Shown: positions 1 to 33,266 of the stretch, one piece after another
Position numbering within the stretch: the stretch's first letter is position 1
How the letters are laid out: each line of letters starts with the position of its first letter
Origin: a virus
Lineage: Duplodnaviria; Heunggongvirae; Uroviricota; Caudoviricetes
Direction: 5' to 3' (one strand)
IMG/VR virus record: IMGVR_UViG_3300010355_000975
Length of the DNA stretch: 33,266 nucleotides
Made by a program: the position numbers and the translations under genes
The notes under the pieces: generated by a model
Databases searched by the model: none
What the model was told of the DNA's origin: nothing
Seen by the model: the letters and a program-made list of their open reading frames with translations, nothing else

Positions 1-405
1 TGATGGAGAAGTTACATAATGGAATCTAAAATAGTTTGGTGATTGAATTTCGTATACACGTGCAATATTATTAGATACTTCACCATTATCTACCTGTTCT
101 TGAGTCACATAAGATGTAGAAAAAAGTGGAGGATTATACCCTTTATACATTAAAAAAGAATCACCATATAATTCATAATAATTATTACCATTTAAATAAT
201 TACTATGCACAATCGCATCATGGTACATATTAATAAAAGGATTATGTTTTAAAGATACATCCACCTTTAAAAAAGGTAACATAAATTCATCACATTCAAT
301 TTCATTTGAAAAATAATACTGAATTCGAGCAGGAATATTACTTCCATAAATTGCTACAGGAGAAGCCCCAGAATCAGCATATACCAAATAAGCATTCATA
401 TCCAT
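1..405 (-). CDS. hypothetical protein, 3'-truncated by the window edge (>135 aa)
   Basis: Not in the ORF track. ATG at 405 overlaps the upstream TAA (TAATG), and the frame is open to position 1: MDMNAYLVYADSGASPVAIYGSNIPARIQYYFSNEIECDEFMLPFLKVDV... Confidence 0.75.
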   Translation of the reverse strand, partial: MDMNAYLVYADSGASPVAIYGSNIPARIQYYFSNEIECDEFMLPFLKVDVSLKHNPFINMYHDAIVHSNYLNGNNYYELYGDSFLMYKGYNPPLFSTSYVTQEQVDNGEVSNNIARVYEIQSPNYFRFHYVTSPS

Positions 406-605
406 TATCCACCAACTCCTTCGTCCAAAACTTCTGTTTGCTTCCATCCAGAATCATATAACACTGTAAAAAATCGAAATTTATTAGATTCATATAATCT
501 TTTTTTATTATCATTATTCTTTTTAAATAAACTAAAATTTAATAAATTAAGAGAGTGATCTATTTTTAAAAACGTATTTTTAATTGGATTTATTTTAACA
601 GACAT
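405..605 (-). CDS. small hypothetical protein (66 aa, MSVKINPIK...)
   Basis: Track ORF 405..620. The ATG at 605 overlaps the end of the preceding gene and is the likelier start. Confidence 0.6.
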   Translation of the reverse strand: MSVKINPIKNTFLKIDHSLNLLNFSLFKKNNDNKKRLYESNKFRFFTVLYDSGWKQTEVLDEGVGG

Positions 606-1038
606 GAACCATATCCTCATTTAAAATTACTAAACTTAAATCACATAAACAATCATAATAAACATAAGCTGTATCTCGAAATACTTGATAAAAAAGAATT
701 TGAATCTCGTAAATATTTTCCTCAATGTATTTCCATAAAATGTGTTGTGTTCCAGAAATCAACAAAACTCTTGGGTCAATTCCATTTCTGGCATAATACA
801 ATAATTTAACATGACAAAATGGTAATAGATATTCTGATAAACCATTTATTCTATATGTACGAATATATCTGTCTTGATCATCGGTTGATTTGATTAAATT
901 TAATTCTTTTTCTAAAATAATCTCTGTGCCTAATTTTGTCCCCAATTCAAAATCGGGTTTTAATGAATACTGTTGGAAACTAATAACATCATTATTTCCA
1001 TTTTTATAATCTACGTCAATTTGTTTAAAATATTTCAT
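595..1038 (-). CDS. hypothetical protein downstream of the tail-tip gene
   Basis: 147-aa ORF coupled to the 1235-aa gene by a TAATG overlap; no recognisable motif. Confidence 0.7.
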   Translation of the reverse strand: MKYFKQIDVDYKNGNNDVISFQQYSLKPDFELGTKLGTEIILEKELNLIKSTDDQDRYIRTYRINGLSEYLLPFCHVKLLYYARNGIDPRVLLISGTQHILWKYIEENIYEIQILFYQVFRDTAYVYYDCLCDLSLVILNEDMVHVC

Positions 1039-4000
1039 TATTCAACATCCGAAAAAGTATTTGTATCAAATTTTCTAAAATTCAATACATGCTCTTCATC
1101 ATATTCATAATCTTCTTTATCTGGTTCTTTATCAACAATAGCTTCTAATTCTGAACGAGTTTTTTGATTATCACAAGATAAAGAAACTACCATATCTGAT
1201 GATTTAATTGTAATCGATTTAATTGCAATAGGAAATCCATTTTCTTTTGTAAAAATTGTTGGATTAATTGTATTAACTATATTAATTCTAGTTAATAATT
1301 TTAAAGCATAGAAATAATACGCATTTAATGAAATATTTATATTTGCCGAAGTAATAGGCAATACATCACCATTTATGTTCTGCAATTTTTCATATTCTAA
1401 ATTAACTAATTTTTTAAGATAAGCAGTATAGTTATATCCAGCATCTCTATGACGATATAAACCATCGCTTTCATCAATCCACTTATCCTTTGTAATTAAT
1501 CGGCCACTAGCTTTTGAAAATTCTAAATAAGGTGGCTTACCCACACTATATGTTCCCATTTTTGTAATAATGTCAGGAAGTTCTCGTTGCCGACGATGTG
1601 TTAATGCCAATGATTTAAATGTTTTAGATACAATAGCAAAAGGACTTGTGCCAACATATCGACTTGTTGCCATTTCTATTCCACGAATAAAATCCCGCAC
1701 TCGAATAAACCAAAAGTATGCCCAATTGGGTAATGTGCGTAATGTTTGATTATTATACTCATCTAAATCACTTGATAAAGATACTAATCGAATTACGTTT
1801 TGTTCAATCTTATCCCCCAAATCGGCAATTACGCCAGTATAAACAATAGGATTTTCTTCAGCATTAGTTATTTTAGGTTCAGACTTCCAAAATTTTTGAT
1901 TGTATACACTAACGCTATTATAATAACTATTAGCACTATCATAATCATTAAAAAACATTGCTTGATTTTTTCGAAAAACCCATTCCGTTCCAGACCAATA
2001 CCGGCTATTTTGATTTACAATTATTAATCGTTCATCCATTACTGGATTTTCAATTGTTTCATTACAAGAAATAATGTGAAATAAGGTTCTATACTCATTT
2101 AATCCGGGCATTCCTAAATTAATGGATTTTTTATTAGAATCTGGTTCATCGGCTAAAATAGACACCGAAACAATTTCGCCTGATCTATCATATGTTAAAT
2201 CAGTCTTTGCAATAGTACCATCAATTTCTAAATTATCTTTTATATAAATCTTTACATTATTTTGATTTGAAATGATACTTGTCGCACCAGCGATTGTTTT
2301 ATCAATGTCGTCATGCCTTCTCGCCAATTTAAATACTGCACTACTTGTACTATCAATAGTGTGCGTTATTGTAATATCATCAAGTTTTAAATCGCCCGGT
2401 AATAATTCGACATCATCTAAATAAACTTTAAAATCTTCTTGCCCAATTGGAATGATTTCCACGGGCGTATCTTCTAACCAAGTAAGTGTATTATCAATAA
2501 AAAATTTATTCTCATAAAGATAAGGAAATTTATTATCAATAAAAAATGCTTCTGTAAAATTTAATTGATTATCTATAAAAAATTTATTTTCTTGAAGATA
2601 AGAAAAATTATTATCAATAAAAAATGTATCTCTTTCATCAATTGTATAAATTTCTTCAGTTGACTTATCTGTAACTGCAAAAATAAACCCATTAGCAAAA
2701 TAGCCATTCACTAATGTTATATTATCTGTATCGCTTAAATCAATAATTGTTTGGTCAGATAAATCATTTAGCAAAATTTTAGCCACTTTACCATTTGCGC
2801 CGCCAATGTATAAATAACCATTTTGCGAATTATAAACCACATCATTAGCATTATTTAATCCAATAATTGAAACAGCAGACCACGTTACATTATCTGGATC
2901 AGTAGTATCAACCTTAGTAATTTTTGCAGGAATAGTATCTGTTACAAAAATAAGCGGATTAACGGAAATAATTTTTGAAGCATAATTCGCTGTACCTTGA
3001 GGAATAGTCGCTTGACTTTCTTCATTCCACACAACAGATTCATCAAGATTAATACTAATGTCTTCACTTTTTTCATCATTCCAAACAATTGATTCATCCA
3101 CATCAAAGATAATTTTGGTTGAAATTTTTTCATCAACAACTTCATTCCAAATAATCGATTCATCAATTGTAAAAAATTCATTTCCAAAAGATTGATTTTC
3201 TTCATTCCAAATAATAGATTCGTCTAATTGAATTGTTATATCCGATGACAATTCTTCATTCCAAATAATTGATTCATTCAAATTAAAGAATAAATCATTT
3301 GGGTTAGTTTCTTCAGAAGAAAAACTCAATAAATCGTCTGTTTCAGATAATAATTCAACAACTCGATAAGTATCGCCTCTATCAATCCCTACAGAAATTT
3401 TAACTTCATCCATTAGACCATTGACAAAATAACTAATTGCCGAATTTGCACCGATTTGCAAAGGCACATCACGTGCAATAAAACTTTTTGCCGAAGAAGC
3501 AGATAAAATTAAAGTGTTATTAGCATAGATTTTAAAATTACTACCATTTCTTGTAACAAACATACGATACCAAGTGGAAATTGATGGACTCCAACCAGCA
3601 CTCATATCAGGCCCACCATTATAATCCCTAAATCGTATATTGCTTCCTTCTTTTGCTAAATATAAATAACTACTTCCACTTGTGGGTCTTCCCAAAAAGC
3701 ATTGATACCCACTCACTGAATCAAAATACACTAAAAAACTAATTGTAAAATCAGATGTTGCCCAATCCCAATCTGCCGAATCAGGTAACGAAATATAATC
3801 GCCCCCGTCAAAATCTTGTGCTTTATTTATTAATCCAGCAACTTGCGTTGGAACAGCCCCCGGAGTACCTGCCCCTCCTTGCCCATCGTGATTATTGGCA
3901 GTTGAGTCCAAAAATTCCCCAACAGACCCATCCCCCGATTGATCTAAACTTAATACTGCTTTAAAATAAGAATCATATACATTAGTTGGATCAGATAAAT

Positions 4001-4745
4001 CAGATGCGCCATCATATCCATAATAAATATAAATATCAGTATCAATTAAAGATGATACTTCAGGGACTTTAACTTTATAATGCCCAACCTCATTAATACT
4101 ATCATGAACTCGTCGTTCAAATTTTAATAAGGTTATTTCATCAGAAGCAGTAAAAATAACATCATCACCACTCGCCAACGCCTTAGTAAAATCAAATGTA
4201 TCAGCATCCAAAAAAACATCTAAATCAAAATTAGCTAATGCTGGATTAATAGATTCAAATGACTTAAATTCTGTAACTTGAGCATAATTTCCACCTGATG
4301 TTGACGTAATATATAAGCGATAATACCTATAAGCAGTAGTATTATTGAAAGTATATGATTTAGGCGTATCATTTAGCCATGTTTCGCCAGTAACAGTATG
4401 TAAAACTGTCCAATCACTATCATCATTACTACCTTCAAATGTAAAATTAACCAATTTAGCATTGGCATCGGCAACTCTAGGTGTAATCTCAAATTTAGTT
4501 GCTATTTTAGTTACTCCACTGCCCAAATCATATTTCAACCAAACCGGCAATGGCCCACTTGTGGAACTTGTCCACCAAGTGCCGGTATTAATATCAAAAG
4601 CATTGGAAGCTACATCGCCGCCCTGTGAAGAACTTGCAGACGCACTTCCTCCGCTAAATATCGTTGATGTATATGAAATAGGAACATCGTTTGCCGATAT
4701 AGTTATCTTTTTTCGATATAAATAATTTGGATTATACCAAGACAT
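1038..4745 (-). CDS. multidomain tail-tip protein: DUF2341-like with inserted F5/8-type C (discoidin) domain, LamG/ConA-like lectin, repeats, beta-propeller-like segment, probable C-terminal hub (Tal-like) region
   Basis: WYNPNYLYRKKITI...FDFTKALASGDDVIFT...DTDIYIYYG (DUF2341-like); AFDINTGTWW...WLKYDLG...EGSNDDSDW...YRYYRLYI (F5/8C); QDFDGGDYI...DFTISFLVY...WYRMFVTRNG...GLMDEVKIS (LamG). Lies downstream of the tape measure and Dit-like genes. The hub call is inference. Confidence 0.75.
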   Translation of the reverse strand: MSWYNPNYLYRKKITISANDVPISYTSTIFSGGSASASSSQGGDVASNAFDINTGTWWTSSTSGPLPVWLKYDLGSGVTKIATKFEITPRVADANAKLVNFTFEGSNDDSDWTVLHTVTGETWLNDTPKSYTFNNTTAYRYYRLYITSTSGGNYAQVTEFKSFESINPALANFDLDVFLDADTFDFTKALASGDDVIFTASDEITLLKFERRVHDSINEVGHYKVKVPEVSSLIDTDIYIYYGYDGASDLSDPTNVYDSYFKAVLSLDQSGDGSVGEFLDSTANNHDGQGGAGTPGAVPTQVAGLINKAQDFDGGDYISLPDSADWDWATSDFTISFLVYFDSVSGYQCFLGRPTSGSSYLYLAKEGSNIRFRDYNGGPDMSAGWSPSISTWYRMFVTRNGSNFKIYANNTLILSASSAKSFIARDVPLQIGANSAISYFVNGLMDEVKISVGIDRGDTYRVVELLSETDDLLSFSSEETNPNDLFFNLNESIIWNEELSSDITIQLDESIIWNEENQSFGNEFFTIDESIIWNEVVDEKISTKIIFDVDESIVWNDEKSEDISINLDESVVWNEESQATIPQGTANYASKIISVNPLIFVTDTIPAKITKVDTTDPDNVTWSAVSIIGLNNANDVVYNSQNGYLYIGGANGKVAKILLNDLSDQTIIDLSDTDNITLVNGYFANGFIFAVTDKSTEEIYTIDERDTFFIDNNFSYLQENKFFIDNQLNFTEAFFIDNKFPYLYENKFFIDNTLTWLEDTPVEIIPIGQEDFKVYLDDVELLPGDLKLDDITITHTIDSTSSAVFKLARRHDDIDKTIAGATSIISNQNNVKIYIKDNLEIDGTIAKTDLTYDRSGEIVSVSILADEPDSNKKSINLGMPGLNEYRTLFHIISCNETIENPVMDERLIIVNQNSRYWSGTEWVFRKNQAMFFNDYDSANSYYNSVSVYNQKFWKSEPKITNAEENPIVYTGVIADLGDKIEQNVIRLVSLSSDLDEYNNQTLRTLPNWAYFWFIRVRDFIRGIEMATSRYVGTSPFAIVSKTFKSLALTHRRQRELPDIITKMGTYSVGKPPYLEFSKASGRLITKDKWIDESDGLYRHRDAGYNYTAYLKKLVNLEYEKLQNINGDVLPITSANINISLNAYYFYALKLLTRINIVNTINPTIFTKENGFPIAIKSITIKSSDMVVSLSCDNQKTRSELEAIVDKEPDKEDYEYDEEHVLNFRKFDTNTFSDVE
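2478..2624 (-). repeat. 4 coding repeats of FFIDN (12-14 aa period)
   Basis: FFIDNNFSYLQENK FFIDNQLNFTEA FFIDNKFPYLYENK FFIDNTLTW; DNA unit ttatcaataaaaaa recurs on the plus strand. Confidence 0.85.
3018..3290 (-). repeat. 5 coding repeats of (D/N)ESI(I/V)WN(E/D)E
   Basis: LNESIIWNEE, LDESIIWNEE, IDESIIWNEV, VDESIVWNDE, LDESVVWNEE; DNA unit ttcattccaaataat.gattc recurs. Confidence 0.9.
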
Positions 4746-5183
4746 TTATGCTCTAGTTCCATTTAATGTAACAGTAACAGTTAATGTTTTTGTAGCATCT
4801 ACAGCAATACCGCCTGTTAATGCTCTATTCATCATAACAGAAGCCCCATTAAATACTCCAATTTCTTCAATGGTTTCATCAACACTAGATGTAAATGTAA
4901 ATGTGTAAGCCCATTGCATTTTCCCACCAGTATGAGTATTTACAGCTTCTTGCCTATCAAATTCTGCTCCTAATGCACTATCAGATGTTTGCACAGCAGT
5001 TGAATCCGTTCCAATGGCAATATCATCAAATCCATCTACCGATACTTTTCCCGCAAGTTTTTCTAATTCCTCTAGCCCATCATCTACAATAGTATTATGA
5101 ACACTTCCTTTTTCTAAAATTTGCCCAGTATAAACATCAGCTACTTCCCAATAAACATTTACATTGTTTTTAATTTCATTCAT
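4746..5183 (-). CDS. tail-associated structural protein (tail-collar/fibre-base-like family)
   Basis: HNTIVDDGL...IAIGTDSTAVQTSDSALGAE...IEEIGVFN...MMNRAL...TLTVTVTL, a pattern common in phage tail modules; SD AAGGAG. Confidence 0.65.
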   Translation of the reverse strand: MNEIKNNVNVYWEVADVYTGQILEKGSVHNTIVDDGLEELEKLAGKVSVDGFDDIAIGTDSTAVQTSDSALGAEFDRQEAVNTHTGGKMQWAYTFTFTSSVDETIEEIGVFNGASVMMNRALTGGIAVDATKTLTVTVTLNGTRA

Positions 5184-5193
5184 TGTTTTCTCC

Positions 5194-5757
5194 TTAATCG
5201 GTAATTTGTATAACAGAATATTCTGGTGTTGTTGATAAATTATATACTCTAACTAAATTAACTGGTGCAGTATATGTAGTAATCCATATTTCATTATTTG
5301 CATCGGATATAAAAGAAGAAGCATTTGTTATGGTTGATAAATCAATTATGGAACTATATGTACCATTATAAGTGTATTTAATAATTTTAGTATTAGTGCC
5401 ACTCATATTTCCGGGAATTAAAAAATAAACATACCCACTAATTCGCAAAATATCCACTGGCGATTCAATTATTCCAACAGGCGTTTCAAAATCATATACT
5501 AATTGATTATCTACTACCCCTTGCCCCAATAATGTACTATGTTCTCCTGCTAAAAATACACCACTACTAACAATCATTGATGATACATCAGTTAAATCAA
5601 GCGATATTTGAACAGCTATTTGGGACGGATTTGTTGCAATAGTTTTTCGTAATAAACATCCATCTGATTCTTTTGTAACAACCCAAAGAAACATACCATC
5701 TGGTTTAATTGCCAAAGGCGTTTGATAAGTAGATTCATTTTTTCTAATAGTAATCAT
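5194..5757 (-). CDS. putative tail protein, beta-propeller-like strands
   Basis: 187 aa of short hydrophobic strands (LWVVT, YVYFLI, IIKY, IWITT); located in the tail-tip cluster. Confidence 0.5.
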   Translation of the reverse strand: MITIRKNESTYQTPLAIKPDGMFLWVVTKESDGCLLRKTIATNPSQIAVQISLDLTDVSSMIVSSGVFLAGEHSTLLGQGVVDNQLVYDFETPVGIIESPVDILRISGYVYFLIPGNMSGTNTKIIKYTYNGTYSSIIDLSTITNASSFISDANNEIWITTYTAPVNLVRVYNLSTTPEYSVIQITD

Positions 5758-5759
5758 AA

Positions 5760-6386
5760 TTAACTCGCTGATAAAAATTTACAAACAAAAGGGGGCATTA
5801 CATTCCCACCAAGTGAAACAGATGCAGGAATAATAATTTTAATAGCACAGTACAGTGTTTTAGCAACACTCAATGCTCCTGCACCACCATTTAATAATAA
5901 ATAATACCCAAAACCACTACCTGCCAAATGCGAACCGATCCACGAGTCGCCGGGCAATCCATTAGTTGTTACCACGCCTCGCCACCATGAATTAGCGGCT
6001 GTTCCTTCGCCTAATGTTACATCATCAATCGAATCACAATCTCTATTATCCCATAATTCTAACACTGGTTCAGATGCAGTACTTCCATCAAAATCAAACG
6101 CCATAACATATCTGGCGTTTTGATCACCCATTAATGGAATTTCTCTTAATTCATTTTCACTTATATCAGCTAAAAAGTATTTAGGAACAATCTGTTGAAC
6201 TCCTGATAAAATTGAACCAGCAGAAATTAATTGTGTTTCTGAAGGAATTGATTCACCATCTTTCACTGTATCAGAACCCGCTGAATAAATAATGTAATCA
6301 TTTCCTTGTGAAAATTCAACCCAATCTCCACCAACACCTAAAGCTAAATCATCTTCGCTACAATTTAAATGAACTGTTAAAGCCAT
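5760..6386 (-). CDS. putative tail/baseplate structural protein
   Basis: Track ORF 5760..6407; SD AAGGAG precedes the ATG at 6386 (MALTVHLN...). Directly follows the Dit-like gene. Confidence 0.5.
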   Translation of the reverse strand: MALTVHLNCSEDDLALGVGGDWVEFSQGNDYIIYSAGSDTVKDGESIPSETQLISAGSILSGVQQIVPKYFLADISENELREIPLMGDQNARYVMAFDFDGSTASEPVLELWDNRDCDSIDDVTLGEGTAANSWWRGVVTTNGLPGDSWIGSHLAGSGFGYYLLLNGGAGALSVAKTLYCAIKIIIPASVSLGGNVMPPFVCKFLSAS

Positions 6387-6397
6387 AGTATTCTCCT

Positions 6398-6817
6398 TTA
6401 AGACCAACTGTTTGCACGTAAAATAACTGTCATATCTGCAAAACGAACTAAATTGCCATTTTCATTCCATGAACTATCTTCTAATCGTTTTACATTCCAC
6501 GATTTTGAAGTAGATGGCGTTCGACCAATTTTTAAAATGTATGGCGTATTATAAACAATTGTTGTATCTAAAGCATCTATCTTTGCTATTAATGCCTCAT
6601 AATTACTTGCTTGTAATCTAAATTTTAATTCAATGTTAAATGGAGCTTTTTGACTTCCCGGAACAATAATACTGCCATACCCACGAAAACCATCGTGCTC
6701 TGAATAACGTTTTGGATTTTTACCTATAGAACTATCTCCAAACACATTAGTAAATGTATAAATTACCGCTGTATCTGATGAATTATATAATAAATAAGTT
6801 GGCGCATAATCACTCAT
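6398..6817 (-). CDS. distal tail protein (Dit)-like
   Basis: 139 aa directly after the tape measure gene; ...GSIIVPGSQKAPFNIELKFRLQASNYEALIAKIDAL... resembles Dit/gpU-type proteins. Mostly positional. Confidence 0.6.
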   Translation of the reverse strand: MSDYAPTYLLYNSSDTAVIYTFTNVFGDSSIGKNPKRYSEHDGFRGYGSIIVPGSQKAPFNIELKFRLQASNYEALIAKIDALDTTIVYNTPYILKIGRTPSTSKSWNVKRLEDSSWNENGNLVRFADMTVILRANSWS

Positions 6818-6826
6818 AATAAGTCC

Positions 6827-9800
6827 TTATTGTGGAGTTTGTTTACCAAATAATTGATTATTTACTTCAGTAAGAGTTTGTTGCTTCATGTTTTCAAATT
6901 CTTTATCAATAAGATCATTTATATATTTAGAATCCTTTACGTCAAAATTCATTTTTATATCACCAAATTTAACCTGCACAGAAGACGAAGGCGTGGACAT
7001 AGATGGCGTTTTAGCTAAAGCCGCTAAATCAGTTTGATCTCTTTGAATTATCGCTTCTTGATTTGGTACACCAACCCCGGCTATCTTATTGATAAATAAT
7101 GAATCGGCCATTGTTAATAATGCTTCCGTGTTTTTTGCTACTGCATCAATGTGCTGACGCTGTAATCTCTGTAATTCGGCTGAATTTAATGCTGAACTAG
7201 AACTTTCAATTTGTTGAAATTCACTAATAGCGGCTTGTAATTTACTACTTGCATCACTTAAATCAATTCCACGAATCGATTCTTCCTGAATTGCTATTCT
7301 TGAACCACCTCGTAATTTTGACAAATCTTTAGCAGTTTCTTTTGAAAAAAGATTAAAATCAAATCCTGTTGCGCCTTTTTTTGATAATGTTGATATTTGC
7401 TCACCTTTAAAAAATTGTTCGGCTTGTTTAGCTTCAAATAAATCAGCCCATTGATCGGCAAAAATTTCTGCCGCCTTACCACCTTGCTTAATAAATGCAG
7501 AAAAATCCATCTCACCAGACAATACATCGCCAATTTTTTTAGCAACATCTACACCTTGTTCTTGCGCTATTTTATATAATTTAATTGAATCTGACCCCAA
7601 TTTTGATTGAAGTCGTTTCTCTTCATTAATTGCTTGCTCAATTTTTAATTTTCTATCTAATAATTCTATTCCTTCCTTATCAAGCCGAAATTGTTGAGAT
7701 AATAAATTAGTAGCTTTTAAAATTTCTGATTCTAATGCACCTTGAAGACGTAATTTATTTAATTCAATTTCTAATGTTTTTTCCGCTACTTTTTGCCGAT
7801 TGGATTCAGATATAGTACTCTTTTCTGCTTCTTCATTAGCAACATTAATTTGCTTCTGTAATTCTAATCTTTGCTTTAAAAAGTCTACTGTTTTCTCAAA
7901 TTCTTTAGTAGGCATTTTTAATTCTTTTGCGCCAAAGGTTTCTAACGTTATTAATAATTTTTTTAGTTCAGAAGTATCTAACTGACCTTTCATGCCTTTA
8001 ACTATATTATCACCTATATCATTGCCTATTTTATTTGCTTGTTTAATTAATTCCTTGCCGTCACGCTCTAATTGTTTGGCCTGTTCATTTAAATTTAATA
8101 TTGTAAATGTTGCGAGAGCGGCGGCAGTAGCCACATTCATAGATTTAATTAATGGTATAATGTTTGTTGCTAATGTTTTAGCTAAAACAAGTAATTGTTG
8201 ATGATAGGCAATTGCGCCAGCCACGCCAGCCGCAAACATAGCATGCTTTATACTATATCCTAATGCGCCAGCAGAATCTCTTAATTTTTCTTGAACATCC
8301 ACTATCCGTTTTAAAGATTTAGCATAATCATCACCGCCAACTAATCCTTGCACAAATGTTTTACCAATTTCTTTGTTTAAATTATGGTATCTTTCATTTA
8401 ACCGATTTATTGTTTCTTGTTGTTTTTCGAATTCGCTAGTTAATTCCTTCATATTACTCGTAACAGCAATGTTCGCTTTTAGCGTTTTTTCCAAAGCGGT
8501 CAATGCCGCAAAGGTTTCCGTAGATTTAACGGTAAAAATATCCCCTAAAGTTTCCATTAACTCAATTGGAAGATTATCGGGAGATTTTATTTTTTTCAAT
8601 GCACCAACCATTTGTAAAATAAATTCAATTGTGGATTGCTTTCTTGGATCAAATTTTAAATTTAAAGCATTTGTGATTTTATCAACCTGCGTCAAAGATT
8701 TTAACAAGGATGTGCGAATTAATTGTCCTGCTCTATTTGCTAAACCACCAGTTGATAAAGTGGCCAATAATTTAATTGTATCATCAATTGATAAATTGGC
8801 AATCTTAGCAGTTCCGGCAAATTTTTCCAAGTTGCCAGAAAATTCATCTATTTCAAAAGCATTTGTCTTCCATAATTTATCTGTAAGAGCCAAAGCATTA
8901 TTAATAGCATTTTGTTTTTCTTCTGTTGAATCCATGTCTTCTGTCATTACACGAAGAGAGCGAGCAAAGGCATTAGCTGTATCTTCTGCTTCGCCAAATA
9001 ATGTAACAGATAATTTGGTGGCCGCAATGCCGCCAGCCAAAGACGATTCCATGTCAAATCCAACTGTTGCAAATTTCTGAACTGCTTCAGTAACCTTATC
9101 AACACCAACACCGCTTCTAATTGAAAAATCTTCTATTTCCTTAGACACTTTACTAAAATCCGCTGTTAATGAAGATGATGTAGCAGATAAGTTTCTCTTT
9201 AATTTCTGAAATGCTTTGTCTTGTTCAATAATAGTTTTAATACCATCACGAATAACCATATTAACGCCCATAATAGATTGGCGTAAGGCAAACCAAATAG
9301 GAATTGTCAATAATGCTCTTTTAGCTAATCGAGCAATGTTATCGCCAAATGATACAGTGTTTTTATCGGCATTAGCAGTAGAGTTTTGATAATTATTAAA
9401 TTTATCAGTAACATCTGTAACGCTTCTTGAAACTTCTTGAACCCCATTTGGCAATTTGTTTATGGTTTCTGTAAATTGAAGAATTTGGCCTTTTGATGTT
9501 CCCATTAAATAACCAAATTGCCTAGTGTTATCAGTTACCTTGTTTAAATTCTGGCCAATAACAACTGACGCACTACCAGTATCTTGCAATTGCTTAGCAA
9601 ATTTACGGTTTACATCAGTTAAATTATTGAAATCGGTTGATAGCCCACTTGCCCTACCCTGTAATTGGGCTTGCTGTTTATATAAATCACTGTATTTAGA
9701 TGTAACATTTGTAATACTGGTTGTAAGACCTTTATTTTCATCCTTTACTGATTTCATAACTTCATTTATTTTTAAAAAATGACCCGTCGTTGTTTCAACA

Positions 9801-10036
9801 ACTGTTTGAACATCTTGTAGTGCTTTTTGTCCTTGAGCCGCACCTTTCTCGTCTATTAATGCTACTGTAGACATTTTTCTAATGTCACGCTCGATAATTT
9901 TAGCAACACTTCCATACTGTTGTCCAACATTTTTGGCAACAATTGAATTTAATGTTTGAAAATTATGAAGTTGCACCTCAACATCTGTCATGTCGGCTGT
10001 AAAAACTGCAACTTTTGATAAATAAGAATTTTCCAT
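6827..10036 (-). CDS. tape measure protein
   Basis: 1069 aa, Ala/Leu/Lys-rich and helical, with a TP901-type core (IEDFSIRSGVGVDKVTEAVQKFATVGFD...FAGTAKIANLSIDDTIKLLATL); follows the chaperone pair. The ~0.15 nm/aa rule of thumb gives a tail of up to ~160 nm. Confidence 0.9.
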   Translation of the reverse strand: MENSYLSKVAVFTADMTDVEVQLHNFQTLNSIVAKNVGQQYGSVAKIIERDIRKMSTVALIDEKGAAQGQKALQDVQTVVETTTGHFLKINEVMKSVKDENKGLTTSITNVTSKYSDLYKQQAQLQGRASGLSTDFNNLTDVNRKFAKQLQDTGSASVVIGQNLNKVTDNTRQFGYLMGTSKGQILQFTETINKLPNGVQEVSRSVTDVTDKFNNYQNSTANADKNTVSFGDNIARLAKRALLTIPIWFALRQSIMGVNMVIRDGIKTIIEQDKAFQKLKRNLSATSSSLTADFSKVSKEIEDFSIRSGVGVDKVTEAVQKFATVGFDMESSLAGGIAATKLSVTLFGEAEDTANAFARSLRVMTEDMDSTEEKQNAINNALALTDKLWKTNAFEIDEFSGNLEKFAGTAKIANLSIDDTIKLLATLSTGGLANRAGQLIRTSLLKSLTQVDKITNALNLKFDPRKQSTIEFILQMVGALKKIKSPDNLPIELMETLGDIFTVKSTETFAALTALEKTLKANIAVTSNMKELTSEFEKQQETINRLNERYHNLNKEIGKTFVQGLVGGDDYAKSLKRIVDVQEKLRDSAGALGYSIKHAMFAAGVAGAIAYHQQLLVLAKTLATNIIPLIKSMNVATAAALATFTILNLNEQAKQLERDGKELIKQANKIGNDIGDNIVKGMKGQLDTSELKKLLITLETFGAKELKMPTKEFEKTVDFLKQRLELQKQINVANEEAEKSTISESNRQKVAEKTLEIELNKLRLQGALESEILKATNLLSQQFRLDKEGIELLDRKLKIEQAINEEKRLQSKLGSDSIKLYKIAQEQGVDVAKKIGDVLSGEMDFSAFIKQGGKAAEIFADQWADLFEAKQAEQFFKGEQISTLSKKGATGFDFNLFSKETAKDLSKLRGGSRIAIQEESIRGIDLSDASSKLQAAISEFQQIESSSSALNSAELQRLQRQHIDAVAKNTEALLTMADSLFINKIAGVGVPNQEAIIQRDQTDLAALAKTPSMSTPSSSVQVKFGDIKMNFDVKDSKYINDLIDKEFENMKQQTLTEVNNQLFGKQTPQ

Positions 10037-10038
10037 TT

Positions 10039-10422
10039 TTATTTTTCCGGTCGTAAATCAACTTTACAAACGCTAGTTTTTCCACCGCCCTTTAATTGCG
10101 GGTGTTTTCGTTTTACATTTTCTACAGCTTCTTCTAATCGTCTATTCTTCCAAAAAAAGTCATGTTTATTTTTACGATGCAATAAATAAGCATCACACCT
10201 TACATCATCTTCAATTACTTTTGCAGTCAAGTATTCATCTTCGTGTGTCTGTAATTCTTGATACAAAATGTTATACGTCACAACCCAATACAAAAAAGAT
10301 GTTTGCGGCGTACTAAAATTAGATACATTCTCAAACATTTGTACATTAGATAATTCTTTTGAATTATTATACAAATTTTGAAAATAAATTGACTTAGCTA
10401 ATTTACGAATTTTTTCTTCCAT
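10039..10422 (-). CDS. tail assembly chaperone (second, gpT-like position)
   Basis: 127 aa immediately upstream of the tape measure gene; positional. Confidence 0.55.
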   Translation of the reverse strand: MEEKIRKLAKSIYFQNLYNNSKELSNVQMFENVSNFSTPQTSFLYWVVTYNILYQELQTHEDEYLTAKVIEDDVRCDAYLLHRKNKHDFFWKNRRLEEAVENVKRKHPQLKGGGKTSVCKVDLRPEK

Positions 10423-10424
10423 GA

Positions 10425-11069
10425 TTATACATTCATGTAAAGTTCAGTAAATCGCATCATTGCTAATCCCGGCAATACTGTATCATCTTTTTCATAATCA
10501 ATAATTGACGGCCACACTCTGCAATAATTACCAACTGTTATTTCATCCTTTATTTCTTCAAAATACCGTTCGGTGCAAATAGATACTAAATAACGATAAT
10601 AAGCATCTCTGGCCTGAACATCAATTGATAATGCTAAATGATCTGACATTAAAAAAATAAGTTTTTGTCGTTCAGTTTTAATTTTTTGAATCTTATCTTT
10701 AATTGAATCAATTCGTGTATCATCATCCCGGCATTTAGATAATTCTAATGATGTTTTTATATATTTATCTTTTAAGACATCTAATTCTTTCTCCATTGCC
10801 TCAATGTCAATTCCTTGTGCCTCTTTAAGCAATTCTTTTAATTTAGATGATACTAAATAAATAGGATTGCCATTTTCATCTTTTTCTCTCAACAAGGTAT
10901 AAAAAGTTCTATTCCGTACTCGGCTCGCTTGTGCCAATTCTTGCTGATTAGGCATTCTTACCCGATAAGTAACATTATCATGTATAAAATGTAATTTATT
11001 ATCAACAATTAATTCTGGATTTAATGTATCTTTTTCAAATTCTTGCATTACTAATTCTAAATTTTCCAT
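10425..11069 (-). CDS. tail assembly chaperone (gpG-like position)
   Basis: 214 aa, helical (TYRVRMPNQQELAQA...); lies between tail tube and TMP; SD GGAGG. Confidence 0.6.
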   Translation of the reverse strand: MENLELVMQEFEKDTLNPELIVDNKLHFIHDNVTYRVRMPNQQELAQASRVRNRTFYTLLREKDENGNPIYLVSSKLKELLKEAQGIDIEAMEKELDVLKDKYIKTSLELSKCRDDDTRIDSIKDKIQKIKTERQKLIFLMSDHLALSIDVQARDAYYRYLVSICTERYFEEIKDEITVGNYCRVWPSIIDYEKDDTVLPGLAMMRFTELYMNV

Positions 11070-11088
11070 ACCAAACCTCCCATAAATT

Positions 11089-11119
11089 AAAAAATCCCAC
11101 CAACTATTCTTTGGCAGGA
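11089..11119 (-). terminator. possible intrinsic terminator
   Basis: Minus strand TCCTGCCAA-AGAATAG-TTGGTGGGA (9 bp including two G.U pairs), followed by TTTTTT. Confidence 0.4.
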
Positions 11120-11355
11120 ATTATAAATTCTACACCTATAGATACACCCTTAGAAAAAGAGTCAATCTGATTCTCAATTTCTCTCATGGATTCATAAGAA
11201 ACAGTTTTAATAAGATTTTTTTCAGTATTGCAATCAGAATCAGACATATTATATTTAGCAGACAACTTTTCTAACTGCTCTAAATAAATTCTGACTAATG
11301 CTGAAAATTTTCTTTTTAAAATCTGCTGTAACACCTTCTGATCAATTTGATACAT
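11104..11355 (-). CDS. hypothetical protein
   Basis: 83-aa helical ORF with a strong SD (AAGGAAGGTGAGG), between tail tube and chaperone. Confidence 0.7.
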   Translation of the reverse strand: MYQIDQKVLQQILKRKFSALVRIYLEQLEKLSAKYNMSDSDCNTEKNLIKTVSYESMREIENQIDSFSKGVSIGVEFIIPAKE

Positions 11356-11391
11356 GCCTCACCTTCCTTCCCTTACCAAACAGCCCATACA

Positions 11392-11416
11392 AGGGGGATA
11401 GACCATCTATCCCCCT
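11392..11416 (-). terminator. hairpin after the tail tube gene (terminator or mRNA stabiliser)
   Basis: Perfect 10-bp inverted repeat AGGGGGATAG-N5-CTATCCCCCT, 10 nt past the stop; U-tract is weak. Confidence 0.6.
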
Positions 11417-11426
11417 GTTCGATCTA

Positions 11427-12662
11427 TTATAAATTACCCTGTATTTTGGTAATTAATAAATTATCGCTTGACAATGAACTAGAATTTGTTCCATTTGCAT
11501 TAGCTGAAAAATCAGCAGGAGTATCATCGCCCAAAGAAGCATTTTCTACTTTATACCCCATAACAAATTCCGTTTTTAATGCATTGGAAAAAATCTCAAC
11601 AATTACATCAACTTCTGCCAATGTACTATAATCAATAATACCCCAATCCTCCCCTGCTTGACCAGCACATGCTTCCTGAAGTAAATAATTCTTTACAAAT
11701 TGGTCAATTGAAATAGATACATCATAGCTTTCTGTGTCTTTTAATTTTTCAACAGTACCAATAACTGCCTGATTTGTGCGATTAAATGATGCAGAAATAG
11801 AAAAACTTGTTGCCTTATCTAAAACCAGCGGAGTATGTGTGCCATCATCAATAGTAATGGTAACATTTTCAGATGATAAATAATAAGCATCTTCATCATT
11901 TAATGCTTGAGGATCACCCGCTGAACCATAACTACTAGCTGAATACCAAATTCGATAATGATCGCCTGTTGAAGCGGCTAAAACAGTAAGATTATTTGTC
12001 ACATTGCTATATGTATAATCGGTTGTTAAAGATAATAATTCTGCTTCACCATCACGAATACGATACAATTTTAAAATGTATACACTAGTATTAGGGTCAA
12101 TAACTGGCACAGGATCATCTAAAGTAATAACATAAGAACCATCTGTTCCAGAAGGCGCATCATTCGTTTTAAAAATAATGCATTTATTTGCATTTCTCGC
12201 AATTTTGGCATACTCCCCGGCAAATTCAAACGATCTTTCAATTTGATCGTCGGCATTAATAGCAATTTCGAAAGAATTTAACGCCATATTTTCTGTCCAT
12301 AATGTTTGCTCTAATGTACCGCCATACCGCTCTTTACCCGGACAAATAAAATCAAGTCTTGGCGCATCAAAATCATCTAACTCAAACCCGCCACTTGGTT
12401 CAGCCAACAATCCAGACAATTGCAAAAATGAATCAATTTCGCCATATTCAAACTGTGTCATAGACGCTGTAGCTTCTAAAATTTGTCGGTGCGTAGTCAT
12501 TTTATCTCTGCGACCAAGCTCGTATAATTTTTCTTCAGGTTGAGTCGTTGTAGCCGTAAAAGACTGAACACGATCCCAATTTGCCATGTCCACATCTGCT
12601 AAAACCGGGACTGAAATAGGTTTAAAAGCAGAAGCATGTCTAATTTCTCTTTGTACTGTCAT
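11427..12662 (-). CDS. major tail (tube) protein
   Basis: 411 aa, beta-rich, with WDRVQSFTATTTQPEEKLYELGR typical of tube proteins; precedes chaperones/TMP and is followed by a hairpin as expected for a highly expressed gene. Confidence 0.8.
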   Translation of the reverse strand: MTVQREIRHASAFKPISVPVLADVDMANWDRVQSFTATTTQPEEKLYELGRRDKMTTHRQILEATASMTQFEYGEIDSFLQLSGLLAEPSGGFELDDFDAPRLDFICPGKERYGGTLEQTLWTENMALNSFEIAINADDQIERSFEFAGEYAKIARNANKCIIFKTNDAPSGTDGSYVITLDDPVPVIDPNTSVYILKLYRIRDGEAELLSLTTDYTYSNVTNNLTVLAASTGDHYRIWYSASSYGSAGDPQALNDEDAYYLSSENVTITIDDGTHTPLVLDKATSFSISASFNRTNQAVIGTVEKLKDTESYDVSISIDQFVKNYLLQEACAGQAGEDWGIIDYSTLAEVDVIVEIFSNALKTEFVMGYKVENASLGDDTPADFSANANGTNSSSLSSDNLLITKIQGNL

Positions 12663-12676
12663 TTAGATTCCTCCAT

Positions 12677-12925
12677 TTATTTATCTTCTTTAACTTCTAA
12701 AATTGTTACCCGTTTATCTATTTTAACAAACTCATCTTCGAGTTTCTCAACCTTATTTAAAATTTTATCCATTGCATCTTGAATGTGTTTTAAATGATTT
12801 GTGCATATTTTAAATAAGAGATTTTTTATCACTGATCCAAAATACCAAATGATAGCAATTAACAATACCGTAACTGAAGAAGCACCATAATCAACAATAA
12901 ATTTTATTAAATCTGCTCTCATCAA
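12677..12925 (-). CDS. small membrane protein, holin/XhlA-like
   Basis: One N-terminal hydrophobic helix (GASSVTVLLIAIIWYFGSVI) plus a C-terminal coiled coil ending RVTILEVKEDK. Confidence 0.5.
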   Translation of the reverse strand: MMRADLIKFIVDYGASSVTVLLIAIIWYFGSVIKNLLFKICTNHLKHIQDAMDKILNKVEKLEDEFVKIDKRVTILEVKEDK

Positions 12926-12934
12926 ATCTCCTAA

Positions 12935-13417
12935 CTATTTCACTAATTGAACAGTAATTGATATACTATGGCGATGTGCATCGGTTTCAGACACATTTTG
13001 CCCTAAATTAACTCTAGTGTTTGTTAAAAAATTCACTCTTGTCCAACCATCTGACGTTTTTATAGGTAATTCTGGATTCTCACTATTATATGCATATGTA
13101 TATAATGGAAATCCGTCATTAATTGATAATGTGACCCATCTAGCCAATTCTAATCTATCTATTTCTGTTTTAGCAAAAATGTTTATAATCATCAAAAAAG
13201 ATTCTAATCGTTGATTTGAACTAATAAAACCTCTTGGAGATGTTTGTGATTCAAAATGAACAGAAATAGCATTTAAATTCCATGATTGATCATTCTTTCT
13301 TCCAACATAGAAATTAATTGAATTACCTTCAGAATCAAGTAAATTCTCATCTTCTGATAAACCAATCAGATAATCAATTAAACTCGCTTGTAAATTTCTG
13401 TATAATGACCAAGCCAT
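12935..13417 (-). CDS. tail terminator/completion protein
   Basis: 160 aa; FLMIINIFAKTEIDRLELARWV...HRHSISITVQL pattern; follows the gp10-like gene. Confidence 0.7.
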   Translation of the reverse strand: MAWSLYRNLQASLIDYLIGLSEDENLLDSEGNSINFYVGRKNDQSWNLNAISVHFESQTSPRGFISSNQRLESFLMIINIFAKTEIDRLELARWVTLSINDGFPLYTYAYNSENPELPIKTSDGWTRVNFLTNTRVNLGQNVSETDAHRHSISITVQLVK

Positions 13418-13425
13418 GTTTTATC

Positions 13426-13875
13426 CTAAATTAATGAATCAAGTTGAGCAATAGCATCTTCTATATAATGCATTGCCGGAATCGGTGTTTGTGGTTTTAA
13501 ACCAGAATAGCCATGTTCATCCTTTACAAATCGTCCATTTTCCCATCTTCCTTTTGGTAAATAATGACCCCAATTTGCACCAATACCTTCACTCCCCCAA
13601 TTTTGATGCCTCCAATATTTTGATTGTTGGTTTAATTCAGATACATCACCAACTGCCCAACCACCAACAATTGCATGAGCGGCCCACGCTGAACAGTTTG
13701 CTAGATTTCCTGTTCCACCAGCCGATTTATTTTCAATCATATATCTTACTAATGATTCAAATTTTTCAGCAATATCTTGTAAAACACTATCACCAAATTG
13801 TTTTATTTCTTCTATTTCTTTTTCAACGGGTCTTGCTTCGCCAGTTGCATTTCTAAACACCATTTTTATTTTCAT
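13426..13875 (-). CDS. HK97 gp10-like neck/tail-completion protein
   Basis: GTGNLANC..., YWRHQNWGS, PIPAMHYIEDAI correspond to the TGxL, YxxxxExGT and PxxPFxxPA motifs of this family. Confidence 0.7.
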   Translation of the reverse strand: MKIKMVFRNATGEARPVEKEIEEIKQFGDSVLQDIAEKFESLVRYMIENKSAGGTGNLANCSAWAAHAIVGGWAVGDVSELNQQSKYWRHQNWGSEGIGANWGHYLPKGRWENGRFVKDEHGYSGLKPQTPIPAMHYIEDAIAQLDSLI

Positions 13876-14291
13876 TTATTACCTATTAAAAATAAAATAA
13901 CCTTTGTTTGATTAAACGCCAATTTAGTAAATAATACTTTATTTCCCAACCCCTTCTTCCAAACACTGTAAAATTGTTCATCATACTTAATTTTAGTAGC
14001 CATTTTTAAAGCATTTACGTCACAATTATCTATTACTGCTTCAATTGCTCCTACCTCTTGTAATCCCAATTCTCTATATACCAAACTTGATGTACTTACT
14101 GGTCTAACATATAATGCCTTAATTGGAATAGGGGATTGATCTTGTATTGTTTGCCCTTCATTTAAATAGGGGTCATAATTTTCCCCTTTAGTATTTAATC
14201 CCTTTAAATAAATCCAAAGTGTATCTCCATATTTAGAACGAAGATACTTTTTAACTTTCATCTGCGTTTTTAAAAATTCTTTATTCATCAA
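13872..14291 (-). CDS. head closure (stopper) protein
   Basis: 139 aa, beta-rich (YDPY...PIPIKALYVRP...ELGLQEVGAIE...KIKYDEQFYSV); immediately upstream of the gp10-like gene. Confidence 0.6.
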   Translation of the reverse strand: MMNKEFLKTQMKVKKYLRSKYGDTLWIYLKGLNTKGENYDPYLNEGQTIQDQSPIPIKALYVRPVSTSSLVYRELGLQEVGAIEAVIDNCDVNALKMATKIKYDEQFYSVWKKGLGNKVLFTKLAFNQTKVILFLIGNK

Positions 14292-14655
14292 CTGAATCCC
14301 ATTGAATCATTTCATTATTTAAAAATAATCGAGATTGAAAAATTGTTTTTTTATTTCCAACAGAATTAGTTCGTTCAATTTCCATCCAAACATCATTATC
14401 AAAATCAGTCGTTTCTCCTTCTGCCCATGTTAATGTAAATACACCATTAACAGCATCTACAACACAAATTTGATCATCTGAACCGCCGGTTACATTGGCA
14501 GTTGCAATTCTTGATCGATGTCCAGCTTTATCATATAATTCGGCACGAATTTCCCATTCGGCAATTGATTCATTTACAGTTACTTCACCAACAATCGTAT
14601 CGCCTTTAAAATAACGATTATCATCATTTAAATTAATGTTTAAAGTAAAATTCAT
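14281..14655 (-). CDS. Ig-like/BppU-N-like structural protein
   Basis: YFKGDTI...NGVFTLTWAEGETTDF...VWMEIER pattern typical of BppU-N-like adaptor domains. Confidence 0.5.
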   Translation of the reverse strand: MNFTLNINLNDDNRYFKGDTIVGEVTVNESIAEWEIRAELYDKAGHRSRIATANVTGGSDDQICVVDAVNGVFTLTWAEGETTDFDNDVWMEIERTNSVGNKKTIFQSRLFLNNEMIQWDSVDE

Positions 14656-14657
14656 TT

Positions 14658-14840
14658 TTATTCATCCGATCTCAAATTAATTTTGAACCGATCTTTAATA
14701 ATTAAATTGATACGAAAATCTCTATACAATTTTAAAAAAAGACCATATACAACAAACCCCTTAGTAATTCTATTTAATCCACAAAATCGATTTTGAACCC
14801 CATCTAAAATTCCTTTAGTGATTAAACTTAATCCATTCAT
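14658..14840 (-). CDS. small hypothetical protein with an internal LxxITKG repeat
   Basis: 60 aa; GLSLITKGIL / GLNRITKGFV; start overlaps the upstream stop. Confidence 0.6.
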   Translation of the reverse strand: MNGLSLITKGILDGVQNRFCGLNRITKGFVVYGLFLKLYRDFRINLIIKDRFKINLRSDE

Positions 14841-15388
14841 TGTAAAGTAACCTTGTATGAATTCATTTGACCATTTGTATAAGTGGACTCTAAAGCATAC
14901 ACCGCAAAAGCATTTTGGTCATTATCACAATCAGTTGCAGTATTATAGATTTTTATTAGACAACTTAATAATTGCCCACCACAATTATAAACTGGTGAAA
15001 AAATCCGATAATTTTCCTGCGATAATCCAAGAATACGTTTAGTTAATTCATAAATTTCATCAGTGTCAGTGTTCTTTGCATTTATTTCATCTTCCCAAGG
15101 AGAATTAGCGGCTGTGCTACAAAGAATTCGAATTAAATAAACTTCAAGTAAATCAGGAACTTCAAAATCATAATAATACACGCCTACTAAATCTACATTT
15201 TCACTCATTGCCATCTGTTTTGAAACCCATCCACTATCTTTAAATGTTTTATCTGCAAAATCATAAAAATAATTATCACTTTTTCTTTGTATTTGTAGAA
15301 AAACATTATCTAACCCAGATAAGAATTGATTATCTATATCAAGAGCAGATACCCATATTCTTTCAGTCGTGTTTTTCTTAACATACAT
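14837..15388 (-). CDS. putative virion structural protein
   Basis: 183 aa; GVYYYDF Ig-like N-terminal part and C-terminal RILGLSQENYRI...SYKVTLQ; within the neck cassette. Confidence 0.5.
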   Translation of the reverse strand: MYVKKNTTERIWVSALDIDNQFLSGLDNVFLQIQRKSDNYFYDFADKTFKDSGWVSKQMAMSENVDLVGVYYYDFEVPDLLEVYLIRILCSTAANSPWEDEINAKNTDTDEIYELTKRILGLSQENYRIFSPVYNCGGQLLSCLIKIYNTATDCDNDQNAFAVYALESTYTNGQMNSYKVTLQ

Positions 15389-15417
15389 AGTAATTCCTTA
15401 TAGCAATAAATTAAAAA

Positions 15418-15972
15418 TTAATCATCAAACTCCATTAAAATACATCCAAGATCAGCATCATAAACGCCTCGTCTATCATATGCTTCTTTAACTTGAGCGG
15501 CACTAATTTCATTAGCACCACCTTGATCTAAATATTGATCGGTATTTTGTGTATGCGCTTTGCTTACTGCATCAGATACATCATCAATGTCTACGCCAGA
15601 ATTAGCGGCATTTCCCGTGGCATCTAATACCACAATTTTATCTTCTAATACTTCAGAAGAAATTTGTTCCACTTTATCCATTTTACCTGATATATCGGAG
15701 TCTTCTGCTTCAACCCATGTATCAACAATAAATGACCATTTAGATGAAGTAGCAACATTATATACTTCCCATCCATTTAAAGGTGTATCTTCATTCCAAG
15801 CAACTCCATCATACCAAGCGATGTTATTGGTGGTTAGTGCGGCAAAAATACCAGTTGGTTCTGCGCCAACTATATATCGATTTCCTTTTGTTGCCACACC
15901 CTCATTCGAAATAGATAAAATCGGATTTTGATGTGCTAAATTTTCATGTATTGCAATTCTTTTAGTCGCCAT
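15418..15972 (-). CDS. DUF2793-like fibre-associated protein
   Basis: GNRYIVGAEPTGIFAALTTNNIAWYDGVAWNEDTPLNGWEVY matches the DUF2793 pattern (GDRYIV..PTG.W....IA.W.G..W....P..GW). Confidence 0.7.
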   Translation of the reverse strand: MATKRIAIHENLAHQNPILSISNEGVATKGNRYIVGAEPTGIFAALTTNNIAWYDGVAWNEDTPLNGWEVYNVATSSKWSFIVDTWVEAEDSDISGKMDKVEQISSEVLEDKIVVLDATGNAANSGVDIDDVSDAVSKAHTQNTDQYLDQGGANEISAAQVKEAYDRRGVYDADLGCILMEFDD

Positions 15973-15976
15973 ATGT

Positions 15977-16198
15977 TTATTCTCCTTGTATTAAATAACA
16001 TCCTAAAATTGCATCATAAATCATTGATCTATGAATAAATACATCATTTATATGATTAACAATAGTACTACCTGCAATTGCTTGTAAATTTTTTGCAGTA
16101 TTTACAACCCCAATATTCTCTGGATCATAAATTGATTTCCTCATTACATCTGATAAATTTGATTGTCTTGCTCCTTTTATATACATATTTATATCCAA
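15977..16198 (-). CDS. small fibre-associated protein
   Basis: 73 aa; DVMRKSIYDPENIGVV resembles the DMxKSxYDxxxxGxVD motif of phage fibre proteins. Confidence 0.55.
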   Translation of the reverse strand: MDINMYIKGARQSNLSDVMRKSIYDPENIGVVNTAKNLQAIAGSTIVNHINDVFIHRSMIYDAILGCYLIQGE

Positions 16199-18036
16199 TC
16201 AAATGATGATTTTTGTAAAACAATTTCGTCTATTTGCTGTTTAGTCGATTTTTTTTCAATAGATGATAATGTATATTCAGGTGTTGTTATTTTATGATTC
16301 TTTGGATTTATCAAAACTGATGTAATAGTGGCTATTAAATTTTTTTCACTTTGATCTGGATTAAAATCATTTGACGATTTTAAAGCATTGTTATTATCTA
16401 AATAAAAAAGTTTATTATATTTTCTAGCCGATAATTCCATTAATGCCAATTTAATGTATTGAATCAATTCTGTATCGGAATAAGTTTCATAGTGTTGGTA
16501 TGTAATTAATACATCATCATTTTTTGATACAGTATTCAAAATAACGCTATTTGCCGAAGTATTATAGTAATAATCACCATCTAATAAAACATTGTTCTTA
16601 TACACTTTAATACTTGATTCACGAATAATCGAATTCTGTAATTTAAAACTATTACTAAAATCAGCTACATGATGTGTTTGTCCAGTAACTAATGTATCAT
16701 CAATTAAGATACGAATTATTTCTAATAAATCATCTATCTGTTCTTCACTTAAAACATCATAAATAAATGTAAGGACTTTTGATTCACTTTTCCGAACATT
16801 ATACTTAAAAATTAAATCTAAAAGAACAGATTCATAAACATTATATAAAAAGGTAAATTCTTTTGATACTGCTGTTCGAACATTATATTTAAAAATCAAA
16901 TGTTTTTGAATAATTCCACGAACATTGTATAAAAATCTAAAGGTTTTTTTTACAGCAGTTCTTATATTGTACTTAAATGTAAATGATTTGCGAATAAATT
17001 GGTTTGAATTATACACAAAAATTAAATTCTTACTAACCAATTGACCATTATTATAAATAAATTTTAAATCTTTTCTAAAAAATTGATTTGAATCATAAAT
17101 GAATTTCAAATCTTTTCGAACAACCTGCCCACTATTATAAACAAATATAAAATCTTTTCTAAAAAACTGATTTGAATCATAAACAAACGTCAAATCTTTT
17201 TTAACTGTTTGCCCACTATTATAAATAAATTTAAAAGAATTTTGGGCTGTTGTATAAACTGAATAATAAAAAGTTATATTTTTTCGAACAAAATTATAAA
17301 CAGAATACAAAAATGTTAAATCTTTAGAAACCGTTTGACCGTTATTGTAAATAAATTTTAAATCTTTTCGAACCTGCTTTGAAATAAGAAATTCAGAAGT
17401 AGGTGGCGTAAAATTTTCTGTATAAATTGCCTCATTGTCCAAAATTCTAAGTTCATCTATGCGCCCCGGAAAAACTCTACTAGAAGCACCAGCGTCATGC
17501 CCAACATACAAAGTACCATAAGTGGCTGTTAAATTTAATGGAACAGTTAAAACATCCCCCAACCGATTACCGTTAATAAAAAATCGAAGACTTGTACCAT
17601 CTTTACAGGCCGCTATATGATACCATTGATACAAAGTTGGTGCAAATCCAACTGTTGCAACTACTGTTCCAACTCCGTGCATGTAAAATCTCATGCTAGT
17701 TGTACTCATTAACCATTGAACTCCGCCGCCACTAATGGATGACATAAACATCATAGTAGAGCCGGGATTTTGAGTAAAATAAGCAAATAATTCAATAGTG
17801 AATTTAGTTGCAGAAAATCTTAATTTAGCATGGTTTGGAATACCAATACAATCTTGAGTTCCCGGCCCTCTTAATAATAATGAAGCTGAACCAAATTTCT
17901 TTTCTACTGTACTTATTTTTGCATTATCAAAGAACGTAACTGTATGCCCATACTGTGATCGATCTTCAACATATTGAGAATCATCATCGCCATTAAATGA
18001 TAACAATAAAGCTGTATTATTATATAAATCAGCCAT
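16189..18036 (-). CDS. LamG lectin + 14-aa repeat stalk + C-terminal copy of the head-tail adaptor (putative neck fibre)
   Basis: N-terminal LLLSFNG...KFGSASL...FTIELFAY...WYHIAACKDG...GRIDELRIL (LamG); 15 tandem 14-mers; the last ~184 aa align with the 18639..19250 protein. Confidence 0.85.
   Translation of the reverse strand: MADLYNNTALLLSFNGDDDSQYVEDRSQYGHTVTFFDNAKISTVEKKFGSASLLLRGPGTQDCIGIPNHAKLRFSATKFTIELFAYFTQNPGSTMMFMSSISGGGVQWLMSTTSMRFYMHGVGTVVATVGFAPTLYQWYHIAACKDGTSLRFFINGNRLGDVLTVPLNLTATYGTLYVGHDAGASSRVFPGRIDELRILDNEAIYTENFTPPTSEFLISKQVRKDLKFIYNNGQTVSKDLTFLYSVYNFVRKNITFYYSVYTTAQNSFKFIYNSGQTVKKDLTFVYDSNQFFRKDFIFVYNSGQVVRKDLKFIYDSNQFFRKDLKFIYNNGQLVSKNLIFVYNSNQFIRKSFTFKYNIRTAVKKTFRFLYNVRGIIQKHLIFKYNVRTAVSKEFTFLYNVYESVLLDLIFKYNVRKSESKVLTFIYDVLSEEQIDDLLEIIRILIDDTLVTGQTHHVADFSNSFKLQNSIIRESSIKVYKNNVLLDGDYYYNTSANSVILNTVSKNDDVLITYQHYETYSDTELIQYIKLALMELSARKYNKLFYLDNNNALKSSNDFNPDQSEKNLIATITSVLINPKNHKITTPEYTLSSIEKKSTKQQIDEIVLQKSSFDWI
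16744..17373 (-). repeat. 15 tandem 42-bp (14-aa) coding repeats
   Basis: Exactly 630 nt = 15 x 42; consensus about V.KDLxFxY(N/D)xxQx, e.g. VRKDLKFIYNNGQT, FRKDLKFIYNNGQL, VSKEFTFLYNVYES. Confidence 0.95.
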
Positions 18037-18038
18037 AT

Positions 18039-18629
18039 TTATTCCACATCAGTATCCCATTCTGTTGAAATTGTACCACTAATGCCAGAGCGAGCCGGAC
18101 TACCTGCTAAAAACATTCTTTTAATCCATACAAAAATTATTTCATTCGAATCTAAATCATCGTCGTGTGACCCCTGATCGGGTGATACACCTGTTTGTTT
18201 CGTCATACCAGTTACCCAATTAGAAATTCCACTCCCTGTACCATTATGATTAGTGGTATTAACAACGGGCGATGTAATTTCATCCACAACTGTTTGTGCA
18301 GAACCATCAGTTAAAGCGGCTGTTTCAGGCACTTCAATTGCATAAGCTATTTGTTGAGCATTATCAGGATCATACTCTGCACTCCACCAAGCAACTAAAT
18401 TATGCGCTGTTTCTAGTGAAGTATTTTTTAAACAAACACAACGATAATCTGTATACCCGGCAGATGCTTCGGCTGATTTAATGACTCTAAATAAATTGTG
18501 CAATGTATTTGACGTAAATTCAGTAGAACTTCGAAATCCACCTAATGATAAATTTGGGTCTGATTGCGTACCACCATCCGAATCAGCACCAGTTAAATAA
18601 ATTTTGACTTGATCTGCTTGAACAGGCAT
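18039..18629 (-). CDS. conserved uncharacterised virion protein
   Basis: QSDPNLSLGGFRSST...LHNLF...AEASAGYTDYRCVCLKN, a pattern I recognise from phage structural modules; SD AAGGAG. Confidence 0.6.
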   Translation of the reverse strand: MPVQADQVKIYLTGADSDGGTQSDPNLSLGGFRSSTEFTSNTLHNLFRVIKSAEASAGYTDYRCVCLKNTSLETAHNLVAWWSAEYDPDNAQQIAYAIEVPETAALTDGSAQTVVDEITSPVVNTTNHNGTGSGISNWVTGMTKQTGVSPDQGSHDDDLDSNEIIFVWIKRMFLAGSPARSGISGTISTEWDTDVE

Positions 18630-18638
18630 TTTTTCTCC

Positions 18639-19250
18639 TTAATACAAATTTGTATTATCTGTATCATTTGATAAAAAACGTGTTTCACCATAGCATTGTG
18701 TAAATGATAAAAACACTAAATCAATTAATTCCATTCTACTCTTATGTTCAGTTGATTCAATAGTATATTCAGGTGTTCGAATTTTTTGATTTTGAGGATC
18801 GATTAAAATAGCTGTAATAGTAGCTATTAAATTTCCTTCTCTATCTGTTGGATTAAGACCATTAGATGTAACTATTTCATCAGAAGAATTAAGATAAAAT
18901 AATTTACTATACCTACGTCTACTTAATTCTAAAAATGATGCCTTTATCCAATTTTTAATTTGTGTATCAGAATAAATGTTATAATAACTGTATAAAATTA
19001 CAATAGCATCTCCTTTAGTAAGTGATGCAGTAATTATAACAGCATTTAAATCAGAATTATAAGTATAACCTGTGGTTAATAATGAACCATTCTTGTATAC
19101 TTTAATGGCGGACGATGACACATTTTGATGTGATAAATAAAATACATTATCGGAATCATATTCACAAAAGGTTCTTCCATCACTTTGTAAATTATCATCA
19201 ATTTGTATTCGGATTAAATCAATTAATGTATTTATCGTAAATTGTGCCAT
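18639..19250 (-). CDS. head-tail adaptor (connector) with an inserted beta-sandwich
   Basis: First gene after the major capsid gene; LIDLIRIQIDD...YSDTQIKNWI is the typical helical adaptor pattern. Confidence 0.7.
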   Translation of the reverse strand: MAQFTINTLIDLIRIQIDDNLQSDGRTFCEYDSDNVFYLSHQNVSSSAIKVYKNGSLLTTGYTYNSDLNAVIITASLTKGDAIVILYSYYNIYSDTQIKNWIKASFLELSRRRYSKLFYLNSSDEIVTSNGLNPTDREGNLIATITAILIDPQNQKIRTPEYTIESTEHKSRMELIDLVFLSFTQCYGETRFLSNDTDNTNLY

Positions 19251-19271
19251 TTATCATCCTTAATAAATTGG

Positions 19272-19291
19272 GGTGGGGATTACTCCCCACC
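19272..19291 (-). terminator. hairpin after the major capsid gene
   Basis: Minus strand GGTGGGGA-GTAA-TCCCCACC (8 bp, GNRA loop), 7 nt past the stop, followed by CCAATTTATT. Confidence 0.65.
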
Positions 19292-19298
19292 ATAATAA

Positions 19299-20300
19299 TT
19301 AGCTAATTAAATTAACATAAGTATCGGCTTTTTGATAAGCGGCAAAACATTTCGGATTTGTAACAGCCGCACCAAACGAACCAACCGTAATAATCTTGTA
19401 AGCTAACGTAGGAACTGCACCAACCATATGAACATCAAGGTCTTTTGCGAAGATTGCTCTTTCTTTTGCATCTGTATTCACAGGAATTCTTCGACGAGCA
19501 AAAATGGCCGGTCTATTTTTCTGTGAATCGCTAGTTGCTACAAGCAAGGCCCTATCAGTTGGCATAACGGTTTGTGTTCCAGAATGAGTAAACTGATAAT
19601 TCTCGACAGAAATAACTTTGTTAATACCCGCTTTGGCAGGTACAAGTTCACGATTCTTGTCTTCAAAATAATCCATCAATTTAATGTCCCTAGATACATC
19701 AGAACCGGCAATCAAAACTAGATTATTCTTTCCATATTTTGCCAAACTTGCACCCATATCAACTAATACAGGAAAAGTAATTACTGAAGAACCAGAAACA
19801 TTAGTAAATACATTTTTTTCATCTTCGGCGGCGGCAAAATACAAATCAATAAGAGCCTTCTGTTCTAATCTGTTCAATGCTTCATATTGATCAGCGGCCT
19901 TTTCAGCTAAAGAATCATATTTCTGTGTCAACATGCTGTTAATAGTAAGATAATCTTCAGGAGCGGCATATACATCAAGAGCCAATGTAGTAGGAGTCTT
20001 AGGAGTAACTGGAACCTGTGTTACAACACCAGCAGAAATAGTATAAACAGTTTTAGCATTGACATCCTGAACAAAATACTCAACTGTCATACCCGGCATA
20101 ACTGACTTGTATTCAGCAGTATCAGCACCAACATCATTTACAGGAAGTTCGGCATCATAAGGTTCATTCATTAATTCAGTAACCATTTGAGCTGATAAGA
20201 AAGAACTTTTACTACCATCCTGAATAGCGGCGGCTAGTTCAAGTACTTTAGCATCATACTCTTTTTGCACCTGTGCTTCTAGCATAATCTTTTTCATCAA
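19299..20300 (-). CDS. major capsid protein (HK97 fold)
   Basis: 333 aa directly after protease/scaffold; SD AAGGAG (TTG at 20300 or ATG at 20297); followed by a hairpin. Confidence 0.8.
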   Translation of the reverse strand: MMKKIMLEAQVQKEYDAKVLELAAAIQDGSKSSFLSAQMVTELMNEPYDAELPVNDVGADTAEYKSVMPGMTVEYFVQDVNAKTVYTISAGVVTQVPVTPKTPTTLALDVYAAPEDYLTINSMLTQKYDSLAEKAADQYEALNRLEQKALIDLYFAAAEDEKNVFTNVSGSSVITFPVLVDMGASLAKYGKNNLVLIAGSDVSRDIKLMDYFEDKNRELVPAKAGINKVISVENYQFTHSGTQTVMPTDRALLVATSDSQKNRPAIFARRRIPVNTDAKERAIFAKDLDVHMVGAVPTLAYKIITVGSFGAAVTNPKCFAAYQKADTYVNLIS

Positions 20301-20326
20301 TCTTTCTCCTTTTTGTATTAATAAAA

Positions 20327-21175
20327 TTACAATTGTCTTGTTTTCTTCTTTAAAAATTTCTGCTTTGCTTCAATAATTTCAACACCATCATTTGAATCAT
20401 CCGTGTCATGCCCTGCATCAAGAGCAGAATTGGTTGATGCCTGTAATGATGTGGAAGTAGTTCCTTGCTTTAATTCGGCTACTTGTTTCTGCAATCGAGC
20501 AATAGTTACTTTGTTTTCATCCATTAATTGCTCATCTGCTAAATCCTTTACAAAATCACCAAGTTCTGCTCTAATTTCAGCAACCGTCTTAGCATTATCT
20601 TTATAAAAAGATACTTGTGCTGTCAAAATAGCAATCTCTTTTTCTTTTTCAGCAATCACAACATCTTTTTCGGCAATTGTAACTTCTTTTGCTGAAAGTT
20701 GTGCTTTCAATTCTTCATCTGTTTTAGATGCTAAAAGGTCATCTTTTTCTTTAATTTTTGCTTCATATTCTACCTTAACCGCTTCCTGTGCTTCAGTAAC
20801 TTTGGCTTCTAAAGCGGCTTGTGTATAAACTGTGTTGCGAACTGTTTTTGTTTCTTCAACAGGTTTACCTTCAACTTCACGAACATAAGTAGTTGTTTCC
20901 ACAACTTCCATTGTTCCTTTTTCAGTATCTTCAACTACATCATAGACCCGTGTTTCAGTTGATTTACTCTTTTGAATTGTTGCCTGTTCCAATTCTTCTT
21001 TAGCTTTCAATTCAGCGGCTTCTTTATCGGCTTTCAATTTTTCTTCCGCTTCTGCTCTCTTAATCAATTCTGCTTCAAATTGCTCATCCGACCATACTTT
21101 TACTTCATCGCCTTTTTCCGCAATTAAAGAGGCTTTAAATGTTTCTAGCAAAGCCTTTTTTGCTTTCTCATCCAT
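20327..21175 (-). CDS. putative internally initiated scaffold protein (282 aa)
   Basis: In-frame Met224 is preceded by GGAGGAG-ataatcaa-ATG, exactly at the protease/coiled-coil boundary. Confidence 0.6.
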   Translation of the reverse strand: MDEKAKKALLETFKASLIAEKGDEVKVWSDEQFEAELIKRAEAEEKLKADKEAAELKAKEELEQATIQKSKSTETRVYDVVEDTEKGTMEVVETTTYVREVEGKPVEETKTVRNTVYTQAALEAKVTEAQEAVKVEYEAKIKEKDDLLASKTDEELKAQLSAKEVTIAEKDVVIAEKEKEIAILTAQVSFYKDNAKTVAEIRAELGDFVKDLADEQLMDENKVTIARLQKQVAELKQGTTSTSLQASTNSALDAGHDTDDSNDGVEIIEAKQKFLKKKTRQL

Positions 21176-21844
21176 TTGATTATCTCCTCCACTTTGGTTA
21201 CTTTCCAATTTCAATGATTTTAAAGATTTATCTATTAGTTCGCCGAGATAAAGCCATTTTTTAGAAATGTCCTCAACGCTTGCATATAATAGTTGTTTGT
21301 CGTCTTGTTTTAATGCTTCTTCAATAATTCGCATGGCTTGTGAAATAACATGCCCATCTTTATAAGCCGGATTTTTTTTAAATAAAAGCCCAACCCCACA
21401 AAAAGTCGCCTGTTTAACACGCATAACTTTTCCATCAATCTTTAAATCTTTTTTACTAACCTTTAATTCAAAACTAACATGAAGATTTCCTTCTTCTAAT
21501 AATTCAAGAGCTTCTTGATACTCTTCTTCATTATAAACAGTATCAAAACAAATAACTATTTGAATCTCATCCCCAACCATAAAACTATCAAGAATAAACC
21601 CTAATCGTTCATGGTGTCTATGATTACGATTTACTTGAGTTCCTTTAAGATAAGGCACATCTTTTTGAACACTTTTTTCCAAAATTACGCCGTTGGCATT
21701 TGCTGTTACCCCATCCGCTAATGCATACTTCGCTAAAAAGAAACGCAAAGTTGGGTGAGGATATTGAATACCTGCTTTTTGAATAGCATCTTCAATGGCT
21801 TTATCTATTTTTTGAACTTTTGCTTCTAAATAAATTTTTTCCAT
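20327..21844 (-). CDS. prohead protease fused to scaffold
   Basis: N-terminal ANANG...VNRNH (His)...LHVSFEL (Ser)...FCGVGL...NPAY fits HK97/Mu-type maturation proteases; the C-terminal part is Glu/Lys/Ala-rich coiled coil. Confidence 0.75.
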   Translation of the reverse strand: MEKIYLEAKVQKIDKAIEDAIQKAGIQYPHPTLRFFLAKYALADGVTANANGVILEKSVQKDVPYLKGTQVNRNHRHHERLGFILDSFMVGDEIQIVICFDTVYNEEEYQEALELLEEGNLHVSFELKVSKKDLKIDGKVMRVKQATFCGVGLLFKKNPAYKDGHVISQAMRIIEEALKQDDKQLLYASVEDISKKWLYLGELIDKSLKSLKLESNQSGGDNQMDEKAKKALLETFKASLIAEKGDEVKVWSDEQFEAELIKRAEAEEKLKADKEAAELKAKEELEQATIQKSKSTETRVYDVVEDTEKGTMEVVETTTYVREVEGKPVEETKTVRNTVYTQAALEAKVTEAQEAVKVEYEAKIKEKDDLLASKTDEELKAQLSAKEVTIAEKDVVIAEKEKEIAILTAQVSFYKDNAKTVAEIRAELGDFVKDLADEQLMDENKVTIARLQKQVAELKQGTTSTSLQASTNSALDAGHDTDDSNDGVEIIEAKQKFLKKKTRQL

Positions 21845-21846
21845 AT

Positions 21847-23523
21847 TTAATCCTTCTTATTTAAAACCCATTTTCCAGATTTATTCTGGTGAGCAATTTT
21901 TGAAATAGTAGCCCATGCCTTTTTAAAAGCAATTTCTTCACTATCACCATTTTTTAACGCATTATTAACTACTTGCATAAAAATCTTTTGAAGCCTATTT
22001 CCCATATTATTTTTGACTGAATCAGGAAGTTCAGATGTTTTAGAATAAGGGGCCTCTAAATACTCACCTAATTCCTTTTCAATAACTTCACCCAATTCAG
22101 TAATTAAATCATCTTCTAATTCATCCATTGCTTGATTAGCTTTATCAACATCTTCCTGAATTTGAGTAGCATTTTTATAATTGACTACTTCAGGAGTATT
22201 TTTCTTTTTATCATCTGGTGTAGTATTATTAGATGTATCGTTTTGCCCATTATCTAAATTTTGCACAACCCTAGGAAACATTCTTAAATCTAACTTTTCT
22301 TTTCGTTCTCTATCTCGTTCTTTTACTTGACGTTCAAATAATAATCCAGTAGTATTTTCTAATCCACTCTTATCACCAACTAATCCTCTATCATACCATG
22401 AACGAATAAGTGCTTTATCATCTTTAGTTAAAAATGCTTTAATAACTCCGGGTTGTACAATTGCTTTATCGTTCACATTATATTTAGAAGAATTTTTTTC
22501 TTGAATCATTTTAACAACGGTTTGCAATAAATCTTTATAATCAAGAACAGCATCTTCTACTTCTTCTACTAAAACCTTTGGATTTAAAATAGCTTCTTCT
22601 CTTGTCGAAGAAAATCCTTTTAATTCAATCATTCCCATAGCACTTAATAATGCTTGGTCAATTGGTTTAGTAATTTTTTCATCTAAAATTTTTCCAAAAT
22701 CAGGAATCAATTCTTCAATTTTAAAATGGTAAGGATACGCACCAACAACCGCACTACTCTTATCTTTTTTTGATTCATCTTCGTATTTAGTTGCTATGTC
22801 CTTAAAATCTTGTGGTTGTGGTACAATGTTTTTACTTGTTAATTCGGGAGAACCTAATTTTAAAAGCAATTGATATGGAAAAGATGTTACAAGCATTTTA
22901 TTCTGATGCTCAATAACTTTAATTTTTCGCAATGCATGATCCAACGCCCCTCTTTTTACTAAATAAGGCATTGGATATAATTTATATTGTTGATTATATG
23001 GTTTTCGAATTAAGACACTGGTAGTATCAGTATTATCTAATAAATTATTTTCAGAAATTTTTCTAATGTAATACTTTACAGTATCTAACCGATTTTCTTT
23101 ATTCGTCGCATACACATTTGCCCCATCTAAAAACCACATCTTCATGGGCAATAAATAACCATTATATTTTTCCCAAATCATTCGCAAAACAATAAACGAA
23201 CTTGTCCATCGTTCCCGATAATACTGTTCAGAAACAGATCGCAATCCCCAAGGTATATCAATATTAACATCTTTATTAACGTTTTCTTTCCAATAATTTA
23301 ATAACTCAACCATACCTGTTTTTGTAGCATCAAAATCAATTGGAACATTTGCCGCTCTAATCATAAAATCCATAATTGGAGAAATAATAGCTGTTCTATC
23401 ATTATTTAATAAATCATTCACTTGTTTCATTTGCTCATGGTATTTATTTGATACCTTGATATCAACTGAAAAAGTATTTAATTGATTTATTAAATGCGAT
23501 AATAAAAGGTCTGTTTCTGTCAT
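21847..23523 (-). CDS. portal protein with C-terminal ChaB domain
   Basis: 558 aa between TerL and protease (positional portal call); the last ~67 aa (PYSKTSELPDSVK...AFKKAWATI...GKW) match ChaB. Confidence 0.8.
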   Translation of the reverse strand: MTETDLLLSHLINQLNTFSVDIKVSNKYHEQMKQVNDLLNNDRTAIISPIMDFMIRAANVPIDFDATKTGMVELLNYWKENVNKDVNIDIPWGLRSVSEQYYRERWTSSFIVLRMIWEKYNGYLLPMKMWFLDGANVYATNKENRLDTVKYYIRKISENNLLDNTDTTSVLIRKPYNQQYKLYPMPYLVKRGALDHALRKIKVIEHQNKMLVTSFPYQLLLKLGSPELTSKNIVPQPQDFKDIATKYEDESKKDKSSAVVGAYPYHFKIEELIPDFGKILDEKITKPIDQALLSAMGMIELKGFSSTREEAILNPKVLVEEVEDAVLDYKDLLQTVVKMIQEKNSSKYNVNDKAIVQPGVIKAFLTKDDKALIRSWYDRGLVGDKSGLENTTGLLFERQVKERDRERKEKLDLRMFPRVVQNLDNGQNDTSNNTTPDDKKKNTPEVVNYKNATQIQEDVDKANQAMDELEDDLITELGEVIEKELGEYLEAPYSKTSELPDSVKNNMGNRLQKIFMQVVNNALKNGDSEEIAFKKAWATISKIAHQNKSGKWVLNKKD

Positions 23524-25178
23524 TTTTTACACTCTGTAGATGTTAATCCCCAACATACTTTTATATTAAAATTCTGTTTTAAAATTTTCTGTTCATTGAA
23601 AAATCTGCAAATAGCCCACGTTTGCCATGCCTGAATCAAGTGATTTTCGCCCTTTGACCCATATTGAATTTTACCTTTATTACTAGATGCCAAAACGTTA
23701 GTAAATTGGTTTTCAAATTTTGGATCATTCGGAATTTCAACATCACTACTATATAACATTCTTTCTAATTCTTTAAAAGACCAATCTTCACAATTATGTT
23801 TTTTAAAAATTGGATCACCGTTGTTGTCCGTTTTTACAACATCATTACCATATCCATCTTTTTCAATTTCAAACCCAACTTCAATATTTTCATTAAACCG
23901 CACTTTTAATAAATGTTCCTCTGGAATTCCCATTTTAAATAAACGATCAATCATTGCTCCTGAATCTGATGTTGAATCTAAAGCTATAAATGCACTGCCT
24001 AACTTATCATATAAATATTTAATTATTTCTGGCTGTTCTTCAGGAGTCAATCGAAGCAATGAAATATTATAAACATATTTATATTTTTTTCCATCATAAA
24101 AAACTATAATTAATTCAGTTGGAGCCGCACCAAATCCCAAATCACCACATATAAAACATTGTTCTGCACCAATCATTCTTTCGACAATTAAAATGTTTTC
24201 ATAATTCGTAAAATTGTCTTTTGATACTTCTAAAAATTTAACTCGGGAATGATTTTTAAAACTAGCTTCTTTTAACCGCTTCATATCAAAAAAACCAAAT
24301 GCACCCTCAATTGTTTTTGCCTCAACATTTAATAAATATTGTGGTGTAGTTTTACCACCATATTCTTCTGCTTTTTCTTCTTCAATTTTATTTGACCAAT
24401 CTGCCCGAACATATTGTGGCAATTGCCAAATCCAATTTTTTAAAGCCTTATTTTGTAAAATCTTTCCCAATGGTGAACCAACACATAAATCTGGTATTCC
24501 AGACGGGCGTTCAATGTGCCCATAAGACATACCAGAATCAACGCTTTTTAATTGTCCTTCAATCGTGGCATAACTATATTCTTCATAAAACCTTATCTCA
24601 TAATGTTTTGAATGAAATTGCACACCCGGATTATCACCATCAACCTGTTCATTTACAGCATATCCTTTGCACCCATGTTCGGTTGTAATTGTTAAAGGGT
24701 CACGCTTTGCACAATTTGTTCTACCATCTCTAGGATGAAAAATTTGTAAAAATTTATGACTTTCAACATATGAGGCAATAGGGTCACAAACTTTTTTTAA
24801 TTTTTCAGCAGAACAAGAAGCAACACATATTTCCTTAAAACCAAAAATAATTGCTAATAAAGAATCAATAATAAGCCACAGCGACTTTCCTGTATTACGA
24901 CTACCAATCATGTAACAATCGCCAGCACCTTTTTGAATTCTAAAATTATCTTCTTTTTCGAGATTAGGATCATCCGCATACATATATGAATAATTCTGAA
25001 TTGCAAATTGATAATCTCTAATAGTAATTGTTGGAGAATTTTCATTCCATGTTTGAGGAGCATTTAAATTTGCAGGAATCAAACATTCTGTCATAGCTGT
25101 TGGATCATAAAAAAATTCTAAAAATTCTATCTCCTCTTCTGTTAAAGGATTACGATCAACCATTTTTATTTTTTCCAA
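23520..25178 (-). CDS. terL: terminase large subunit
   Basis: RDYQ adenine-binding motif, Walker A SRNTGKS, Walker B-like IRFYEE, coupling motif SGIP, RNase H-like nuclease acids CGDLG and ALDST; upstream of the portal. Confidence 0.9.
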   Translation of the reverse strand: MEKIKMVDRNPLTEEEIEFLEFFYDPTAMTECLIPANLNAPQTWNENSPTITIRDYQFAIQNYSYMYADDPNLEKEDNFRIQKGAGDCYMIGSRNTGKSLWLIIDSLLAIIFGFKEICVASCSAEKLKKVCDPIASYVESHKFLQIFHPRDGRTNCAKRDPLTITTEHGCKGYAVNEQVDGDNPGVQFHSKHYEIRFYEEYSYATIEGQLKSVDSGMSYGHIERPSGIPDLCVGSPLGKILQNKALKNWIWQLPQYVRADWSNKIEEEKAEEYGGKTTPQYLLNVEAKTIEGAFGFFDMKRLKEASFKNHSRVKFLEVSKDNFTNYENILIVERMIGAEQCFICGDLGFGAAPTELIIVFYDGKKYKYVYNISLLRLTPEEQPEIIKYLYDKLGSAFIALDSTSDSGAMIDRLFKMGIPEEHLLKVRFNENIEVGFEIEKDGYGNDVVKTDNNGDPIFKKHNCEDWSFKELERMLYSSDVEIPNDPKFENQFTNVLASSNKGKIQYGSKGENHLIQAWQTWAICRFFNEQKILKQNFNIKVCWGLTSTECKK

Positions 25179-25425
25179 TCAGCCCATAACCATATTGTAA
25201 ATTTGTTTTATTTGTCCATGCTTCTAAAAAATTTGAACTACCAAAAGCATATCTAGCATTATCGGAATTATTTAAAATTCTTAAAATAACCCACTCACCA
25301 TTTGATCGAACATACAAATAATAAGTATAGTTGTCAATTGTTTCTTTTTCAGCAATTGTTTCTAGATCAATTGTTTCATAAAAAATTCTTGAAAGAGGAT
25401 CAAATTTAACAATTGTTTTTATCAT
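25156..25425 (-). CDS. hypothetical protein between TerS candidate and TerL
   Basis: 89 aa; GEWVILR...RYAFG...AWTNKTNLQY; overlaps both neighbours. Confidence 0.65.
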   Translation of the reverse strand: MIKTIVKFDPLSRIFYETIDLETIAEKETIDNYTYYLYVRSNGEWVILRILNNSDNARYAFGSSNFLEAWTNKTNLQYGYGLIGKNKNG

Positions 25426-26234
25426 TTTGGTTGATTGTAATAAGTTGAATGCCGTAAATTTGGATTTGAATTTATATATTCAATAATTCTTTGTTCTTCT
25501 ACTCCATCAATTTCAATAATTTTATTTTCGTTCTCAATAACCCATTCAATATATTTTTCAGATGTTCTAAGAATGTCTGCCGCTAATTTTTTTGTTATTG
25601 TACCATTCTTAACTGCATCAATTACAACATAGTTGAAAAGAAATCGTCCGCTGAAACTGGGATGTACTAAACAATCAAAATCTTTTACTCTGCGCCTAAA
25701 TAATCTTGGTTGAACATCAAAATGACCACAGTTATTACAAAGTAGGGGTACATAAGCAGTAAATTCATTTCTATTAAATGGAATATAAACAGCAAACTTT
25801 TTCTTAAGCATCTCTAAAGCTGATAAATCATCTTTCTTTTCTGCTTTAGTAATTCCTAATTTTTCTTGAAGATTATAAATTTGTGCTTGTGTGTCATGTA
25901 GTGCTTTTACTTCTTTTTCTGGAATAAAACTATTACTTTTATTATTTGCTACTTCGTCTAAAGCATCTTTTAAATGGATTAACAAAATTTCTTCATAAAC
26001 CAAATCGCCAACAATTTTATATTCAACCAATGTTTCAAATGGATAATTATTTATGTAATGATCAAAGATTTCTTCGGCTTCTTTTTTATCGGATGCTTTT
26101 TTAAATCTTGACTTTATATCAACACATTTTTTAAAAACAATTTTCTTTGCTTCACGTTCTAATTCGACTAAAGAACGATTTTTATTTTGCTTCATATTTT
26201 GCAAAATTTTTACTTGTTTTTCTATATCAGTCAT
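25422..26234 (-). CDS. probable terminase small subunit
   Basis: 270 aa, first gene of the packaging operon; helical core, CNNC, and C-terminal HTH-like TITKKLAADILRTSEKYIEW. Positional inference. Confidence 0.55.
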   Translation of the reverse strand: MTDIEKQVKILQNMKQNKNRSLVELEREAKKIVFKKCVDIKSRFKKASDKKEAEEIFDHYINNYPFETLVEYKIVGDLVYEEILLIHLKDALDEVANNKSNSFIPEKEVKALHDTQAQIYNLQEKLGITKAEKKDDLSALEMLKKKFAVYIPFNRNEFTAYVPLLCNNCGHFDVQPRLFRRRVKDFDCLVHPSFSGRFLFNYVVIDAVKNGTITKKLAADILRTSEKYIEWVIENENKIIEIDGVEEQRIIEYINSNPNLRHSTYYNQPK

Positions 26235-26246
26235 AAAATACCTTAC

Positions 26247-26284
26247 AAAAACAAAAAATCCATAGTATAATTAAATACTATGGA
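26247..26284 (-). terminator. intrinsic terminator immediately upstream of the TerS candidate
   Basis: Minus strand TCCATAGTAT-ttaatt-ATACTATGGA (perfect 10 bp) followed by TTTTTTGTTTTT; the ATG is 12 nt past the U-tract. Confidence 0.7.
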
Positions 26285-26346
26285 CACACTTTTAGCCTTG
26301 TTTATAGCTTAAATAATTAAACTTATTATTTATTTTATTCATTTGG

Positions 26347-26601
26347 GGTTAGGCGACAAGCGCCTAACCATTTATCGCTAACGCCTTATTGATAAGACGA
26401 GCGAGTGGCGAAATGAAGAATTTCACCCGTTTTCAGACCGAAAACTGAATTGACGGTTTTATTATTGGTGGATCGTTGCCACTTCGGTTTTTTGGTCTAA
26501 TCCTACTACCAAGTCTAGCTTGGGGTCAGATCGTTTAACCAAAAATAACAATGTAGGCAATCCTTTACTAGTCCGTATAAGACCAATTGCCTAGGATTAG
26601 A
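26347..26601 (-). ncRNA. candidate structured non-coding RNA / leader of unknown class
   Basis: GC-enriched island in an AT-rich spacer with at least 9 helices, including a 10-bp long-range pair (26496-26505/26592-26601), an 8-bp stem (26554-26561/26586-26593) and a 9-bp hairpin (26347-26369). Four stems contain G.U pairs on the minus strand that would be C.A mismatches on the plus strand. Confidence 0.65.
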
Positions 26602-26680
26602 ATATTTATTCATAACTACTTATATTTCAAACACTTAACTAATTTCAACACAAAATATCAATTCTCTAGTGTACACTTTA

Positions 26681-26710
26681 ATTATAACATATTGGATAGC
26701 CGTTTGTCAA
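26681..26710 (-). promoter_or_regulatory. consensus sigma70/sigmaA promoter
   Basis: TTGACA (26710-26705), 18-nt spacer ending in TGT (extended -10), then TATAAT (26686-26681); predicted start near 26674. Confidence 0.8.
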
Positions 26711-26847
26711 GGGGCAACCATAACTACTTCATAATCAACAACATATATCAAAAATTCTTTTTTAACCCTGCATTGTTAAAATATAAAAATGTTATAAGTC
26801 CTTTATTGTCAACAAGTACATTTTTTATTTCGTTGCAGAATTAAATT

Positions 26848-27191
26848 TTATATCAAAAAATAATTTATTTGTTGCATTACAGCCGATAATTCATTGGTAA
26901 AATTTCGCAAATCTGTATGATTTAAAACAAATAACATATCTTTTTCACAAACATATCCTTCATATACCTTCTTAAATTGTAATGCTAATGTACATAAAAT
27001 AATCTCGCATACTTCGTGATAAAGAATAGATAATTTTTTGTCTAAATTTAATAATTTATTTATGTGAATTATGGCTGTATCAAAATAAAACATCCAAAAT
27101 CATTATGTTTATCATAAACAATTTTCCATTCAATTCCCATAATAATTAATTTATCTGGCAAATTTTTTCTTTTAGCTAATAAATTATTCAT
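26848..27191 (-). pseudogene. frameshifted HE-motif (metalloprotease-like) phage gene
   Basis: SD GGAG + ATG at 27191 gives MNNLLAKRKNLPDKLIIMGIEWKIVYDKHNDFGC; one extra T in TGTTTTAT would join it to track ORF 26848..27093 (FYFDTAIIHI...ILYHEVCE). Confidence 0.6.
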
Positions 27192-27264
27192 TTATAATCT
27201 CCAATTATTAATGCTTGTCAACTTATACTATATTTTGGCTATAACCCTATATAACTTTATATAA

Positions 27265-27477
27265 CTAAATTTTTTCTAATTCATTACAAGAGCGAACATC
27301 TTTTATTCCACCCGGTAAACAAATTGTGTATGATTCATCATGGAAAAATTTATAATCTGATCTTATTCCTAAACCATTAACATATAATAATCCAATAACT
27401 TGAGCATTTTGTTTAGTAACTAAATCAAAGACATATTCGCCTATATCAAAAGAAAAATCAAAGGTGTATTTAGCCAT
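27265..27477 (-). CDS. hypothetical protein (70 aa, MAKYTFDFSFDIGEYV...)
   Basis: Track ORF 27265..27534; SD GGAG precedes the ATG at 27477, which overlaps the ligase stop region. Confidence 0.7.
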   Translation of the reverse strand: MAKYTFDFSFDIGEYVFDLVTKQNAQVIGLLYVNGLGIRSDYKFFHDESYTICLPGGIKDVRSCNELEKI

Positions 27478-28372
27478 TTTCTTCTCCAAAAGATTTTTTT
27501 GCCAAATATTCTTTATACCATTCAGATAAACCACGTGTTGCTGTTTTCAAAACTTCTCTCCCAAATTCATTCCACAAAAAATCCTTTATATTTTCTTTTT
27601 CTTCTTCGGTTATATCCTCATTAACTCGTTTCATTAACAACCCGATGTCTTTGGGTGAATTATCCAACACACCGTTATCCCTTAGATAAAAAATTGCTTT
27701 TAACCAACGTGCTTCAGTGCAAAATCCTTCTTTATACACTTCCCATTTTCCTTTACCAGTATTTTCTCTACTCCAATTCTTTTGATGTACTTCTTTAAAT
27801 TCTTCAGAAACATATTTAGCACACAACAAAGGAATAATTCTATTATCTAATAAAATCTCTTTATTATAATTTTTAACAACAAATCCTTCAATTTTGGCTT
27901 TTCCTAAAACACTCTCTCGTTGCAACATTTCTTTTAATTGTTCAAAATTATTTATTTTACCTTTAAAAAGAATCGGTACTGTTTCCAAATTTAATAAATC
28001 GGCATATTTATAATAATCAAAAATAAATTTACCATTTTCATAACATGCCCCAAAAAGAATTATATTATTTTTTGGGACTCTACCATAGCAAAGAACATTA
28101 TGTTTTTCTTTTTGTAAATATTCCCCATAAAACATTATTCCATTTGGTAAACTCGATTCAATAGATTTTATATAATCAATGCCTTTAGAAAATAATTTAT
28201 CTGGACAATCAACTTGTTGAATAATACCTTTACTTCGAACAATTAAGGTATTATTTATTTTACCAAACCCAATTTGCGATCCATCAATTTTTTCCGTGAT
28301 TTCAACATCTGAATCAAAAATGTTTTGTACCCATCGCTGACCAACTGTAAAAATTTTTGGAAAAGCATTCAT
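27470..28372 (-). CDS. ATP-dependent RNA ligase (Rnl2-like)
   Basis: Nucleotidyltransferase motifs: I TEKIDGSQ, III FYGEYL, IIIa LFGA, IV IEGFVVK, V AKYVSEEFKE. Confidence 0.85.
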   Translation of the reverse strand: MNAFPKIFTVGQRWVQNIFDSDVEITEKIDGSQIGFGKINNTLIVRSKGIIQQVDCPDKLFSKGIDYIKSIESSLPNGIMFYGEYLQKEKHNVLCYGRVPKNNIILFGACYENGKFIFDYYKYADLLNLETVPILFKGKINNFEQLKEMLQRESVLGKAKIEGFVVKNYNKEILLDNRIIPLLCAKYVSEEFKEVHQKNWSRENTGKGKWEVYKEGFCTEARWLKAIFYLRDNGVLDNSPKDIGLLMKRVNEDITEEEKENIKDFLWNEFGREVLKTATRGLSEWYKEYLAKKSFGEENG

Positions 28373-28376
28373 TTCT

Positions 28377-28442
28377 TCACCTCGTATAATAATAATTTTT
28401 ATCCCGGCTTCTTGAATGGCTAAGGCACAAATAATCGCATAT
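28377..28442 (-). pseudogene. 3' remnant of a deaminase-like gene
   Basis: One frame reads ICALAIQEAGIKIII and the adjacent frame gives ICD...YYTR*; together this matches the CxxCxxAIxxAGIKxIxYT end of cytidine/dCMP deaminase-like proteins. Confidence 0.55.
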
Positions 28443-28478
28443 AATATTTAAAATTATAATTATATCAAAATTTATATT

Positions 28479-29105
28479 TTATTTAAATTTTTTAATATAG
28501 TTAATCATTTTTCTCAATACAAAAATATCTTCATTCATCAATCCTAAAACAGTGTTACATCTTGTACATAATAAACTTCTAACTTTATTATTTTTATGAT
28601 CGTGATCAACGGATAACATTTTAATTTTTTGAGTTTTAAAATTTTTTCTAGTTTCTTTTTGATTACAAATAAAACACTTATTATTTTGATTTTTTAACAT
28701 TTCTTTATAAGTTTTTAAATTAATATTATATAAATGTTTTAATTCATTATTCTTTAATTTTTCTTTCGTTCGTCCACCACGCCATAAATGATGTTCCTTT
28801 CCTTTTTTAAAACGCTGACAACCACAAGATTTGAGATTTCCACTTTTTAAATTATATGATGGGCCCTTTATATAATTTCCACAATCACATTTACAAACCC
28901 ATGCTATTCTATTATTTTCTTGTTGAAAAGCGCCGATAATAGTTAAATGACCAAATCTGCATCCAATTAAATTTGTTATTGGTTTACACATTTGTCCTGT
29001 TTTATATCGATATAACATCATACATGACTTACATAAACCAGAACCATATGCGCCAGATGTTATTGAAATGGGTTTATTACAATTTTTACAATAATATTTT
29101 TTCAT
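28479..29105 (-). CDS. free-standing homing endonuclease, endonuclease VII-type HNH
   Basis: CFIC...LSVDHDHKNNKVRSLLCTRCNTVLG (EndoVII), plus LIGCRFGHLTII...WVCKCDCGN...SCGC and GKEHHLWRGG accessory motifs typical of phage homing endonucleases. Confidence 0.85.
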   Translation of the reverse strand: MKKYYCKNCNKPISITSGAYGSGLCKSCMMLYRYKTGQMCKPITNLIGCRFGHLTIIGAFQQENNRIAWVCKCDCGNYIKGPSYNLKSGNLKSCGCQRFKKGKEHHLWRGGRTKEKLKNNELKHLYNINLKTYKEMLKNQNNKCFICNQKETRKNFKTQKIKMLSVDHDHKNNKVRSLLCTRCNTVLGLMNEDIFVLRKMINYIKKFK

Positions 29106-29209
29106 ATTTTATTTTTCCGATCTACAATAATTGCACAAATATTTTGCTTTTTATTATTTATTACTGTAGATAATTCAATTGCTTTATTTAAAATTTTTTT
29201 ATTCATCAT
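29102..29209 (-). pseudogene. 5' remnant of a deaminase-like gene (35 aa)
   Basis: MMNKKILNKAIELSTVINNKKQNICAIIVDRKNKI* resembles the N-terminal helix and GAVIVD strand of deaminase-like proteins; its TGA overlaps the endonuclease ATG (ATGA). Confidence 0.55.
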
Positions 29210-29363
29210 AAATAGTCCACTCATATGTTAAAACATCATCTTTTGTTAATTGTAATGGTCTAACAAATCTCCAGGTATTACCTTCTATAATTATTTTCTT
29301 TCGTAATCTTTTTCCATTTAAATAAATTTTTAAATTATTCCAAAAATCAATCCTCGGAGTCAT
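29199..29363 (-). CDS. small hypothetical protein (54 aa)
   Basis: Track ORF 29199..29411; SD GAGGAG precedes the ATG at 29363 (MTPRIDFWN...). Confidence 0.6.
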   Translation of the reverse strand: MTPRIDFWNNLKIYLNGKRLRKKIIIEGNTWRFVRPLQLTKDDVLTYEWTIYDE

Positions 29364-29647
29364 AAAATTTTCTCCTCTCTTAACTGATAAATTAATCTTC
29401 CTCTTGCACAATCATTACATAATACATTATAAGCAGTTAAATAATTAAGTAAAACTTTTTCTCTTAATTCAATGGAGTAACAACCTAAAATATCCCTACA
29501 ATTAATTAATGTTCGATTATATTCATCTCTAAGAATTAAATTTTGTCTTTTTTCAATCAGTGTATAATATTCTCCACTTTTATCCAGATAAGTTTCGCCA
29601 ACATATTTTCCGGGCATTATTTCTTTTACATTAATATATTTGTCCAT
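29360..29647 (-). CDS. hypothetical protein
   Basis: 95-aa ORF, tightly packed, one CxxC. Confidence 0.65.
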   Translation of the reverse strand: MDKYINVKEIMPGKYVGETYLDKSGEYYTLIEKRQNLILRDEYNRTLINCRDILGCYSIELREKVLLNYLTAYNVLCNDCARGRLIYQLREEKIL

Positions 29648-29648
29648 T

Positions 29649-30200
29649 TCAGTCCATCCAATTTTGATAGTTAGATTTTAAAAGTTTCCAAAAATATTCT
29701 TTTTCATGCTCATATTGTAATTTATCTTCTTTATCTGCTCTCCTAAATGCTTTCTTATTTACAAAATCTCTTGAAATGTCTAATACCCAATTTGGTTCAT
29801 AAATTTCATAATACATTTTTCTATTAGTATCATAGTTATCTTCGTGTAATCGTTTAGCTAATTCGCAACAAATTCTTAATTTTCTCATCCTAGTATTATT
29901 TGAATTACTATTCCATTGAAGATGGCCATATTCTTCGCAATACTTAATAAATTTTTTTAACTTTAAATAAACATATAAATAATACCCAAACTCAAATTCC
30001 CACTCATAATGTTTTCTAAATTTCCAACCCCAATAAAAAAATCTACATAATGACTCATATGGCACAATAATTAAATCAGTATATAAATCATATAGATCAT
30101 TTAATAAATCCCACCATTTTTCTTGAATAGTGGATTTAGGATGCATTAAGTGTCTAATTAATTTACTACCAAATAAAAGTTTTCGAATTTTTCTAATCAT
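29649..30200 (-). CDS. hypothetical protein (aromatic-rich)
   Basis: 183-aa ORF overlapping the MTase end. Confidence 0.75.
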   Translation of the reverse strand: MIRKIRKLLFGSKLIRHLMHPKSTIQEKWWDLLNDLYDLYTDLIIVPYESLCRFFYWGWKFRKHYEWEFEFGYYLYVYLKLKKFIKYCEEYGHLQWNSNSNNTRMRKLRICCELAKRLHEDNYDTNRKMYYEIYEPNWVLDISRDFVNKKAFRRADKEDKLQYEHEKEYFWKLLKSNYQNWMD

Positions 30201-30966
30201 TTTTTATTCTTTCTTCAGCGATTTTACAATATTTTTGGTCTTGTTCAATTAAAATAAAATTTCGATTTAAATTTTTACAAGCTACTCCTGTTGTTCCACT
30301 TCCAGCACAATTGTCTAAAACTAAATCGCCTTCATTGGTGTAGGTTTTGATTAGGTATTCAAAAAGGGCTACTGGTTTTTGGGTGGGGTGAAGTTTTCCT
30401 CGTTGCTCCCTAGAAAAATAAATAAGTTGTTTGGGAAGCAGTTTATCTGGTTCGTAATTTTTACCATGATAATTTTGTGTTTCGTTCATCTTGGTTTCTT
30501 TCCAAGATTCGCCCATCACTTCTTTGACGTTTTTAGTTATTTTTGATGGGTTTCGGCTCAAGTGTCTTTTAGAAATTCCCCGAGGATTGATTTCTTTTTG
30601 TGGATTATATGTTGGTTGTTTATTTAAAAACACACTGATAATTTCTAAAATCTTCAAAGGCATTTTATTTCCAAATAAAAAATTTGCGGCTTTATCTTTT
30701 TGCCAATACCAATCATAGTTAAATTGTTCTAAATTACTTAATCTTAGTTTACTCGAAAACGGTTCATTACCGCAAAGAAGAACGGCTCCACTGTCTTTAA
30801 TAATCCTCTTATATTGTTCCCAAAGAGGTTCAAAAGGAATAATAGTATCCCACTTACAAGCTGTTGTACCATACGGCAAATCACACAGAATCATATCAAT
30901 AGACTTATCAGGAATAGACTTCATCAACTCTAAGCAATCGCCCAATCTTAAATCTATCATAGCCAC
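30193..30966 (-). CDS. orphan DNA N6-adenine/N4-cytosine methyltransferase (beta class)
   Basis: Catalytic motif DLPYG, then HPTQKPVAL, then SAM-binding LDNCAGSGTT; no restriction gene is adjacent in the window. Confidence 0.92.
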   Translation of the reverse strand: MAMIDLRLGDCLELMKSIPDKSIDMILCDLPYGTTACKWDTIIPFEPLWEQYKRIIKDSGAVLLCGNEPFSSKLRLSNLEQFNYDWYWQKDKAANFLFGNKMPLKILEIISVFLNKQPTYNPQKEINPRGISKRHLSRNPSKITKNVKEVMGESWKETKMNETQNYHGKNYEPDKLLPKQLIYFSREQRGKLHPTQKPVALFEYLIKTYTNEGDLVLDNCAGSGTTGVACKNLNRNFILIEQDQKYCKIAEERIKND

Positions 30967-30979
30967 ATCCCTATTAGTT

Positions 30980-31171
30980 TTAGCATTGGTTAGTCCTCCT
31001 TGTATCTACCAACTCCCAAATTTTATTTAATACCTTACTTTCATATCCTAATCTATCCGCCAAAAGTTTATCTTCTTTATCTTTGCAAGGTTGACAAATA
31101 CACGACCACTTATATCCTGCCGCACCAACTGAACCATTCGTAAGTTGACTACATAAGATACAATTTTTCAT
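30980..31171 (-). CDS. small Zn-finger-like hypothetical protein
   Basis: MKNCILC...CICQPC; the ATG at 31171 lies in an ATGA overlap. Confidence 0.6.
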   Translation of the reverse strand: MKNCILCSQLTNGSVGAAGYKWSCICQPCKDKEDKLLADRLGYESKVLNKIWELVDTRRTNQC

Positions 31172-31356
31172 TGTTGCACCTTCTTCCAATAAAGAAACAT
31201 ATGCTCAAATTTATCTCTGGAAAATGTTGAACACCAACTCATCCCGTCAGGATTATCCCGTCTAACTTTTTCCTTGTGTTCTTCGCAGGAGTATTTACAA
31301 TCATCCTCACACCAAGAACAATCATCTCTACCATATGCCTTACTTGCTGGATTTCT
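31168..31356 (-). pseudogene. start-less Cys-rich reading frame (3' part of a disrupted gene)
   Basis: RNPASKAYGRDDCSWCEDDCKYSCEEH...WCSTF...HMFLYWKKVQQ* ends in an ATGA overlap with the next gene but has no plausible start at its 5' end. Confidence 0.45.
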
Positions 31357-31571
31357 TCAATAACATTCATAATCTCCCGTAAAGCATAATCTATTGACCT
31401 TTGAATAGAACCTTTAGCTGACAAATCGTTAATGGTATCTTTCCACACAGAAGAACAAGCAGAAGTTATTATCATTCTTATTCTGTCCTCAATAGTGCAA
31501 AAATGATTAGTTGCACTTTCATTATGGTATCCTTCCCATTCTTTACCGCATTTTGGACATATTTTAGTCAT
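31239..31571 (-). CDS. hypothetical protein with N-terminal CPKC
   Basis: 110-aa ORF, ATGA-coupled start; the C-terminal third may be read-through into foreign sequence. Confidence 0.55.
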   Translation of the reverse strand: MTKICPKCGKEWEGYHNESATNHFCTIEDRIRMIITSACSSVWKDTINDLSAKGSIQRSIDYALREIMNVIEEIQQVRHMVEMIVLGVRMIVNTPAKNTRKKLDGIILTG

Positions 31572-31723
31572 TTCTCCCCCCTCTCGTTCTTTGCCTTAAT
31601 CTCTCTTATTTTATCTTTCAATATCTGGTAGAATTTATCATACTTAATATCCCAATACTCTTCGTCGTCCTCTATACTCCTAATCCATTGCATTAAATCA
31701 CGCCATCGGGATGAGTTGTTCAT
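31568..31723 (-). CDS. small hypothetical protein (51 aa, MNNSSRWRDLMQWIRS...)
   Basis: Not in the track; ATGA overlaps at both ends. Confidence 0.65.
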   Translation of the reverse strand: MNNSSRWRDLMQWIRSIEDDEEYWDIKYDKFYQILKDKIREIKAKNERGEK

Positions 31724-31956
31724 CTTTTAGTAATCCTATATTTTGACAGTATGAGTTGCACAAGTTCTTTTATTCGCAATTCTCCCATAATATATCCAAC
31801 CGAGGTGTTTTGTGTGTGCTCTTTTATTGTATTAAGTAATTCATCAAATGAAACCTCTGACTCGTAAAAATCATCTTCGGTGAATGATTGCGGATTAACT
31901 GTATGCCCATTACTATATTTTACTAATCCGTCCTGCTTTCCTTGTTCTGGTATCAT
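31720..31956 (-). CDS. hypothetical protein (78 aa, MIPEQGKQDG...)
   Basis: Track ORF 31720..32001; SD AAGGAG precedes the ATG at 31956. Confidence 0.6.
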   Translation of the reverse strand: MIPEQGKQDGLVKYSNGHTVNPQSFTEDDFYESEVSFDELLNTIKEHTQNTSVGYIMGELRIKELVQLILSKYRITKR

Positions 31957-32032
31957 TTGAACACCACTCCTTTCGCCTGTAACATTACATCCCACGCCCA
32001 ATTACAAACCACAAAACCTATCATCACTCCGA

Positions 32033-32122
32033 TTAGCATACCCAATCCAATACAACAAGAGTTTTTAGCGTGTTGATTGATACGCCGATATATTTACTTG
32101 CTTCTGTTACTTTTAGAATCAT
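32033..32122 (-). mobile_element. truncated IS607 TnpA-like / Xis-like HTH remnant
   Basis: MILKVTEASKYIGVSINTLKTL, then unrelated VVLDWVC*; the first 22 aa are a MerR/Xis-type HTH start like the IS607 resolvase N-terminus. Confidence 0.55.
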
Positions 32123-32264
32123 TGAATAATCCCAACTTATGAATCCTGCACCAGAGTTTATGCCATGCTTTGTTGTAGCGTTCTTTGCTTGCTGTAAATC
32201 CAATTTCTACTGAAAAATCTGTGATGTAATAATTTAAACTTTTTTCTTTTTGTGATTTAGCCAC
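32094..32264 (-). CDS. small hypothetical protein (56 aa, GTG start)
   Basis: Not in the track; GGGAG precedes GTG; MAKSQKEKSLNYYITDFSVEIGF... Confidence 0.5.
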   Translation of the reverse strand: MAKSQKEKSLNYYITDFSVEIGFTASKERYNKAWHKLWCRIHKLGLFNDSKSNRSK

Positions 32265-32451
32265 AGCATTTTCTCCCTTCTTTAAGAATTTTATCAGCTT
32301 CTTTAGCTGACTGGTCTATTGTTCTGGACACTTCATCGTTATTCCTTTCCAAAAGTTTCATAAGAACGCCAAACGCTTTAAATATTTCATCTTTAAGCGG
32401 GTCGTCGTCGTTAACGCTAAACTTTAACTGGATTGTCGTTGGCTTCTTCAT
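32257..32451 (-). CDS. small hypothetical protein (MKKPTTIQ...)
   Basis: Track ORF 32257..32469; ATGA-coupled start at 32451. Confidence 0.6.
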   Translation of the reverse strand: MKKPTTIQLKFSVNDDDPLKDEIFKAFGVLMKLLERNNDEVSRTIDQSAKEADKILKEGRKCCG

Positions 32452-32894
32452 TCTTCCACCAAAGCACAAGCGATATGTTCAGAAAGAAGTTCAAGTTCTT
32501 TTGTGCCAGATTTCCTATCATTTTCATCAGAAGGAGTTAAAACATCAATTAAATCAGCCCCACCCTCATCTGTTTGTATGTATTGACAGCGATAGCTGAG
32601 TAATGCGTCTTTTATTTTTTCATCCACTAAATTTTCTCTTTCATACGTTAATTCAAAAATATCTGGTTTACATGGATAAAATTCGCCCTTTATGCCTTTG
32701 ATAATCCAATCGCCAATTTCTGCTTTCATCTCACCTTCAAGAGTGGTTATTGTAAGAAAGTGAACTTTAGAACCCTGTTGCATACAAGCACCGTATTTCA
32801 TACCCATAGATTCTAATTCTTGCATGGTAGATACTTTTCCATCCCAAAAAATTGCCTCAACAACTACTGGTTTCTTCCGGACTGTTAATATCAT
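32448..32894 (-). CDS. conserved phage protein (KKPVVVEA...GDWIIKG...YPCKPDIF, PGDYG-like) with C-terminal extension
   Basis: RKKPVVVEA, TTLEGEMKAEIGDWIIKGIKGEFYPCKPDIFELTYE signature; ATGA-coupled start at 32894. Confidence 0.75.
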   Translation of the reverse strand: MILTVRKKPVVVEAIFWDGKVSTMQELESMGMKYGACMQQGSKVHFLTITTLEGEMKAEIGDWIIKGIKGEFYPCKPDIFELTYERENLVDEKIKDALLSYRCQYIQTDEGGADLIDVLTPSDENDRKSGTKELELLSEHIACALVEE

Positions 32895-33058
32895 TTTATC
32901 AACCCGCACCTTTCTATTGGTATTTTGCTTTCACCCTGCTCAATTACCCACAAGGCACATTCTTTTTGTTGGCATTTTATTCTTATTAAATCTTCTTCTG
33001 GTTTACGATACTCCGATGTAAGTAACACCGCTTTACTCATTATTGGACATATTTTCAT
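32891..33058 (-). CDS. small Cys-patterned protein (55 aa)
   Basis: Not in the track; MKICPIMS...CQQKECALW...RCGLIK*, ATGA overlaps at both ends. Confidence 0.7.
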   Translation of the reverse strand: MKICPIMSKAVLLTSEYRKPEEDLIRIKCQQKECALWVIEQGESKIPIERCGLIK

Positions 33059-33225
33059 ATCTTCTCCTTCCTCATCTTCTGGATTTCGTCGAGTAAAAAC
33101 TTCTCGTTCTCATCCATCAATTCCTGCAACTCTGTGATGGTCATTTCCTCATCCAAAGGCTCGAAAAAGTAGACTCTTTCGCCTTCGGTTTCAAAATAGG
33201 ACTTCGTAACTTTAGTGATTTTCAT
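33055..33225 (-). CDS. small acidic hypothetical protein (56 aa)
   Basis: Not in the track; SD GAGG + MKITKVTKSYFETEGERVYFFEPLDEE... Confidence 0.7.
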   Translation of the reverse strand: MKITKVTKSYFETEGERVYFFEPLDEEMTITELQELMDENEKFLLDEIQKMRKEKI

Positions 33226-33266
33226 GGCGTTTTTACCTCAAAATACCCATTGTTTTTAATCGTTTC

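Follow-up and report, generated by a model that had tools for sequence, protein, structure and literature searches.

Lectin-bearing neck fibers and paralogous adaptors are each already known in phages, separately. In the lactococcal 936 group and TP901-1, a non-essential neck passage structure ends in a carbohydrate-binding module and acts as an auxiliary adhesin (PMC6669499). Anabaena phage A-1(L) carries neck fibers with a distal carbohydrate-binding module on gp5, a ring in the adaptor position (PMC10966104). The fibers of SU10 attach at the adaptor ring, where they are bound by the dock domain of the adaptor (PMC9509320). In crAss001, the ring proteins R1–R5 form stacked dodecamers of paralogous adaptor-fold subunits on which fiber hubs dock (PMC10172136; PDB 7QOJ, 7QOG). 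Anchorage of an adaptor to the head is illustrated by P74-26, whose adaptor extends its C-terminal tail into the portal clip (PMC12407722).

Here, we describe a locus in which a second copy of an adaptor is fused to a stalk tipped by a LamG domain. The window, which is the whole 33,266-nucleotide stretch of DNA that was analyzed (IMG/VR record IMGVR_UViG_3300010355_000975), holds the minus-strand structural operon of a long-tailed phage. Sequencing runs holding this stretch are mostly activated-sludge metagenomes; runs X5 and X6, with only small shares, were left out. The relevant features are as follows:

13872–14291, minus strand: probable stopper (139 aa), identified solely from its position and conserved synteny
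14281–14655, minus strand: 124-aa beta protein, located between adaptor and stopper in most close relatives
14658–15388, minus strand: genes for 183-aa and 60-aa proteins, a pair also found ahead of a 124-aa-type gene in L007, L022, L028, L047, and L058
15418–15972, minus strand: 184-aa DUF2793 protein with a fiber-like N-terminus
15977–16186, minus strand: 69-aa orphan ORF, starting 2 nt past the fusion stop codon
16189–18036, minus strand: 615-aa fusion ORF, composed of the next three features
16189–16752, minus strand: C-terminal adaptor copy (residues 429–615) with a truncated C-terminal tail
16753–17385, minus strand: stalk of fifteen 14-aa repeats with a 28-aa double period, modeled as a beta-solenoid; the stalk of the closest relative, L001, is 38% identical
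17386–18036, minus strand: N-terminal LamG/concanavalin-A-like domain (residues 1–217; PF13385); the L001 protein is 58% identical
18039–18629, minus strand: 196-aa protein, phrog_13135-like, which precedes 14-aa-repeat stalk genes in relatives
18639–19250, minus strand: 203-aa protein, very likely the head–tail adaptor by AF2 model, structural matches, and synteny
19299–20300, minus strand: probable major capsid protein (333 aa), a call based solely on position and synteny
21847–23523: portal

Putative promoter matches numbered 47 against 38.8 ± 6.8 in shuffles, which is little excess.

The 203-aa protein is very likely a head–tail adaptor, as the earlier note had proposed. Its AF2 model (pLDDT 83) has helices at residues 6–16, 95–111, 136–150, and 172–187, a hairpin at 156–165, and a beta fiber-dock domain inserted at about 19–90. 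The full-length VIA matches, at Z 7.1–8.7, were the adaptors of A4 (Z 8.7, rmsd 4.0, 104 aligned), KHP30 (Z 8.7, rmsd 5.5, 116 aligned), Pa223 (Z 8.6, rmsd 3.8, 102 aligned), GP4 (Z 8.6, rmsd 3.5, 108 aligned), SU10 (Z 7.9, rmsd 4.0, 101 aligned), Sf6, and P22 (gp4; Z 7.1, rmsd 3.5, 105 aligned). Phage chains aligned over the full 203-aa length also include DEV, Mu, and a crAss ring, and the whole set spans Z 5–8.7; these scores are singly moderate, and the weight is carried by the agreement among them. Residues 24–90 superimposed on residues 46–111 of the DT57C adaptor (Z 8.2, rmsd 1.8, 64 aligned), the best Foldseek matches of the model were likewise to the T5/DT57C adaptor, and the SU10_adaptor cluster of the Atlas gave a TM of 0.67. 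Structure matches also relate the beta domain to fiber N-termini, tailspike XD domains, and collar proteins. The gene sits between the major capsid and stopper genes (both assigned by position), a synteny kept in 46 relatives, and in many relatives it directly adjoins the stopper-type gene. The agreeing structural matches and this position make the adaptor assignment strong. As modeled, the layout of helix bundle, fiber dock, and portal-binding element appears to match the SU10/T7 subtype as described in PMC9509320, and the family has a conserved C-terminal F/G/F motif whose portal role is extrapolated from PMC12407722. Searches of Pfam, PHROGs, and PDB sequences did not name the 203-aa protein an adaptor, and the cultured phages searched held no match to it; one family member matched a head–tail adaptor PHROG (E 0.005). 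That the 203-aa gene encodes the working adaptor of this phage is the best explanation of these data.

From N- to C-terminus, the 615-aa protein comprises the LamG domain, fifteen 14-aa beta repeats, and the adaptor copy. BLASTP aligned its residues 429–607 with residues 1–181 of the 203-aa protein (81/181 identical, 45%; E 2e-45), and six of six motifs (IRIxIDDxL, IKVYKN, YSDT, ELSxRxYxKLFYL, NLIATIT, and KIxTPEYT) are present in both. The earlier note had the last ~184 residues aligning end to end with the 203-aa protein; the similarity stands, but adaptor residues 182–203 are without a clear counterpart in the copy. Its proposal of a LamG-tipped stalk was borne out, with PF13385 matching residues 61–200 (E 8.6e-19; 68.6 bits, above the curated cut-off of 27.6) and 15 repeat units occupying residues 222–431, between the LamG domain and the copy. 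Self-identity of the stalk is 0.41 at lag 14, 0.49 at lag 28, and at most 0.11 at other lags. The fusion of stalk to adaptor copy is real. An identical 615-aa protein occurs on 10 contigs from JGI and Logan assemblies, and in an independent 2025 run from another study, at low depth, a gap-free variant contig with 8 base differences spans the stalk/copy junction while a second contig covers the stop codon of the copy. Misassembly as the source of the fusion is ruled out by the 10 contigs, the two assembly sources, and the 2025 strain variant.

Beta-solenoids rise ~4.8 Å per turn. The monomer model of the stalk is a beta-solenoid with 28 residues per turn (pLDDT 55–70) that matches SufB/SufD-type beta-helices (Z about 11–13). 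Its length would be roughly 4 nm for this model and about 7 nm for three intertwined chains, so the stalk is probably a short arm of a few nanometers and not a long fiber. In the full-length model, the LamG part had a pLDDT under 50, and this poor region was left out of the analysis. The domain may bind glycans. The probable partner of the stalk is the 196-aa protein, whose homologs precede stalk or LamG-like genes in seven relatives (L001, L021, L029, L035, L049, L068, and L100), with a weak homolog among the neck genes of Schizotequatrovirus. Together, the 196-aa gene and the 14-aa-repeat gene form a cassette whose tip is interchangeable, being LamG here and glycine-rich in L029 and L035. 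Neither the stalk nor the 196-aa protein had a relative in PDB or the Atlas, and the 124-aa protein yielded a weak BppU_N lead (one of 10 aligned proteins, and a distant member at that). Downstream of the copy lie genes similar to a distinct accessory block in other relatives, which makes recombination plausible.

An adaptor profile search of 1.84 billion representatives returned 225 hits, and among the best 150 of these, only in the 615-aa protein was a full adaptor preceded by a large N-terminal fusion. Scans of viral contigs with single sequences turned up nothing. One word-based search for longer adaptor homologs retrieved only the 615-aa protein; another retrieved none, but it missed the known fusion itself and is therefore weak. 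A second adaptor was present in none of 46 distinct loci spanning adaptor to stopper, an interval that behaves as a variable slot, holding anything from nothing to 6.8 kb of fiber-like genes. The fusion is lineage-specific, confined to the lineage described here in a comparison with the 46 relatives and the best 150 of 225 profile hits. Adaptors of this family nevertheless tolerate both N- and C-terminal fusions, as sole adaptors occur with an extra beta domain in front (P0066 and P0093) or with a collagen-like or BppU-like piece behind (P0023 and P0106).

The closest relative offers a natural before/after pair. In L001, the adaptor gene is followed by a 194-aa gene and a 468-aa LamG stalk protein that is 48% identical to residues 1–429 of the 615-aa protein. 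L021 shares this order of adaptor, 194-aa gene, and LamG with 14-aa repeats, which is the order seen here. In both relatives, the stalk ends in a short beta tail, whereas here the adaptor copy takes that place; the L001 protein, free of any adaptor copy, closes with an additional repeat followed by a 20-aa beta tail, located just ahead of the 124-aa-type gene. The L001 arrangement implies that the stalk predates the fusion and that the adaptor copy replaced the tail.

In gp6/gp15-type adaptors, the helices and hairpin form the subunit–subunit and stopper-side surfaces. Identity of the copy to the adaptors of its clade reaches 0.56 for the helical core and the hairpin alike and 0.42 for the dock domain; the last helix (0.33) and above all the C-terminal tail (0.03; columns 183–195) are lower. 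The copy ends 13 residues past the conserved I176, compared with at least 19 in all 56 other homologs; its C-terminal end is the shortest of the 57-sequence set, and the conserved tail is lost. Its model, built from an alignment that held true adaptors, has pLDDT mostly 82–96 over residues 431–580 and lower beyond, and it matched the SU10, KHP30, and GP4 adaptors at Z 7.6–7.7. Judging from conserved columns (30 of 39 kept) and predicted fold, the helical bundle, dock domain, and hairpin are retained. The earlier note had tied its ring proposal to the 203-aa protein being an adaptor and to the copy keeping its ring/portal interfaces and being in virions; the former very likely holds, but the portal-type C-terminal tail is lost. 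Lacking the tail that binds the portal in solved adaptors, the copy is hardly a full adaptor. By regional identity, not mapped interface residues, it looks like a ring-compatible subunit without portal grip. A complex prediction with two adaptors and the copy scored 0.01 and is no evidence either way.

Retention of the core and hairpin with loss of the portal tail makes joining to the neck through adaptor–adaptor contacts the most likely reading. We propose that, in this one lineage, an accessory gene encoding a LamG domain and beta-stalk lost its short C-terminal beta tail and was fused in frame to a second adaptor gene of the same small clade, one that either arose as a duplicate or came from a sister phage through recombination. 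The fused copy would since have evolved into a docking module, keeping the helical core and hairpin that pack the adaptor ring while the portal-gripping tail disappeared. It would join the neck either within the dodecamer, as a minority subunit, or by forming an additional ring on the tail side, holding a glycan-binding LamG domain a few nanometers out from the neck as an auxiliary adhesin. We give about an even chance to neck joining through adaptor–adaptor contacts with display of the LamG domain in this role; ring incorporation, virion location, and glycan binding are what we infer. A minority place in the adaptor dodecamer is possible but doubtful, and a separate tail-side ring is less probable than that. 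The fuller statement, in which a tail-less paralog in a mixed ring, or in an extra ring between adaptor and stopper, covalently carries lectin-tipped neck stalks, is tentative and falls slightly short of an even chance.

An unlikely alternative is that the copy lies outside the DNA channel and docks on the neck exterior through its beta dock domain (candidate targets being the dock domain of the adaptor, the 124-aa protein, and the 196-aa partner), or merely oligomerizes the stalk. The resemblance of the beta domain to fiber N-termini, tailspike XD domains, and collar proteins would suit such a role, as would the binding of fibers by the SU10 dock domain (PMC9509320) and the replacement of a beta tail that in L001 comes just before the 124-aa-type gene. 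However, the core and hairpin are better kept than the beta domain (0.56 versus 0.42), and a dock-only role predicts the reverse pattern or a truncation after copy residue 90.

Selection on the copy bears on a second unlikely alternative, in which the fusion is a tolerated passenger of illegitimate in-frame recombination, the copy being weakly kept so that it folds and leaves the downstream neck genes translationally coupled, and the stalk attaching by way of its 196-aa partner or not at all. An omega of 1 on the copy branch was rejected (LRT 25.3, p 5e-7; dS is saturated and omega imprecise), and changes in the copy are depleted at conserved columns (Fisher p 0.010, Spearman p 4e-5). The two-ratio codon model brought no gain over the one-ratio model (p 0.47), owing to the saturation of dS. 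In simulated neutral drift to 75% identity, the frame stayed open in 0.7% of runs. These patterns support purifying selection on the copy with the adaptor fold signature kept, although its retention of conserved columns (0.77) is the lowest of 57 sequences (median 0.95) and constraint appears relaxed. That low retention is compatible with a passenger, as are the singleton distribution, the start codon 2 nt past the fusion stop, the similarity of the downstream genes to the accessory block of other relatives, and an unrelated in-frame fusion of 196-aa and 124-aa types in the same slot of L003. Against it, the copy has accumulated more than one substitution per site, biased to variable sites, with no stop, no indel beyond a few codons, and no domain deletion, and coupling would survive the deletion of a useless 560-nt segment.

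Phylogenetically, the copy falls inside a six-sequence clade with the adaptor of its own phage (support 100/100), and trees excluding it from that clade were rejected (p-AU 0.012). A sister relationship between copy and own adaptor was neither rejected nor demonstrated (p-AU 0.38). The copy is 49–50% identical to the L001, L003, and L004 adaptors and 45% to its own, and it shares 8 of 38 residues private to its own adaptor and 5 of 13 private to that of L003, with no excess for its own. It therefore seems no closer to the resident adaptor than to those of sister phages, and it would have its origin in this small clade, either as a duplicate or as a gene captured from a sister phage. Its terminal branch (1.3–1.6 changes per site) is about four times that of the resident adaptor (0.41), with sisters at 0.09–0.17; set against the 0.09–0.41 of working adaptors, this length suggests that most divergence came after the copy was freed from serving as an adaptor. 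The idea that the resident adaptor co-evolved with the copy was considered and rejected, as the branch of this phage is also longer in the stopper, HK97-gp10-like, terminator, and tube trees. Recent fusion of a copy that had diverged while serving an unsampled, fast-evolving donor phage as its working adaptor, which would make the selection signal uninformative on the fusion, fits the closer identity to sister adaptors and the lack of excess private residues but is very unlikely, with every working adaptor of the clade on a short branch and in possession of its C-terminal tail, and with GC and GC3 of the copy (0.25 and 0.15) resembling those of the resident adaptor (0.26 and 0.11).

Returning to incorporation of the copy into a neck ring, precedent for stacked paralogous rings in crAss001, the tolerance of the family for fusions, and the variable adaptor-to-stopper slot speak for it. 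Speaking against it, a tail-less subunit could weaken the head–tail joint, the fusion is confined to a single lineage (0 of 46 relatives, and no other large N-terminal fusion in the best 150 of 225 hits), the lowest retention of conserved columns also fits slow decay, and true adaptors were part of the alignment behind the predicted fold of the copy. If incorporation is true, the adaptor ring would tolerate heterologous, cargo-bearing subunits without portal grip, and a duplicate of an essential channel protein would anchor a neck appendage in a long-tailed phage. This would represent one route by which phages acquire neck appendages and a recent, still recognizable (45% identical) example of how crassvirus-like multi-ring necks could begin. 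As the fusion is known from one uncultured lineage, its weight is limited.

Within the incomplete coverage of our literature search, we found no paper describing a duplicated adaptor that serves as the covalent anchor of a lectin stalk. SU10 gp11, the T7 gp11 type, and T5/DT57C p144 (PMC9509320, PMC11313276; PDB 7Z47, 8HQO, 9ILP) share the helical bundle with inserted beta domain; in these phages, a separate fiber protein binds non-covalently to a single adaptor, whereas here a second adaptor lacking the portal tail is covalently part of the appendage. A-1(L) differs in its separate trimeric gp82/gp81/gp80, mounted on a 15-mer, and its distal module did not bind the host (PMC10966104). The neck passage structure of the 936 group and TP901-1 runs from an N-terminal BppU-like collar domain through coiled-coil stalks to a C-terminal module. 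The fusion described here is arranged the other way round, from LamG through beta repeats to the adaptor copy, with beta repeats making up the stalk and the adaptor copy as the anchor. With crAss001, the likeness lies in paralogous adaptor-fold proteins of helices and beta-sandwich. crAss001 has four standalone ring genes, conserved across the short-tailed Crassvirales and free of lectin fusions, in contrast to one fused copy in one long-tailed lineage whose 46 relatives have no second adaptor. In function, the fusion would resemble the neck passage structure, and perhaps the crAss ring, but it is a member of neither.

The probable terminase of the window (23520-25178) is 92% identical to that of L001, its closest relative (4041-5681), whereas the capsid proteins of the two are only 48% identical. 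This contrast in sequence identity suggests a recent exchange of modules. The terminase of another related locus, L004, is interrupted by an intein. A C-terminal ChaB domain (E 5e-8) in the probable portal of the window (21847-23523) is common to L001, L003, and L004, and the region upstream of the packaging module (27470-30966) encodes RNA ligase-like, endonuclease VII-like, and N6/N4 methylase proteins.

Among the small ORFs downstream of the 615-aa LamG-stalk-adaptor fusion, the 69-aa orphan (15977-16186) and the 184-aa DUF2793 protein (15418-15972) end in a 15-aa, cysteine-containing motif that is 53% identical between them and possibly represents a common anchor. A 60-aa ORF (14658-14840) carries a C-terminal alternating beta motif that, by eye, resembles the tail of the L001 LamG stalk protein. 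This ORF immediately precedes the gene for the 124-aa beta protein, an order preserved in L007, L022, L028, and L047.

Segments reminiscent of the beta fibre-dock domain inserted in the 203-aa adaptor appear in other proteins. Residues ~206-242 of the probable tail tube protein (411 aa, 11427-12662) match it weakly, as do the corresponding segments in L001, L003, L006, and L098. The sole adaptors of L019 (5058-5894) and L020 (1645-2493) each bear an additional N-terminal beta domain that looks, by eye, like the dock domain. In the tail-tip region, a 1235-aa protein (1038-4745) combines F5/8 type C, DUF2341-like, and LamG domains with short internal repeats.

In L003 (10625-11323), a gene of the type encoding the 196-aa probable stalk partner (N-terminal 155 aa) is joined in frame to a 124-aa-type gene (C-terminal half), as if a deletion had taken out the entire LamG stalk gene. 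The 196-aa protein has a weak homologue (28% identity, E 1e-4) in Schizotequatrovirus Vibrio phages, where its gene (L104, 5001-5549) is flanked by those for the tail terminator and the small terminase.

Follow-up and report, generated by a model that had tools for sequence, protein, structure and literature searches.

A small permuted pseudoknot in a modular RNA cassette at the head of a phage late operon

The window, by which we mean the whole 33,266-nt stretch of DNA that was analysed, is part of an AT-rich tailed-phage genome whose long genes are all encoded on the minus strand. The flagged stretch (26347-26601) sits in a gap with small accessory genes (RNA ligase, endonuclease VII and methylase) on one side and the late operon on the other. 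The original prediction described this stretch as richer in GC than its surroundings, and its GC content was indeed 42%, against 22% and 24% in the flanks; the stem arms named in that prediction were all found in place. Comparison with shuffled sequences gave folding z-scores of -4.7 for the minus strand and -3.0 for the plus strand, and the G.U cells of the family alignment agreed with the earlier suggestion that G.U pairs point to the minus strand. The genes on the late side are:

23520 to 25178, minus strand: terminase large subunit gene (terL), 552 aa
25422 to 26234, minus strand: first late gene, 270 aa, with a CxxC motif; probable terminase small subunit (weak evidence)

The terL ORF contains a Walker A-like motif and matched Terminase_6N clusters with an ESM Atlas feature score of 0.98-0.99. 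The 270-aa protein had no sequence match in Pfam, PHROG or PDB. Foldseek returned several terS rows with probabilities of 0.87-0.99 but E values of 0.13-1.6, none of them a significant fold match, and the gene is probably, if weakly, terS-like. The element had been placed directly upstream of the terminase genes; a 16-codon ORF and a terminator lie in between, and the weakly terS-like gene that follows is up to 7 genes away from terL in relatives. A homologue of the 270-aa protein with 93% identity is filed under a Patescibacteria MAG, so that a Patescibacteria host is hinted at, though not demonstrated.

The 255 nt originally taken as the element correspond to the middle of a minus-strand unit of ~425 nt (about 26674-26250). 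The proposal that it has its own promoter and terminator was borne out (12/12 sigma-70 site at 26710-26681; terminator stem at 26285-26258):

26681 to 26710, minus strand: extended sigma-70 promoter (TTGACA, 18 nt, TG-TATAAT), 12/12, inferred start site ~26674
26613 to 26637: 25-bp imperfect palindrome (TAAGT..TTG.....AA..ACTTA type), candidate operator
26250 to 26285, minus strand: intrinsic terminator, 11-bp stem (26285-26258) and U-run, 23 nt before the first late gene

This promoter is the sole 12/12 site in 14000-33266. No strong promoter match was found in the 23-nt gap between the terminator and the first late gene, so the late genes most likely need read-through. Additional copies of the palindrome at 26721-26745 and 26795-26819 mean that the promoter is flanked on both sides, as it is in most relatives. 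The 25-bp palindromes were ~8-fold enriched by promoters (39 matches in 10.8 kb versus 69 in 158 kb elsewhere) and are candidate repressor or activator sites.

About 30 distinct loci, designated below by L numbers, were collected via homologues of the 270-aa gene; protein searches of IMG/VR and GTDB and a blastn search against GenBank phages returned no relatives. Nearly all loci keep the promoter, which recurs in ~25 relatives, and mostly a terminator right before the first late gene, and the RNA between the two is a mosaic across ~25 relatives. This RNA is a modular cassette of swappable parts, not a single 255-nt fold, and it heads the late operon of a group of uncultured tailed phages. Its conserved parts are a pseudoknot and a module made of a CCA hairpin, an AUG and a short ORF. 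The 5' multibranch domain of the original prediction is optional: it folds in the window taken alone but is not conserved in close relatives, being absent in L001 and L004, complete in L005 and separated into halves in L293 and L294. The first late gene of L001 is 93% identical to that of the window, yet L001 lacks the domain, and the GGTTA/TGACC stem assigned to it is not preserved in L005 or L294. The optional parts and a short hairpin are:

26592 to 26601, minus strand: 5' arm of an optional closing helix (partner 26505-26496), partial in L005 and L009, absent in L001, L004, L293 and L294
26556 to 26591, minus strand: optional module A, a stem and inner hairpin with a UUAUACG loop and an AGUA bulge, also in L005, L009 and L293
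26496 to 26545, minus strand: optional module B, an irregular hairpin with a CUAGA loop (26509-26523), also in L005 and L294
26416 to 26428, minus strand: short hairpin with a T-loop-like heptaloop, UGAAAUU (UGCGAUU in L001)
26375 to 26404, minus strand: optional bulged hairpin, also in L001, L294 and L028

The inner stem of module A shows a compensatory swap. Where the window has the T-loop-like hairpin, the L006 cassette holds a real tRNA with the T-loop UGCGAUU. This tRNA (L006:5137-5207) has a CAT anticodon and was detected by Rfam but missed by ARAGORN.

Several further features of these loci were recorded. The L009 cassette (L009:3378-4243) extends to 866 nt with many hairpins, and includes module A and the CCA-ORF module, no knot and no Rfam match. 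L039, L040, L041 and L042 form a long-branch clade in which the promoter is kept with another set of hairpins, and neither the knot nor the CCA hairpin is present. At the promoter of L018 (2320-2715) and L033 (1889-2380), upstream of the knot, related ORFs of 131 and 163 aa are inserted; they have no Pfam match and are possibly mobile endonuclease genes. Genes of the tRNA-repair type lie just upstream of the cassette (window 27470-28372; L001:2956-4831), with an RNA ligase gene in the window, L006, L009 and L294; in L001 they encode a CCA/poly(A) polymerase and an RlaP nucleotidyltransferase. The portal-position gene (window 21847-23523) ends in a ChaB domain in the window and relatives alike, and inteins with LAGLIDADG domains occur in many terL homologues of the phage group (L006:8487-11348; L292:221-3103; L295:1875-4769).

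The second domain of the original prediction, AGTGGC/GCCACT enclosing CCGT/ACGG, did not hold among relatives, since its 3' arms are lost in L001 and L294 while the 5' arm stays. Instead, GTGG pairs locally and ACCGA pairs with the loop of TTCAG/CTGAA, giving a conserved pseudoknot that the prediction had missed along with the CCA-AUG-ORF module:

26432 to 26492, minus strand: permuted pseudoknot, including an A-run (26492-26489)
26488 to 26484, minus strand: 5' strand of P1, ACCGA, pairing with 26441-26437
26482 to 26468, minus strand: P2 hairpin
26467 to 26450, minus strand: A-rich linker
26449 to 26432, minus strand: P3 hairpin with an 8-nt loop (26444-26437), whose last five bases pair with the P1 strand

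The knot proper, in which a 5-nt strand and an 8-nt hairpin loop pair, comprises 57 nt (26488-26432). Covariation was scored on a structure-blind alignment of 20 sequences, in which the P1 helix was paired in 100/100 cells with 23 two-sided changes. The whole knot structure was 88% paired versus 64% when shuffled and at most 43% when slid, beating all shuffles and slides; the shuffle P values overstate significance because the sequences are related. The knot descriptor gave 0 matches in 5.3 Mb of shuffled sequence. A model built without the P1 helix found 26 loci at E <4e-7, including the 20 training sequences, and also recovered the held-out loci L293, which has an additional compensated P1 pair, and L294, which has one P1 mismatch. 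Looking for covariation among relatives had been proposed with the original prediction, and both P1 and the CCA hairpin covary strongly; with no Rfam match and with its own promoter and terminator, the claim of a new phage structured RNA was upheld.

Two positions of the loop also vary in step with the helix. Loop base 2 tracks pair 1 (U with A-U in 19 sequences, C with G-C in 2, the latter counting as one or two events, since their cores are similar although the protein tree separates them), and loop base 3 tracks pair 2 (U with C-G in 13/13, A with G-C in 6/7). This pattern suggests that the covarying bases form major-groove triples. The conserved unpaired bases of the knot are U, U and the A-run only, with no conserved unpaired G or C. 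Conservation as DNA palindromes (a pac or cos site, or an origin) rather than as RNA, which the original prediction had allowed for, would be in keeping with the palindromic 25-mers beside the promoter and with packaging sites often lying near terS. The pseudoknot with its triple-like covariation, the G.U pairs on the transcribed strand and stems that lack conserved primary sequence make this extremely improbable; for 26347-26601, the RNA-type covariation largely rules it out.

A compact form of the knot was searched for in IMG/VR with the two knot halves in reversed order. The pattern returned 88 stretches and 67 matches with a stem of at least 4 bp, 54 of which also pair at the free position, whereas a mismatched control gave 10, 2 and 1; most conserved letters are fixed by the pattern, so these searches show enrichment and free-position covariation only. 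Judged from sequence, the window knot and a ~30-nt H-type pseudoknot that is enriched in IMG/VR are circular permutations of each other. The compensated variant was present in the compact form, with the predicted loop A in 8/9 well-formed copies, and the variant for the C.G-C triple gave 35 matches (chance level) with one well-formed copy, bearing C. The one sequence variant tried against 185,579 cell genomes gave 27 matches, 2 of them well-formed, which is chance level. None of the compact-form sites was covered by an Rfam match.

Ten of the 39 distinct compact copies, with close relatives among the ten, stop 3-6 nt short of a tRNA, and many others come after a stop codon or before a gene start; arrays containing drum, ROOL and GOLLD RNAs also have the compact knot. 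The order of the window is kept in six more distinct copies from unrelated viruses. In these, P3 doubles as the terminator and a stop codon often comes immediately before the copy; the 5th pair is complementary in 6/6 of these terminator-embedded copies. Some matches had seemed to lie in RNA-virus 5' UTRs and were dropped, as L208 has several phage-like ORFs and L154-type matches are inside a long ORF.

Other arrangements were seen around compact copies. In L145 (99-124 and 440-465), L124, L147, L148, L153, L163, L167, L170, L177 and L187 a compact knot with an outer closing stem is repeated before the ribosome-binding sites of successive genes. L120, L166, L171, L175, L184 and L188 share a longer folded non-coding sequence, in the ~150 nt upstream of the match, that has the compact knot at its end; it had no Rfam match in L171 and L184. 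At L146:3682-3704 a compact knot with a U-run behind it closely follows a gene that looks like the major coat gene of an inovirus. Near a knot-like match, L158 has (1661-1731 and 2430-2484) an HDV-like ribozyme that scores above the gathering threshold and a weak match to twister-P1.

These distributions bear on the four roles offered with the original prediction. A packaging RNA like the phi29 pRNA would suit a location ahead of packaging genes and an own promoter; we consider it very improbable, because the cassette is modular and missing in some relatives, the phage has terL and a probable terS, and the same knot occurs elsewhere far from packaging genes, beside tRNAs and in terminators. 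Membership of the pRNA family was rejected as well, as there is no conserved three-way junction with two complementary loops and the multibranch domain is absent or split. A transposon guide scaffold was likewise unsupported: the cassette is modular, no IscB or TnpB was found among the annotated neighbours checked, and an IS200/IS605 omega-RNA, reRNA or HEARO scaffold was rejected for lack of an Rfam match (HEARO/RAGATH-18). The other two roles, a put-like antiterminator and a protein sponge, stay as minority rivals.

As a put-like element, the knot would bind RNA polymerase in cis and let it pass the terminator into the late operon. The order of promoter, structured leader, terminator and late genes is what such an element calls for, and putL likewise has two stems and a short triplex within ~70 nt (PMC9378689). 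However, the conserved sequence and topology of putL are missing, the knot lies anywhere between 60 and 454 nt from the start site among loci, and it is dispensable: 5 relatives that share the promoter and the late gene do without it (L009, L039-L042). In other viruses, moreover, the P3 stem of some permuted copies is itself a terminator at the end of an operon facing a convergent gene. We therefore regard antitermination by the knot as rather unlikely.

The sponge has more in its favour. A trans-acting small stable RNA could serve as a decoy for a host protein (a nuclease, an RNA chaperone or a tRNA-sensing defence protein), the knot providing the binding site and the terminator ending an abundant transcript. 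The very strong promoter with its terminator, the swappable cargo modules with a real tRNA among them, the sharing of arrays with drum, ROOL and GOLLD RNAs, the RNA ligase and CCA-adding enzyme genes nearby and the enrichment in viruses, set against the chance level of the pattern tried in cell genomes, all agree with such a role. The constant gap of 3-6 nt between knot and tRNA 5' end and the position directly after stop codons favour action in cis, and no partner protein gene is conserved beside the knot, so that a decoy seems unlikely.

Natural circular permutation, small size, proximity to tRNAs and twister- and HDV-like matches nearby (L158) are typical of small ribozymes, and in preQ1-I and SAM-II a ligand is bound by an H-type knot with A-rich strands. 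The knot might then cleave itself, as a new minimal ribozyme, or bind a ligand as an aptamer. We find this improbable: the few conserved unpaired bases are accounted for by the triples, the HDV/theta topology is not that of the knot, and the tRNA leaders and operon ends at which it occurs share no metabolic gene. A riboswitch of the preQ1-I or SAM-II type was rejected: there was no Rfam match, and the knot is found in late leaders, tRNA leaders and operon ends rather than before one class of metabolic genes.

Downstream of the knot, the second conserved part of the cassette joins a tRNA-like end to a reading frame:

26344 to 26369, minus strand: conserved 9-bp hairpin with G-C as its first pair, followed at once by CCA (26346-26344); tRNA acceptor-end look-alike
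26292 to 26342, minus strand: short ORF of 16 codons (11-24 in relatives), stop 6 nt before the terminator stem

The CCA hairpin was 97% paired with 46 two-sided changes, and a U is found at position -1 in 20/23 loci. The gap between the knot and this hairpin is 1-7 nt in 7 relatives; in the window two hairpins (62 nt) intervene, so the window knot would not be the exact RNA 3' end. The AUG of the short ORF is invariant, 0-1 nt after CCA, with no Shine-Dalgarno motif before it. Over 10 codons, 18/19 loci have no stop in this frame, versus 6 and 4 for the other frames, with a shuffle P of ~2e-7 that is inflated by kinship. The peptide sequence is poorly conserved and the ORFs have no ssrA-type tag at the end. 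Among loci the ORF ends either 6-15 nt ahead of the terminator stem or 15 nt into it. As read from the sequence, a conserved short ORF that ends next to or within an intrinsic terminator before an operon has the layout of a leader-peptide attenuator. In bacteria with uncoupled transcription, stop codons near terminators are commonplace, which counts against an attenuation reading.

We tentatively favour, at somewhat less than an even chance of being right, an end-protecting knot in a tRNA-operon-like cassette, combined with a short ORF that tunes terminator read-through. A promoter-to-terminator cassette resembling a miniature phage tRNA operon would head the late operon. Host RNase P would cut the CCA hairpin at its 5' side as it does a real tRNA, such as the one held by the L006 cassette. 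The tight knot would then act as an end-cap that stops exonucleases and stabilises the released upstream RNA, and the compact form could do the same job before tRNAs (3-6 nt), after stop codons and inside terminators. The SD-less ORF would be translated at a low level only, or after processing at CCA, and a ribosome at its stop would cover the 5' arm of the terminator and so set transcription into the packaging and virion genes. An end-cap with tRNA-type release is favoured because the order of a knot and then an RNase P substrate recurs (in the compact form and in seven relatives) and because bacterial RNase P cleaves model hairpins with RCCA (PMC12710915). The helix, the CCA and U(-1) are conserved, but the free purine discriminator is mostly missing, the first G pairing with the C that precedes CCA, so the CCA hairpin is a putative RNase P substrate. 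The nuclease-blocking role is a candidate suggested by genomic context, and the papers searched gave no phage example of an xrRNA-type end cap.

A stronger version of the same scheme, which we think unlikely, is a processing-gated switch. Here, host tRNA-processing nucleases would cut the tRNA-end mimic and expose a leaderless AUG, translation from which would override the terminator and turn on the packaging and virion genes, with the released RNA capped by a new minimal, triple-stabilised, permuted nuclease-blocking knot used by many phages.

Whatever its role, a ~30-nt uncatalogued viral pseudoknot with covarying triple-like contacts and two natural circular permutations is small enough for direct structure work, and is a potential RNA-end stabiliser. 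The module of CCA hairpin, AUG, short ORF and terminator would, if the proposed scheme is true, tie host tRNA processing to phage late-gene control. Should the knot do no more than cap an RNA end passively and the ORF be just another small gene, a new RNA family would still have been found.

Comparison with known RNAs placed the knot in none of the families tested (Rfam, tRNA/tmRNA, theta, put, pRNA and omega-RNA), and it is an uncatalogued RNA. The original prediction had recognised no known RNA motif, and this was confirmed with Rfam 15 at gathering scores and with ARAGORN, both negative for the window, where neither a cloverleaf nor a tRNA-like domain (TLD) with a tag ORF was detected; in 20 relatives, Rfam found a single tRNA only. 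Literature searches by concept and by an exact 12-mer returned no description of the knot, which may still be listed among the 10,006 viral candidate RNAs of PMC10690425.

Theta (minimal HDV-like) ribozymes are nested double pseudoknots with a catalytic C, found at tRNA 3' ends (PMC10879173). Like them, the knot is small, pseudoknotted and tRNA-associated in phages, with an 8-nt loop that starts U-Y and contains CG; unlike them, it is a single knot located 5' of tRNAs, and the CG of its loop is Watson-Crick paired. Membership was rejected, as nothing is conserved 3' of P3 and loop bases 4-8 pair with the upstream strand; the knot alignment has no conserved unpaired C to match the HDV/theta catalytic C in J4/2. 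The preQ1-I aptamer (RF00522), tmRNA pk1 and the TYMV acceptor-arm pseudoknot are small H-type pseudoknots close to the knot, whose compact form shares their geometry (4-6 bp stem, UUU loop, 5-bp second stem and A-rich third loop). It differs from all three in having no Rfam match, other conserved letters, no ligand-pocket base between the stems, two natural circular permutations, a location outside tmRNA and no ACCA after it.

The HK022 put RNA suppresses termination by binding to the beta' zinc domain. It has two long stems with a conserved 5' AGACG duplex and an A9-G35 pair (PMC9378689); the knot differs in consensus and topology and was rejected as a member. The CCA hairpin resembles the tRNA acceptor microhelix, the G-1:C73 end of tRNA-His and the model RNase P hairpins (PMC12710915) in that a short helix starts from G and is followed by CCA, with U at -1. 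In contrast to these, it has 9 bp and a 3-6 nt loop, usually lacks a discriminator, and is followed by an AUG 0-1 nt after CCA.

For the cassette as a whole, the nearest counterparts are the phage tRNA-cluster cargo RNAs (drum RF02958, ROOL RF03087 and GOLLD RF02032), to which T4 species 1 and 2 can be added. These are likewise structured, promoter-driven non-coding modules with tRNAs or CCA ends, whereas the cassette matches no model, is far smaller, and is fused to a short ORF and a terminator before the late operon. The late leader of lambda (pR'-6S RNA-tR') and HK022 putR offer the same strong promoter, short terminated leader and read-through to late genes; the window differs from them in its modular cassette, CCA hairpin and SD-less ORF, with no Q-like gene identified and no put consensus (PMC9378689). 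By analogy, the cassette may work like a phage tRNA-cluster cargo RNA joined to a late leader of the lambda pR'-tR' type.
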